Virus record (IMG/VR): IMGVR_UViG_3300014911_000395
Length of the DNA: 50,821 nucleotides
Reading direction: 5' to 3' (one strand)
Source: a virus
The notes under the pieces: generated by a model
What the model was told of the DNA's origin: nothing
Seen by the model: only the letters and a program-made list of their open reading frames with translations
The model's database searches: none
Shown here: positions 1-50,821 of the stretch, piece after piece
Position numbering within the stretch: the first letter of the stretch is position 1
Layout of the letters: each line of letters opens with the position of its first letter
Program-made: the position numbers and the translations under genes

Positions 1-123
1 AGAGCTTGTGAAATTCCTTGAGGTTGCCAAGAAGTTCGGTGAAGATTTGCACGTTGAGCTTACAGAGGATACGTTACTTTTCTATGTCGACGATAAGGGC
101 AGACATGAGTTTGAATATACGAG
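1..123. repeat. Terminal direct repeat (assembly overlap of a circular contig), copy 1
   Basis: Bases 1-123 are identical to 50699-50821 and the PCNA reading frame runs straight through the junction. Confidence 0.97.
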
Positions 124-340
124 AGATGACGCTGAAATATGGGAGTTCAAAGAGCCAGCAAAGGCGATGTACGGAATAACGTTTCTAACAGACTACCTAA
201 AAGCTGCAAAGAAGTATTCGGTGGGAGACCACGTCACAATAATGATGAGTGACGGGTATCCAATTGTAGTTCAGTTCAGCATTGCAGACGTATCCTTTGC
301 CGAATACTGCCTTGCACCAAGGGTTAAGACAGAGCTATGA
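1..340 (+). CDS. pcna: PCNA sliding clamp, 3' part
   Basis: PCNA C-terminal pattern: AMYGITFLTDYLKA, VTIMMSDGYPIVVQF, EYCLAPRV. Confidence 0.88.
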   Translation, partial: ELVKFLEVAKKFGEDLHVELTEDTLLFYVDDKGRHEFEYTRDDAEIWEFKEPAKAMYGITFLTDYLKAAKKYSVGDHVTIMMSDGYPIVVQFSIADVSFAEYCLAPRVKTEL

Positions 341-360
341 GGGAGCAGTCTGACATCCTC

Positions 361-1551
361 TCACGCTAAAGCGTGTGAGGTTCCTGCTTCTACTGAGAGA
401 AGCAGAGGGCTTGCCACAGCCCCGTTAACGACTCCCCTTTCAGCGAGCCCTATATTCACACACCCAACAGCATCCCTGTGTGCTTCAAGCTTGCAATCGA
501 GACACTTGAACAATCTCTTGTATTTAATCACATTTCTCGAATGACATCTCGGACATACTGAAGAAGTATAGGATTCATTCACTTCAATCACTTTTATGCC
601 GTATTCTTCGGCTTTCTCTTTAATTCTTTGTACTAAATATCTGTGACTCCAAAAGTTGTGTATCATTGAATTCGCCTTCTTCCCCCTTGAGTTATTGTTT
701 CTGATGCCGTTTAAATTTCCCATAACAATCTCTGAAACTCCTTTGTTATAGCAAAGCCCAACAAATCTACTAACAACAGTGTTTACTGCATGTCTGAATC
801 TGCGTTTGCGTTTTCTGTATAATCGCCTGAGTTGTTTGGATGTATGCTTATCGTTTGTCTCTTTCAACACAGATTGGTGTTCAGCAATCTTTTTAGTCCA
901 ATACCACCAATCTGATAACAAGGAATTTCCACTGTATCCAATCAACATACCTTCAATTTCTGCCATTATCAGAACTCTAACACCCAAATCGCAGTATGCC
1001 CTCTTTTCTCCAATTGGTTGATGTAGAGGTTCAACCTCTACAGGTTGAAAGGCATACCACGATTTGCTCAGGTCATCGTATACTATCTCTAAACGTCCCT
1101 GTTTTCCTTCCCACCTGTTTTTACCGCTCCATCTTATTCTCAACCCAAATGGTAGCTTTAACACATCACCTCCCAAACTATAACAATCACATCTGACAAG
1201 AATTCTCAGGGTTCTTTTACCTGTCTTGCGGTCTTTCCAGTATCTCGGTGGTTTTATCTGATTGATATGTGGTGGAAGCTTTCCCTTCTGCTTTAGTTTT
1301 AACAAAGCGAAATAAGATTTCCAAGCTTCGTTGTTCTTTATGATTATCTGTTGAGCTGTTGCTGAACCCACCAGTCGCTTGTACTTATTGTACTCCTCAT
1401 CAGTATTCCAGTCTATTTCTCCATTGAAGAAAGATTGCCTCCTCCTATAATTAACCTCATTCCACAATCGAGAGCAGTTGTCGGCTAACTCGAAAAGCCT
1501 TTTCTCTTGCTCCTTTGTGGGTTTTAGCTTAAAGGTGTTAGTTCTCCTCAT
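361..1551 (-). CDS. tnpB: TnpB RNA-guided nuclease
   Basis: N-terminal MRRTNTFKLKPTKEQ; RuvC motifs YCDLG, IVMGNL/VNESYTS, AHRDAVG; CPRC...CLDC zinc finger. Start set at ATG 1551, overlapping the tnpA stop. Confidence 0.93.
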   Translation of the reverse strand: MRRTNTFKLKPTKEQEKRLFELADNCSRLWNEVNYRRRQSFFNGEIDWNTDEEYNKYKRLVGSATAQQIIIKNNEAWKSYFALLKLKQKGKLPPHINQIKPPRYWKDRKTGKRTLRILVRCDCYSLGGDVLKLPFGLRIRWSGKNRWEGKQGRLEIVYDDLSKSWYAFQPVEVEPLHQPIGEKRAYCDLGVRVLIMAEIEGMLIGYSGNSLLSDWWYWTKKIAEHQSVLKETNDKHTSKQLRRLYRKRKRRFRHAVNTVVSRFVGLCYNKGVSEIVMGNLNGIRNNNSRGKKANSMIHNFWSHRYLVQRIKEKAEEYGIKVIEVNESYTSSVCPRCHSRNVIKYKRLFKCLDCKLEAHRDAVGCVNIGLAERGVVNGAVASPLLLSVEAGTSHALA

Positions 1552-1961
1552 TTTCCCTTCTGTTCTTCTATATATTTCTTTACAACTTCGAGAGTTACAG
1601 TCCCAACCGATGATATAAACTTTGAATGAGTCCACAAAGTTGGGAGTCTACTTCTTAGTTCTGGAAACTCTTTTCTGAGAATTCGGGATGTATAACCTTT
1701 GATCTTGTTAACAATCCTGAAAACACCTATCTTTGGATTTACGTCCAACAGTAGGTGAACGTGGTCTGGCAGAATCTCCATATCAAGTACTTTATACCCA
1801 TACTCTTCTTGTTTCTCCAGAATTAACTCTCTAAGCCTTCTTGCTACATCTCCTTTAAGTACAGCTCTTCTATACTTTGGACAGAATATAACGTGATATT
1901 GGCAACTGTACACTAAGTGGTTGTCTGATTTATATTGTTTTGTAGGAGTTTCTATTCTCAT
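1548..1961 (-). CDS. tnpA: IS200-type Y1 HUH transposase
   Basis: YHVIFCPKYRR, HUH motif DHVHLL, KIKGYTSR, LWT, catalytic KKYIEEQ. Confidence 0.95.
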   Translation of the reverse strand: MRIETPTKQYKSDNHLVYSCQYHVIFCPKYRRAVLKGDVARRLRELILEKQEEYGYKVLDMEILPDHVHLLLDVNPKIGVFRIVNKIKGYTSRILRKEFPELRSRLPTLWTHSKFISSVGTVTLEVVKKYIEEQKGK

Positions 1962-2238
1962 CAAAAAGGCATATGATATGACACTATATAATTCTTTTGG
2001 TATAGTCCTTACGCAATTCATCTCAACCCTGAAGGGTTTGAGCTTTCTTGCTTATCTCTTGTAAGAAGTGCAACCTCGCTCCAGAGCTAACATACCTGTG
2101 TAGGTACGGAAAAGAGGAGTGTATCAAAAAGACAGAGAAAAGTCTAATTTATAAAACTGTTAATTATTAATCAAAAATTTTTTTGAACGAGGTTTTAATC
2201 GGAAAAAAAGGTTTTTTTAACCCCTCTCTATACACATA

Positions 2239-2252
2239 GAAAGCTTTATATA
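2239..2252 (+). promoter_or_regulatory. Archaeal BRE/TATA promoter for 2287..2802
   Basis: GAAAGC-TTTATATA about 35 nt before the ATG; GAGGTGA RBS at 2276-2282. Confidence 0.6.
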
Positions 2253-2286
2253 CACCCTTTTTCAAAATAAAGCTTGAGGTGAGAAG

Positions 2287-2802
2287 ATGGCAGAAGAGCT
2301 TGTTATCGTGAAAAAGGAGTTGTCGGAGAAAGTAGCGGAAGCGTGGTCTGAGATACCCGAATTGAGGGAAGCCGCCTCAAAGATGAAAGGTAAAATGACG
2401 CCAATTGCCCAGAGAGTCGTGGATTGTATGAGAACTCCAACTGGAGATTCAAGGACATGTTTGCAGAGACTCGCCTCTGAGGTTGGCTTGAAAGAATTTA
2501 TGGTGAACTTGTGGGCGTCCGTACCTGACCACGTTAGAAAGAAGCTTGGAACGTACTTTGCCAAGGCTTGGACTGCTGAAGCAAGAGCCGCAATAATGAG
2601 GGCTTTTGCTGGGATGGATATCAGCAGATTGTATTCCTTGTGTATGAATGGTAGATACAGCGAGGTTGCTACTGCTCTTGGCGTTCCAGAGAGCGAAGTT
2701 TCTGGAGGCGGTTTTGCGAAGTGTGCCTCTAAAGTTGCGGCTGTTAAGGACTTAAGAAGCCTGTTGAAGTCAATGTGGGGTAAGCAAGTCAGGATAAGTT
2801 AA
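2287..2802 (+). CDS. All-alpha protein with internal duplication; candidate abundant nucleoprotein or virion protein
   Basis: Isolated + strand gene with its own promoter and RBS; both halves share A-x-AW...CM...C-xxx-A...L...W. Confidence 0.6.
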   Translation: MAEELVIVKKELSEKVAEAWSEIPELREAASKMKGKMTPIAQRVVDCMRTPTGDSRTCLQRLASEVGLKEFMVNLWASVPDHVRKKLGTYFAKAWTAEARAAIMRAFAGMDISRLYSLCMNGRYSEVATALGVPESEVSGGGFAKCASKVAAVKDLRSLLKSMWGKQVRIS

Positions 2803-2816
2803 AAAATATAAATTTT

Positions 2817-3830
2817 TTAAAATTTTTGTTTTTGCCTTTCCATTACTGTTTTGATGATTTTATCCACGAATTCATAAGGATTTTTGCTAACTCTTGTTAA
2901 TCTTGCTATGTTGATACACTGTCTAATACTCTTTGTCTTTAACACTTCAAGCGTCCTCAGAGCTATATGCCTCGCTAAGGTTTGCTCTATTTTCTCTTGC
3001 TTTGTTAGAACGTTTACAGCAACGTCTATAAACTCCTCATCGGTGTACTCTTTCAGGTAAAATATCGGTCTGAAACGGTCTATCAAAGCTGGCAACTTTC
3101 TCTCAATGACTGATAAGTCATTAGCGGCGGCATAGACATTTGTGTTGAACTTCATATCCACTTTTGTTGAGTACATGTCCACTTTCAATCGTTGCGAAGC
3201 CATAAAAGTCATTAGGATATTGAGGTCTTTTGGGTTTGTTAGCTTATCTATCTCATCTATGATTAAAAAGCGTGGTTGGGCTTCAATCAGTGTTTCACGC
3301 AATCCTGCCTTGGATAGCGTTTCTCCAGTGGTGAATACTGCGTTTGGTAGCCGTTCAAGTTCCATCAAAAAAATAGATTTGCCTGAGCCTGCAACACCTT
3401 CAAGCATGATGTGTGTCGGATAGCCCATAAAATTTGCCTGAATTGAAGCAATTAGGATTTCTTTCAAGTCCTCATAGCCTATTATAACACTGAATAAATC
3501 TGAAGGTATCTGTTGTTCCTCATGCATGCTCTCTGATATTGCTCTATACATCTTTATTTCGTAGTCTTCGATGGCTTTTCTAACAGCTTCTTTGTTGGCT
3601 AAAACCCTTAGTCTTCTCCCTACTTTTGAGACTACCCCATACTTTATCATCTTGGAAATCGTTTGTGGAGGTATCCTAACGTCTGCCCATTCCCAGTAGT
3701 CATTTTGTTTGTTATCTATGTAATTTAGAATTGCTTTTAGGTGTTCGAGATAGTCTGGCTGTTCATTCAGTAATTTCAGTGTATTTGTATATACGATATC
3801 GTATGGGTCGGTATCAGAAGTTACGCTCAT
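2817..3830 (-). CDS. AAA+ ATPase (MCM/MoxR-like) with N-terminal helical/wHTH domain
   Basis: Walker A GVAGSGKS, SKAGL motif, Walker B LIIDEIDK, sensor YAAAN, arginine finger ALIDRF. Confidence 0.85.
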   Translation of the reverse strand: MSVTSDTDPYDIVYTNTLKLLNEQPDYLEHLKAILNYIDNKQNDYWEWADVRIPPQTISKMIKYGVVSKVGRRLRVLANKEAVRKAIEDYEIKMYRAISESMHEEQQIPSDLFSVIIGYEDLKEILIASIQANFMGYPTHIMLEGVAGSGKSIFLMELERLPNAVFTTGETLSKAGLRETLIEAQPRFLIIDEIDKLTNPKDLNILMTFMASQRLKVDMYSTKVDMKFNTNVYAAANDLSVIERKLPALIDRFRPIFYLKEYTDEEFIDVAVNVLTKQEKIEQTLARHIALRTLEVLKTKSIRQCINIARLTRVSKNPYEFVDKIIKTVMERQKQKF

Positions 3831-3862
3831 ACTCCACCTCCTGTGCTCGGAGACCCCATCCG

Positions 3863-4063
3863 TTAGAGGGGTAGTTGATCTATCCCGTACATCATCACTG
3901 TAATCATTGCCTTCTCAAGGAAAGCCCTCGCTATTACGACGTCTGCGGTACACAACGGGCAGAAATCGGTTTTAATCACTTCATCCACCTTGTTTAGAGC
4001 CTCCTCCAGCTTCAGGGCAAAATCCTTTATTTTTTCTTTTTGTGTATTTAAATCCCCCTCCAT
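3863..4063 (-). CDS. Hypothetical protein
   Basis: 66-aa ORF, co-oriented with neighbours, own upstream TATA-like sequence. Confidence 0.55.
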   Translation of the reverse strand: MEGDLNTQKEKIKDFALKLEEALNKVDEVIKTDFCPLCTADVVIARAFLEKAMITVMMYGIDQLPL

Positions 4064-4153
4064 GTGTATTTATAGTTTCTTGAAGTTAATAAGTCTTTCG
4101 GTTTTTAATACCGCTAATACGCATGCCATCTTTGTTTACACATAAAAAATAAA

Positions 4154-4762
4154 TTATATTTTAATAAAATAGCTTACAGCTTTACTACCAATCCATACTT
4201 CATGCTCTCCAAACTTTTCAAGTTCATCGATGGCATCATCGCTGATTTCACCCGCAACGATAGGATAAGCAAAGAACATCCATCCAAGCTTGTTAGATTT
4301 TAAAAGCAAAATCGTTAATCCTTGTGTGTAGTAACCAACGTAGATTGTCCTTCGCTTATCGTAGTCCCCAAACACGCTTTCTTGAAGCTTAATGAGGTAT
4401 TTGCCATTTATCCCAACAAACACGTTATCATCATAGCTCATGTCGTATTTGTTGCATAGGATATTAACTACATCAACGCTCACGTTTAGCAAGTCGTGGA
4501 GCGTCATTGTATCAAGAACAAAATAAGTTTTCTTGGCTTTACCCCATGTAACTCCTCTAATCTCCGTTTTTCTGATTAACTCACAATTAATGTACCTTGG
4601 GCTTATCGTAATCGTGTCGGGGAATACCTTGTACTTCGGAACTTCAATATCAAGCAACCCCAAAACACCTTCAGGACATCTAAGCTTAATCGGGTGTATG
4701 TTTGACTTTTTCCATCCAGCTTTTAGCAGAATATCCACAACTTCTTTATTTAGCTTTTTCAT
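4154..4762 (-). CDS. Hypothetical protein
   Basis: 202-aa ORF with GGAGGTGG RBS, overlapping the upstream stop. Confidence 0.7.
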   Translation of the reverse strand: MKKLNKEVVDILLKAGWKKSNIHPIKLRCPEGVLGLLDIEVPKYKVFPDTITISPRYINCELIRKTEIRGVTWGKAKKTYFVLDTMTLHDLLNVSVDVVNILCNKYDMSYDDNVFVGINGKYLIKLQESVFGDYDKRRTIYVGYYTQGLTILLLKSNKLGWMFFAYPIVAGEISDDAIDELEKFGEHEVWIGSKAVSYFIKI

Positions 4763-5195
4763 CTTCCACCTCCTCTTCGTACTCTATCAGGGCATTTATT
4801 AGCTCTGTTAAATCATCATGTGTAACCCCAATTTTACCTATTCGCTTTAAACCCCTTCTGCATAATGACCAAACGTTGTAGGCTTTACCGCAATCAGTGT
4901 ATCCTAATTCCTTAGCGAAGTCTCCGAAACTCATAGTTCCATAATTGCAGTCTTCAAGCCAAAATCTAAAAGCTGTCACTAAATCGTAATCTGTTAGTTT
5001 GTCTTTTCCGTTCATGTAGTCATTGACGCTTCCGTGATATGTAAAATAGATATACCCATTCGTTTTAATGTTCGTTACCTTTATCTTGTGCTTGTAAACC
5101 GTTGCAGTCTCTCCTGCAATCTCTGTTTGATGTGGCTTCCCTCTCCCTATTTCCTCTATATTGAGCTTAAATCCACAAACCTCAATCTCCACCAT
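4746..5195 (-). CDS. Hypothetical viral protein
   Basis: 149-aa ORF with RBS; D...F.DF..E.GY....A...W..C pattern resembles uncharacterised phage proteins (from recall). Confidence 0.65.
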   Translation of the reverse strand: MVEIEVCGFKLNIEEIGRGKPHQTEIAGETATVYKHKIKVTNIKTNGYIYFTYHGSVNDYMNGKDKLTDYDLVTAFRFWLEDCNYGTMSFGDFAKELGYTDCGKAYNVWSLCRRGLKRIGKIGVTHDDLTELINALIEYEEEVEDEKAK

Positions 5196-5207
5196 ACAAT
5201 CACCCCC

Positions 5208-5558
5208 TTAAAATTCGAATTTCTTATCTATATACACGATTACAAGTCTTGCATGCTGTTTAATCTGTTTTATGTTGCTCTTAGCTGTTGCTGGCAGATT
5301 TGTATCTATCAACTTTAGAATTAGATACGTATCAATGATGTTTCTCAACGCTTTTTCGCTAAGGAAAATATCTGATTTTGAAGGTGGTATTTCACCTTCG
5401 ACTACAACAACATCTTCGGCATTCAAGCAAGCATTACATACGAACAGCTTTACAGCGTCCTTAGAACGTGTACACTCGATTTTAACTTCTTCTCCTTTCT
5501 CAAAATCTACAAGCTTACCGCAAATTGCACATTTCTTTATAATCACTGTTTTACCCAT
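5208..5558 (-). CDS. Zinc-finger protein
   Basis: CAIC...CNAC; start moved to ATG 5558 after GGTGAT RBS. Confidence 0.6.
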   Translation of the reverse strand: MGKTVIIKKCAICGKLVDFEKGEEVKIECTRSKDAVKLFVCNACLNAEDVVVVEGEIPPSKSDIFLSEKALRNIIDTYLILKLIDTNLPATAKSNIKQIKQHARLVIVYIDKKFEF

Positions 5559-5809
5559 TATATCACCATTTTGATCATCTCTACTATGTAGTTTCTTTGC
5601 TCTTCCGTTACGTAATCTCCCAAAATCCACAACCCCTCGATTTTAATGTCGTTTAATAAATCTTCAGCCTTGTAATCGCTTGTTTCAGGAAACGGATTTC
5701 TTTCAAGGTATTTTTTAACCTCTTCGGCGTTCAAATCGTGTTTAGGGTTAATTGGCGTCATTGTAACACTATCGAATACTATCCACTTTTTTTCAATTCT
5801 AACGCTCAT
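5558..5809 (-). CDS. Hypothetical protein
   Basis: 83-aa ORF, coupled to the next gene. Confidence 0.55.
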   Translation of the reverse strand: MSVRIEKKWIVFDSVTMTPINPKHDLNAEEVKKYLERNPFPETSDYKAEDLLNDIKIEGLWILGDYVTEEQRNYIVEMIKMVI

Positions 5810-5866
5810 GTTTTCAATGCCTCCGATATGGAAAAAATTTAAAATTTCAAGAATTTTTGCTTTACT

Positions 5867-6292
5867 CTAACAATTGTCTTCTCTGAGTTCATCGTCATGT
5901 ACAATTTCCACAACTAAGTACTTATTTGCTTCATTTAGATAATCCATCATTCGTTCACGTTGTTTGTGTAAATACTCTAAAATCTCATTTAAGATTTCTA
6001 ATACGCTTTTGTTTTCTATGTCTTCAATACCAACAACTTCAAATACGCTATTGTGTATCCTTAAAACTCCATTCTCTAAGTTTATTCCTGTATATATGCT
6101 ATCAAAGTTTGTTATTAGTACCCCGTACTCTTCTGCAAAACCACATAAAGTTTTGATTTCTTCAAGTGTAGCAATTGCTCTCTCAATTGCTTTTAGTCTC
6201 TCCACCATTGTTTTATAGCAACCACTCTTTTCTGCATCTATCAAATCCGTTCTGATATTCTTTTCCCATACAAATTTTATCACTTCTTTCAT
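5867..6292 (-). CDS. Hypothetical protein (cassette gene)
   Basis: 141-aa ORF directly downstream of the repeated promoter block at 6311-6375. Confidence 0.65.
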   Translation of the reverse strand: MKEVIKFVWEKNIRTDLIDAEKSGCYKTMVERLKAIERAIATLEEIKTLCGFAEEYGVLITNFDSIYTGINLENGVLRIHNSVFEVVGIEDIENKSVLEILNEILEYLHKQRERMMDYLNEANKYLVVEIVHDDELREDNC

Positions 6293-6310
6293 ACTTTTTC
6301 ACCACCAATA

Positions 6311-6375
6311 TCTATTATAACAGTAATGGTTTATAAAGGTTTCGCTAACCGATAACGATAAAAAATAAAAAATTT
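6311..6375 (-). promoter_or_regulatory. Repeated terminator/promoter block, copy 1
   Basis: Minus strand: T-run, ATCGTTATCGGTTAGCGAAACC-TTTATAAA, ACTGTTATAATAGA; near-identical at 8577-8641 and partly at 9293-9329. Confidence 0.8.
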
Positions 6376-6453
6376 AAATATCAACTTCAATCTTCTGCTC
6401 TTTTTCTACAATTTTCTCACATCACCTCTATTATAACACATTAACTTAAAGTT

Positions 6454-6575
6454 GACTTTTTCCGCCATAGAGATGAAATTGGTGAATCTCCTGTCCGTAG
6501 ACTTTTTCCGCCATAGTGATGAAATTGACTTTTTCCGCTATAGAGATGAAATTGGTGAATTTCCTGTCCGTAGAC
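6454..6575. repeat. Intergenic tandem repeat A-B-A-A-B (27-bp and 19-bp units)
   Basis: A = GACTTTTTCCGCYATAGWGATGAAATT at 6454, 6500, 6527; B = GGTGAATYTCCTGTCCGTA at 6481, 6554. Confidence 0.9.
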
Positions 6576-6717
6576 AAAAAAAATTTTCAAAATTTTTTTT
6601 CAAAAAAATTTAAAAATCATCAATCTAATTTTTGTTGTTGCATAAAAGGTGAAGGTAATGTAAGAAAAGATGTAATTTATCATGATTTGTAATTTCTCAG
6701 AAATCTAATTTTTGTTG

Positions 6718-7383
6718 TTAGTCAAGACTTCTTAGCAAATAAACTTTCTCACGTTTTTTGAAGTATTTTTTATTATCGTGCTCGAAGTATCCTTGCACAG
6801 CTTGAGTTATTTCTTTGTCTGAGCATTCAAGCGTCAAAATTTTATCAACTCTGTAATTCTTGCCATCTATTTCTATTGTATCTTCTACATCCTTGACGTC
6901 ATAATTTTCGTTGTCAAATTTTGAAACAATGTATTCAATCGCTTTTTTCTTCGCATCTTCGCTGTGTACTTTGAGTGCTTGTTGTAGTGTTTTCTCAAGC
7001 TGTTCTTCGTTCATCTGCATTAATAGCTCTCTGAAGAGGGAGTTGAAGTCAAATCTGGCTGTCGGAACGTATTTGCTCGGCTCGTGATTGGTTTCCCAAT
7101 GGCACTTTCGTTCGGCGAGGTCAAACTTTAGTTTGTAGTCATAGTAGTAAGTCCACCAGTGGGCTACGACTCTGTTTTCCTCAATGATGATCTCTGCATT
7201 TCTATCTAACGCAGAGAAGTATACTGTAGCCTTGTGAAAAGGACATGTTGCATAGCATACTAAATCATCACTGAATGCTTCAATTTGAAGCATATTTGCT
7301 ATCTGTTGTCTAAGCGAATATTTTTCTCTGATTTCTTGACACCATCTGCAATTCTCATCAAGGAAACTCGTTATTTTCTTCAT
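6718..7383 (-). CDS. Hypothetical protein with Cys/His cluster
   Basis: 221-aa ORF, GGAGGTGA RBS; CRWC...C...CPFH. Confidence 0.7.
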   Translation of the reverse strand: MKKITSFLDENCRWCQEIREKYSLRQQIANMLQIEAFSDDLVCYATCPFHKATVYFSALDRNAEIIIEENRVVAHWWTYYYDYKLKFDLAERKCHWETNHEPSKYVPTARFDFNSLFRELLMQMNEEQLEKTLQQALKVHSEDAKKKAIEYIVSKFDNENYDVKDVEDTIEIDGKNYRVDKILTLECSDKEITQAVQGYFEHDNKKYFKKREKVYLLRSLD

Positions 7384-7395
7384 CTTATCACCTCC

Positions 7396-7644
7396 TCAAA
7401 AATATTTTTCTAATTTTTCAAGTAGCTCTCTTGCTCTCTCTGTCAACCTTGCTCTCGCTGTAATCGTGCCGAGTGGACCCGACCAGACTGCGACGAGCTC
7501 GTTGCTTTCGATTCTAAAAACAGCTCTCTTGAGTAAACTGACCAATACTTCTCTATTGCCAGATATTTTGTTGGGGTCAGCGTTGTCAAGAAACTCTTCA
7601 GCCAATTCTACCTTTATTTTTTCAATTTCATCCATTTCTACCAC
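7396..7644 (-). CDS. Hypothetical protein
   Basis: 82-aa ORF in operon. Confidence 0.6.
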   Translation of the reverse strand: MVEMDEIEKIKVELAEEFLDNADPNKISGNREVLVSLLKRAVFRIESNELVAVWSGPLGTITARARLTERARELLEKLEKYF

Positions 7645-7979
7645 CTCTGAAATCTCTTGACGCCGATGATTCTACCATCTGCGTCCCTCACAGCCCCCGA
7701 CGGGCTTGTGTCGGGGGCTACGACATCATCCCTGTGTGGCACAAGCTGTGCCACCAATGAAGAAACTATGAAGACTGTGTTTGGCTGTGGCTCTGGCAGT
7801 CCCTCGACGTCCCCAAAAGTCGTTTTGACTATTGGGACGCCATTAACTTCACCAACAACCGTCTGCTCTGACCTAACCCGAGCGATTTGCCCGCTCGGGG
7901 GGACTACTCTCACTTCTCCATCCTCCCCAACGATTTTGATTTCGTGGGGGGTTAAGTTAACAAACTTAACACTCTCCAT
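7638..7979 (-). CDS. Conserved viral protein of unknown function (NLTPH-type)
   Basis: VNLTPHEI...PSG..ARV...GLPEP...FIVS.LVA...RDDVVAPDT...VRD..GRIIGV pattern recalled from many phage and archaeal virus genomes; GC-richer than neighbours. Confidence 0.75.
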   Translation of the reverse strand: MESVKFVNLTPHEIKIVGEDGEVRVVPPSGQIARVRSEQTVVGEVNGVPIVKTTFGDVEGLPEPQPNTVFIVSSLVAQLVPHRDDVVAPDTSPSGAVRDADGRIIGVKRFQRW

Positions 7980-8002
7980 TTCACACCACCTCCAATAAAA
8001 AA

Positions 8003-8572
8003 TTAAAAATTCTCAGCATCAATCTCTTGCTGTGTAGCAACAAGATAATTGCACACAGCTTCAAGCATCTCAACAACATCGTTGAATTTCTCTTCTTTAC
8101 AGATAAGGGTTGCATGTCTCTCTTCAAATGAGTTTGACATTCTGCATCCTATTTCAAATGTGTAGCCATCATCGTTGATATAACAAACTGTTGCATCAAA
8201 AAACCAATTTCCAACAGTCCATTTGCTTAGTAATCCAGCTGCATCTAATAATGCTGCTACTTTAGCAATATACTCAACATCATAGTTGTCAATATCTTCA
8301 TCAAGCTTTTCGAAGAACTCTGTAATCAATTCCGTTTCATCATCTATGATATCATCGCTTGCTACTGTGTTGACTATCACTTTTGTTTCAGCAGCATTCT
8401 TGATCACAATATTTTCATGCAACACATCAACAACAGTTTGCACTTTGCCGTAGTTGCTTTCTTGTCTTTCTATCCATGCCCTTCCAATTGCAACGTAATC
8501 GTTTACTCCCTCAACTTCCAATTTAACCGTCCCATTCAAACCTTCCCATTCCATCTCCACCACCTCATTCAT
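8003..8572 (-). CDS. Acidic hypothetical protein (cassette gene)
   Basis: 189-aa ORF starting immediately after promoter block copy 2 (near-leaderless). Confidence 0.7.
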   Translation of the reverse strand: MNEVVEMEWEGLNGTVKLEVEGVNDYVAIGRAWIERQESNYGKVQTVVDVLHENIVIKNAAETKVIVNTVASDDIIDDETELITEFFEKLDEDIDNYDVEYIAKVAALLDAAGLLSKWTVGNWFFDATVCYINDDGYTFEIGCRMSNSFEERHATLICKEEKFNDVVEMLEAVCNYLVATQQEIDAENF

Positions 8573-8576
8573 ACTG

Positions 8577-8641
8577 TCTATTATAACAGTAAAGATATTT
8601 AAAGGTTTCGATAACCGATAACGATAAAAAATAAAAAATTT
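8577..8641 (-). promoter_or_regulatory. Repeated terminator/promoter block, copy 2
   Basis: Near-identical to 6311-6375. Confidence 0.8.
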
Positions 8642-8643
8642 AA

Positions 8644-9273
8644 TTAATAATAACCCTCATCATCAACTCTAATGACTTTTAGCTCTATTTCGCATTCATC
8701 AGTAATCGTTATTAATTCGTTGTTCACATACATTTCTTTGATTAATTCCTCTTTCGTTGCGTTTAACTTGTTTCTAAGCTCATCGATTTGCTCTTTTAAT
8801 TGTTTATTCTCATTTTCAAGCTTTTCAACGTATCTAATTAGAACGTCAGTAAAATCATAGCTCTCAATGTGCTTTACAGCATCATCGTTGTAATACAGCT
8901 TAAACTCTTCTATGACTTTAAATCTGTTGTCTTTGTAAATCCCCGCTTTTATTGTTGCGCTTTCGCTGTAAAACTCAGCTCTTAGAAATTCTTTGCTTTC
9001 GACAATCTCTGCTATCTTATTTTTAACCTCTTCAATCTTCTTTGCTTTTAATCTCTCCTCCTCATTCTCTTTGTTTATCTTTTCAATGCGTGCCTTCAAC
9101 TTTGTTAAATCGATGTCCTGAACTGTCAATGTTGGCAGTTTAATGTAGTAGCCCTTATCTTCGAAATTGCCTTCTTTCACACACTTTTCTGATGTTAGTT
9201 CTAAACGTGCTATCTCTTCTTTTCCGCTCCCATTTCCAACTACAACCTCTCTAACTTTAACACCTTCACCCAT
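8644..9273 (-). CDS. Coiled-coil hypothetical protein (cassette gene)
   Basis: Start moved to ATG 9273 after GGTGGTGA RBS; heptad-rich segments. Confidence 0.7.
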   Translation of the reverse strand: MGEGVKVREVVVGNGSGKEEIARLELTSEKCVKEGNFEDKGYYIKLPTLTVQDIDLTKLKARIEKINKENEEERLKAKKIEEVKNKIAEIVESKEFLRAEFYSESATIKAGIYKDNRFKVIEEFKLYYNDDAVKHIESYDFTDVLIRYVEKLENENKQLKEQIDELRNKLNATKEELIKEMYVNNELITITDECEIELKVIRVDDEGYY

Positions 9274-9292
9274 ACTTTTCACCACCGATACT

Positions 9293-9329
9293 ACTATAAC
9301 AGTCATGTTTATAAAGGTTTCGCTAACCG
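9293..9329 (-). promoter_or_regulatory. Repeated promoter block, copy 3 (partial)
   Basis: GGTTAGCGAAACCTTTATAAAC..GACTGTTATAG on the minus strand. Confidence 0.75.
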
Positions 9330-9555
9330 CTATCATCCTAAATTTTCCAATTATAAAAAAATTTGAATTTTTCAATTCTACAAGTATATATATTTGATAT
9401 GCTCTTTTTTCACCGCAAAAATTGAGACGTATAATCCAATTTATACGCTTGTTTTTTTGCGTATAACCATACAAGTATATATATTTGTAATAATTGATAA
9501 AAAATTTTATAAAAAATTTGAAAAAATTTTTATAGGGGGGGGTGTAATATTAGGT

Positions 9556-10008
9556 ATGGGGTTGGTTGCGGAGATGGTGAAGGAGGAGATGGTTAAACGT
9601 AAAGAGTTCAGCCCATACACCATATACAAGGAAATAAAGAACAAACTCGGCTCTAAACGGATGAGTTACGCCTCTTTCTATTTCCACTATATCTACATAC
9701 CAAGGAAGCTTGGATTAATCACATATTCAAGGAAACCAAAAAAGCCATTTCAAAGGGCATACTATAAGGTCGTGAAATCCATGCTTGATAGCCCTATGTG
9801 GAGTAATCCACAAAAGTACTACAACCCATTGACGTTTCTTGGCAGGTCTCGTTATGCAGAGATTAAGTCAATTGCACGGTCAAAGAAAAAGTCGATAGTA
9901 GACGTGCTATTTGAGGAGTTTCCAGAGCTTGTTGAAGAGGTCGCAGAAGTTAGGGGTTTAACGGTGGAAGAGCTAAGGAAAAAAATGAAGAAAAAAGAGT
10001 TCGCTTAG
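9556..10008 (+). CDS. Basic winged-helix-like DNA-binding protein
   Basis: FSPYTIYKEIK...MSYASFYFHYIYIPRKLGLI followed by a wing-like segment; start moved to ATG 9556. Confidence 0.6.
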   Translation: MGLVAEMVKEEMVKRKEFSPYTIYKEIKNKLGSKRMSYASFYFHYIYIPRKLGLITYSRKPKKPFQRAYYKVVKSMLDSPMWSNPQKYYNPLTFLGRSRYAEIKSIARSKKKSIVDVLFEEFPELVEEVAEVRGLTVEELRKKMKKKEFA

Positions 10009-10475
10009 TATCCTTTTTTGTAGAAATAGATAGCCATCTCATCAATCATCTCTGAAAGTACACCTGCATAGTGGTAGATGATTTCATCAATTGTTTTCTT
10101 TCTGACCTCCTCTGGAGCTTCAAAGGGTAAAGTTTCAAATCCGCCTCTTCTAAGCTCTATATCGTATTTAATTTCTGAGACACTCTTACCTTGCGAGAAT
10201 AAGTGTAGAACATCATCCACATAGCGTACAAACGTGTCAAGGTGATTTTTAGCAACACTGTCTTGGGTGAACACGCTATATCCACTTATGTCTATCCATT
10301 TTTTGTGTATTTCGTTGAAGTACGGTTCTACGTTTCCCTTTTTCACACCGACAAATGCACCTCTAACGAAGATTGCTATTATTTCGTGCATCCTTTTTAG
10401 TATTGTTTTTGTTGGCTCTCTAATCTCTCCAACATGCCTTTCCAATTCCGTCAAAAATCTAAAATATCCAGCCAC
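10005..10475 (-). CDS. Hypothetical protein
   Basis: 156-aa ORF with GGGGGTGG RBS, convergent with 9556..10008. Confidence 0.65.
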   Translation of the reverse strand: MAGYFRFLTELERHVGEIREPTKTILKRMHEIIAIFVRGAFVGVKKGNVEPYFNEIHKKWIDISGYSVFTQDSVAKNHLDTFVRYVDDVLHLFSQGKSVSEIKYDIELRRGGFETLPFEAPEEVRKKTIDEIIYHYAGVLSEMIDEMAIYFYKKGY

Positions 10476-10664
10476 AACACCACCCCCTAAACTTTCACCA
10501 TTTACTATTTTCTACGCAGAACTTATTTATATTTTTATCTAACAATGGTTCAACCTACTTTTATGAACCGTCTTGTAAAATTCGTCTAACACGCTCTGAG
10601 AAACAAACCCATATTAGGATACCAGTTACCTCGAAAAAATTGAAAATAGATAGCTTATGCAACC

Positions 10665-10835
10665 TTAAAGCAACTTCTCAATTGCACCTATTGCCTTTTT
10701 GACACTTCTCGGAACACCAATTTTTCTTGTCAGTACACTTGACTTCTTTGTTACGAGCGTAACTCTGCTCTTTTTATCATCAATATATTCTCCTACTTGC
10801 GTTCCGTCCTCAAACTCATAAACGAAGTAACTCAT
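10665..10835 (-). CDS. Small hypothetical protein (not in ORF track)
   Basis: MSYFVYEFEDGTQVGEYIDDKK...KLL, 56 aa, GGAGGCGG RBS, overlaps the end of the GHKL gene. Confidence 0.45.
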   Translation of the reverse strand: MSYFVYEFEDGTQVGEYIDDKKSRVTLVTKKSSVLTRKIGVPRSVKKAIGAIEKLL

Positions 10836-12777
10836 ATCTATCCGCCTCCATGTTGTAGTAAAACACCCTACCTATCTCTATTGCATTCAATATATATTTA
10901 ATTTGCTCCGTACCTAAAAACGACCTGAAGTGGTCGTTGAACTCTCTTTTAGCCTCATCAAGACTGTATCCTCCACCCTTAAACGTACTGTAAAAACTGA
11001 GCAGAAAATCAATATCTTCGTTTATCTTTTCCCTGTATTTCTCCTCAACTGGTACGCCACCAACACCTATATGTCCAAACAGCACAATTCTTTTTTCTAT
11101 GGCGTCTGCGGCAACGAATCTTGATGGAAGTTCATATAGCGAGTGTAACCTTGCTGGGTCGTAAGAATCGAGATAAAACTTCACATCTCCAAAGTATTCG
11201 GGTTTATCATGTGGCTGGGCAAATATCGCTCCGTAGCTTGCCCTCTTCATTGCGGCATGCCAAGTCTCGTAAAACATCATCGATAGAATTCCAGAGCCAA
11301 CGTACTCCAAAGCCCTCTCAAAGTTCTCTGACACGTCTGGAGCGTCCTCGTACAGTCTCTCACCGAGAGCATGAGCGAGTTCGTGTATGAACGTCTCCGT
11401 AGATGGAATAACACTCGACAGGTAAATCGTTCTGCCCGTATAGTAGCTTCTGTATCCACTGGCAATCTGAATTTTAACGTCTCTCGTCTCGACTATAAAT
11501 TCTTTTATAAGCTCATACATCCTCAATCTCGACCTTTTCGACTGGTCGAGCGTCCTTTTATCGATAACCCTTGCCCCCTTTACCATGTTGCCAATGCTGT
11601 CGAGTACGAACTCGCTCGCCTCCTTCAGTTCAACGAACAACCTCTTCATCCTTTCTGGTACGAGAATACACGTTCCCCCCTCATGATTTACCGCTGTAAC
11701 TCCATCGAGGTCACCGTGTACAGAGTAGGCGGAAACGTGGTACTTGGATTTCAGGTAATTCGCCAAACCCTCTTTTACGGTAACTGGCAAATCTGCGTAC
11801 GTGTAGGATATTAAAGTTTCAAAGTATTTCTCTTCAAGTACGTAGTAATTAATCCCTCCATAGGTTTTTCCGACTATGCATTCGTCAATCAAGTGTTTAA
11901 GTGCTTCGAGGTCTTTACAGAGCAATTCTGCGACCCTATCTTCGAATTCAAAGAAACTCTGTACCTGTACTCTATTCGGTTCAAGCTTTACCCACCACAA
12001 GTTGTAGCTGAACAGCGAGTTTTTCCCAGTCACTTCTTTAATCGTATTCACAAGGATGTCCCTGACATACAGATAACCCTTTGGCTTCATTATCGAATTT
12101 GGCATGTCGTAGTCGCACTGGCTTGAAGGGTAGTAGTGCGTGGACAACACGTTAAATCCAGCAGTTTTGAAGTATATCCTCTCGTGTTTTCTGGGTGGTC
12201 TATATCTGTAAATTAGTACCGCTGTACCTTCCCAGAACATCTCTGGCTTAGATTTGCCTATCAGGATTATCAAAGCCTTAGCACGCTTTGAATAGACGCA
12301 CTTGTAAACCGTGTCGAATGTGAATATGTACAGTGGATGTCCTTTACTTGAGAACCATAGTGCCGCTATCTTCAACCCTTCACCAAATGCACCCCTTGCA
12401 TAGCATGGCTTGTCCTCTCCACCAAGCATGAATGCCCTGTATGGTAGTCCGCTTCCGTGGTCTTTTACCCATGTACCGAGTTCGTCGGTTCTCACTATCA
12501 CGTTAATTCTATCGTACCCATATATCTCATGCTCTATGTCCAGAGCATTTTGTAGTATTTCTCTGAAAGCGAGCAGGTCGTTCCATCCCCTTCTCTTTGC
12601 GTAGCTTTCATCAATTGCCAGTGTCCAGATTAAATCGTAGTGGTCTATTAGTTTGGCAATGTCTCTGTTATCCGTTGTAATCTCTTTAACAAACTCTGGC
12701 GACTCTACCTCTACATAGTCTAAATAACGCATACCGAGTGCGGTAATATCTTCTTTAGATGGGTAAATGGTCTGCAT
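10816..12777 (-). CDS. GHKL (MORC/Hsp90-like) ATPase fused to an HExxH zincin-like domain
   Basis: N box REILQNALD, G1 KDHGSG, G2 GAFGEGLK; later FIHELAHALGE. Confidence 0.8.
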   Translation of the reverse strand: MQTIYPSKEDITALGMRYLDYVEVESPEFVKEITTDNRDIAKLIDHYDLIWTLAIDESYAKRRGWNDLLAFREILQNALDIEHEIYGYDRINVIVRTDELGTWVKDHGSGLPYRAFMLGGEDKPCYARGAFGEGLKIAALWFSSKGHPLYIFTFDTVYKCVYSKRAKALIILIGKSKPEMFWEGTAVLIYRYRPPRKHERIYFKTAGFNVLSTHYYPSSQCDYDMPNSIMKPKGYLYVRDILVNTIKEVTGKNSLFSYNLWWVKLEPNRVQVQSFFEFEDRVAELLCKDLEALKHLIDECIVGKTYGGINYYVLEEKYFETLISYTYADLPVTVKEGLANYLKSKYHVSAYSVHGDLDGVTAVNHEGGTCILVPERMKRLFVELKEASEFVLDSIGNMVKGARVIDKRTLDQSKRSRLRMYELIKEFIVETRDVKIQIASGYRSYYTGRTIYLSSVIPSTETFIHELAHALGERLYEDAPDVSENFERALEYVGSGILSMMFYETWHAAMKRASYGAIFAQPHDKPEYFGDVKFYLDSYDPARLHSLYELPSRFVAADAIEKRIVLFGHIGVGGVPVEEKYREKINEDIDFLLSFYSTFKGGGYSLDEAKREFNDHFRSFLGTEQIKYILNAIEIGRVFYYNMEADRYELLRL

Positions 12778-12808
12778 AAAATATATTGTAGCGGGAAATA
12801 TTTAGCTT

Positions 12809-13159
12809 TTACTCCTCCTTTTCAACTCCAAGTACTTCCTTCCATCTCCGCTCTCTGAACTCTCTGAATTCTTTGCATTTTCCTCGTATTTTGGTGTTTT
12901 TTCTATTGCACGTATCTTTTTCAGGGCAATTAACGTTACTGCAAAAGAGTATCAGGTCGCAACACAACTCGATAAATTTTCTGACTTCAGTTTCGTACTT
13001 AGTCATTAGCTCCTGTACCTTTTTGCATACAACACCGTCAACGCATGGCTCGTACACCTTGTTCCAGACTTGAACTTCTATCAGGACGTCGTGCAGCTGT
13101 TCAACGGTCTTGACGCTCTCAATTTTCTTAATCTCTTCCTCAGTAAACTCTTCTAACAT
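12809..13159 (-). CDS. Cys-rich hypothetical protein
   Basis: Start moved to ATG 13159 after GGAGGTGG; C-terminal C-x3-C-x5-C...C cluster. Confidence 0.55.
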   Translation of the reverse strand: MLEEFTEEEIKKIESVKTVEQLHDVLIEVQVWNKVYEPCVDGVVCKKVQELMTKYETEVRKFIELCCDLILFCSNVNCPEKDTCNRKNTKIRGKCKEFREFRERRWKEVLGVEKEE

Positions 13160-13773
13160 CAAACCACCTCCAATATATCCATAATTATCTTTATCTTTGC
13201 AGAAGTACCGCACTTCGCACATTCTAACCCAGCTTCAGAGCCTGAGAAGTATTCTCCAAAGCTGTATCCACAATTGCGACACCAAGCTCGTAGCGTTCCT
13301 GTACCTCTATATAAATCAGAGCTGTAATCATATACAACCACATCGAATTTCCTGTTAATCAACGTATTCAGCCTTGACAAAGTATCTCTCCAGTTTGTGA
13401 ATGTTATTGCTCTATCGTCGATGTAGAAGTCGGCGTACAGCTTGCTTGGATGTACGTCTGGTGGCTGATATGGGTTTTCATTAATGTAGTCGAATACGAT
13501 GTTGTTCTGGCGTAGATAGCGTGCCACCCCTCTAACATCTGCCCTGCAAGTGTAAACGATTACTTTGAAGCCCCATTTTCTCAACATTTTCATGGCTGTT
13601 TTAACACCCCTTATCGGCTCTCCGTAGTGGTCATGCCCTTTCCAACCACTGTACTTGGCAATAACTCCATCAAAATCAACAGCAATCGTTCTCGGAATGT
13701 TTGCATTCTCGAAGTTGCACTTATCATTCTCCCTCAAAAAATACGGACAGGCTTCCCTCAAGCACACCGTCAA
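13159..13773 (-). CDS. HAD-superfamily phosphatase with C-terminal zinc ribbon
   Basis: Motif I IAVDFDGVI, motif II VYTCR, motifs III/IV KLYADFYIDDRA; CRNC...CAKC. Confidence 0.85.
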   Translation of the reverse strand: MTVCLREACPYFLRENDKCNFENANIPRTIAVDFDGVIAKYSGWKGHDHYGEPIRGVKTAMKMLRKWGFKVIVYTCRADVRGVARYLRQNNIVFDYINENPYQPPDVHPSKLYADFYIDDRAITFTNWRDTLSRLNTLINRKFDVVVYDYSSDLYRGTGTLRAWCRNCGYSFGEYFSGSEAGLECAKCGTSAKIKIIMDILEVV

Positions 13774-13954
13774 TTTTCACCCCCTCCTTTTTGGCGAATT
13801 CAACAACCTTCTTTAGAGGAACTTTCACTTCGTTAATGAGGTAGTCGATACTCTCCTTACTGAGCTTTCCAGCGTGAACTCTCTTAAGGTGGTTTAACAA
13901 TTCTTCGCTGTTCTTAAACTTACGTTTATTCTTGCAGAAGTTGCAGTGAGGCAT
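13724..13954 (-). CDS. C2H2 zinc-finger protein
   Basis: HCNFC-x12-LLNHLKRVH; AGGAGG RBS. Confidence 0.75.
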   Translation of the reverse strand: MPHCNFCKNKRKFKNSEELLNHLKRVHAGKLSKESIDYLINEVKVPLKKVVEFAKKEGVKIDGVLEGSLSVFFEGE

Positions 13955-13967
13955 GCTCAATCCTCCT

Positions 13968-14300
13968 GTGAACTACCCCTCACGCAAGGGGCTTCCTGCT
14001 TCACAGAGAAGACTTGCCCCTCAATAACAGCATTAGCTGTTACGAGGAGTAGAGGTCTCCTCTCCACAGGCTCAGAGGGTCGTCCCGACCCCAAACCTCT
14101 ATTTTTTATCCTACAAGCTGAGATGTAGTCTCTATAGTCATCAAATGATAACCCTTCTGAAGTTCCCTTAGGGTTCACCTTCTCTACTCTCCTACCAGCT
14201 CTCGCAGCCTTGTAGGAGAGTAGCTGGATGAACTTGCCCCAAGAAGCATCAAGTATTCTTTGAGCTAAAGTTCCACCAACTCTGACCATATTCTTGATGT
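13968..14300 (-). pseudogene. tnpB: Remnant of IS605-family element C: 3' fragment of tnpB plus right end
   Basis: IKNMVR...ILDASWGKFIQLLSYKA...VEKVNPKGTS...RDYISA is a TnpB C-terminus without zinc finger; right end GAAG-CCCCTTGCGTGAGGGG-TAGTTCAC. Confidence 0.85.
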
Positions 14301-14311
14301 CTGACATCCTC

Positions 14312-15571
14312 TCACGCTAAAGCGTGTGAGGTTCCTGCTTCTAAGGGCTTCATCAACATCGGAGTCTCATCAGCTTTTACCTCAACTCCTTCCTCAACCC
14401 TTAGAAGCAAAGGGTGTGCCAGCACCCCGTTAAACCCGTCTCCACGGAGACGGGCTATATTCAACACACCTACAACATCTCTATGAGCTTCAATTCCGCA
14501 ATTTAAGCATTTGAACAACCTCTTACTTTTAACAACTTTTCTTGAATGACACCATGGGCATTCAGATGAAGAGTATGCTTCGTTTCTTGCTTTAACTTTT
14601 ATACCGAAGTTCTCTGCTGTTACCTTTAGTCTTTCCATGACGTAGTTGAAGCTCCAGAAGTTGTGTATCATTGCATTGACCTTACTTCCCTTATCGTTGT
14701 TATCCCTGATGTGCGTTACATCTCCAACAACGATTTCGCCAACTCCCTTAAGATGACACAACCTCACGAATCTAAACACAATTGTGTTTACGGCATTTCT
14801 GAACCTCAACTTTCTCTTGCGATACAGCCTTCTAAGTCGTTTTGAAGTGTTCTTACCGTTTATCGTCTTAAGTTTAGATTGGTGTTTGGCAATCTTTTCA
14901 GTCCAATACCACCAATCTGCCAAGAGTGGTTTACCGCTAAATGCCATTGCTTGTTTCTCTCCTTCAATCCAAGCTGTTATGATGTTTATTACTCCCAAAT
15001 CTACGAAAGCTTTTACGAGAGAGGTGGTACTTGGTTGATTAACTTCAACTGATTGATAAGCATACCACCTTCCCGTTAAATCGTCGTAGAATATTTCTAA
15101 CCTTCCCTGTTTTCCCTTCCACCTCATCTCACCAGTTATTCTAATCCTCAAACCTTTAGGCAAAATCAAAAACTTCTTTCCTCTCACCTCCTCAATTCTA
15201 TAACAGTCGTTTCTAATGACGGTCATTAATTTCCTTCTTCCAGTTTTTCTGTCTTTCCAGTAGCGGGGAGGAGAAATTCTATTGACATGTTTTGGTAGCT
15301 TCCTTTGTTTCTTTAACTTTAACAGTCTGAGGAAACTCCTCCAAGCCTCGTCATTCTTCCTTATAATTTGCTGAGTCGTTGCAGAACCGAGTATTTTCTT
15401 AAATTCGTTGTACTCTTCTTTGGTGTTCCAATCAATGTTACCTGAAAAGAAAGACTGTCTTCGCTTATAGTTCACTTTGTTCCATAACACCGCTGACATC
15501 TCACATAGGGTTAACAGAGCCTTCTCTTGCTTCTTAGTTGGTCTTAACCTTAGTTTGTTAGTTCTTTTCAT
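14312..15571 (-). CDS. tnpB: TnpB RNA-guided nuclease
   Basis: FVDLGV, IVVGDV/RNEAYSS, AHRDVVG; CPWC...CLNC; paralogue of 361..1551. Confidence 0.93.
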   Translation of the reverse strand: MKRTNKLRLRPTKKQEKALLTLCEMSAVLWNKVNYKRRQSFFSGNIDWNTKEEYNEFKKILGSATTQQIIRKNDEAWRSFLRLLKLKKQRKLPKHVNRISPPRYWKDRKTGRRKLMTVIRNDCYRIEEVRGKKFLILPKGLRIRITGEMRWKGKQGRLEIFYDDLTGRWYAYQSVEVNQPSTTSLVKAFVDLGVINIITAWIEGEKQAMAFSGKPLLADWWYWTEKIAKHQSKLKTINGKNTSKRLRRLYRKRKLRFRNAVNTIVFRFVRLCHLKGVGEIVVGDVTHIRDNNDKGSKVNAMIHNFWSFNYVMERLKVTAENFGIKVKARNEAYSSSECPWCHSRKVVKSKRLFKCLNCGIEAHRDVVGVLNIARLRGDGFNGVLAHPLLLRVEEGVEVKADETPMLMKPLEAGTSHALA

Positions 15572-15576
15572 GGCTT

Positions 15577-15720
15577 TTACCTGTTTATTCTCTTTTCCTC
15601 TTTTCTATCTTTACCCATTTCCTCATCTATTTTTGCTTGAACGAACCTTGATAAGTTGATGTGCTTCTTTTTTATCCACTCTTCTTGGTCTTCCCTAATC
15701 GTTATAGTTTTCTTTATCAT
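15577..15720 (-). CDS. Ribbon-helix-helix protein (not in ORF track)
   Basis: MIKKTITIREDQEEWIKKKHINLSRFVQAKIDEEM..., 47 aa, occupies the tnpA position. Confidence 0.7.
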   Translation of the reverse strand: MIKKTITIREDQEEWIKKKHINLSRFVQAKIDEEMGKDRKEEKRINR

Positions 15721-15767
15721 ACACATTATACTCAAGTTACAGATATATAAACCTAACGCAATTCATC

Positions 15768-16001
15768 TCAACCCTGAAGGGTTTGAGCTTTCTTGCTTAT
15801 CTCTTGTAAACCCTTCTTAGCCATCAGCTCGACCAGCCAAGGTTCGATATAGGTTACTCTGAACCTCTCCGCCCGCTCAAATGTAGCGTCTCTGAGAACT
15901 CCGTTAAGCTCAGCCAGACATTGCTCAAAGTCGGGATATTCGTTAGTTTCAATCCTTATATTCTCGTAATTACCCAAATTAATCGTTATAGCGACCTTCA
16001 T
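15768..16001 (-). CDS. Hypothetical protein whose 3' end is interrupted by element B
   Basis: ATG 16001 after GGAGGTGG; last 12 codons derive from the IS left end. Confidence 0.5.
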   Translation of the reverse strand: MKVAITINLGNYENIRIETNEYPDFEQCLAELNGVLRDATFERAERFRVTYIEPWLVELMAKKGLQEISKKAQTLQG

Positions 16002-16320
16002 CAGTTTCCACCTCCAATTCGTTTTTATAAAATTTTTCAATAACTTCAGCAATATAATCAACACACGAACTCGCACCGCCAAGTGTTGGAGACTCGCAAC
16101 GAATGTACCTCAGGCTCTTTATTACCTCGTCAACGCTACTGCCATTGGCAAGCACAACGTTGATTACCTCCTGTAAAGCTTCGAGTATGGCTCTATGGCA
16201 CTGTCCAGATTTACCCATCTGGATGATAATCCTGTCTGGATTTCCTCTGAGAATGCTTATGTAGATGTTTCTTCCACATCCGAGCGTTTCCTTAATCGTT
16301 TTGCTCTTCCAGACTCTCAA
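15979..16320 (-). CDS. Stand-alone TSCPD / NrdJb-like domain (class II ribonucleotide reductase C-terminal metal-binding module)
   Basis: GCG..IYI...GKSGQC...L.G.S...VIKSLRYIRC...SSCVDYIA pattern. Confidence 0.75.
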   Translation of the reverse strand: MRVWKSKTIKETLGCGRNIYISILRGNPDRIIIQMGKSGQCHRAILEALQEVINVVLANGSSVDEVIKSLRYIRCESPTLGGASSCVDYIAEVIEKFYKNELEVETDEGRYND

Positions 16321-16498
16321 ACCCTTCGACCTCCATTACAGTCATGTATATTACCGCAACCGTCCAGCTAATAAATAGTCCGAGAACTATCAACGCATCG
16401 AGCAGGTGTCCCCTGACGTACAGGCTAACGATCTCAAGTGCGTATGCGAGTATAGTGAGATGGTACAGTATTGTTACGTGTGTGTGCATCAGCTCCAT
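16292..16498 (-). CDS. Small membrane protein
   Basis: Two hydrophobic stretches in 68 aa. Confidence 0.5.
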   Translation of the reverse strand: MELMHTHVTILYHLTILAYALEIVSLYVRGHLLDALIVLGLFISWTVAVIYMTVMEVEGFESLEEQND

Positions 16499-16763
16499 CC
16501 TCCTCCACCTTTTTCTTTATCATCCTTATCAGGATCTCTTTGATGTATTTTTGAGTTACTAAGAAATAACCAATGACTTCGTTGCAGAGTCCATCGACTA
16601 TTCCCTGAACTTCAAGCAGGGACATTGTAGTGTCTGGATTGTCTTCTGCAATCGCCTCAAGGATTTCAAGACTCGTGTTCATGATTTCAATTTGCAGATT
16701 TGTTATTGCCGCCACGATATTCTCGCTAAGCTCGAAATCAATCCTGCATGATTGCGTAGGCAT
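16434..16763 (-). CDS. Hypothetical protein
   Basis: 109-aa ORF, GGAGG RBS, coupled to upstream gene. Confidence 0.55.
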   Translation of the reverse strand: MPTQSCRIDFELSENIVAAITNLQIEIMNTSLEILEAIAEDNPDTTMSLLEVQGIVDGLCNEVIGYFLVTQKYIKEILIRMIKKKVEEDGADAHTRNNTVPSHYTRIRT

Positions 16764-17107
16764 TATTCTCCCTCCAATTCTGATAACATCTCCACAAGAT
16801 AGCTCTTTACCTCGTGGAAGATCGTTGTGAGCCTGTTTATCTTACCAACCGATGGTGCAGTCATAACCACGTCGATTGTTGACGTGACACTTATATCTCT
16901 AACGTTAACCTTTGGCTTGTACCTTATCCTCGTCGATAAGGAGTCCTGTTGCTGGCTGACTTCAATCACTATCGTGTCTTTGTGGTGATTTGGTCTTTCA
17001 AGTATCGCAAAACCACCGTCCGTCGTGTAGTTTGCATAGCTGACGCTCCAGCCGTCTTTAATCAGGTTTTCTATTAACTTGTTAAATCCCTTAGCCATGC
17101 TATCCAC
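16763..17107 (-). CDS. Hypothetical protein
   Basis: 114-aa ORF in operon. Confidence 0.6.
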   Translation of the reverse strand: MDSMAKGFNKLIENLIKDGWSVSYANYTTDGGFAILERPNHHKDTIVIEVSQQQDSLSTRIRYKPKVNVRDISVTSTIDVVMTAPSVGKINRLTTIFHEVKSYLVEMLSELEGE

Positions 17108-17450
17108 CTACAACTCCATCACTTTTTGGCACAAACTTATCCACAAACAAACCAATCAGCTCTTCAGCGAGGATATCCTCAACGCACCACTCGGTAGCCA
17201 AGTCCTTGGCAAGGTCGGCGTCAACAGCACCTCTACCGTCGGGTAGTATTTCAACAAAGTTGAACAGCTCTATTATCCATCCAGCAATCCTTTTCGCCTT
17301 CTCCACGTCGAACTTAGCTTTTACCATCGCCATTCTAACGAAACTCGGTTCGTGTACGACCAAATCGTCCCATAACTCATCTATATCTTCTTTAATTACC
17401 AAATCGTTTTCATATCTAATATACACCCTTCTTCCTTCATCAACCATCAC
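17100..17450 (-). CDS. Hypothetical protein
   Basis: 116-aa ORF, AGGAGGTG RBS at the end of the non-coding array region. Confidence 0.6.
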   Translation of the reverse strand: MMVDEGRRVYIRYENDLVIKEDIDELWDDLVVHEPSFVRMAMVKAKFDVEKAKRIAGWIIELFNFVEILPDGRGAVDADLAKDLATEWCVEDILAEELIGLFVDKFVPKSDGVVGG

Positions 17451-17799
17451 AACACCTCCTATATGCTGATTGAACTTAGGTTGTTATGCTGCATGTTCTA
17501 ATCTAAAAGGAGATGGCATGGAAGCTTGCTATACAGGGATTGCTATGTACGGAAAGGTATGTCTGAAGTATTCTGCACTGAAAATGCGGGGATGAATTTA
17601 CGCTAAATTATGCGGCGGAAGTGGTCGGATTTATTCCAGAGCCGCCATTCAATACAATGTGAACTGTATTGGTCAGATATAAGGTGTATTAACTGGCGGG
17701 TTTGATTTGGCAGTATAGACCATAACTTGCCAGCTTGAGTTGTTATGGAAGAATTTGGTTCTAAGAGGTCTGACGGAAAGGCTCTATGCCGAATCTGGG

Positions 17800-17907
17800 G
17801 GTTGTACGTTGAGCTGTGGTATTGAATGAGGTCAGATGGAATAGTTCTGGTTTGTAGTGTATTACGTGCCTAATTTGGGAGGTTGTACGTTGAGCTGTGG
17901 TATTGAA
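17800..17907. repeat. 27-bp exact direct repeat, period 81 bp
   Basis: GGTTGTACGTTGAGCTGTGGTATTGAA at 17800-17826 and 17881-17907. Confidence 0.95.
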
Positions 17908-18141
17908 GTACCAGAGCAGACATTAGTCGACGGATTTGCATTAAAATGAAATAGTTGGCTTAATGGATTTGACTTGAGTTATATTGAATGCCTGAAAGAG
18001 TAGGTTTTGATCTGTATGCTGGAACTATTCTGAAATCATCTGGAAGGTGTGAGCGTAGAAGGATATAACCTCCTTGCTTGGTCTGCTCTATTCCTGTTTT
18101 GCTCTGTTTGAAATCTGTATTGTACTGACTGTCTGTTTTAT

Positions 18142-18406
18142 CTTCCCGTTGCTTGCAAGACCCCTTCCGCAAGGGAGGGGATACGCAAGGGGAGGCGGGT
18201 GGGTAAGGTTTAAATACTCTGAGGATACAAGATATAACGACCTCGTAACAGCCGTAAGGCTGGACAGCCCGTAAGGGCTGGTGAAGTAGTCCGTGAGTCC
18301 GAATGGATAACGGATAGTGGCTGTGTGAACCAGCCTGTGGGGATAAGGCAAGCAACGACCTGCAAACTCCCCACGAAGCTCCTTCCGTAAGGTAGGTGTA
18401 GTTCAC
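18142..18406 (+). mobile_element. 265-bp non-autonomous IS605-type miniature element related to element D
   Basis: Left hairpin CCCCTTCC-GCAA-GGGAGGGG and downstream promoter match 22081-22139; right end GAAG...GTAGTTCAC matches 23829-23859; follows TTAT; no ORF. Confidence 0.88.
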
Positions 18407-18426
18407 ACTAATGAAATTTACTTGAT
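18240..18426 (+). ncRNA. Putative stand-alone TnpB omega-RNA (scaffold plus ~20-nt flank-derived guide)
   Basis: TTTAAATA box at 18209-18216; GTAA-loop hairpins; stems covary with the right-end RNA of element D. 5' boundary approximate. Confidence 0.6.
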
Positions 18427-18889
18427 GGTTTTACTTTGGATGTTTTTGCTTGACGGTCTTGAATTGTTTTATTTTAATCGTGCCATGTTTGTCTGGTTTG
18501 CCATATATGAGCATGTTTGTTTAAACTATCTTGGAAGGACATATTTGTCTGAAATGTCTTGAAAGAACATGTTTGACTGAAGTACGTTAGCATAAGCGGC
18601 TCGTTTGAGCTGTAAGGTCAGATACAATATTAATATAGCAGGCTCGCTTGTAGTACTTTGTGCTGTAAGGATACGAATTATTGTATATTTGATTTGTAGG
18701 TGTGATATGAATTGTTTGGTTATAAATTGTAAGTCTGATTTATTTTGTTTTGGAGAAAAATGTTTGATTGGCTTGATTTGTGCTGGATTGTTCGTTTGCT
18801 CTGTACGATACTGATGTAATGTGGAAGCTTGGCGTACTCTGCAAACCGTAAACCAACCAACACGTACAGGGATTTTCCACCCTATTTGG

Positions 18890-19597
18890 TTACTCACCTC
18901 CTCCGATCTTCTCAACCTTGACCTCACACTTGCCCATTCCCAAACTCCTATCTCCGAGGAAACCTATGTTGCCCATTATGTAGCCCATAGTCTTGAGGAT
19001 TTCCTTGGTAAAGAGCTTTCTTGACACGCTGTCAACGACCTCGATTACGAAGCTGAACTCAACTGGAGGCTCTAAGTATTCGAGGAGCTTGTAGCTACTC
19101 CTGCCACCCTTGGGCGTCATGACCTGTATCGGTCTCTTTAGAATTCCATCTGGCTCTCTGATAACTTTTCCGTCCCTCGTCAGGTAGATTTTGAACTTCT
19201 CGTTACCAACGAACGAGTCACCGTATGGGAAGACATAGACGCCGTGATTTATAGCCTCTCTGTATCCCCTCATCTTTAGAATTCTGAAGTGTTCCTTCAG
19301 CCAGCCTTTTACGTGTCTTTCCTCGATGTAAATTCCCGTCTTGTCTCTCAGGAAAACGTTTAGCTTATCCTCATCCTCTTCCTCAACCTCCATCTCTTCC
19401 TCTTCCATAGCTTCCATCGTTTCTACAAGTTCCTCCTCCATTTTCTTCTTTAGCTTCTCTGCCTCCTCATCAGTCATCTTCTCTTCCTTCTGAACCGTCC
19501 TTGCTATGTATGGTATCGCCGCCATGCTCGATGGGAAGTTGCCGACGGTCGTGTTCAGGGTCTTCACTTCAAACTTTATTTTCTCAAACCGTACCAT
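18890..19597 (-). CDS. Solitary Cas7-group RAMP-like protein (Csm3/Csf2-like)
   Basis: N-terminal strand then G-x-x-P; VFLRDKTGIYIEERHVKGWLK; VYVFP; RPIQVMTPKGGR thumb; EFSFVIEV; C-terminal G-rich loop GNIGFLGDRSLGMGKCEV. No other cas gene in the genome. Confidence 0.78.
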   Translation of the reverse strand: MVRFEKIKFEVKTLNTTVGNFPSSMAAIPYIARTVQKEEKMTDEEAEKLKKKMEEELVETMEAMEEEEMEVEEEDEDKLNVFLRDKTGIYIEERHVKGWLKEHFRILKMRGYREAINHGVYVFPYGDSFVGNEKFKIYLTRDGKVIREPDGILKRPIQVMTPKGGRSSYKLLEYLEPPVEFSFVIEVVDSVSRKLFTKEILKTMGYIMGNIGFLGDRSLGMGKCEVKVEKIGGGE

Positions 19598-19628
19598 CCT
19601 ATCACCAGTAAAAAATGGTTGGTAACGG

Positions 19629-19640
19629 TATAAAAAGGTT
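19629..19640 (-). promoter_or_regulatory. Promoter of the Cas7-like gene
   Basis: AACC-TTTTTATA on the minus strand about 32 nt upstream of the ATG; GGTGAT RBS. Confidence 0.55.
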
Positions 19641-19655
19641 ACGATTTACCATTCT

Positions 19656-19790
19656 CTACCGAATGTTCGGGAAGGTCATCAGCATCATCATTATGCCTAC
19701 TATTATGATAACCGTGCTATCACTGAGAAAACCTATCGCAGCAATGATTGCCGCCACACCTCTAATGACGTACTCAGCCTCGTCCCTCAC
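19656..19790 (-). CDS. Small membrane protein (not in ORF track)
   Basis: MRDEAEYVIRGVAAIIAAIGFLSDSTVIIIVGIMMLMTFPNIR; GGAGGGG RBS. Confidence 0.5.
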   Translation of the reverse strand: MRDEAEYVIRGVAAIIAAIGFLSDSTVIIIVGIMMMLMTFPNIR

Positions 19791-19905
19791 TCCCCTCCCC
19801 TCTTAACTCTCTCTATCCAGTCCTCTAAATCTCCTTTAGCCATTAACTCAATTAAATTATTCAAAACTATATCTACTTCTTCAGGAGTTAACTTCCTCAC
19901 CCATA

Positions 19906-21411
19906 TCACCTCCAATATTTTTTCTTCTTTAACGCATCCAACAACTCGTCTACCGATATGCCCTTATCTTCAGCCGCTTCAGTTAACATTCTGATTATGA
20001 GTTCTTCTTTTACTCTTGTTTCAATCATCTTTAGCTCTTCTTCACTAATTCTTGGCTTAGCACTCTTGTGTAGCACTTCTTCTATTGTTTTTTCAACCTC
20101 TCCCTTATCGTATGTCAGCGGGTCGATGTATATGTTGTAATCTTTCGCTATTTCATAAGCGTCTTTAGGCTTCATGAGATCTATATACACGTCAAATGGA
20201 ACTTTTGAGGTTGATTCCCATCCACCTCTTTTTCTAACTTCATCTCTTACTTTTTCTCTAACGTAACCCATATTGTACAAAACAGACGCAAAGGTATGTC
20301 TAAAATCGTAGAACGAAAACTTTGAGATACCCCATTGCTTCAAGATGGGAGATATTTCACTTGCTATGGTCTGTAAGTTCCTTTCTGAAAATCCTTTACC
20401 AAATAGCCTATCTTTCTCTTTAAGTTTGTGGTACTCAATATAGTCTTTCAAATCATCGACCAAGCTGACAGGTAGATATATGTAATCTGCAACATCTTTT
20501 GATGAAAGCACACCACCCGATAAAATTTTCTCTCTTTCGACTATTTTCTTTGCTGGAATCTCGTAGTACTCAACTTTGAACGCTGGACACGTTACGATTT
20601 TGTACCATTCATCAGCATTGGTTATATCCGATACTCTGAATGATTCTACAAATTGACCATAACGCATTCCTGCTGATAATAAACACCTACCGAGCAATGT
20701 TAATACACCCCTTCTGTATCCAGCCAGTTTTCTCAGTCCAAGAACTGTAAATATCTTATCAAGCTCCTCAGCCCTTCTTGGCGTACCTTTTCTCCTTTCA
20801 GAGCGTCTTTTAGCCTTTTTGGATATGTATATCGGAAAGAACGTTACTTCTTTATACCTATCCTTTAGAAACTCTCCAAAAGCTCTTATACACCCATAGT
20901 TCTTGTTTCTCGTTGAAAGTCCCTTCTCTATTATTTCCATTTTCTCTCTAACAAGGGTTACTGGAAATGTGGTTTCAATGAATTCTTTAAGGTCAAGTTC
21001 TGTAAAGTTGGCAATATCAAAATCAGTTATTCTTACTGGTCTCTTTCCATGTAGCTTGTTGCGGTATATCCATTCTACAAGCTTGAATACTGAACGTCTA
21101 AAGTGTTTTTTCTTGTAATCTAACGCCTTACTTTCAATTATTGCTGTTAAAAAGTTATTCAACGCATCTGCTACCCGCTCATCGATTACACCTCTCCTAA
21201 CCATGTCCTCTATGATTGCCCTTGTTTCTTTAACGTAGTACTTTTCCTTGTTTTGGAACATGCTTTCAGCTTTGGACGTTACTTCTCCAAGTAGTCTCGA
21301 TTTGGTCTTTTCAGGCAAGCTCGAATTCGTAATTTCAATCCTCAAGTTTATTAGAGCATCCATTGACTTTGCTTTTTGAATCCTATTTAAAAAATCCTTA
21401 TACTGGTTCAT
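19906..21411 (-). CDS. int: Tyrosine recombinase / integrase with long N-terminal region
   Basis: LLSAGMRYGQ (Arg I), FYDFRHTFASVL (H-x-x-R box with Y for H), GGW, DVYIDL (catalytic Tyr). Confidence 0.85.
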   Translation of the reverse strand: MNQYKDFLNRIQKAKSMDALINLRIEITNSSLPEKTKSRLLGEVTSKAESMFQNKEKYYVKETRAIIEDMVRRGVIDERVADALNNFLTAIIESKALDYKKKHFRRSVFKLVEWIYRNKLHGKRPVRITDFDIANFTELDLKEFIETTFPVTLVREKMEIIEKGLSTRNKNYGCIRAFGEFLKDRYKEVTFFPIYISKKAKRRSERRKGTPRRAEELDKIFTVLGLRKLAGYRRGVLTLLGRCLLSAGMRYGQFVESFRVSDITNADEWYKIVTCPAFKVEYYEIPAKKIVEREKILSGGVLSSKDVADYIYLPVSLVDDLKDYIEYHKLKEKDRLFGKGFSERNLQTIASEISPILKQWGISKFSFYDFRHTFASVLYNMGYVREKVRDEVRKRGGWESTSKVPFDVYIDLMKPKDAYEIAKDYNIYIDPLTYDKGEVEKTIEEVLHKSAKPRISEEELKMIETRVKEELIIRMLTEAAEDKGISVDELLDALKKKKYWR

Positions 21412-21638
21412 TTTCCACCTCCCTCAAGTTTTTTGTCTATCATATCCCATAACACTTTTTTGTCATCTATGGATAAATCTTCGTTAAATCGTATTCCATC
21501 TGCAATTACTCGTAACTCATCTCTCCAGTCTTCGAATATTAACTCGGCATTATCTATCAAAGATTCGTAATCTGAGAACGTCAGTGATTCATAGGGATGT
21601 TTGTATTTCCTTCCAAGCAACCAATCGAGTAGCCCCAT
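21408..21638 (-). CDS. Hypothetical protein
   Basis: 76-aa ORF, GGAGG RBS, coupled to int. Confidence 0.55.
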   Translation of the reverse strand: MGLLDWLLGRKYKHPYESLTFSDYESLIDNAELIFEDWRDELRVIADGIRFNEDLSIDDKKVLWDMIDKKLEGGGK

Positions 21639-21676
21639 TTTGACATCCTCCCACTATATCTATTGTCAGAAAATTA

Positions 21677-22000
21677 TTAAGTTTTTCTACCTATCAACCC
21701 GAACAACTTACCCTTTTTCTGCTCTGTTTGTTCCTCTGTTTTTTTCTTTCGTGGCTTATGCTCTCTGATTGACCAGATGTAACGTCTAATGTTTCCTCCA
21801 TAGTAAACAACGTATTTCTTGACTTTGCACTCTTTCTCAAGCTCTCTAAGTAGATTTCCAACATGAACGGTTGTTAGTCCAAGAACTTCTGCTATCTCCT
21901 GTATCGTTTTATGTCCATCCTGAATTGCTTGTAGTATCTCTCTCTTTCTTGCGGGCTTAATCCATCCTTTGTTTTTCTTCCACCCCCTTTTTGGTGGCAT
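21677..22000 (-). CDS. Winged helix-turn-helix regulator
   Basis: REILQAIQDGHKTIQEIAEVLGLTTVHVGNLLRELEKECKV followed by wing strands. Confidence 0.85.
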   Translation of the reverse strand: MPPKRGWKKNKGWIKPARKREILQAIQDGHKTIQEIAEVLGLTTVHVGNLLRELEKECKVKKYVVYYGGNIRRYIWSIREHKPRKKKTEEQTEQKKGKLFGLIGRKT

Positions 22001-22161
22001 TACTTTTTCCTCTAACCCTATGGTATATATAGGTTACGATACCCTATCTCAACCGCTTTTTAACTCACTCGGCGAGAAGTCCCCTTCCGAAAGGGAGGGG
22101 ATACAGTAGGGGAGGTGGGCGGGTAAGGTTTAAATACTTTAAGCTATTAAAAATATAATAG

Positions 22162-22632
22162 ATGAAATTTGAGAAAGTAAGAGAACCAACAAAAATTACA
22201 TACGACAAGTTCAGCAGAGAAAGAATAGTTAAGATTTCGGAACTCTGCCAATATTGTCCAAACGAGAATTGTGAAGGATACTATCGTAGAGATGCTCCCA
22301 ATGCTTGTCTAACATTCTATGCGTGGAAAGATGGCGAACTAACACTGGAACAAGCAATTAAAGCAAAGTACAAGCAAAATGAGAGACACCATAAAACTGA
22401 TCCAATAAGAGATCTGATCTTTGGATGGCTTGAAGATCAGTGTTTCGATTATGAAGATCGTGTTCTTGCTGGTTCTGTTGCATCGGAGATTGTCAAAGGC
22501 GTACCAATTAAGGAAGCTCTGAAAGGTACGCCTTTCTACTTAAGCAATGTACAAATTCAAATAATCAAACAAAAGTTGAAAGGGGTAGGAGTATATGTTC
22601 AAAACTCAGAAAAACCACATCAGATGCAATAA
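22162..22632 (+). CDS. Passenger protein of element D with a Cys cluster
   Basis: 156 aa, C-x2-C-x4-C-x11-C; lies between the left-end promoter and tnpB; no HUH or serine-recombinase motifs. Confidence 0.65.
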   Translation: MKFEKVREPTKITYDKFSRERIVKISELCQYCPNENCEGYYRRDAPNACLTFYAWKDGELTLEQAIKAKYKQNERHHKTDPIRDLIFGWLEDQCFDYEDRVLAGSVASEIVKGVPIKEALKGTPFYLSNVQIQIIKQKLKGVGVYVQNSEKPHQMQ

Positions 22633-23854
22633 GAAAACATATAGGATTCTTAGAATGCTTACTCGACTCTCCAAAAACCTATACAACTTCACCCTTTATA
22701 CTATTAGACAGTACTACTTCAACAACGGGAAGTACCTTCCCTATGAACAAGCTTACCACTTGGTCAAGCAAAACGAGAACTATCAACTGCTCCCTTCACA
22801 GGTAGCTCAGCAAACAATGAAAGTCGTTGACAGATGCATGAAATCTTTTTTCAGGCTTCTAAAAGAGAGAAAGAAAGGCAATTACAACCGTCCTATACAT
22901 CTTCCAAGATACTTGTCTAAGAATGGATACTTTGTCTGCATCTTTCAAAAAGATATGTTCAAGGTTAATGGAAACAAGATTAGGTTGTCATTAGGTAGAA
23001 ACTTCGCAAAGAAGTTTGACGTTAGATTTCTGGAGTTTAAGCTCCCACCAACCGTTGTCGGTAAAAAGATTAAGGAGGTGAGAGTCCTACCTCGTTGTAG
23101 GGGTTTGTGGTTCGAGATAGAGTATGTGTATGAGGTAGAACCAGAAAAGGTGGATTTAGACTACAGTAACTACTTAGCGATTGACTTAGGCTTGGATAAC
23201 TTTGCCACCTGCGTTTCCACCAGCGGGACTCCCTTCATTATTGAGGGGAGGGGTTTAAAGTCTTTCAACCGCTGGTGGAACGCAAAGAAAGCAAAACTAC
23301 AATCAATATATGACAAGCAAGGGATAAAGATGGGCAAAAAGATGGCTTGGCTTTTGAGAAAGCGTAAAAACGTAGTGAACAACTTCATGAATCAGGCTGT
23401 GAACTACATCGCCAAATACTGTCTAAGCAACAGGATTGGCAATATCGTAATCGGAGAGCTTAAAGAAATTAAGCAAAACATAAAACTCGGCAGGAAAAAC
23501 AACCAAAACTTTCAATACATTCCTTACGGTTTGTTCAAACAAAAACTCAAATCAAAGTGCGAATATTACGGGATAAATTACATCGAAGTTGATGAAGCTT
23601 ACACGTCTCAGACTTGCTCAATCTGCGGAGACGTAAATAAAAACAACAGAAAACATAGAGGTCTATACGTTTGCAGGAAGTGTGGTTTCGTTGTGAATGC
23701 CGATGTCAACGGTGCTTTGAATATCTTAAAGAAAGTAGCCCCCGAATCCGTAAGGATAGGGGGTAGCGGCGGTGTGAACCCGCCCGTGAGGATAAGGGTG
23801 GTGGATTTCCGCCACCAAACTCCTCACGAAGCCCCGTCCGCAAGGGCGGGGTAG
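22595..23854 (+). CDS. tnpB: TnpB RNA-guided nuclease
   Basis: SKNLYN...RQYYF, LAIDLGLDN, IVIGEL/VDEAYTSQTCSIC, CRKC, NADVNGALNI. Confidence 0.95.
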   Translation: MFKTQKNHIRCNKKTYRILRMLTRLSKNLYNFTLYTIRQYYFNNGKYLPYEQAYHLVKQNENYQLLPSQVAQQTMKVVDRCMKSFFRLLKERKKGNYNRPIHLPRYLSKNGYFVCIFQKDMFKVNGNKIRLSLGRNFAKKFDVRFLEFKLPPTVVGKKIKEVRVLPRCRGLWFEIEYVYEVEPEKVDLDYSNYLAIDLGLDNFATCVSTSGTPFIIEGRGLKSFNRWWNAKKAKLQSIYDKQGIKMGKKMAWLLRKRKNVVNNFMNQAVNYIAKYCLSNRIGNIVIGELKEIKQNIKLGRKNNQNFQYIPYGLFKQKLKSKCEYYGINYIEVDEAYTSQTCSICGDVNKNNRKHRGLYVCRKCGFVVNADVNGALNILKKVAPESVRIGGSGGVNPPVRIRVVDFRHQTPHEAPSARAG

Positions 23855-23865
23855 TTCACTTTCGA

Positions 23866-24255
23866 TTAGGAGTGTATGTGAATTATGATCCAGCTTGCTA
23901 TTGCACCCATCACCGACCCGATAGAGGTTGATAGCAACACCGTCCAGAAGGTAGCCTTAAGGTTTCTCCTCGAAAACTCGAATGTTTTAACGTCGGATAT
24001 TAGCTCATTCTTCCAATTCTCCAAATTTTTTACCCTGTCTGGTATATCCAAGTCGTCCATATTTCTTACCCATTTTTCAACATTATGTAACCGCTCCTCA
24101 ATGTTATTCTGCCTTTCGTCCCACCTTGCCTGCCACTCGATTGTTCTAAGATGAAATTTCTTTAAGTCAGCTACCTCCTGACATAGCATTGATATTTTTA
24201 CGCTCAGCTTAGCAAGCTCCCTCGCAACTGGGTTTTTCTCATCTTTGTCACTCAT
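23866..24255 (-). CDS. Coiled-coil protein with C-terminal transmembrane helix
   Basis: Heptad-rich body; FWTVLLSTSIGSVMGAIASWIII. Confidence 0.65.
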   Translation of the reverse strand: MSDKDEKNPVARELAKLSVKISMLCQEVADLKKFHLRTIEWQARWDERQNNIEERLHNVEKWVRNMDDLDIPDRVKNLENWKNELISDVKTFEFSRRNLKATFWTVLLSTSIGSVMGAIASWIIIHIHS

Positions 24256-24572
24256 GTTCTCTCCAGTTCTTCAATATCTTCGAGTGAAACGTTGTCGAAC
24301 CAGACGGCTTTCATTGGTGGTTGCTCTCTTCCCCAGCACACCATCAGTACCATGAACTTGTTTGGATGTTCTGGGTCGGGAAATCTATTACCCGCATAGC
24401 GAGTTTTGAACATTGGATAGCCTCCACGCCTGATACATTCTTCTCTAATTCTCTCCATGTTGCTCCAGTCTATGGCTGCCATCTTTGCTCTCTTATACAT
24501 GTTGTTGTAGATTATCTTAGCCCAAACTTCAATCCAAGGCAATTCTTCCTTCCTTAATTCGTATGTCGGCAT
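24252..24572 (-). CDS. Hypothetical protein
   Basis: Start moved to ATG 24572 after AGGAGGT. Confidence 0.6.
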   Translation of the reverse strand: MPTYELRKEELPWIEVWAKIIYNNMYKRAKMAAIDWSNMERIREECIRRGGYPMFKTRYAGNRFPDPEHPNKFMVLMVCWGREQPPMKAVWFDNVSLEDIEELERT

Positions 24573-24582
24573 TTTATACCTC

Positions 24583-24720
24583 CTAATGCGTTTCAAGGTA
24601 TTTTCCAAGCCATCTGTAAAATATCGTAGCCAAGAACGTGATAACTGCCGCTATCACTGCGTAAATCATCGTATCCTTCCATTCCTCTTGCGTAAACACT
24701 CCGAGCTTTTTTTCTGCCAT
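24583..24720 (-). CDS. Small single-TM protein (not in ORF track)
   Basis: MAEKKLGVFTQEEWKDTMIYAVIAAVITFLATIFYRWLGKYLETH. Confidence 0.55.
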   Translation of the reverse strand: MAEKKLGVFTQEEWKDTMIYAVIAAVITFLATIFYRWLGKYLETH

Positions 24721-24721
24721 G

Positions 24722-24898
24722 CTACTTGAAGAATCTGTATATCTTGACAATAGCCATCAGTGCAACCACCAGCAGTATCAGGTACAAAAAGCCCTTCACT
24801 GGCGTTACTAACTCCTCCTGCGGTTTACCCAGCAACAGGCTTAACGCACTCGCAATCCCATTCGCAAACTGGTCTATTATATCTCCAACCACCTTCAC
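24722..24898 (-). CDS. Small single-TM protein (not in ORF track)
   Basis: GTG start after AGGAGG; ...GFLYLILLVVALMAIVKIYRFFK. Confidence 0.55.
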   Translation of the reverse strand: MKVVGDIIDQFANGIASALSLLLGKPQEELVTPVKGFLYLILLVVALMAIVKIYRFFK

Positions 24899-24909
24899 CA
24901 CCTCCTTTT

Positions 24910-25863
24910 TTATTTCAACAACGATATAAAGAACATTAACCCAAATATCGCACCGATTGCTGTTGCTATCGCCCTAACTTGGTCTGCTGGCATTCCAAGC
25001 ATTTCTCCCAAGCTCTCCCAAATAGTTTTTGTTGCTGGCTTTTCACCCTGTTGAGTTGCCTTAACGATTGAAGCATACTGGTCTGAGGATATTACTCCCT
25101 TATCAGCAAGTTCTTTAGAACCAGTTACTATCTCGTACTCTGTCATAGCTTCTATCTTTCTCGCAGTTGCAGATTCCCTTAAACTTGCTGAGTAACAATA
25201 TACAGCACCACCAATTAGCAATGCCAGTAATACTATCACGAACGATGTTATGAAAGACACTGGCGAACTCGTCTTTTTTAGAAATACAAATACCCACCCT
25301 TCATTCTCTGGTACTGTGCCAACTGGCGTTTTAGCTCCTTCGAGATACAATGCTGGTGAGCCTACAAGTTGCCAGCCCATATTACTGCCAAAGTAATTCA
25401 CCGTCTTTGTAAATGCAGTTGTTACAGCCGAATTCAACGTTGACCTAATCCAATCCCATCTTGGCGTTAATCCTATAACTGGAGCTAACTTTAGAACTAC
25501 ATAGTGTGTTGCTTCTGGTGGTATCGATATTGTTGATGGGTTTGCTTTAACTGTTATACTCTTCGTAGAGCCATTAGCAGTTATTTTTAGTGTTCTCGAC
25601 TGAGTATCTCTAAACGTGTAGTACTCTGTAACCGTTACACTTTGTCCAGCCCCAATATAAACAGATTTTAATCCGAATTTTTCTCCATTGATTGTAAATT
25701 CATATTGACAGTAACCATCAGCAGTTCCAGTGTTCTTTATCGAGGCATTAAACTTAACCTGACCGCCTACATAGTATATGCTCGGTTCTACCCATAATTT
25801 CTCTACCACAAATTGAGCCTGTCCAACTTCTTTAACTCTGAGATGGTACACCATCTCTAACAC
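24910..25863 (-). CDS. Ig-like (CARDB-like) membrane-anchored protein
   Basis: Beta domain shared with 25857..26840 (GYCQYEF..NG.KFG.KSVYIGAGQS.TVT.YYTFRD); two hydrophobic helices. Confidence 0.7.
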   Translation of the reverse strand: MLEMVYHLRVKEVGQAQFVVEKLWVEPSIYYVGGQVKFNASIKNTGTADGYCQYEFTINGEKFGLKSVYIGAGQSVTVTEYYTFRDTQSRTLKITANGSTKSITVKANPSTISIPPEATHYVVLKLAPVIGLTPRWDWIRSTLNSAVTTAFTKTVNYFGSNMGWQLVGSPALYLEGAKTPVGTVPENEGWVFVFLKKTSSPVSFITSFVIVLLALLIGGAVYCYSASLRESATARKIEAMTEYEIVTGSKELADKGVISSDQYASIVKATQQGEKPATKTIWESLGEMLGMPADQVRAIATAIGAIFGLMFFISLLK

Positions 25864-26840
25864 CCCACCTCATGATTTTTAACCCATTTACTACCATCCC
25901 AGTAATAAACAATTAACTTTACATCTATACTCTGATTTGGCATTGTAAATGGCACGTCTGCTTCCCAAAGTCCATCCTTAGACATCGTTGTCGATTTTGA
26001 GCTTAGTTCTTTATTTCTGGTTATATCCCAAACCTGTAGTTTAACTTTACCTTCACCCCCATTCCAGTTACTTACCGTTGCTCTTGCATTTAGTGTTGAC
26101 CCCGCTGGAACTTCGAGAGTTTGATTTGCAGAGATTGATTTACCACCGTACTCGATATAAGCCCTTGTTATGGTTGGTTTTGGATACACCTTCTCCGCCT
26201 GAACAGCCATACTCATGCCAGAGCCGTTAGCAGATATACTCAAAGTTTTTACATTTGCATCTCTGAATGTGTAATACGTTGTAACCGTTTCACTCTGTCC
26301 AGCTCCAATGTACACTGATTTGATTCCGAACTTCCATCCGTTCAAGGAGAATTCATATTGACAATACCCGCCAGAGTCGCCAATATTTTTTATCGTAGCT
26401 TTGAATTGTACCTGCTCTCCAACTTTAAAGCTACTTGGCTCTGTCCACAAGTCAACCACCATAAATCTCGGTGGTGATACGACCTTTAGGTAAAACGCCA
26501 TATCCAACACCTCATCTATATACGGTACCCCATTCTCCTTATGACACGCATAAAATTTGATTTTGTGAGTCCCAACCCAATCAGGAGTAAACTCTACCAA
26601 AAATGGCGATTTGTGTCCAGAGAAAACAACCATGTCAAACCCGCCGAGCCAGTTCCCAGTAGTTTCATCTTTAATCCACAAAGATAATGTTCCAGATTCG
26701 CCGAGATTCTCAAGCCACGTTATCGCTCTAACCTTTTCCCCCTTTGGAACTTCGAGTGTTTGCCCTCCGTACGCTTTTCTGTCATCATATTCGAGATACG
26801 TATCCGATGATGGATTTACGAATGACGCTTTTGGTGGCAT
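25857..26840 (-). CDS. Three-domain Ig-like protein
   Basis: Domains shared with the three neighbouring genes; ends WDGSKWVKNHEVGC. Confidence 0.7.
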   Translation of the reverse strand: MPPKASFVNPSSDTYLEYDDRKAYGGQTLEVPKGEKVRAITWLENLGESGTLSLWIKDETTGNWLGGFDMVVFSGHKSPFLVEFTPDWVGTHKIKFYACHKENGVPYIDEVLDMAFYLKVVSPPRFMVVDLWTEPSSFKVGEQVQFKATIKNIGDSGGYCQYEFSLNGWKFGIKSVYIGAGQSETVTTYYTFRDANVKTLSISANGSGMSMAVQAEKVYPKPTITRAYIEYGGKSISANQTLEVPAGSTLNARATVSNWNGGEGKVKLQVWDITRNKELSSKSTTMSKDGLWEADVPFTMPNQSIDVKLIVYYWDGSKWVKNHEVGC

Positions 26841-26887
26841 ATATTACACCCCTATTATTTTTCAACGCAAATCATACTTAACGTTTT

Positions 26888-28216
26888 CTAACACCCTGAT
26901 TTGTCACTCACAACCCATTTGCTACCATCCCAGTAGCTAACTGTAATTATGACATCTATGTTCTTATCAGGCATTTTGAAGTCCACATTTGCCTCTATTA
27001 TCTGTCCTTTTAGTACTGATACCTGTTTGCTTGCTATAACTTGATTGGTACTTGCGTCTCTGACCTCTACTCTAACTTTATCATCATCACCATAATTACC
27101 TACCTTGGCATGTGCTGTTATTGTAGTTCCCCTATCAACCGTCGCAAACTCTCCAGAGAACACTTTAATAGAGCCGTACTGCAAATAAGTATCACTTTTG
27201 ATAAGATACGGATATGCCCTCTTGCTAATCTTAACGTAAATAGAGCCAGTTTTATCGTACTCCACCCATTTCGAGCCAGTCCATCCGTACGTGATAAATC
27301 GAATACTTGCAGATTCTTTCATCGTGAACACTTGCTGTACGATTTTCTTTGAGTCTTTAGCGATGTTTATCGTTGCCGATATGAGTTCCTTCTTATGAGT
27401 ATCATCATACACTACAAACTTCACGTTACCAGATTCTCCAGTGTTATGTATTCTCGCTACCGCTGTAAGTTTCTGGTCTGAGAATGCTCTCGCCTGCATC
27501 GTAGGCATGTATTTGACGTTATCAACGAGTAAATACGTGTAATCAGGGTCAAGTTTTGGCTGGGTTTTTGGCTTCTCCTCACATGCATACGTACAGTTGA
27601 AATCCCATGAAATAGGATAGCCTGCTTGACTTAAGCACTCAAGACAATTTATTCTCGCAAATCTGCCCTTTTCATTACATAGATATGCTTCACGCCAATC
27701 TGGAGCTACGAGATTAAACTCAAAATAACCCTGCGAATTTGTGACGCTATGATAGTAAGGTGTATCAGCAATAACCATGTGACAGTTAATCGTCTTTCCA
27801 ACGACAGGCTTACCTTCTTTATACAGTTTTCCAGTAATCTTAACCCTATCATTCGGGAAAATCGGAGTATATACATCTTCTTCAACCAAAGCTCCATTAA
27901 CGTACATTCTCAATCCAACCCAGTAGAAATCTCCGTATTCTCTGCTCTTCAGCAGTGAAAATGTGAAGTAATACCCTGCTAATGGAGGTATCTTTATGTT
28001 GACGAAGTATGTACCATATTCTCTGGCTGTAACGGTTTTCTCAAAGTAACCCTGAGAGTTCGTCGTTGTGGTGTATTTAGTTCCGTTAAAGTTTATTTCA
28101 ACCGTTTTATTTGCCACGTCTGTATCCTGTAAGTATCCTGCGATTTTGATACTGTAAGGTACTGAAACACCTATTAGAGTTCTATCGACGGGACTTACGA
28201 GCCTTATGGACGCCAT
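26888..28216 (-). CDS. Multi-domain Ig-like protein
   Basis: TTNSQGYF carboxypeptidase-regulatory-like repeats and two CARDB-like domains; ends WDGSKWVVSDKSGC. Confidence 0.7.
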   Translation of the reverse strand: MASIRLVSPVDRTLIGVSVPYSIKIAGYLQDTDVANKTVEINFNGTKYTTTTNSQGYFEKTVTAREYGTYFVNIKIPPLAGYYFTFSLLKSREYGDFYWVGLRMYVNGALVEEDVYTPIFPNDRVKITGKLYKEGKPVVGKTINCHMVIADTPYYHSVTNSQGYFEFNLVAPDWREAYLCNEKGRFARINCLECLSQAGYPISWDFNCTYACEEKPKTQPKLDPDYTYLLVDNVKYMPTMQARAFSDQKLTAVARIHNTGESGNVKFVVYDDTHKKELISATINIAKDSKKIVQQVFTMKESASIRFITYGWTGSKWVEYDKTGSIYVKISKRAYPYLIKSDTYLQYGSIKVFSGEFATVDRGTTITAHAKVGNYGDDDKVRVEVRDASTNQVIASKQVSVLKGQIIEANVDFKMPDKNIDVIITVSYWDGSKWVVSDKSGC

Positions 28217-29031
28217 CTCAGACACCCCTTACCTTTGTATAGTACAAATGCCATTATCATTATCAGTAGTAGGACGCCCTCAAGCGGAGCTACACTTACT
28301 CGTTCTTCCTCAACTTCAACTGGCTTGGTCTGAATGTAGAATGGTTTTGTTTTCTCATCGATAATTAGTTCTGAACCTTCTTTATGGCATGCGTAGAATC
28401 TAATCTCATGTTTTCCTTCCCAGCTCGGAACGAAAGTTACCACAAATCGTTTCCTCTCATGCTGGTTTAAGGATATTGTTTGTGCCTGTAGCCATCTACC
28501 TTCGGTCTCGTCTTTGACCCACATGCTTATGTCTCCATATCCACCAATGTTTTCAATCCAAGCCACCGCCTTAAGCGTAGCATTCTTCGGAACTTCCAGA
28601 ATTTGCTCTGGATAAACCACCGTATCCTTTGCATCTATGTAGCAGTTCAACGTATCACATCTGAATCTCGCCTCTGGAGGAGGATAGCCACATCTAAACG
28701 TACAGGTGAAGTTCTCTGAGGCAACCTCTGAGTTATCAACGTATGCTCTTACAACCATGTAGTTACCCGTTGCGTTGCATAGTCCGTAATCTTCCCAATC
28801 TGGAGCTTTTGAAGCTATTCTAAAGTATCCAAACTCATCCGTTCTTGTCTGTATAGGATTTTTATCTTTAACAGTATAGTTTCCAGTTATTATTGCCCCC
28901 GCAACTGGAAAACCATCGTAATACAGGTAGCCCTCTATGACAACTTCGTCTCCTGAGTAGATGTCAGGATAGTTATTTGTTACAGCCTGCTCCTGAACGT
29001 AGTATTTCAAATCGAGAAAGTAATACGTCAA
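28204..29031 (-). CDS. Ig-like protein with C-terminal membrane anchor
   Basis: TTG start after GGGGTGG; APDW...LCN domain shared with 26888..28216; C-terminal LLLIMIMAFVLYK. Confidence 0.65.
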   Translation of the reverse strand: MTYYFLDLKYYVQEQAVTNNYPDIYSGDEVVIEGYLYYDGFPVAGAIITGNYTVKDKNPIQTRTDEFGYFRIASKAPDWEDYGLCNATGNYMVVRAYVDNSEVASENFTCTFRCGYPPPEARFRCDTLNCYIDAKDTVVYPEQILEVPKNATLKAVAWIENIGGYGDISMWVKDETEGRWLQAQTISLNQHERKRFVVTFVPSWEGKHEIRFYACHKEGSELIIDEKTKPFYIQTKPVEVEEERVSVAPLEGVLLLIMIMAFVLYKGKGCLRWRP

Positions 29032-29074
29032 GCTACCACCCCTACCGATACAATTATTGACGCCATTATGTCTG

Positions 29075-29242
29075 TCATGACGACTTTTCGAGTTTTCTAC
29101 CAGTGGCAAACCCTGCTATCGCAGATACAATGGCTGTTACGATGTTTACAGCGTCGCTATCAAGTTTTAACAGGCTGATTACTGCAATTATTGTCAATGC
29201 AATTATCGCCAAATCTTTATCATCGAAATTTATTTTATCCAT
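29075..29242 (-). CDS. Small two-TM protein (not in ORF track)
   Basis: MDKINFDDKDLAIIALTIIAVISLLKLDSDAVNIVTAIVSAIAGFATGRK..; GGAGGTGG RBS. Confidence 0.6.
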   Translation of the reverse strand: MDKINFDDKDLAIIALTIIAVISLLKLDSDAVNIVTAIVSAIAGFATGRKLEKSS

Positions 29243-29260
29243 GTTACCACCTCCAAGGAA

Positions 29261-30396
29261 TCACTCCTCCCACCAGACGAAAGATGCGCTTATATCCTCT
29301 GACGACTGGCTTTTATTCGTTATCTTAAGGTGTAACAGGTGTCCTTCGAGTATCTTAAATGTAGCACATGCAACGTTTCCACCAGTAGCAAAATTACCAC
29401 TCCCTCCAGCTATGACTCTTTGTGTTATTAAATCTCCAGCAGCGTACGTTCCTCCATATTCTACATGCATTGCTGATGTCTGTGTAGAACCAATCACTCT
29501 ATTTGTTGGCGTAATCTCTGTTCCAGCAGAAGTGATTGTAGAGTCCTTGTAAGCATCGAGATGACACTGTCCAGTGACATCCGTTATAATCCAAATTCCC
29601 CATATCGTGTTATAATCCAAATTCCCCATATCGTCTTTCCACTTCCAGATGGGTTTTGCAGTATGATTTCAATAGACTCATCACTTGATACTCCTTCGAA
29701 TCTATGTGCGGCTTCGTAAACTTTCTCCTCATCAAGTTTTGACTGAATTAACGTTGTGTTTAAGATTTCGAGTAGATTTCCGTGAAACGTTAGCTTATCC
29801 GTTTGAGCCTTGATTGCCGCAAGTGTAGCTTCAGTAGCACGTGTCGATAAGTTTACGTCAAGTTTTCCAAGTATGTCACTCAAGTCCGAGTCTAAATCAG
29901 ATAGAGTTTTATCATTTGTGCCTCTTAAGTTATCTACTATCTCAGATAGTGTTAAATCCATGTTTGGTGGATTGTCTGGCTTTGTCAAGAATTTATCGTT
30001 TCCAATACTATTTAACGCATTTGATAAGGCATACAGCCTGCCTAACATCGTAGCAAGCCTGTAAGTGCCTATTATTACGTATTTGGACGATGTATCTGGA
30101 ATCGTGTCCCAATCTGGGTATATCTGTAATGTTGTAGGGGTATTGCCCATTATATATCTGATTTGTCCTGCCCCAGTACCCTCGACAATCATAACCAAGC
30201 AGTCTGCAAATTGTGGAGGTAATGTTATTCCTCCAATCGTTATCGATGTCCACCAGTTTTTCGTATTGTCTTCAAGTGTACTGCTTGTTGCATTCGTAAC
30301 TGTACCAGAATCGAGGTACGACAGGTGAGCAAGTCCTTTCTCTTCAAGTGACTCTAATATGCCGTTCTTTATCTCCTCATAGTTTATTCCCGACAT
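29261..30396 (-). pseudogene. Virion fibre/adhesin-like gene split by a 26-bp tandem duplication
   Basis: ORFs 29584..30396 and 29261..29629 join in frame (KTIWGIWIITDVTGQ) when one copy of GTTATAATCCAAATTCCCCATATCGT (29583-29608 / 29609-29634) is removed, giving 369 aa. Confidence 0.85.
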
Positions 30397-30411
30397 GAAC
30401 TACCACCCCGC

Positions 30412-30846
30412 TTATAACCACTCCCTATACAGTATTTCGAATGGTGTGTTATCTACATCCGCTTTGACATGTATCGTTTTAAATCCAACTTCCCTTGGAA
30501 TTCTATCTATTAACACTTGACCATTTGGATATACTGTAAAAAACGTGTTTCCACCATCGAAGCTTATGTACACTTTCTCAGTCGACGGATTTTGAAATAG
30601 AAACCATCCTACAGGATTCGTAGCAAATTCATGTGGTGCTGACGCTTGATTAGCCACATCATTGTAGTGGTCTGGAAGTGCAAGCTCAATGATTTCTCTA
30701 TTCTGTACTTCTCCTGTCCAAGGCGTCCATTCTGGTTGCACGTAGTAGTACATCCTTATTTCTCCAGTTCTAATCGCTGCCACGTCTTCGTTCATATTTA
30801 CAATCAATCTTTGCGGACTGCCTTTATTTCCCATACTACCACCCAT
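30412..30846 (-). CDS. Beta-rich small structural protein (possible jelly roll)
   Basis: Alternating beta-strand pattern (GWFLFQN...VYISFDG...TIHVKA...FEILY); in structural operon. Confidence 0.55.
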   Translation of the reverse strand: MGGSMGNKGSPQRLIVNMNEDVAAIRTGEIRMYYYVQPEWTPWTGEVQNREIIELALPDHYNDVANQASAPHEFATNPVGWFLFQNPSTEKVYISFDGGNTFFTVYPNGQVLIDRIPREVGFKTIHVKADVDNTPFEILYREWL

Positions 30847-30878
30847 TTAAATTAATCCAACCTAATAAATAACTCTTT

Positions 30879-33800
30879 CTACGTGGTGAATCTATACAGG
30901 TCGCTCCAACCATACAGCGACGTACATGTAGATAACGTGCTTGCGGCGACCGTTAATGATAGGTCTGAGTATGTAAATCCAGTTCCATACGTTAATACTG
31001 ACGACGATACGAGGCTCTGGCTGAAGTCTCTCAATTCATACCCTGATGGGTCGCTCGCTATCGTTCCACTCTGCAGGTCTTTATCGAGTAACATAATGCT
31101 GAAAACTTCTTTACCACCAACCAGCACGAGATAATCGCCATAGAAGTCTAAACCACACCATCCATCTATTTTATTGTTCGGGTCATACAGGTACTTTCCA
31201 GCTACAAATGATAAGTCCGATTTATCGAACTTTGAAATCCCTCCACTATAACCACCATAACCATGAGTAACGTACACATAATTATCATCAACTTTTAACA
31301 CGTGAGCAGTTCCCCAGCTTGATGGCATAGAATATATTTTAGCAGTGTTTAAGGATAAATCAGACTTGTTTAACTTTGCTACAAGCATATAATCGCTTGA
31401 ACCAGTCCATGCATGTCCAGAGACATACACGTAATTAGCATCGACATCAATACCGAGAAGTTCCGCTGGATAGTCCGTACCACCTATTACAGGTCTTATC
31501 TGTATCATCGCAACTCTCGACAAGTCTGATTTACTTATTTTCATCACTGCACCACGATAATCCCAGCTATTGTAGCATGCAACGTATATGTAGTCTGTAT
31601 CCTGTGCTATTCTGGATATTCTACCGAGAGGTCTTATTCCTTCACATTTCTTTTGTGCTACCACATTCAGGTTTTTATCGAATTTCAAAATCGTCAAGTC
31701 CCTACTGTACGTTGAACCATCAATGCTGTATCCAACAACATACACATAATTATCATCACAAACAACGCCAGTGAACATGTCAGTATTCGTTCCTCCAGCT
31801 CTGATTCTCGCCACAACACTACCATCCTGCTTGCTAACTTTATACAGTATTGCCTCTTCGTATCCAAGCCCTTCAGCCGACGTCTGACCAACTATGTATA
31901 GGTAGTCATTATCTCCTGCAACATCGTGAAATCTCGTATTTGTGCCACCATAACATGCGTTAAAAACCCTGCTAAGGTCTGATAAATCGAATTTCGCAAA
32001 CTCTCCAACGTTCGTTGCGAGAGATGGATGTACAACCCTTCCACATGCATACATGTAATCTCCATCAACATGGACAGCATGATAATAGCCCTCGCTAACT
32101 GTACCCTGATTAGCCACACGTAGCTTACCGACAGGTGTTATTACTGTAACCTGCACGGTTTGCTCACTCAGAGATATGGAATCTTCGAGTGGTATTTTTC
32201 CGATATAGTTTATGACTACATTCTCTTCACCAAGGTTAACACTATCTTCGATAGGTATCTGCGGTAATATCTTTAAATATGGAATTTTTAGCCTTTTATG
32301 CTTACCGAGAGAGAATTTACGTGTTTTCCCAGTGTACGCCCTTGATACTGACTTTTCAAGGTAAAAGTCGAGCTGGTAGTCTGAGGAAATTATTGCCCTA
32401 CCCCTTGCCCGTTTGTATCCTTCTTTGACACACTTAACGTTAAATTCGCCTTTGGTTTTAACCCATACCGAGTAATATCCGTCCGAATCTGTTACCACAC
32501 GCAAATCTGTACCCTCAACCTCAATTACAGCGTTTGCTACTGGTCTTCCTGTACCCAACTCCCATACATGCCCGTATATCCTTCCGTATCCTTGTAGCAA
32601 TGCTGGAAACTCGTACGTAGCGTCGTAATCAAAGTATATGCCTAAACTCCAGAAGCTCTCGTTTCTGAGTATATCAAGGGCTTCTTTAAACACAATATTT
32701 TTGCCACCAGTTTGTATCCATCCAGAGATTGTTCCTTTTCCTTCGCCGTGTATCACTATTAGTATTTTCTTGTGAGAGGGTATGTAATTCAGTGTATAAA
32801 TCCCATTAGAATCTGTTACTGCCTTATCTATCGGATATGGATAATCCTCCACATAAGCGTAAACGAAAGCGTACGGAATAGGGTTTCCATAAATGTCTAT
32901 TGCCCTACCAATAACTTGAATGTACGGCTTAAATTCGAGTGGAGATTCTGACCCGTCCTGTGAGCCTTCACGAATATAAATGTAATCTACAAAATTTAGA
33001 AATACTGGTGCTTCATCAAGGTTGATTACATCAACAAGTACTATCTGATTTGGTTTTCTCTCAACAATAAAGTCTGGTGGATGAATTACTCCACCTGCAC
33101 CTATACCTGCACCAGTACCACCTCCACCTCCCCAACTTCCTCCTCCTCCACTTCCACCCCATCCACCTCCACTTCCACCACGACCACTTGCAGCATAAGA
33201 CCCATATCCACTTGTACCTGAACTTGCTGAGCCGTATCCACCACTGCTTCCACCTCCACCTCCGCCTCCCCCTCTCAGAACTGGTAATTTATTTATGTCT
33301 ATGTCAATATAAAACGGATAATATGGATTAGACACGATTTCAAATAATACGCCATCAAAATCGAGTTTTCTTATATTTCCTTTAAACTTAATCTGATTGT
33401 TACCAACGGTCGTTAAAAGCTCGCCAGAATCGAAGAAACACCTTACACCGAGTACTGGAGCGGATAAAATGTTAACCTGAACGTCTTCTCCTCTGACAGT
33501 GATAGTACCATCGTACGGAGCTTTATCTTCAATGTAAGCAGAATTGTACAGGTCTCCGAAGGCGAATAAAACTTTTGTATGCCTCATACCGTCTTCTTCG
33601 TCTATTCTGTCATCAAACACGTACAGCTTGAACATGTTGCCATACTGGTCGTAAACCCTGTCCGTACAGAATATTTCGGGGAGTAAATACATGTAACAGT
33701 CGAAATACTGGTCAGGAGTTGCAGGATTGAGCGTTACATAGGCAAATCCAATCGTGTGGAATGGTTTGAAAATTACAATTACGTAATCTCCGTACGGTAA

Positions 33801-34247
33801 ATTCTCGATTTTGAAATATCCATTTTCATCTGTTGTGGTAAAGTACTCTGGCAAGTGTATTTTTTCGGGCATTTTGATTACATGAACAGCCGCATTTGGG
33901 ATTGAATATAAACCAGTATTGTACACGAACCCCTCTACACTCCCTCCAAGTGTTGGGATGATTTTCACCGATACGAAATCAAACAGATAGATTCTGTTCG
34001 CAAGCTCTGTGAATAGAATATGTGGCGGGAAGTTTACTGCTGGGTCGTTTAGTTGGATTGTTTCTTCTTGGATTAGTCGGTATTTTACATTTGAGAAAAA
34101 TGAAAAATCAATTATGTCTGCAATAAATTCTCCCGCTGTCTGGTAGACTCCATAATGTACGTCGACTAAATCTGGTGTTTGATATGGTTCTGCTGTCTGA
34201 TAGACTCCATAATGTACGTCGACTAAATCTATACAATATTCCGTCAT
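30879..34247 (-). CDS. Large adhesin/spike-like protein: carboxypeptidase-regulatory-like domains, Gly/Ser linker, beta-propeller
   Basis: Three TTD.NGYF/Y-type domains; ~60-aa G/S linker; ~7 repeats of V..D..Y.Y..G...L.KF.KSDLS; 19-aa N-terminal duplication. Confidence 0.75.
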   Translation of the reverse strand: MTEYCIDLVDVHYGVYQTAEPYQTPDLVDVHYGVYQTAGEFIADIIDFSFFSNVKYRLIQEETIQLNDPAVNFPPHILFTELANRIYLFDFVSVKIIPTLGGSVEGFVYNTGLYSIPNAAVHVIKMPEKIHLPEYFTTTDENGYFKIENLPYGDYVIVIFKPFHTIGFAYVTLNPATPDQYFDCYMYLLPEIFCTDRVYDQYGNMFKLYVFDDRIDEEDGMRHTKVLFAFGDLYNSAYIEDKAPYDGTITVRGEDVQVNILSAPVLGVRCFFDSGELLTTVGNNQIKFKGNIRKLDFDGVLFEIVSNPYYPFYIDIDINKLPVLRGGGGGGGGSSGGYGSASSGTSGYGSYAASGRGGSGGGWGGSGGGGSWGGGGGTGAGIGAGGVIHPPDFIVERKPNQIVLVDVINLDEAPVFLNFVDYIYIREGSQDGSESPLEFKPYIQVIGRAIDIYGNPIPYAFVYAYVEDYPYPIDKAVTDSNGIYTLNYIPSHKKILIVIHGEGKGTISGWIQTGGKNIVFKEALDILRNESFWSLGIYFDYDATYEFPALLQGYGRIYGHVWELGTGRPVANAVIEVEGTDLRVVTDSDGYYSVWVKTKGEFNVKCVKEGYKRARGRAIISSDYQLDFYLEKSVSRAYTGKTRKFSLGKHKRLKIPYLKILPQIPIEDSVNLGEENVVINYIGKIPLEDSISLSEQTVQVTVITPVGKLRVANQGTVSEGYYHAVHVDGDYMYACGRVVHPSLATNVGEFAKFDLSDLSRVFNACYGGTNTRFHDVAGDNDYLYIVGQTSAEGLGYEEAILYKVSKQDGSVVARIRAGGTNTDMFTGVVCDDNYVYVVGYSIDGSTYSRDLTILKFDKNLNVVAQKKCEGIRPLGRISRIAQDTDYIYVACYNSWDYRGAVMKISKSDLSRVAMIQIRPVIGGTDYPAELLGIDVDANYVYVSGHAWTGSSDYMLVAKLNKSDLSLNTAKIYSMPSSWGTAHVLKVDDNYVYVTHGYGGYSGGISKFDKSDLSFVAGKYLYDPNNKIDGWCGLDFYGDYLVLVGGKEVFSIMLLDKDLQSGTIASDPSGYELRDFSQSLVSSSVLTYGTGFTYSDLSLTVAASTLSTCTSLYGWSDLYRFTT

Positions 34248-36643
34248 AATAACGAGGATTGATACTTAAATCGTATTTTACCATCCACCTCATACTTGCC
34301 TATAAATTGCTGTAATCCTTTTGTTTTGAACACTATTTTAGCGTCACCAGAATATGAGACCGAGCCAGCTACACTTTCCGTATTCGTTGTTAGGCAGTCT
34401 ATGGACGTTATATCTTCTGTAACTTCTTGTGGAGTAATGATTTGTGGTACTCCGAAGTTGGCGGGGTCGGCGAGCTTGAGAACTCTTATCCAATCGAAAA
34501 CAAACTCTGTAGCCGTGTGATTATGAATGAACAGCCCACAGTGCTTACCCGTAGGTTCGGCTGAGAAAGTTTGCTGATTAACTTGAGTTCCATCAACATA
34601 TGCCGTTGCTTGTTTATTGCTTGATGTGTATATGATTTTGTAGATATGATAATCGTTATCCATAGAGATGCCTGACGAAACGATAAGTTTATCACTCCCT
34701 TCGTCACCGGGCATGCTGGTATGTCGTTCAAACTCACATCTATCCTCACTTTTTCTGTAATAAAAAGCCAAATCCTCGCTACCACTCGTTAGGTAATCGC
34801 TTTTCCACACAACTCCTGCGTCGTCAGATCCACTCGGAGATGTCGGAAATCTCCCTCTATACTCAATTATCCAGTCTGTTATATCAATTTCTTTTGAATT
34901 GACGATTTTAACAAAACTTGATGATGAAGTAATAGTAACCGTCCCGTCACCGTTGCACTGAGCATTAATGTCTCCGCAATCCTGCCACCCGTTCACACCA
35001 TCTAAATCGCCAGCTGGGTAGTTAAAGTCGTCAAAGAACTCGAAAACCTGTTCTCCGTTCTCGTAACCACTCTTCGTCGCACTCGGATTCCCGTAAGCAA
35101 TGTTCAGCTCTGTTATAGTTGGAGTTAGTTTGAACCATATCGTTGCACTCTTATTTGCGTAGTCAAACTCCTCAACCCAGAAATACATTTGATTGCCATT
35201 CTGGTCGAATAGACGTATATCTCGTCCATCTATCCATACATTCTGCCAGAAGTCGTCTGCCACCGCTGCCTGTGCTTTTGCAGTTGTACCTTCGCTATTG
35301 TAAATCGTTAAATTAGTATCATCTATCACAATCTTGTACTGGCAGTCTTCCGTTGGTTGTGTTGTTACTGGAATTTTAATGTACCTGCTCCAGCTTCCAC
35401 CGCCTGAGTTGTCGAGGTTGGTCAGTCCAGTAATCGATACTCTGAAAATCAAATCCGCTTGCTCGAAAACGTCCGACGGTAGCTGGTCGATTGCTGAGTC
35501 GTTGAACTTCTTTTGTACGTTGACTATCTGGGCTTTAATTTGGGGTGTGGTTGTTTGTATTTTGATTTTTGATGGTGATACTTTATATACTGCAAAATTA
35601 TCTATACAAATCTGCTTTGACGTCTCCGTAGAACCTGATGAGCCATTACTCCCGATACCGATGAATAACTGGCTAAAAGTAATTGAACCAGACTTAAAGT
35701 ATGTGTCATTAATATATATCGTATAATTTAAACTATTAATACCAGTTATATCCACTATAATCACTACTTTAGTGTAATCACTATAATTACCTCTTGATAT
35801 TTCGCTTTCACCTATCCTAAACCAACGAGAATCTACAGACGTACCACTACCATAGGATTCAGAAGTATAGAAATCAATTATAATTCTATCGCCTGTAAAG
35901 TACTCAATCTCTCGTTTAATTTCTACCGTATATTCCCCATCACCAAATACATAACTATGTATCCGCTTCCTTGAATTAAATCCCTCATCTACAATAGATA
36001 TATTATTACCATCCCACCCACTTAAATCCTCATCCTCAAAATCAGTTGCATAAACAAGCTCATAAATATTATCAAGTTCAACTTCACTTTCATACTCCTC
36101 ACCAACCATCAACCTGAAATTAGCTTGCAAACTTGATACTTCAGTAGGATAACTTATAAAATACAAGTTCTGCAAAATCCCGTCCGCACCAGACGGATTT
36201 AAACTATCATCAATATCTACCTGAATTGTACCATAATCCCGATAACCGTAATCAAAAACCTTAATCTTCAAACCCAAACCAGCTATTTTATTTACCCAAC
36301 CATTGGTAACCGCCACATTAATTTTGTACGTGCCTTCACCATCGTAAGGGTAGAAGAAAATCCAGTTATCCGACTCATCTATCGTTTTTTGAGCGTAAAC
36401 GTAGCCATCCGAATTACCAACAATTTTTACGGTAGCTGTGAACGTTTGGGCGTCACTGCTAATCTTAATACCGTACATCATGAAGCACTTTGGAATCCGC
36501 CTTAGATTTGATATAAAACCTATTGTCGCTTCAGAAGAGTTAGAATAATTGTCAAAGCTAATTTCAAGTGTTTCGTGTTCTTTCTTAAGCTCTATGAAAT
36601 CCTCTGGAAATGGCTGTACCCATCCGAGTTCGAAGTCAGCCAT
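34244..36643 (-). CDS. DUF2341 / lectin-like beta-sandwich virion protein
   Basis: GRDIRLFDQNG...YFWVE...ATIWFK...IAYGNP...VFEFFDDF followed by a ConA-like region. Confidence 0.8.
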   Translation of the reverse strand: MADFELGWVQPFPEDFIELKKEHETLEISFDNYSNSSEATIGFISNLRRIPKCFMMYGIKISSDAQTFTATVKIVGNSDGYVYAQKTIDESDNWIFFYPYDGEGTYKINVAVTNGWVNKIAGLGLKIKVFDYGYRDYGTIQVDIDDSLNPSGADGILQNLYFISYPTEVSSLQANFRLMVGEEYESEVELDNIYELVYATDFEDEDLSGWDGNNISIVDEGFNSRKRIHSYVFGDGEYTVEIKREIEYFTGDRIIIDFYTSESYGSGTSVDSRWFRIGESEISRGNYSDYTKVVIIVDITGINSLNYTIYINDTYFKSGSITFSQLFIGIGSNGSSGSTETSKQICIDNFAVYKVSPSKIKIQTTTPQIKAQIVNVQKKFNDSAIDQLPSDVFEQADLIFRVSITGLTNLDNSGGGSWSRYIKIPVTTQPTEDCQYKIVIDDTNLTIYNSEGTTAKAQAAVADDFWQNVWIDGRDIRLFDQNGNQMYFWVEEFDYANKSATIWFKLTPTITELNIAYGNPSATKSGYENGEQVFEFFDDFNYPAGDLDGVNGWQDCGDINAQCNGDGTVTITSSSSFVKIVNSKEIDITDWIIEYRGRFPTSPSGSDDAGVVWKSDYLTSGSEDLAFYYRKSEDRCEFERHTSMPGDEGSDKLIVSSGISMDNDYHIYKIIYTSSNKQATAYVDGTQVNQQTFSAEPTGKHCGLFIHNHTATEFVFDWIRVLKLADPANFGVPQIITPQEVTEDITSIDCLTTNTESVAGSVSYSGDAKIVFKTKGLQQFIGKYEVDGKIRFKYQSSLL

Positions 36644-36650
36644 AGTACCA

Positions 36651-37121
36651 CTAAGCTACGAACACCACCCATACGACCTCTACACTCTCTCCTGCCGACA
36701 CTGGCTTATCGTTGTATATCTGCCTTGCGAGCATTACTGGAGAATTCGCATACTGGTCGTTGAAAAGTCCAGCCTCCCTCAAAATTGTCGCAGAAGCGAA
36801 CGTGAACGTGTACGTCCATCTTGCCTTATTATCAGCCTCGTATTCAACCGTAGCCTGCCCCTCTGCAATGAAGTCCTCAAGAGCCGTATCATCAGGTGTA
36901 GGAGATGTTCCACCTCCTCCAACCTGCAACCACTGGAATGGTTTCGTACTGACGCCGTTTATGAGTCTGGCTACTTCTGCCTTTCCTACATTTACAATCA
37001 AATTCCTAACCGTCTCCGTATCCTTAACCTTTCCCTCTTTATCTTTAACCGTAATCGTCAACTCTCCAATCAACTTTAAACCTTCTCTCACATTTAACAC
37101 CTCCCTAAATGAAATAACCAA
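36651..37121 (-). CDS. Fibre-attachment protein resembling phage tail-fibre N-terminal domains
   Basis: LIVNVGKA...VGGGGTSPTPDDTALE...ILREAGLFND...MLAR; true start probably a GTG ~30 nt downstream. Confidence 0.65.
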   Translation of the reverse strand: MVISFREVLNVREGLKLIGELTITVKDKEGKVKDTETVRNLIVNVGKAEVARLINGVSTKPFQWLQVGGGGTSPTPDDTALEDFIAEGQATVEYEADNKARWTYTFTFASATILREAGLFNDQYANSPVMLARQIYNDKPVSAGESVEVVWVVFVA

Positions 37122-37590
37122 CTATTACCGCTTCATACGGAATTGGGTCTGAAGGGTCGCTACCCGCATTCGGGTAGGGTTTCGTATTATTGTTATCGAT
37201 ATATAACCTAATATTATTTAAAACTCTAATCGGTCTCGGAAAAATAAAAGGCTCAAGTATCGTTCCAACCTGAGCCTCGCCAGAAATAGCGTTAAAAGTT
37301 ACGTTATCGACTTCCCATCTGTAATAGCTGTTATCGTGCTGGTCTGTTCCTACTCCACACCACAGAAAAATCCTGTTTTTGTTGCTCGGCTCTTTCCAGT
37401 CAAGTAGCTTGTAATTCTTTGCACCCGCTGGAACTGGATTACTAATCGTTGAGGCAACCCTTTCGTAAACAAAGTCACCAACGCCTATACCTGCTAACCC
37501 TTCCTCATTACCTCCGAGAGTAAATAAAATAGCCCTGAGCAGGTTTCTTATCTCTAAGAGTACTTCTCCAGCGGTTAATTCTTCAGGCAT
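37105..37590 (-). CDS. Candidate single jelly-roll minor capsid protein
   Basis: YYRWEVDN...GTILEPFIFPRPIRV..NIRLYIDN...YEAVIVGYF beta pattern. Confidence 0.5.
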   Translation of the reverse strand: MPEELTAGEVLLEIRNLLRAILFTLGGNEEGLAGIGVGDFVYERVASTISNPVPAGAKNYKLLDWKEPSNKNRIFLWCGVGTDQHDNSYYRWEVDNVTFNAISGEAQVGTILEPFIFPRPIRVLNNIRLYIDNNNTKPYPNAGSDPSDPIPYEAVIVGYFI

Positions 37591-37601
37591 TTTTTATCCT
37601 C

Positions 37602-37706
37602 CTATGCAACCCTAATTTCCTTGTAAAGCTTGTACATAAATGCGGCTAACACGATTATTGCTATCATTTCGACAAGCTCTATGACTGTCAGTGTGGAGTC
37701 CCTCAT
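37602..37706 (-). CDS. Small single-TM protein (not in ORF track)
   Basis: MRDSTLTVIELVEMIAIIVLAAFMYKLYKEIRVA. Confidence 0.45.
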   Translation of the reverse strand: MRDSTLTVIELVEMIAIIVLAAFMYKLYKEIRVA

Positions 37707-37708
37707 GG

Positions 37709-38128
37709 TCAGTCCTTAACCTGAATTATCGGATACCCCAACACCGCCCACGCAATACCTTCCACATCATTTGCTGGGTCGTTGTTTGTCAGTTTGAGGT
37801 ACAATGGCTGTCTCGCTGGCAGAATCGGATAATCTGTATCCTTCTTCGTCGGTATGTATTTCTCGTTGTTCCTCGTACCCCTGAGGGAGTACGGTAGGTT
37901 GCTGATTATTCTTTCCTCAACGTTCAATGCTGTAAACAGGCTGAAGTTAATTAACAACTTGTGTGGATTTGTGATAGAATTAGCGTGAATGATTATACCA
38001 TCAATCGCATAGGAGTACTTATCACCCTCATAAGGGACTGTTTTTGTGGAGTCTTCATTCCCAGCGGCAAGCGTATCTATTGTTTTAACGAGAATATACC
38101 TCAGAGTCCCAAGTTTAATCACTGCCAT
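37709..38128 (-). CDS. Candidate single jelly-roll (penton-like) protein
   Basis: Follows the putative capsid gene; YAIDGIIIH...LINFSL...PARQPLYLKLTN...IAWAVLGY beta pattern. Confidence 0.5.
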   Translation of the reverse strand: MAVIKLGTLRYILVKTIDTLAAGNEDSTKTVPYEGDKYSYAIDGIIIHANSITNPHKLLINFSLFTALNVEERIISNLPYSLRGTRNNEKYIPTKKDTDYPILPARQPLYLKLTNNDPANDVEGIAWAVLGYPIIQVKD

Positions 38129-38159
38129 GTGATTTCACCTCGTAAAAAAATAAAGGAAA

Positions 38160-39563
38160 TTAGATTGTTATCCCCGCAGCCTGCACTTCGCTCAAAGTCC
38201 TCTCAACTGCCGAAGCGACCTCTGGTGGTGTTGACCTGTAGAACTGGCTCAATGTGTACAGCGTAAGTGTACCAGTCTTGGTTGGGTCGACTCCACTCTT
38301 GTTCACGAACATGAACGTAATCTTGTGCGGGTCTTCGAGTACCCTGTACTTCTCGTTCAAAGCTCTCATGGTGAAGATGTCCTTGCCTCCGCCGATTACG
38401 AATGCATAGTACTTGAACACAAATGGGTCGTTGTCATCTCCAGCAGTAGCAAAGACGAGTCCAGTAGCGTTGTCAACAGCGACAATACCAGCGACTGGAG
38501 CTTCAACATCAACCTCAGCGAGAGGCTGATACTTGAGCTGAGTTACTGGTGTGTACAGTTTGGTATCTCCATCATTCGTGTCTGTATAGTCCTTAGTAAT
38601 CTTGTCAACCGTAACAGTTCCGCCAGTCGTATCGTTATCAAGCACCGTAACGATTTCGTAGTTAGTTCCATCGCTTATCAAAGCCTTAGTTCCCTGCGGG
38701 AACTTGGCGGCTTCTGAAGCGGTAGCAAGGGTTATGTCAACATTGCTACCCGCCGCTGGCACACCGCCAGCTCCAACATCGTACGCCTTTGGCTGAGCGG
38801 CTTTAATCAGTATGCTCTCCTGAACCCATCTGCTCTTACCATCCGAAGGTGGCAAGAACATGTGGTCAAGTCTTGGCTTAACCTTCAAGTCCTCAACGCC
38901 ATCATACCAGACTCTGAACTCGACATCCTCAACAGGTATCTCGTCATGTGTCCACAACACTTCAATCGGGTTGTTCAGGACGTACTTGGTGTTCTTCTCA
39001 GGAACGATTGTATAGTGCGGATTTGTTGCGTCCCACTCTTCGAAGGTCGGGTTAGCAACGTCATCCGTTCTCAAGATGAACTTCTTGTTGTCTTGGAAGG
39101 TCGTAGGAACTTGCACGTTCTCGTAGTACAAGGGATGTAGCTTCTTGTATGGAACTTCAACCATCCTCGCCCTCAAGTATCTATTGACTGGGTCGTCGCC
39201 TCTCAAAATCCCCTTGAATAGCGTACCCTTCAGGTACACTTTCTTGTTCGAGGCGAGTCCAGAGATGTAGATGTCCCTGTCGAGTGGAATTGGCAACTCA
39301 AAACCAGTCGTGAACCACTTACCATCCCTAACCTGCGAGAACTGCATTCTATTCAAGTTGTAAGCACCCTTGTAGTACGGAGCAATCAGCTTGTTTATTC
39401 TTGTATAGATTATGTCCTCAACACCAAAGCTTATCGTATCTGGGCTGTCCGTCCCTATTTCTCTAACCAAGGCACAGTTGTTCTCACTATCCTCCAACCT
39501 CGTAAAGTTGTTTACGAGGTCGCTTCCTTTTATAACCAACTCCCAATTATCTATTATCTCCAT
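38160..39563 (-). CDS. Probable major capsid protein (double jelly roll with insertion, inferred)
   Basis: Early in the structural operon, AAAAGGT RBS, strongly biased codon usage (AAG/AAC/TAC/TTC) suggesting high expression, mostly beta pattern in two blocks; no HK97 features. Fold not verified. Confidence 0.5.
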   Translation of the reverse strand: MEIIDNWELVIKGSDLVNNFTRLEDSENNCALVREIGTDSPDTISFGVEDIIYTRINKLIAPYYKGAYNLNRMQFSQVRDGKWFTTGFELPIPLDRDIYISGLASNKKVYLKGTLFKGILRGDDPVNRYLRARMVEVPYKKLHPLYYENVQVPTTFQDNKKFILRTDDVANPTFEEWDATNPHYTIVPEKNTKYVLNNPIEVLWTHDEIPVEDVEFRVWYDGVEDLKVKPRLDHMFLPPSDGKSRWVQESILIKAAQPKAYDVGAGGVPAAGSNVDITLATASEAAKFPQGTKALISDGTNYEIVTVLDNDTTGGTVTVDKITKDYTDTNDGDTKLYTPVTQLKYQPLAEVDVEAPVAGIVAVDNATGLVFATAGDDNDPFVFKYYAFVIGGGKDIFTMRALNEKYRVLEDPHKITFMFVNKSGVDPTKTGTLTLYTLSQFYRSTPPEVASAVERTLSEVQAAGITI

Positions 39564-39613
39564 ACCTTTTCACCTCCTCCTATACACCACCCATCCTCCC
39601 GTAGGAGGAGAGG

Positions 39614-39730
39614 TTAGAACTCTCCCGTCTCAACTCCAAACGCCATCTCTTGCGTCTCAGGAAGTCTCCTCGTGGCTGTCTCTTCAGGTGGTGTTGCTGG
39701 TGCTGGTGTAGCTCTTTTCCTTGCTGACAT
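39614..39730 (-). CDS. 38-aa Pro/Thr-rich peptide (not in ORF track)
   Basis: MSARKRATPAPATPPEETATRRLPETQEMAFGVETGEF. Confidence 0.4.
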   Translation of the reverse strand: MSARKRATPAPATPPEETATRRLPETQEMAFGVETGEF

Positions 39731-39761
39731 TCTTCTATATACTGGCATCAGCACCACCCCT

Positions 39762-40088
39762 TCAAGCGGTCGTCAATTGTACCCTGACAATGTCTAAGAT
39801 TTGCACAAGCTCCACCACGAAAATTCCTGCAACCAAATACTGCACAAACTCCATTCCAGCTTTTCCTCTGCTGTACAACCAAAGACCAATGCCAATAGCC
39901 GACATGACGCCCGTAACTGCCAACGTGGAGTACACTTCATAGTTCTCTGGATACCTGTCTTTAAAGTAACCATCTGCAATTCCTTCGCCAACCATATGTG
40001 CCACTGCACCAACTACTGTACCAAACATTGTGTTGGCAAGCTCTGGTGTCGTTAACTGGTCTACATATCCAAATATAGTTTCAGGCAT
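39762..40088 (-). CDS. Multi-pass membrane protein at the head of the structural operon
   Basis: Three hydrophobic helices; GGAGGGGTGG RBS; TATA-like TTAAATA upstream. Confidence 0.75.
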   Translation of the reverse strand: MPETIFGYVDQLTTPELANTMFGTVVGAVAHMVGEGIADGYFKDRYPENYEVYSTLAVTGVMSAIGIGLWLYSRGKAGMEFVQYLVAGIFVVELVQILDIVRVQLTTA

Positions 40089-40231
40089 ATCTCATCCACC
40101 CCTCCTACTTTTTTCGACAACGAACACAACAATAGAATTATGAGAGTATCTAATATTTAAGGTTTTTTATGTTTTTTTGGTAAAACAAACCATTCTACAC
40201 CGAAAAGTTTTTCTATGCGGGAAACATAATT

Positions 40232-40477
40232 ATGGGTATGAGTATCGGGAAGGGATTGTTTAGGGTGGACGACCAAGTCAGGTTTGGAAAGTTGTTTGAC
40301 AGGCTCGCCGAACACTGCTATACACTGATGTACGTGCCGAGAAAAGACTTGATAGTGGCTTCACTACACGCAGATAAACTCATTGATGTTAAAAAGATAT
40401 TATCAGAAGAGAACAAAGAGATTATTGGCATTGTAGTGAATAGAAAGATGGTTTTTCTGAAAATTAGGTGGTCTTGA
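40232..40477 (+). CDS. Hypothetical protein
   Basis: 81-aa ORF divergent from the structural operon. Confidence 0.45.
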   Translation: MGMSIGKGLFRVDDQVRFGKLFDRLAEHCYTLMYVPRKDLIVASLHADKLIDVKKILSEENKEIIGIVVNRKMVFLKIRWS

Positions 40478-40629
40478 TGAGGATGAGTTGTGTCTCCACT
40501 GGACTGATGTCAAACTCTGAACTGCCAGAGTTCACCATACCACCAACAAAAAAGATGGAAAAAATATTTGATAATGGAATTTTCGCTATTTTTCTTTTTT
40601 GAGAAGAAAAAATTGTAGAGTTTTTTCTT

Positions 40630-40818
40630 TCAGCGGAAGATTTGTTTGATTATCCAATCGACTTCGTCTTCCGACAAAGTTCTATCAAGCGTCTTTTGAT
40701 TCTTTAGCCATGCCCTTGCGTACTTCTCGCACGCCTTACGCAGTATTCTTGCGAGCTTTTCGAGGTATTCGTCAACTGGTTTGTATTCCACTGGCTCGAA
40801 CTTAACCATGTACGTCAC
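40630..40818 (-). CDS. Hypothetical protein
   Basis: Overlaps the MCM stop. Confidence 0.5.
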   Translation of the reverse strand: MTYMVKFEPVEYKPVDEYLEKLARILRKACEKYARAWLKNQKTLDRTLSEDEVDWIIKQIFR

Positions 40819-42830
40819 ACATCAACAAGCCTGTAATGATTGTATTTTGGACAGTACACTACACCTATTTGCTTCATTTTATCGAGTACTTCTTCAACGT
40901 CAGCTTTGTCTAATCCCTTCTTTTCTGCATGTAAAACGATGTCAACGATGTTTACTCCTCTAACCTCATCCAACTCTCTCAAAATATCCACGACTACTTT
41001 TATTTTATCCCTTTTAGTTTTTGGGGTATCTGAGTACACAACATCAATATCCACTCCATCTGATGTTAGGTCAAGTCCAAGGCTCTTCAAGCTTTCAGTG
41101 AAAATCTCAATAGCTAAATCTACGTCACACTCCTCTACCCTATTGCTCAAACGCATTTTGGCGGCGGCAGTAGAAAGCCTGTACAACCCCTCAAGTTGTC
41201 TAACTGATATAGCAACACTACCTTCCATGGACTTTTCCCTAATTTCCATATAGAATTCAGATATTTTACTTCTTGCTTCATCAGATATAAATGGTTCAAC
41301 GTATTTTCGTGCGTACGAGATGTACTTTTTCAGTAATTCTATATCTATTTCAGGTGGTTTACCGCCAAATTGAATTACCTCATACATGTGTTCTGCAATT
41401 TTTCTATCCTCTTCTTTATCAGGTATGTCGAATACTGCAAAGATTAAATCAAATCTCGATAGCAGTGATGGTTCGATATTTATTTGGCTTGTTACAGGTT
41501 CATATCTGTCAAATCTACTGTACGCTGGATTTGCCGCCGCTAAAAGAGAACACCTCGTTCGTAGATATGTATGGATGTTTGCCTTATCTATCGTTATAAT
41601 CTGTGACTCAAGAGCTTCATGCAACATCTCACGCTCGTCCTTGCTCATTTTCTCAAGCTCATCAACTATTGCCAAACCCCCATCAGCAAGAGGTAGTACG
41701 CCAGCCTCCAGAACCCATTTGCCTGTAAATTCATCTTTTACAACAGCCGCTGTCAATCCTGCCTTACTAACCCCCTTACCTGAAGAATACACCGCCCTCG
41801 GTACGAGGTTCTTGACCCATTTAATTAACTTCGTTTTCGCAGTCGATGGGTCACCGACAATTAAAACGTGAATATCCCCCCTACACTCAGAGCCATCAGA
41901 TGAAGTACGTCTAACTCCACCGAACAACTGCAACGCTATTGCGAGCTTGGTGTAATAGTGTCCTCTGATAGATGGTGCAATTGAATTTACGATTTTACTA
42001 ACGAGGTTCTTGTCTTTCGATAATTCTTCAATCTTGCATTTATCTTCCTCGCTGATTTTTACTTCGTCATATCCTTTCTCAAGTACCTCTATTGAGTTTG
42101 CTTCAATATAATAGTCCATAATAGGTCTATCGCCCTTATGCAGTAGTCTCACTATTCCATTAACGACCACCCTCTCGCCTGCAAAGACTTTTCCAGCAAT
42201 ATCGTTTGTGAGGATAACCAATACCGTTCTTGGTTCTTCACCAACTGATAAGTTCTCTGGCAATTCCTGTATCTGAATAATCTGGTATGGGATTGTTTTA
42301 CTTTCCCCATCCAATAGCTCAAATCTCCTACCATCGTTACACGCCTTGCATTTGTACGGTTTCGTCAATTTAGCTGTTGGAGATATATCTACATGCATTA
42401 CGTTCTTAGAGCCACATTTCTTACATTTATACACCGCTTCAACAACGTATGGCATGATAAGTGAAGCCCTTGTAACTATCCCTTCAATAGCATAGAACTT
42501 GTTTACACATGTATGCTCGATTTTATTTGGAGATATACGTCTTGCCAAAGGTAGATTTACGAACCTAACGAAATACCCCTTTAGATTTACGCCATCGATT
42601 GGGTTGTAGATGTCCCATAGCCCTTCGTGTGCGTGTTTAATTACATCATCTGGGAATTCAACCAACTCCTCATATATTCTCATCTCCCTGTATGTCACAA
42701 GCTCGTTTTTGACGTCAACGTAGAACGACTTTTTTCCATGCCCTGTTTCGTACATAAACTGTCGCAACTTCTTTTCCACCCTCGTCTCGAAAAAATCTTC
42801 CCATTCTGCTGGGCTACTCAACAAATCCAT
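40815..42830 (-). CDS. mcm: MCM replicative helicase
   Basis: C4 zinc finger, QELPE, Walker A GDPSTAKT, SKAGLTAAV, LEAGVLPLADGG, Walker B IVDELEKM, AAANP, LLSRFDL, VRQLE, C-terminal wHTH. Confidence 0.97.
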   Translation of the reverse strand: MDLLSSPAEWEDFFETRVEKKLRQFMYETGHGKKSFYVDVKNELVTYREMRIYEELVEFPDDVIKHAHEGLWDIYNPIDGVNLKGYFVRFVNLPLARRISPNKIEHTCVNKFYAIEGIVTRASLIMPYVVEAVYKCKKCGSKNVMHVDISPTAKLTKPYKCKACNDGRRFELLDGESKTIPYQIIQIQELPENLSVGEEPRTVLVILTNDIAGKVFAGERVVVNGIVRLLHKGDRPIMDYYIEANSIEVLEKGYDEVKISEEDKCKIEELSKDKNLVSKIVNSIAPSIRGHYYTKLAIALQLFGGVRRTSSDGSECRGDIHVLIVGDPSTAKTKLIKWVKNLVPRAVYSSGKGVSKAGLTAAVVKDEFTGKWVLEAGVLPLADGGLAIVDELEKMSKDEREMLHEALESQIITIDKANIHTYLRTRCSLLAAANPAYSRFDRYEPVTSQINIEPSLLSRFDLIFAVFDIPDKEEDRKIAEHMYEVIQFGGKPPEIDIELLKKYISYARKYVEPFISDEARSKISEFYMEIREKSMEGSVAISVRQLEGLYRLSTAAAKMRLSNRVEECDVDLAIEIFTESLKSLGLDLTSDGVDIDVVYSDTPKTKRDKIKVVVDILRELDEVRGVNIVDIVLHAEKKGLDKADVEEVLDKMKQIGVVYCPKYNHYRLVDV

Positions 42831-42841
42831 CCAACCACCTC

Positions 42842-43984
42842 CTACAATTTCCATAATTTCTCAATGGTTTTTACAATAAAATCAGGATTTATACTCTCAT
42901 TCAATACCAAATTATGTTTTAAACCCCTGCCTCTACCACCACTATGCTTAACAACTTTAATATAACCCGCCAATTCCAAAGAAAACCTACGGTCAGCCCA
43001 CCGTCTTGAAGATAATGATGTTTTAAAATACTTATACAGCAATTTATTAGCATACTCATACGCTTTGTGTATTTGGATAGGACTTAATTTAGCAATTACA
43101 TACAATAAACACTGCTCAGTATAGGATAAGGACTCTATTGAATCAACTTGGTACTTGACTTCAAGTTCATCAATAGCCTTATCAATTAAATCATTAGAAA
43201 TTTCTGTTAGACCTAAAGTATCAGCTAAATCACCAGATATTCCTAAAACATCAAGAGAATACCTTACATCTGCCCCAGCGATGCCATACGCTTTTGTCGC
43301 TAAGTAATCAATACACTCATCAGATATAACACCATCATAAAATACTTCCTGCGACCTCTGTTTAATAATATCACTAATTTGGTTGACAGAATACGGCTTA
43401 AATACAATTTTAGAGGGATTCCACGAACTGTACACTCTATCACTCAGAACAGAACTAACCATAATGTCGTCCATAATTGTCATAACGTTTGTAATACCGA
43501 TTAAAGACAGGTTCTCACGCCTTGTAAGGTCATACATTATTGTTTCACAGTATCTACTATTAAATAGCTTATCTATTTCATCTAAGATAATCAGTGCATT
43601 TTTATTTCCAATCGCATTAAATACACGATTTTTTGCATCAAAAACAGAAAGTCCTTTTTTAGGCAAAGTCATATTTAGTTTTAATGAGATATTCCTTAGA
43701 GTCTCTTTAATTGAGTCGTCAGCAATAGCATAGATAATCATAGATTCATCGGGATTTATATCTGCTTTTACATCCTCAATAGCCTTCATAACCGTTGCAG
43801 TTTTACCAACACCAGTCCTTCCAAGAATTAAGGTGTTTCTAACGAAACCAGAATCTATAAATGAATACAACATATTAACCAACATTTTTAATTCTTTCTC
43901 TCTGTATGGCAAGTATTTTGGTATGTATCTTTGAGATAGTGCTTTTCGATTTTTGAATACCGTGTTCCGATACTCAGAACCCAT
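42842..43984 (-). CDS. cdc6: Orc1/Cdc6 initiator
   Basis: LPYREKE, Walker A GRTGVGKT, Walker B ILDEID, FKPYS..QI..II..R, GADVR, C-terminal wHTH. Confidence 0.93.
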   Translation of the reverse strand: MGSEYRNTVFKNRKALSQRYIPKYLPYREKELKMLVNMLYSFIDSGFVRNTLILGRTGVGKTATVMKAIEDVKADINPDESMIIYAIADDSIKETLRNISLKLNMTLPKKGLSVFDAKNRVFNAIGNKNALIILDEIDKLFNSRYCETIMYDLTRRENLSLIGITNVMTIMDDIMVSSVLSDRVYSSWNPSKIVFKPYSVNQISDIIKQRSQEVFYDGVISDECIDYLATKAYGIAGADVRYSLDVLGISGDLADTLGLTEISNDLIDKAIDELEVKYQVDSIESLSYTEQCLLYVIAKLSPIQIHKAYEYANKLLYKYFKTSLSSRRWADRRFSLELAGYIKVVKHSGGRGRGLKHNLVLNESINPDFIVKTIEKLWKL

Positions 43985-44069
43985 AAAACACCACCAGATA
44001 CAAATAGACGACAACTATTATTTAAACTTTTCCACAAATCCTATAAAATATAGAGGGAAATGAGTGTAT

Positions 44070-44560
44070 GTACAGTACGTCAACTTATAATAGAATTGAT
44101 TGGTTGTACGAAAATTTCGGTTAACCGAAAAAGGGGGGGGGGTGTGTGTTGTTTGTCAACTTGTAACTGAAGGATTTTATTTTTTTACTATTACTTACTT
44201 TTGACTATTATGATAGTATTAAAATTCTATTTATAGGAAGATTTATCATTATTAATAATTATATATATTATAAAGTAATAAGTAATAAGTAATAAGTAAT
44301 AAGTAATATAACTATCTATAAACATAGTAATAACAATGGTATTTCAAACCAGTAAAACTCTAAACAAAATACTTAGTCTATTTTACAAGTTGACGATTCA
44401 CACACACCCCCCCCCCAAAACTTGGATAACCTAAATAATGGGGTATTTGACCAAAAATAAAAATAAAGGGGTAATTTTATAACTATTGAAAAAATTTCAC
44501 CATACGGACAATGTAGAAATTTCACCATCATCCGTTTGGTGAAATTTCTTGCTCAAGGGG
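44070..44560. other. Predicted replication origin
   Basis: 34-bp inverted repeats with G10 strings (44133-44166 / 44383-44416) flank an AT-rich core containing (AGTAATA)x5 at 44274-44308; AATTTCACCA boxes at 44493-44548; directly upstream of cdc6. Confidence 0.8.
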
Positions 44561-44734
44561 AGAGTAGGTACTACTCAACTAACTCCCAAAACATCATCAT
44601 GAAAAACAACACTTCTACAAGGCTCTTTTTCCTCATCATATTATGCTAATAATTATTAGGTGATTTAACCAGCAAAATTTAAATACTATACACTCATATT
44701 AACTATAAACAAATTGAAGAGGTGGATTTGAGCT

Positions 44735-45901
44735 ATGATACCAACAATTTTTTTCTTCGGAGATGGTAAGAAGAAAGATGCCGATAAAGACAAAGAATTC
44801 GAGCAGATAGAGGTACAGTTCAAGGCAAGAGAAACCGACAAGTACATCCACTGCAACGATATTCACTTCGACCACTTCCCAACAGCCGAAGAGATAGCTG
44901 AAGAGTATGGAGGAGGAATCTGGCTCGTTACAGCAAAAAACCATAGAGGTAGAATCATAAAAAGGAAGAAATACGTTATCAGAGACCAAGATATACGCTA
45001 TCCAGTGAAAGTCTGGAGAGTAAAAGTCAAAATGCCAGAGGGCAGACGCTTCTACAAGGTTGACGGACTGGAATACGACTCAATGCCAACACCTGACGAA
45101 ATCAAGGAAGATATCGGTGGTGGAGGTATAATCAGGCTCGAAGGATACGACGCTGAAAACAGGCGTATCACATACAAACAATTCACGATTGATGAAGAGC
45201 CACCTAAGTGGCTTCTTGAAGCTGAAGATACTATTGAAAAGAAGATGAAAGAAGCTTTGAATGCGAGGATAAAACAGGAGCAAGAAAAACTAATTCAGAA
45301 ACTAACTGGTGAGGGTGAAGAGGTTAGACCGACTACAAAAAAACTATCAGAAACGGTTAATGAAATCATAAATGCGTTCGAGGAACTGCAACTTGAGAGG
45401 TTTGAACAAATTGTAGATAAATTAACATCCCCAAGAAAAAGTGAAGAAGAGCAACAGCCAAAGAAAACCTTAACGGACGTACTATTTGTAGAGCCACAAA
45501 AAATCAAACTTGAGGCGATGAATACGGTGATAAGAGAACTCGCCAAGAGCAACCCAATGGAGGCTGCAAAGATGATAGAAAAAATGCCCGATGCTACTGG
45601 AGCTTTGATGAACTTGATAAACGCTGGTTCACAGGCTTTAATGGCATTCGCCAACGTGTTACAGGCACAATCAGCAGAGAAGATGGCTAAATTGAAACAA
45701 GATACTACGCCACAACAACAGCAACCAAAGCAACCTGAATCACAACAGGAACAAAAAGACGTTCTTGAAGCGGCTGAGGAAACAGCGGGTAAGGTTAGAG
45801 AACAAGAGAAATCGCAAGTAGGTATCGAGGTTACAGAGAATGAGAAGGGTTGGGAAGTCGAATTCAAAGACGAAAGTCTTGGTGGAATAGAGGTGGAATA
45901 G
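44735..45901 (+). CDS. Hypothetical protein: duplicated N-terminal beta domain plus helical, Q/E-rich C-terminus
   Basis: Two copies of F/Y-D...PT..EI.E..GGG..; first gene after the origin. Confidence 0.75.
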   Translation: MIPTIFFFGDGKKKDADKDKEFEQIEVQFKARETDKYIHCNDIHFDHFPTAEEIAEEYGGGIWLVTAKNHRGRIIKRKKYVIRDQDIRYPVKVWRVKVKMPEGRRFYKVDGLEYDSMPTPDEIKEDIGGGGIIRLEGYDAENRRITYKQFTIDEEPPKWLLEAEDTIEKKMKEALNARIKQEQEKLIQKLTGEGEEVRPTTKKLSETVNEIINAFEELQLERFEQIVDKLTSPRKSEEEQQPKKTLTDVLFVEPQKIKLEAMNTVIRELAKSNPMEAAKMIEKMPDATGALMNLINAGSQALMAFANVLQAQSAEKMAKLKQDTTPQQQQPKQPESQQEQKDVLEAAEETAGKVREQEKSQVGIEVTENEKGWEVEFKDESLGGIEVE

Positions 45902-45903
45902 AC

Positions 45904-46524
45904 ATGTTCGATAAAAACTTGTTGAAAGCCGCATTTGAAGAGATGAAGGCGAAGGGCATAGGCTCTTTTCTGAAAAATGCAATGCAGATGGAGAACATTA
46001 AATCGATGATAATGAGTCAGGTATTGCCAATTTGGGAGCAGTTTAAGACAAGATACGACGTGAAGGATGTCAGCTATGACCTCGTAGATAGTACGTTCAT
46101 AGCGGAGTTTCACGTTCCAGACGAGCAGAACAGAGAAGACATGGTCAAGAACATGCTAAACTTCATAGACTCACTGAGGTCACACTTTTTAATGAAACTG
46201 GCACTTAGCGAGTTTGAGATAAAACGAATGCGTTGTTATGAGGATAATGAATACGTTAAGATTGAGTTTGAGGGTAATGAAAAGTTTGTGGATTTGGTTG
46301 AAAGTTTAAGAGGAGGTGATGAGAGTGGAGGAGAACCAGAACAAGATGAAGAAGAGTTTGAAATCTCCCTTCCAGATACAGCCAGCAGAGATGGAGAAGT
46401 TGATGGACATGCCACTGAAGGAAGTGGTGAAGAAGGGTTACATGCCAATGAATCCAATAGATATAGCCCAAACGGGGGAGGAGATAGCGGAGTTGAGCCA
46501 GCAAGCGGGGATGATATACGGTAG
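45904..46524 (+). CDS. Hypothetical protein with acidic tail overlapping the next gene
   Basis: Start moved to ATG 45904 after GAGGTGG. Confidence 0.65.
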   Translation: MFDKNLLKAAFEEMKAKGIGSFLKNAMQMENIKSMIMSQVLPIWEQFKTRYDVKDVSYDLVDSTFIAEFHVPDEQNREDMVKNMLNFIDSLRSHFLMKLALSEFEIKRMRCYEDNEYVKIEFEGNEKFVDLVESLRGGDESGGEPEQDEEEFEISLPDTASRDGEVDGHATEGSGEEGLHANESNRYSPNGGGDSGVEPASGDDIR

Positions 46525-46807
46525 CAGTCTGCATTCAATTATTTCAGCAATCAGGAGAACGGACTTGCCAATACCTGTCAGAATGGTTAAGGGGGCTAAA
46601 GGCTTCATGGCATTGCTCGGTTTGTTCCTGACGGCAAAAGAGACGTTTGAGGCTTTTGACCAGATAGAATCATCAATTCTTGGTAGTGAAGAGCCACAAG
46701 GTAAAGACGTGAAGGACAACACTGACATCGACGCCCTGCTCGACAAACTTGAAGCTTTAACAAAAGAAAATGAGAGGTTGAAAAAACAGCTTGAAGGAAG
46801 ACAATAA
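46319..46807 (+). CDS. Helical hypothetical protein
   Basis: GGAGGTGA RBS at 46312; C-terminal coiled coil. Confidence 0.65.
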   Translation: MRVEENQNKMKKSLKSPFQIQPAEMEKLMDMPLKEVVKKGYMPMNPIDIAQTGEEIAELSQQAGMIYGSSLHSIISAIRRTDLPIPVRMVKGAKGFMALLGLFLTAKETFEAFDQIESSILGSEEPQGKDVKDNTDIDALLDKLEALTKENERLKKQLEGRQ

Positions 46808-46839
46808 TTTTTAAAATTTTATTTTTTTAAGGTGATACT

Positions 46840-48525
46840 ATGTTTATAGGCATTGACTTGGGGACTACATCAAGTGAAGCGGCTTTTGTTGACGATAAAA
46901 AGGAAATACAAATTATTCCCGCTTCTGAAGGCTCATTTGGCGGTAAAAACTTCCCGTCGGTTGTTGGATTCAAAGATAAAGAGATAATAGTCGGTTGGCA
47001 GGCAAAAAGACTTCCTATTGAGAAGTTCGCAGAATTCAAGCGAGCGATGGGTACGGATAAAAAATTCTACTCTGAAACTCTCGATAAGTGGTTCACTCCC
47101 CAAGAACTATCCGCATTTGTTCTTAGGAAAATCAAGGAGGACGCAGAAAAATATCTCAACGAAGAAATTACAGGAGCAGTAATAACAGTTCCAGCCTATT
47201 TCGATGATAACCAGCGTCAGGCTACCAAGGACGCCGCAAAAATTGCGGGTATTGATTGTAAGAGGATAATCAACGAACCGACAGCCGCCGCTATGGCTTA
47301 CGGCTTTAAAGGTGATGAGAACATCAAGGTTGCAGTACTCGACCTCGGTGGTGGTACGTTCGATGTGACAATCATGGAAATAGCGGACGGTGTATTTCAA
47401 GTACTATCGACGTCGGGAGATACGAAGCTTGGCGGTTGTGACATGGACGATTTGCTCTACAAGTACATTATTAACAACTATCTACCCGATAATGCTGATG
47501 TTGATGATTATGAGGTACTAATGATTAAAGAAATGGTAGAAAGGGCTAAGATGGAGTTAAGCAGTGTCACAACCACTACTATCTACGTTCCAAGGTTGTT
47601 CAACGTTACGATTACAAGGTCTGAGTTCGAGAAAGTAATCAAACCCGTGTTGGACAGATTAAAAGCCCCAATCTTTGACGCCCTAAAAGGTGCAAATCTA
47701 ACTCAGGAAGAGATAGACAGGGTAATCCTCGTTGGCGGAGCAACGAAAGTTCCAGCAGTTAGGAACTTGTTTGAAGACATCTTCGGCAAGGAGAAAATAG
47801 CTGGCGGAGTTGACCCGATGAGAGCTGTTGCTATGGGAGCGGCAATTCAGGCGGCAATTCTCGAAGGCAAGCTAAAATCTGACGTACTGCTCGTTGACGT
47901 TCTACCATTATCTCTCGGTGTAGAGATTAAAGATGGGTTGATGAGTAAAATCATAGAACGCAACACACCAATTCCGATTAAAGCCTCAAAGATATTCACA
48001 ACGGTTTATGATAACCAAACAGCGGTAAGGGTAAAGGTATTTCAAGGGGAGCGAGAATTTACGAAGGATAACGTATATCTCGGAGAACTTCTACTCGATG
48101 GTATTCTGCCAGCACCAGCGGGAGTTCCACGTATAGAAGTCACCTTCGAGGTCGATGAAAACGGAATAATAATAGTTACAGCGAAGGACTTGGGAACAGA
48201 GAAGGAACGAACACTCAAAATTGAAGCACCACATAGGCTATCTGATGATGAGCTTAAGAGAATTATCGAGGAGGCTGAAAAGCTCAGAGATGAAGATATG
48301 AAAGGTAGAGAGCTAATAGAGCTAAAGAATAAAGCTCACATGACGATAGATTTCATAGATGTTGCATTAAAGAAAGTCGATGGTCAGATAAAATCAGAGC
48401 TTGTTGAAGCTAAACTGAACCTTGAGAGGAGCGTTAGCAGTAATAATAATGATGAGATAAAACACTACCTCAACGTTGCTGAGGATTTATTGCGTAAAGC
48501 TGCTGAACAAATTTACGGTTCGTGA
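46840..48525 (+). CDS. dnaK: Hsp70 chaperone DnaK
   Basis: [43 protein letters not shown], linker [30 protein letters not shown]. Confidence 0.97.
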
Positions 48526-48586
48526 CTGCCAGCACATACCAGAATTAACCGAAAATTTTAAAAAGTGTAAAAATTAAATTCTGAGT

Positions 48587-48916
48587 ATGACGGAAATTGG
48601 AGGAGAAGCTGGAGACGTAGCAATATTCGATGTGGAAGTAACGACGGGCAGGAGAATAACAATACCGCACAAGGTATCGGAGAGACTTGGCATAACTAAG
48701 GGAACGATGGTGAGGTTTACGGTTGTTCCGCTCGATGAGGTAGATGATGAGGACATAGACAACATAAACCCGTTAAACAAAGGTATTTTCGAGGCAGAAG
48801 TGCCAGTCGATAAAAGAATAACTATCCCCTCAAAGATTGCGAAGAGACTTGGAATGAACGTGGCGGGTACGATGGTCAGGGTGAAACTTGAAATTCTGGA
48901 TTTTGGAGAAGCTTGA
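48587..48916 (+). CDS. Tandem AbrB/SpoVT swapped-hairpin transcription factor
   Basis: Two copies of RITIP..V/I..RLG...GTMVR. Confidence 0.85.
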
Positions 48917-49365
48917 TGGATAGACTCGAAGCGTTAAGAATTCTCGGATTACATCCAGACGCTACACAAGATGAGATTAAACAGGCATTCAGGAAGCTCG
49001 CCAAACAACATCACCCTGACGTTGGCGGTGACAAAGAACACTTCAAGAAAATCAATGAAGCTTACAACGTTCTCGTAAACAAAAAAGACTTCGACCTCAA
49101 TTTAGATGTCAACGTCAACATCGACATCGACATCAAAAACATCATGCTAAAAGCAGAGGAGGCAACCAAGAAAATTTTTAATTTATTTGGTTTTGAGACG
49201 GGAGAGTTTGAGATACAGTATAAATGTCCCGTTTGTGGTGAGGAATGGGTTGAGAAATCGTTTATTAAAGTTACAGATGTGGTAGAGGAGGTTTGTGGAA
49301 AATGCAGATTAAGGTTGGCTCAAAAGTTAGGTTCAAGCTTTTTGGAAAACTTTTCGAAGGAGTAG
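48916..49365 (+). CDS. Class C J-domain protein with C-terminal zinc ribbon
   Basis: ALRILGL...[20 protein letters not shown]...FKKINEAY; CPVC...CGKC; no G/F region. Confidence 0.9.
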
Positions 49366-49493
49366 TTGTGGACATCAGAGTCAAAAGTAGACGTGTAAAA
49401 GTCAAAGCAAAGTACAGAAATTCTACGCTGTACATCTGGAGACGTTTCGACCAAGTGGAGGTTTTGCCCGATGGACTTAGCGGAGAAACTTGA
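49302..49493 (+). CDS. Small basic SH3/KOW-like protein
   Basis: IKVGSKVRF...EGVVVDI...VKVK pattern. Confidence 0.5.
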
Positions 49494-49544
49494 GAAGAAC
49501 CAACCAACCGCAACCGTTATATACCATTATTAACCATTTTTTGT

Positions 49545-50273
49545 ATGGGAACAGTTAAAGTTGGAGAATATGAGTTAGAGTGGCTTGAAGGATTAGAGCC
49601 GAGGAGAGGCTGTGGATACAGATACGTCGGTAAACTATATCTCGTTGGAGCGGGAATACCGATTACGTGCCATAGATTGCCAATAGAGCTTCCTGAAGCG
49701 TGTCCAACGTGTGGGTGGGAGCTAAAACAACATAGGGGCATACAAAAAATCGATTTTGAGAGAATCTTCGGCAAGTGTGAGGAGCTTGATAAGGATTACG
49801 AGTGCCATCCTCACTGTCCAGTGTGCAATCCGCCAAAGAAAGGCTACCTGATGTGGGTTGGAACTAAGTACTATCAGAGAACGATTGATTTCATTGAAGA
49901 GGCTGATAGGCTCGGAGTTAGCAAGGCAATAGCAAGCATACCAAAGGATTTCGAGGTAGGGAAGGATTGGGTTTATCTCGCACACCCGAAAGCTGTCTGG
50001 AAATCAAGAAAAAATAAGGATACGCTAACTGGAAAAGAAGAATACAGCGTTGCGGGTATTTTCTACGTTTTCAGACCAATAAGAGTTGAAGTACTCGTAA
50101 AAGAGTCCGACGCTACGGAAGAAAAAATCAAAAAGCTTGTGGAAAGGGGTATAACGCCAATACTCGTTCCAGACAACTACGATGATATGGTTGAGGCTGT
50201 AAAGAAAAAGAAAAGAAAGAAAAAGAGAATAAAGAAGGATGAAAACCTCGCAACGTTAGATAGTTTCCAGTAG
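49545..50273 (+). CDS. Cys-rich hypothetical viral protein
   Basis: RGCGYR, CHRLP, CPTCG, CHPHCPVC; Lys-rich tail ending LATLDSFQ. Confidence 0.75.
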   Translation: MGTVKVGEYELEWLEGLEPRRGCGYRYVGKLYLVGAGIPITCHRLPIELPEACPTCGWELKQHRGIQKIDFERIFGKCEELDKDYECHPHCPVCNPPKKGYLMWVGTKYYQRTIDFIEEADRLGVSKAIASIPKDFEVGKDWVYLAHPKAVWKSRKNKDTLTGKEEYSVAGIFYVFRPIRVEVLVKESDATEEKIKKLVERGITPILVPDNYDDMVEAVKKKKRKKKRIKKDENLATLDSFQ

Positions 50274-50285
50274 GGGGTGGTTGGG

Positions 50286-50821
50286 TTGGCTAAAAATGTT
50301 ATCGGTTCGTTGTGTATGGATAAAACACTGTTAAGAAAGCTCGTAGAATTGCATTTACCAATCGCTGATACGGGTGGAATAAAAATACATGAGAATGGTA
50401 TAAACATTTCAACACGCACGGAAGGAAATTATGCGATTGTTACGATAAACGTTGCCGAGGAGGATTTGCAAAATCTCAAAATCGATACTGATGTGTTATT
50501 TGGAGTCAACTTCGTGGACATAAAAGAATTGATTAAAGGTTTTGGAGAACCAGTCTGCCTTGATGTGTTCGCAGACAGGGTGAAAGTCACTGGCGGCAAG
50601 TACAAAACAACGCTCAGCATAATACCTCCATCGAACATCGATAACAGAGTTAAGGCAAGAAAATTCAATCTGGATAACGCTGTAACGGTAAACATTTCAG
50701 AGCTTGTGAAATTCCTTGAGGTTGCCAAGAAGTTCGGTGAAGATTTGCACGTTGAGCTTACAGAGGATACGTTACTTTTCTATGTCGACGATAAGGGCAG
50801 ACATGAGTTTGAATATACGAG
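50286..50821 (+). CDS. pcna: PCNA sliding clamp, 5' part (continues at 124-340)
   Basis: Frame from TTG 50286 (after GGGGTGG RBS) or ATG 50316 reads MDKTLLRKLVELHLPIADTGGIKIHENGINIS...VNFVDIKELIK...ISELVKFLEVAKKFGE and joins the 8..340 frame. Confidence 0.85.
   Translation, partial: MAKNVIGSLCMDKTLLRKLVELHLPIADTGGIKIHENGINISTRTEGNYAIVTINVAEEDLQNLKIDTDVLFGVNFVDIKELIKGFGEPVCLDVFADRVKVTGGKYKTTLSIIPPSNIDNRVKARKFNLDNAVTVNISELVKFLEVAKKFGEDLHVELTEDTLLFYVDDKGRHEFEYT
50699..50821. repeat. Terminal direct repeat, copy 2
   Basis: Identical to 1-123; implies a 50,698-bp circle. Confidence 0.97.

What the first reader, a model, noticed from the sequence alone, without database searches (positions are those of the whole stretch)
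17460..19640. Solitary Cas7-like gene followed by a 5-nt-periodic non-coding array: candidate non-CRISPR RNA-guided system
Seen: a promoter-bearing gene with RAMP/Cas7 hallmarks (G-rich loop GFLGDRSLGMG, KGWLK, RPIQVMTPKGGR) and no other cas gene or CRISPR array in the genome. It is followed on the same strand by ~1.2 kb (excluding the miniature IS) of non-coding DNA, the longest gene-free stretch in the genome. That DNA is enriched in CAR-NN pentamer runs (CAATC CAGCA CAAAT CAAGC CAATC; CAGTA CAATA CAGAT; CAATA TAACT CAAGT CAAAT; CAGAG CAAAA CAGGA; at least 20 CAR-NN-CAR pairs by hand). Runs are broken by phase shifts, often after CCTT(A/C), and ATCTGACC recurs three times. Established: Cas7 proteins oligomerise along RNA with a fixed nucleotide period. 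From recall, not verified: viral stand-alone Cas7-like proteins with pentameric GGY-NN RNAs (VIPR), where NN positions encode a gapped target, were reported recently. Inference: this is an archaeal-virus counterpart with a different constant triplet (CAR/YAR), possibly silencing competing elements or host genes. The periodicity is degenerate and some 4-nt spacing also occurs.
Basis: partly seen in the sequence, partly recalled or inferred. Interest (0 to 1): 0.92.

Follow-up and report, generated by a model that had tools for sequence, protein, structure and literature searches.

The report
Archaeal-virus VIPR guide-RNA locus
A lone Cas7-like protein gene in this archaeal virus-like genome is followed by about 1.2 kb of five-base-step repeats, so it belongs to the VIPR RNA-guided DNA-silencing systems first described in 2026, with an unusual guanine-free repeat.

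Summary
With the IS-derived insert removed, the tract shows 25 CAR pairs at lag 5, against 2.5±1.6 in local shuffles (0 of 1000 reach it). Lags 3 and 6 show none. The tract holds 22 in-phase chains of 5-6 pentamers, against 2.2 expected.

The motif is better described as Y-M-N-N-N. Position 1 is C/T in 98% of units; position 2 is A in 73% and C in 24%. Chains are spaced 28 or 33 nt apart, that is pentamers plus a 3-nt slip.

The 235-aa protein has no Pfam hit but folds as a RAMP (Csm3 Z 12.1, Cmr4 Z 11.5). Its family profile aligns to the phage SUSP1 Vipr protein (hhalign E 4.8e-5).

All 12 close homologue loci carry a same-strand pentamer array, mostly T-C-N-N-N, with 8+5n module spacing. Two elements that are 86% identical lose all similarity exactly at the array.

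This is therefore a VIPR-type locus. VIPR systems, non-canonical motifs and staggered arrays are already in 2026 preprints, and this scan has noted VIPR loci in at least 10 other genomes. I class it as a new member of a known kind.

Transcription, the transcribed strand, protein binding and targets remain untested. The insert may have damaged the array.

The parts
19629..19636 (-). TATA-like box (TTTTTATA) of the vipr-like gene. It lies 32 nt upstream of the ATG, and GGTGAT lies just before the start.
   Evidence: Read directly from the sequence. Its role as an archaeal promoter is inferred from the consensus only.
18890..19597 (-). vipr-like gene encoding a 235-aa stand-alone RAMP. In the model it has an RRM core, a helical insertion (about residues 27-66), a long beta-hairpin thumb (about 151-175) and the glycine-rich loop GFLGDRSLGMG (212-222).
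   Evidence: ORF. AF2 model with pLDDT 78. RAMP fold matches. 284 family representatives at E<=1e-3. hhalign to SUSP1 Vipr gives E 4.8e-5. The profile also hits Csm4 and a type VII Cas7 in PDB sequences at E about 1e-4.
18411..18889 (-). Array part A. A non-periodic leader of about 65 nt is followed by Y-M-N-N-N pentamer chains from 18823 to 18452. CAG(N)C delimiter-like words lie at 18785, 18737, 18665, 18612, 18579, 18551 and 18495.
18465..18580 (-). Four tandem 28-nt modules. Each is an 8-nt long unit plus four pentamers, about 77% alike.
   Evidence: TRF finds period 28. Recurring words are spaced 28 nt apart. Chain starts lie at 18571, 18543 and 18515.
18150..18410 (+). Miniature IS605-type element (MITE) inserted into the array. 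It consists of the left end plus the right end of the TnpB element at 22077-23859. Boundaries are approximate.
   Evidence: blastn gives 83% over 82 nt and 72% over 127 nt. It is strongly structured (z -4.7 and -3.9). No Rfam match.
17451..18149 (-). Array part B, made of Y-M-N-N-N chains. They are densest at 18149-17930 and 17582-17459. Chain starts are often 28 or 33 nt apart. The part ends at the ribosome-binding site of the next minus-strand gene (17100..17450).
17787..17907 (-). Two copies of a 41-nt repeat (93% alike, 81 nt apart) inside part B. Each contains ACAGCTCAA. Their role is unknown.

Best explanation
This is a VIPR-type RNA-guided locus of an archaeal virus-like element. It consists of a stand-alone Vipr-family RAMP protein and, downstream on the same strand, a roughly 1.18-kb array of five-base units. 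The array is now split by a 260-bp transposon-derived insert.

Each unit has two fixed bases and three free bases. The first fixed base is a pyrimidine and the second is mostly A, sometimes C. Units come in blocks of about five or six, separated by a 3-nt slip.

By analogy with the characterised phage SUSP1 system, the likely mechanism is as follows.
- The array is transcribed, most likely on the gene strand, and cut into short guide RNAs.
- One protein copy binds each five-base unit and hides the fixed bases.
- The free bases are presented to pair with a gapped sequence in double-stranded DNA of a competing mobile element or host gene, whose transcription is blocked.

Shown here: the fold, the periodic array, the family-wide pairing of gene and array, hypervariability of the array between related elements, and distant sequence homology to a tested Vipr.

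Inferred only: transcription, strand, processing, binding, the pairing rule and the targets.
For: Protein:
- It has a RAMP fold: Csm3 6ae2_B Z 12.1 (rmsd 3.0, 149 aligned) and Cmr4 4w8w_A Z 11.5. The top 22 of 48,161 chains are all CRISPR RAMPs.
- Foldseek finds Csm3/Cas7 at E about 1e-4.
- The best BFVD match is an unnamed viral protein at E 1.6e-16, followed by a viral protein annotated as RAMP superfamily at E 1.2e-10.
- A profile of 148 family members aligns to SUSP1 Vipr over 129 columns, including the G-loop (E 4.8e-5, probability 68%).

Array in the window: the period-5 signal has z 10-14.5, and there are 22 in-phase chains against 2.2 expected.

Family-wide association:
- In each of the seven first homologue loci, the strongest period-5 stretch lies in the array next to the gene, apart from L003, where the peak is about 1.4 kb downstream.
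- T-C (C-C in L005) lag-5 z is 3.8-11.
- Five more loci behave the same way.
- Two distant members have NNNTG and NNNYG arrays on the gene strand.

Shared architecture: delimiters are spaced 28, 33, 38 or 43 nt (8+5n) in relatives. Chain spacings of 28 and 33 nt recur in the window.

Hypervariability: L003 and L007 are 86% identical up to the vipr stop codon, show no similarity in the array, and resume similarity beyond it.

Minimal module: only the vipr gene is shared between the window and the relatives' loci.

Reference locus: in SUSP1 the YNNGG arrays lie on the vipr strand, both upstream and downstream. The published description of VIPR fits.
Against: - Expression, strand and processing are therefore unproven.
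- The window's array is less regular than the cleanest relatives. Posterior periodic fraction is 0.80 against 0.85-0.98. No chain exceeds 6 units. It is interrupted by a MITE.
- The fixed dinucleotide is mostly C-A here, but T-C or C-C in all 12 close relatives. Yet the G-loop Asp-Arg and the thumb Arg are unchanged. Decay or drift is therefore possible.
- The canonical GGY/NN motif is absent.
- No conserved tail or pseudoknot was found, and no conserved accessory (vap) gene.
- No target was found under any pairing rule.
- Homology to SUSP1 Vipr rests on a single-sequence template at 68% probability.
Confidence: 0.75

Rival explanations
1. Same kind of locus, but the window's array is a decaying relic. 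After the MITE insertion, or after loss of selection, the repeats drifted from the clade's T-C type towards A-rich C-A units. The protein may be idle, or it may be served by guides encoded elsewhere.
For: - A MITE sits inside the array.
- Chains are never longer than 6 units, and only 35-44% of each half is called periodic by Viterbi decoding.
- Position 2 is A 73% here, but C 63-98% in all relatives.
- The RNA-contacting Asp-Arg of the G-loop is unchanged.
Against: - The protein ORF is intact, with all 37 clade-invariant residues.
- The periodic signal is still 10-14 sd above shuffles and spans both halves.
- The 28/33-nt module spacing is preserved.
- Relatives L003, L007 and L001 are about as irregular and also have 15-29% A at position 2.
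- The VIPR paper itself notes frequent internal degeneracy of vrRNAs.
- No other period-5 array exists in the window.
Confidence: 0.2
2. The guides are transcribed from the opposite (plus) strand. The RNA units would then read N-N-N-T-R in the window and G-R-N-N-N in relatives, which is closer to the guanine-containing motifs of published VIPR systems.
For: - The reverse complement of the L005 array reads close to GGY-NN, and that of L006 reads G-R-H-N-N (sequence; composition).
- The window's plus-strand motif T-G equals the gene-strand motif of distant member L011.
- T5-T6 runs directly after the vipr stop codon in L001, L002 and L004 could terminate the mRNA before the array.
Against: - In SUSP1, L010 and L011 the arrays are on the gene strand.
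- On the gene strand all four types share one form, a pyrimidine followed by a clade-specific base. They also share a 3-nt insertion between the two fixed bases at delimiters: T[CAG]C against T[CGA]G.
- Arrays lie inside one-directional gene strings. They begin at the stop codon (L006) and end at the next gene's ribosome-binding site, leaving no room for an antisense promoter.
- The polarity relative to the gene is the same whether the array is upstream (L004) or downstream.
Confidence: 0.25
3. The periodic DNA is not a guide-RNA gene. It acts as DNA, for example as iterated binding sites for a replication or chromatin protein or as bent DNA, and the RAMP gene merely lies next to it.
For: - Homologues often sit in replication modules with PCNA-like, primase-helicase, MCM and RadA genes.
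- Lag-10 and lag-15 signals exist.
Against: - Lag 5 is much stronger than lag 10.
- The signal is strand-specific in composition: G is 13-18% on the gene strand.
- Only the RAMP gene travels with the array, across otherwise unrelated contexts.
- The array is hypervariable between 86%-identical elements, which does not fit conserved protein-binding iterons.
- The same gene-plus-array pairing is experimentally an RNA system in SUSP1.
Confidence: 0.04

Closest known systems
VIPR systems (Vipr protein + vrRNA): type II of Escherichia phage SUSP1, and the seven types of bioRxiv 10.64898/2026.04.26.720920. Structures are in 10.64898/2026.04.26.720927.
   Same: - A stand-alone minimal RAMP with G-loop, thumb and helical insertion.
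- A 5-nt tandem-repeat array on the gene strand beside the gene.
- No CRISPR array or cas genes, and carriage on a virus or mobile element.
- An array that is hypervariable between related elements.
- Distant profile homology to SUSP1 Vipr.
   Different: - The fixed part is a guanine-free Y-M dinucleotide (C-A here, T-C in relatives) with three free positions, instead of GGY with two.
- The G-loop has Asp-Arg where SUSP1 has Asp-Trp.
- No 3' tail or pseudoknot and no conserved vap gene were found.
- The array is built of 28-43-nt blocks rather than RNAs of about 100 nt with their own promoters.
Non-canonical VIPR arrays (GAC/NN, CAC/NN, WGT/NN, TGH/NN) and 'staggered' vrRNA arrays (bioRxiv 10.64898/2026.10.21.760802; Fig. 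S18 of 10.64898/2026.04.26.720920)
   Same: - Period-5 arrays with fixed bases other than GGY beside Vipr-like folds.
- Continuous arrays in which one short guide abuts the next.
   Different: I could not see the supplementary logos or member lists. Whether this clade's T-C/C-A motif and 8+5n blocks are among them is therefore unknown. The published examples have three fixed positions, and this clade has two.
Cas7-family backbone subunits of class 1 CRISPR effectors (Csm3, Cmr4, type VII Cas7)
   Same: They share the fold (Z 11-12). The mode of binding one protomer per fixed RNA step is established for Cas7 and for Vipr.
   Different: - There is no CRISPR repeat-spacer array, no Cas5, Cas6, Cas10 or Cas11, and no adaptation genes in the window.
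- The step is 5 nt, not 6.
- There is no sequence-level Pfam RAMP hit for this protein.
TRAP (trp RNA-binding attenuation protein) of Bacillus, recalled from my own knowledge and not tested here
   Same: It is a protein oligomer that reads triplets spaced by 2-3 nt, so the bound RNA also has a period of about 5 nt.
   Different: - It has an unrelated fold (an 11-mer beta-ring).
- It binds mRNA leaders rather than guide arrays.
- It has no role in DNA targeting.
- The RAMP fold found here argues against this analogy.

Membership tests
VIPR (Vipr + vrRNA) | The protein is a minimal RAMP: one RRM core, a glycine-rich loop and a thumb, plus a helical bundle. | tested here: met
   The AF2 model matches Csm3, Cmr4 and Cas7 at Z 10-12 over residues 1-235. 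The G-loop lies at 212-222, a beta-hairpin at 151-175 and helices at 27-66.
VIPR (Vipr + vrRNA) | Sequence homology to an experimentally characterised Vipr (SUSP1). | tested here: inconclusive
   hhalign of the 148-member profile against the single SUSP1 sequence gives E 4.8e-5 over 129 columns, but probability is only 68%. The 12-member profile aligns only the G-loop. Pairwise BLASTP finds nothing. No Vipr chain was matched in the PDB sequence copy.
VIPR (Vipr + vrRNA) | A non-coding array of tandem 5-nt units, with fixed and variable positions, beside the gene. | tested here: met
   Window. Twelve close relatives and two distant ones.
VIPR (Vipr + vrRNA) | The repeat consensus is GGY/NN or a published variant (NNNGG, YNNNG, NNNNG). 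| tested here: not met
   The gene-strand consensus is Y-M-N-N-N with G at most 1% at the fixed positions. Read on the other strand it would fall under NNNNG. Other non-GGY motifs, such as CAC/NN, are published as divergent VIPR. This feature therefore no longer excludes membership.
VIPR (Vipr + vrRNA) | Variable positions are hypervariable between related loci while the protein is conserved. | tested here: met
   L003 and L007 are 86% identical through the vipr gene and show no similarity in the array. This could not be tested for the window itself, because the only other copies are identical assemblies.
VIPR (Vipr + vrRNA) | The locus lacks a CRISPR array and other cas genes, and lies on a virus or mobile element. 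| tested here: met
   No CRISPR-like repeats in the window. No cas Pfam families were found in the 15 window ORFs scanned. A tyrosine integrase lies next to the gene, and MCM and TnpB elements lie in the window.
VIPR (Vipr + vrRNA) | An accessory vap gene next to vipr. | tested here: not met
   No neighbour of the window's gene has a homologue in any relative's locus. The paper says loci 'typically' have a vap gene, so this is not strictly required.
VIPR (Vipr + vrRNA) | vrRNAs are expressed, co-purify with the protein and silence DNA by gapped pairing. | not testable with these tools
No genome is held for the window.
Class 1 CRISPR-Cas effector (Cas7 backbone) | A CRISPR repeat-spacer array and partner cas genes (Cas5, Cas6, large and small subunits). 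| tested here: not met
   No such repeats and no such genes among the 15 window ORFs scanned. The homologue loci also show none in their precomputed Pfam lists.

The most novel reading that the evidence does not exclude
This archaeal-virus clade may use a different VIPR code. The protein would sequester only two guanine-free bases (pyrimidine plus C or A), leaving three bases per pentamer free. Guides would be 28-43-nt blocks set off by a 3-nt insertion between the two fixed bases.

There is also a natural switch in the clade. Loci with a T-rich first position have the G-loop LQEGQ. The window and L005, with a C-rich first position, have LGMG[KR]. This switch could point to the residues that read the fixed bases, which would allow orthogonal, engineerable VIPR codes.
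Probability: 0.3. Interest if true: 0.7.

Novelty: new member of a known kind. Interest (0 to 1): 0.45.

Why it matters
VIPR is a newly described class of RNA-guided system (2026) with a gapped code, proposed as an ancestor of the CRISPR RAMPs. This locus and its 12 relatives place the system in hyperthermophile-type archaeal viruses and plasmids. They also show that the fixed part of the repeat can be guanine-free and only two bases long.

Within proteins that are 41-47% identical, the fixed bases shift from T-C through C-C to C-A. This gives a natural series for working out how Vipr proteins read their repeat, and whether three rather than two bases per unit can specify the target.

There is a practical consequence for annotation. 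Gene callers place spurious ORFs of up to 680 aa on these arrays.

Tried and rejected
- Family and RNA libraries gave nothing for the protein or the tract. Pfam, PHROGs and NCBIfam were searched for the protein. Rfam was searched at gathering and E<=1 thresholds. tRNA search found nothing.
- blastn of the locus against phage and plasmid collections found no match. tblastn against phages gave only weak hits to a Hydrogenobaculum phage (E 3e-5) and a Microcystis phage (E 0.2).
- A viral-contig scan for close relatives found none.
- Local target searches used all in-phase guides of the window and 11 relatives. They were run against about 150 kb of held loci (about 300 kb counting both strands) under nine or more pairing rules: 2 or 3 paired bases and skips of 0-3. 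Observed matches equalled shuffled controls, apart from trivial self-hits.
- Four IMG/VR pattern scans were run with modules from L006 and L014.
  - One rule (three paired bases plus a 1-nt skip) gave an exact 21/21 match in two related contigs of a T7-like tailed phage.
  - The other 19 L006 guides are not enriched on that phage.
  - My rough estimate of chance matches is 0.03-0.1 per scan, so I treat this as probably chance.
- The window's own tracts give too few specified bases (at most 15-18) for an informative collection scan.
- Complex prediction with three copies of the protein returned no verdict.
- Chance or base composition as the source of the periodicity is rejected.
- Simple slippage microsatellite is rejected, because the units differ at the free positions.
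- CRISPR mini-array is rejected. The only CRISPR-like feature is a single 30-41-nt repeat pair 81 nt apart.
Full report
**What is there**

The finding covers a 235-aa gene at 18890..19597 on the minus strand and the 1,439 nt downstream of it (17451-18889), which ends at the next minus-strand gene. The gene has a TTTTTATA box at 19629-19636, 32 nt upstream of its ATG, and a GGTGAT just before the start. The protein has no significant hit in Pfam, PHROGs or NCBIfam. The tract has no Rfam or tRNA match.

**Is the periodicity real?**

Yes.
- On the minus strand of 17451-18889, CAR occurs 104 times. It forms 25 pairs at lag 5, against 4.6±2.0 in dinucleotide-preserving shuffles (z 10).
- There are no pairs at lags 3 or 6, where 4.5 are expected. 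Lag 4 shows a weaker excess (12 against 4.7).
- After removing the insert and shuffling only within 30-nt blocks, to keep local composition, CAR lag 5 is 25 against 2.5±1.6 (z 14.5, 0 of 1000 shuffles).
- Under the same control, Y-A lag 5 is 95 against 38.5 (z 9.8). Lags 10 and 15 are also raised.
- The best 200-nt windows of the whole 50.8-kb sequence for C-A or Y-A lag-5 pairs all lie in this region. No other period-5 array of any dinucleotide stands out elsewhere.

**A better description of the motif**

A cyclic hidden Markov model trained without prior motif describes the unit as Y-M-N-N-N.
- Position 1 is C 67% / T 31%.
- Position 2 is A 73% / C 24%.
- G is at most 1% at both positions, and the other three positions are nearly free.

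There are 22 chains of at least five in-phase units (118 units), against 2.2±1.3 chains in shuffles. The chains are 5-6 units long. Their starts are often 28 or 33 nt apart, which is n pentamers plus a 3-nt slip. Four 28-nt modules in tandem lie at 18465-18580.

**The insert**

Positions 18157-18237 and 18284-18406 match the left and right ends of the IS605-type element at 22077-23859, which carries a TnpB gene (83% and 72% identity). This is a miniature derivative of that element sitting inside the array, and it is strongly structured.

**The protein**

An AlphaFold2 model built on 12 homologues (pLDDT 78) was searched against 48,161 representative PDB chains without prefilter.
- The top 22 rows are all CRISPR RAMPs: Csm3 6ae2_B at Z 12.1 (rmsd 3.0, 149 aligned), Csm3 9g9a_D at 11.8, Cmr4 4w8w_A at 11.5 and type VII Cas7 8yhd_A at 11.4.
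- Foldseek agrees.
- Among viral models, the best match is an unnamed protein at E 1.6e-16. It is followed by a viral protein annotated as RAMP superfamily.
- The model shows the expected parts: a helical insertion after strand 1, a long beta-hairpin (thumb) and the glycine-rich loop before the last strand.

An exhaustive phmmer search finds 284 representative clusters at E<=1e-3, so this is a large family. A profile of 148 members hits Csm4 and a type VII Cas7 in PDB sequences at about 1e-4 through the G-loop.

**Link to the published system**

It consists of a stand-alone RAMP (Vipr) plus vrRNAs of 9-16 YNNGG units and a 3' tail. One protomer binds each unit, GGY is sequestered, and NN pairs with double-stranded DNA while skipping every third target base. 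The system silences competing phages and satellites. Seven types are described, and it also occurs in archaeal viruses.

I located the reference locus in phage SUSP1 (KT454805.2). The vipr gene is at 28474..29061 (-). YNNGG arrays lie on the same strand, both upstream and downstream. The 148-member profile aligns to SUSP1 Vipr over 129 columns, from helix 1 to the last strand (E 4.8e-5, probability 68%). The G-loop Asp that reads G1 in SUSP1 corresponds to invariant D216 here. The neighbouring Trp is replaced by invariant R217.

**Do homologues carry such tracts?**

This was the strongest test, and it passed.
- I fetched seven loci of proteins 41-47% identical to the window's. For each I scanned for period 4, 5, 6 and 7 information. 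In six of the seven, the strongest period-5 window falls in the array region next to the gene. In L003 the peak lies about 1.4 kb downstream, although a period-5 signal is also present beside the gene.
- The arrays lie on the gene strand and are G-poor (13-18% G). They consist of T-C-N-N-N units (C-C in L005), with lag-5 z of 3.8 to 11.
- The cleanest examples are L006 2436-3213, L002 6646-6990 and L004 5363-5975. L004 is upstream of its gene.
- Five more loci from a metagenome scan behave the same way.
- Two distant family members, one of them from a bacterial MAG, have gene-strand arrays of NNNTG and NNNYG.

Across the clade the unit is Y-M-N-N-N. Position 2 is C in 63-98% of units and A in 0-29%. 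The window sits at the A-rich end of that range.

Delimiters are strongly over-represented. These are T[CAG]C in the close clade and Y[CGA]G in the distant ones. They are spaced 28, 33, 38 or 43 nt apart, which is 8+5n. The window shows the same block structure. This resembles the 'staggered arrays' mentioned in the VIPR paper.

Gene callers had placed ORFs of 187-680 aa on several of these arrays. I regard these ORFs as spurious.

**Hypervariability and modularity**

L003 and L007 are 86% identical over about 5.9 kb, up to the stop codon of the vipr homologue. They show no detectable similarity through the array, and similarity resumes beyond it. No neighbour of the window's gene is conserved in any relative's locus. 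The mobile unit is therefore gene plus array, without a conserved accessory gene.

**Which strand is transcribed?**

I could not obtain RNA data. I favour the gene strand, at about 70%.

For the gene strand:
- It is the arrangement in SUSP1, L010 and L011.
- On that strand all types share one form, a pyrimidine followed by a clade-specific base, and a 3-nt insertion between the fixed bases at delimiters.
- The arrays lie within one-directional gene strings. They start at the stop codon and end at the next gene's ribosome-binding site.

For the opposite strand:
- The complement of the relatives' arrays reads G-R-N-N-N. In L005 it is nearly GGY-NN, which is closer to the canonical motif.
- T5-T6 runs follow the stop codon in L001, L002 and L004.

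**Is the window's array working?**

This is uncertain.

Against function:
- It is split by the MITE.
- Its chains never exceed six units.
- Its dominant C-A differs from all relatives, while the putative RNA-contact residues are unchanged.

For function:
- The protein is intact.
- The signal spans both halves, and the block spacing is preserved.
- L001, L003 and L007 are about as irregular.

One correlation deserves testing. The window and L005 have a C-rich first position, and they are the two whose G-loop reads LGMG[KR] instead of LQEGQ.

**Targets**

None were found.
- Guides from 12 arrays were searched against all held loci under nine or more gapped rules. They gave no excess over shuffled guides.
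- Four IMG/VR scans gave one exact 21/21 gapped match, from L006 module 1 under the rule of three paired bases plus one skipped. The match is in a T7-like tailed phage.
- The remaining L006 guides are not enriched on that phage. My rough expectation of chance hits is 0.03-0.1 per scan, so I treat the match as probably chance.

**Comparison and novelty**

The locus meets the structural, architectural and contextual features of VIPR. It fails only on the canonical GGY/NN consensus and on a vap gene.

The consensus is no longer a strict criterion. The original paper lists NNNGG, YNNNG and NNNNG variants. An October 2026 preprint reports 21 non-canonical clusters beside Vipr-like folds, including GAC/NN, CAC/NN, WGT/NN and TGH/NN.

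This scan has already noted VIPR-type loci in at least 10 other genomes, including a cytosine-phased one whose strand was left open. None of them is a sequence relative of this protein.

I therefore file the locus as a new member of a known kind. Its distinctive traits are a guanine-free two-base constant, 8+5n blocks, an archaeal tailless-virus context and a natural T-C to C-A series. Whether the published supplementary data already include this clade could not be checked.

Noticed in passing
window 18150-18410; parent element 22077-23859: The insert in the array is a miniature IS605-type element, made of the left and right ends of the TnpB element at 22077-23859. It folds far better than shuffles on both strands.
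   Followed up: partly
window 361-1635 (-), 14312-15571 (-), 22595-23854 (+): Three TnpB (OrfB_IS605 plus Cas12f1-like TNB) genes lie in one 50.8-kb virus-like genome, so there is heavy IS200/IS605 activity around the VIPR locus.
   Followed up: partly
L001 6667-8709; L004 5363-6022; L007 6265-6828; L003 6641-7327; window 17960-18406: Gene callers place ORFs of 148-680 aa on the pentamer arrays, or on the MITE in the window. These G-poor repeats carry few stop codons. The ORFs have no family hits and are probably spurious.
   Followed up: partly
alignment A1, G-loop (window residues 218-223), against arrays of the window, L005 and the other relatives: The two loci with a C-rich first repeat position (window and L005) are the two whose G-loop reads LGMG[KR] instead of LQEGQ. 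This may be a specificity determinant. The comparison is only 2 loci against 10, and it is not phylogenetically controlled.
   Followed up: partly
L020 1919-1945 and L021 4002-4028 (IMG/VR contigs; G001:C1:16452-16478): Module 1 of the L006 array matches a T7-like phage exactly at 21 of 21 specified bases. The rule is three paired bases plus one skipped, and the site is the junction of two structural-region ORFs. Other guides are not enriched there, so this is probably chance.
   Followed up: yes
L015 and L018 (contig Ga0190312_1000015, 100 kb): One 100-kb metagenome contig carries two copies of the vipr homologue about 46 kb apart. Each has its own T-C pentamer array.
   Followed up: no
window 17787-17826 and 17867-17907: A 41-nt repeat pair (93% alike) lies inside array part B. 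Each copy contains the delimiter-like word ACAGCTCAA. It could be a duplicated module or a conserved RNA end.
   Followed up: partly
L001, L002, L004: first 10-25 nt after the vipr stop codon: T5-T6 runs directly follow the stop codon in three relatives. This suggests that the vipr mRNA may terminate before the array, in which case the array would need its own promoter.
   Followed up: no

Follow-up and report, generated by a model that had tools for sequence, protein, structure and literature searches.

The chaperone genes and their surroundings

The window, by which we mean the whole 50,821-nt stretch of DNA under analysis, carries on its plus strand a gene for an Hsp70 and a gene for a J-domain protein with a zinc ribbon (Table 1). 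These genes lie between the Cdc6 and MCM genes on one side and the PCNA gene on the other, which is where the first-pass annotation had placed them. The cumulative GC skew has its minimum near 44 kb, and a plus-strand unit starts at the putative origin beside Cdc6/MCM and ends with PCNA. The MCM and Cdc6 genes in turn separate the chaperone block from the capsid operon, which leaves the Hsp70/J pair approximately 7 kb from the capsid gene. The PCNA gene continues over the ends of the window, with a PCNA_C match (E 2.8e-8) in the ORF set containing positions 8-340.

Table 1. Positions of the genes discussed in the text, in the coordinates of the window
Feature	Position	Strand	Basis
Predicted double jelly-roll major capsid protein, 467 aa, with an inserted small beta-barrel	38160..39563	-	AF2 model and VIA-align
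MCM helicase	40815..42854	-	Pfam MCM, E 6.2e-86
Cdc6/Orc1	42842..44014	-	Cdc6_lid, E 9.3e-12
Two further genes of the three-gene block preceding Hsp70 (388 aa; ~206 aa from ATG 45904)	44735..46524	+	Homologues, same order in relatives
Conserved helical protein, ~160 aa, directly upstream of Hsp70	46316..46807	+	Homologues in L202, L171, L197, L205
Compact viral Hsp70 (NBD, linker, SBD-beta, shortened lid, no C-terminal tail), 561 aa	46840..48525	+	Pfam HSP70
AbrB/MazE-like (swapped-hairpin) small protein, two repeats, 109 aa	48587..48916	+	Pfam MazE_antitoxin, E 1.8e-5
Class-C J-domain protein, 149 aa (J domain with HPD, linker, C-terminal CxxC...CxxC zinc ribbon)	48916..49365	+	Pfam DnaJ
PCNA, N-terminal part	50277..50821, continued at 2-340 over the circular junction	+	PCNA_N, E 4.6e-4

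The Hsp70 is identified by both profile and alignment. The protein matches Pfam HSP70 (PF00012) with an E value of 8.8e-164 over profile positions 2-597 of 599, and alignment to E. coli DnaK shows that D8, K70, E171, D194 and T199 (E. coli DnaK numbering) are kept, in the window protein as in the whole clade of short sequences to which it belongs (see below). The DnaJ-contact residue R167 and a hydrophobic interdomain linker of the VLLLDV type are also retained, and both the beta-sandwich SBD and the helical lid can be aligned to E. coli DnaK. The Hsp70 motifs are thus as intact as they had first been described.

Compared to cellular DnaK, the viral Hsp70 clade has lost 4 residues from lobe IB and approximately 9-16 from the tip of lobe IIB. 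Its substrate arch is altered (M404K and A429V/T, the window protein having A429V), and the lid latch is gone: R467 is replaced by alanine in all 19 clade members, within the motif PAPAGVP, and its partner position D540 is variable. Furthermore, the lid is 5-9 residues shorter and its last helix forms the end of the protein, with no C-terminal tail, in agreement with the earlier description of a DnaK that ends soon after the lid. Collectively, the trimmed lobes, the lost latch, the shortened lid and the altered arch suggest that the viral Hsp70 may be a fast-cycling specialist.

With the NCBIfam DnaK equivalog models the window protein stays below both cut-offs, scoring 580.2 against 822.55 (TIGR02350) and 586.7 against 648 (NF001413); an ANME-1 DnaK (P0025) lies above both, with scores of 843.3 and 840.1. 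The HscA cut-offs are not reached by the window protein either (490 against 708.55 for TIGR01991 and 478.4 against 620 for NF003520). On the 5′ side, its ATG is preceded by a TATA-like AT tract and an AGGTGAT ribosome-binding site, and the upstream gene ends 32 nt before it.

The J-domain protein matches Pfam DnaJ (PF00226) at residues 10-58 with an E value of 5.8e-17. Its ORF spans 48913-49365, and the ATG at 48916 is the likelier start, overlapping the stop of the upstream gene in the sequence TGATG. The window protein and its full-length homologues P0187, P0188, P0190 and P0192 all have the HPD motif, and the single set of cysteine pairs, CPVC...CGKC, is conserved in the homologues, so both the J domain with HPD and the zinc ribbon of the first reading are borne out. 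With the DnaJ class A/B model TIGR02349 the protein obtains 54.7 bits, where the cut-off is 377.2, and the J domain alone aligns. An exhaustive search returned relatives that are small and full-length (119-141 aa, 38-47% identity) and share the pattern HPD ... KCPxCGxxWxExS ... EExCxxC, while a word-based search with the same protein led to generic J domains only. As for the type of ribbon, we rejected a CSL-type (DPH4-like) assignment, which had a structure-atlas score of 0.77, under the usable level, and found no support in Pfam.

Between the Hsp70 and J genes lies a 109-aa AbrB/MazE-like gene that was absent from the first-pass annotation. Its product scores 32.7 bits with the NCBIfam AbrB domain (cut-off 28.3), and the gene is apparently translationally coupled to the J gene via the TGATG overlap. 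Genes resembling it are found upstream of Hsp70 in a related contig, L086.

GrpE (PF01025) gave no match among the 62 window ORFs scanned, in line with what had been noted before. The ~160-aa protein encoded directly upstream of Hsp70 was considered as a GrpE/NEF substitute and rejected. Its AF2 model, which is of low confidence (pLDDT 64), is all-helical with no GrpE beta-domain, the structure atlas offers no usable match, and its gene occurs in the related contig L205 with no Hsp70 after it. The predicted complex between this protein and the Hsp70 scores 0.15 against a mark of 0.32, which speaks neither for nor against a contact. Together with two genes whose products of 388 aa and ~206 aa have no family match in Pfam or NCBIfam, this gene makes up a conserved three-gene block. 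Homologues of the two genes keep their order in the related contigs L202 (9-1029), L197 (10567-12212, minus strand), L171 and L205.

The viral genome and its probable host

The window has a 123-bp terminal direct repeat, and the PCNA gene runs over this repeat; the contig is thus circular and measures 50,698 bp. Pfam and PHROGs found no capsid or terminase family in the window, and Foldseek on its own produced capsid-like matches at low TM only. The capsid protein is named here from its AF2 model (pLDDT 87.6) and VIA-align, by which the model matches PRD1 P3 (Z 9.3, rmsd 4.5, 238 aligned), the STIV MCP (Z 8.7, 231 aligned), PM2 P2 (Z 8.1, 217 aligned) and PBCV-1 (Z 7.6, 240 aligned), with Z values that are moderate and matches that cover model residues 1-456, including both barrels. 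A small beta-barrel is inserted in the model at approximately residues 259-339. The capsid family comprises 51 proteins, located on many contigs of 42-55 kb, and is without a match in IMG/VR and the phage collection. Taken together, the circular contig and the predicted double jelly-roll capsid protein support the virus status of the element, and the structural comparison supports its reading as a tailless icosahedral archaeal virus with a double jelly-roll capsid.

A packaging ATPase of the FtsK/HerA type (A32-like) had no family match among the window ORFs, and a 337-aa ORF at 2817-3830 has only weak AAA_5 and MCM P-loop matches. The lack of a recognised terminase or packaging ATPase, like the binning of related contigs in MAGs of several taxa, would be compatible with a non-viral origin, in which a fragment of host dnaK had been mis-assembled into the contig or the contig were a plasmid or another element. 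We consider such an origin scarcely credible. The same Hsp70 clade is found beside the same capsid family in JGI, ENA, Logan and NCBI assemblies, and the recurrence of the J and Hsp70 genes in these independent assemblies rules out a chimeric host fragment as the source of the pair. Furthermore, the nearest cellular DnaK shares just ~52% identity with the protein, which stays below the DnaK equivalog cut-offs, and both the double jelly-roll capsid fold and the closure of the contig on itself through the PCNA gene speak for a virus. The capsid fold, the circular contig and the occurrence of the pair in relatives thus uphold the view of the first-pass annotation that the Hsp70 and its J co-chaperone are virus-encoded.

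The database proteins nearest to the window Hsp70 fall into 18 clusters of 549-571 aa with 55-66% identity, of which several come from contigs of 44-50 kb, and the next nearest are the full-length DnaK proteins (611-624 aa) of Methanophagales/ANME-1. The 19 short sequences (549-571 aa, window included) are monophyletic, with a FastTree support of 1.0 and an IQ-TREE SH-aLRT of 99.9, and the stem of the clade is long, at 0.36-0.42 substitutions per site. The clade and the ANME-1 (Methanophagales) DnaK are grouped with an SH-aLRT of 100. FastTree nests the clade within ANME-1, and IQ-TREE, which was run as a fast search with SH-aLRT, places it as sister to ANME-1. Set against cellular DnaK, the viral clade is thus distinct and derived. 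Approximately 150 alignment columns are invariant over the 19 members, a sign of purifying selection. We found no close Hsp70 relative in IMG/VR, where the best identity is at most 46%, and the DnaK-like genes of huge and Lak phages in the phage collection are at 36-42% identity.

The Hsp70-J stretch was found in sediment and hydrothermal-vent metagenome runs. Related capsid-bearing contigs carry the MAG labels Methanophagales, Methanosarcinales, Archaeoglobales and Shapirobacteria, the last of which is clearly wrong. In an order search, the Methanosarcinales-labelled bins proved to be in the same GTDB order as Methanophagales. Two ANME-1-order MAGs with related viral contigs have a cellular dnaK with dnaJ downstream, plus GrpE. 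A CRISPR-spacer-type DNA search with window positions 24001-44000 against 68 ANME-1-order genomes returned short imperfect matches and MCM-level similarity only. From the Hsp70 phylogeny and the dnaK, dnaJ and GrpE genes of these MAGs, the host is most likely an ANME-1-like archaeon with its own Hsp70 system. It had been suggested at first reading that the virus might supply Hsp70 to a host lacking one; this is unsupported, since the gene groups with ANME-1 DnaK and the two MAGs have dnaK, dnaJ and grpE.

The pair in related contigs

The J/zinc-ribbon protein is encoded on the same contig as a clade Hsp70 in at least 5 other contigs, so the pair is not confined to the window. For L202 and L094 the association was seen directly; the J and Hsp70 clusters were otherwise matched by shared contig sizes of 44,947, 16,373 and 3,011 nt. 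In L202/L211 the J gene follows the Hsp70 gene after a gap of 4 nt. In L202, a whole 7.35-kb Guaymas contig, one strand carries the three-gene block, Hsp70, J, two small genes, the capsid protein and the next virion gene, and the Hsp70/J pair is accordingly directly upstream of the capsid operon and co-directional with it. The Hsp70 gene also adjoins the capsid module in L197, L119 and L100, and in none of these four contigs is MCM or Cdc6 found near Hsp70.

The pairing is not obligatory, since in L197, a complete contig of 12.7 kb, the Hsp70 comes with no J gene. On the other flank of the L197 Hsp70 lie glycosyltransferase and methyltransferase genes, followed by the inverted three-gene block. 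In L094 the Hsp70 and J genes share a strand, with J 3.6 kb downstream and its first bases overlapping the end of an upstream integrase gene; the J gene is here coupled to the integrase and not to capsid genes, and an MCM-like gene is located ~9 kb away. The same three-gene block and the capsid operon are on one strand in L205, with other cargo at the slot that holds Hsp70-J in L202, including a homologue of window 10816-12777. Furthermore, a 41.9-kb relative (L203, in MAG G003), whose capsid protein is 48% identical, has no Hsp70. The relative with no Hsp70 and the swapped cargo of L205 indicate that the pair is accessory and occupies a variable slot by the morphogenetic module.

Among the loci compared, only the window has its chaperone block separated from the capsid operon by MCM, Cdc6 and the putative origin. 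The plus-strand unit that leads here from the putative origin by Cdc6/MCM to PCNA would suit a chaperone that remodels replication initiation complexes, with the Hsp70/J pair loading or releasing Cdc6/MCM at the viral origin. There is precedent for this in the remodelling of lambda P-DnaB and P1 RepA by DnaK-DnaJ in replication initiation. We judge such a role quite improbable for the viral pair, as the adjacency is not conserved: four of the related loci have no MCM/Cdc6 nearby, and in L094 the MCM-like gene is ~9 kb off. The first-pass annotation had proposed a dedicated chaperone for either replisome loading or virion assembly. The replisome half of that proposal depends on a link specific to this window and is not supported, whereas the virion assembly half is the better supported, through synteny on the capsid side.

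Proposed role and comparison with known systems

Synteny is, as such, weak evidence for the clients of a chaperone; read from the position of the pair at the head of the capsid operon, or abutting it, in relatives, virion proteins would be the likeliest clients. We give an even chance to the proposal that the two genes form an accessory chaperone system dedicated to virion morphogenesis, the clients being virion proteins rather than the replisome.

Under this morphogenetic proposal, the Hsp70, which has its nearest cellular relatives in common with ANME-1 DnaK, would have been streamlined afterwards. The HPD J domain may dock on the retained R167/linker surface of the Hsp70 and trigger ATP hydrolysis, and specificity for a client or a site could come from the C-terminal zinc ribbon of the J protein. 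With the latch lost, the lid shortened and the arch altered, substrate exchange would be faster and specificity narrower. We infer that a viral GrpE is perhaps unneeded, either through intrinsic nucleotide exchange of the HscA kind or through the use of host GrpE. In DnaK, GrpE is contacted through lobes IB and IIB, and the trimming of both lobes is consistent with GrpE-independent cycling or with host GrpE use. The client step would be the folding of the capsid protein or the assembly of the particle.

A broader function has also to be weighed, in which the pair boosts general proteostasis or takes part in host takeover. Without serving any particular client, it would add Hsp70 capacity for the time when viral proteins are made in a burst in a hot, energy-limited host, or its J protein would divert host DnaK, in the manner of phage RB43 Rki. 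In agreement with such a function, the pair is accessory and its slot is variable, the J gene is not always beside Hsp70, and the probable hosts own a DnaK for the viral J protein to act on. However, the altered arch, the lost latch and the trimmed lobes are signs of a specialist and not of a generalist, and conservation extends to the zinc-ribbon tail of the J protein. We regard this function as rather unlikely.

In a more specific form of the morphogenetic proposal, the pair would be a minimal, GrpE-independent Hsp70 with a zinc-ribbon J protein, in which a DnaK of the host lineage has been re-tooled as an assembly chaperone for a double jelly-roll capsid, and it would be the first Hsp70 machine in an archaeal virus. 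We put this forward tentatively, leaning somewhat against it. Functional parallels for a capsid-assembly chaperone are the adenovirus 100K protein and the dependence of PRD1 on GroEL.

With the DnaK-DnaJ-GrpE set of ANME-1/Methanophagales the viral system shares, besides ~52% identity, the NBD-linker-SBD-lid plan, the catalytic residues and a J partner with HPD. In contrast to ANME-1 DnaK, the viral Hsp70 is 50-60 aa shorter, with the IB/IIB trims, R467A, a D540 that is not conserved, a shorter lid and no tail. The viral J protein lacks the G/F region, the CxxCxGxG finger and the client-binding C-terminal domains of cellular DnaJ, and the virus, unlike the ANME-1 cellular set, has no GrpE gene.

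The specialised HscA/HscB pair of bacteria, an Hsp70 and a minimal J partner that work without GrpE, resembles the viral pair in combining a dedicated Hsp70 with a minimal J protein, and we suggest it as a working analogy. The viral Hsp70, however, scores under the HscA cut-off, no Fe-S cluster genes are located nearby, and the tail of the J protein is a zinc ribbon and not the HscB helical domain. The clade represents a naturally minimised Hsp70 (IB/IIB trims, no latch, short lid, no tail) with a partner of 120-150 aa, and thus offers a compact system for asking what the Hsp70 cycle needs.

Hsp70s encoded by viruses are known. The closterovirus Hsp70h acts in virion assembly, mimivirus-like giant viruses carry Hsp70 and DnaJ homologues, and Hsp70s are also present in huge phages. 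All of these are viruses with their own Hsp70, but they belong to a different realm and host domain and are independent acquisitions. Unlike them, the virus described here is a ~50-kb archaeal virus with a predicted double jelly-roll capsid, its Hsp70 has ANME-1 DnaK as nearest cellular relative, and the J/zinc-ribbon partner is novel. Phage RB43 Rki and the polyomavirus T antigens are viral J-domain proteins that act on host Hsp70. Like the protein of the window, these have an intact J domain with HPD and a C-terminal part that is not of the DnaJ type; the difference is that here the virus supplies the Hsp70 as well and the J protein has a conserved CxxC...CxxC ribbon as its C-terminal part.

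In the sources covered, namely the full-text literature, the ANME-1 virome paper with its supplements (PMC9894754) and a 2026 survey of archaeal viral genomes, we came upon neither an Hsp70 nor an Hsp70/J pair reported for an archaeal virus, which accords with the statement of the first-pass annotation that no such virus was known to it. Hsp70, DnaK, DnaJ and chaperone have no mention in PMC9894754 or its supplements.

The same paper describes the Coyopavirales (Chaacviridae and Ixchelviridae), tailless icosahedral viruses of ANME-1 whose double jelly-roll capsid proteins have an extra small beta-barrel and are unrecognisable by sequence (PMC9894754). The habitat is the same, and their capsid architecture resembles the one proposed here, where the likeness comes from a structure model with no sequence-level match. 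The chaacviruses have linear genomes and a protein-primed PolB (PMC9894754), in contrast to the circular genome of the window with its MCM, Cdc6 and PCNA. The chaperone pair could provide a testable handle on the folding of double jelly-roll capsid proteins in slow-growing, uncultured methane-oxidising archaea. Furthermore, the Hsp70 phylogeny is independent evidence that ties this uncatalogued virus family of ~42-55 kb to ANME-1 hosts.

A variable cargo slot next to the capsid operon

Comparison of the metagenome loci L205 and L202, both of which carry homologues of the three-gene block located directly upstream of the window Hsp70, revealed a variable cargo slot between this conserved block and the capsid operon (L205:2159-9464 versus L202:1520-4228). 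While the slot is occupied by an Hsp70-J pair in L202, in L205 it contains other genes, one of them encoding a homologue (40% identity) of the window GHKL/HExxH protein.

Genes 2 and 3 of the block share about 209 nt in the window, compared with just 8 nt in L202. In the window, the product of gene 2 is extended at its C-terminus by a low-complexity, acidic stretch.

Relatives of the Hsp70-J pair and its neighbour

Both ANME-1-order MAGs with related viral contigs carry a distant Hsp70 paralogue adjoining a GrpE-like gene (G001:C136:3373-5909 and G002:C62:248-2965). These paralogues share 36-39% identity with the viral Hsp70, and are found in addition to a normal dnaK-dnaJ.

The protein P0186 (679 aa, representative library) has six separate stretches matching the viral J domain and thus looks like a multi-J-domain protein. 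In the metagenome locus L094, the J/zinc-ribbon gene (7533-7958) and the end of the gene for a 471-aa integrase (7951-9366) overlap on the minus strand.

No family match was found for the 242-aa protein encoded between the J gene and PCNA; the product of its homologue in locus L086 (5178-6065, 43% identity) has a weak zinc-ribbon match.

Capsid family and possible integration

The capsid protein family comprises about 51 clusters, found on contigs of 42-55 kb. Because no member was found in IMG/VR or in the phage collection, this family apparently represents an uncatalogued archaeal virus family of vent and seep sediments.

Window features by position
Feature	Coordinates	Strand	Match
TnpB genes (OrfB_IS605/Cas12f-like), n=3	361-1635, 14312-15571, 22595-23854		
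IS200-type Y1 transposase	1548-2021		
GHKL/HExxH protein	10816-12777		
Tyrosine integrase, 501 aa	19906-21411	-	PHROG 1, E 9.4e-17
Double jelly-roll capsid protein with inserted small beta-barrel	38160-39563	-	
Block gene 2	45904-46524	+	
Block gene 3	46316-46807	+	
242-aa protein	49545-50273	+	

The tyrosine integrase, of which a homologue was found in L094, suggests that the virus is able to integrate.
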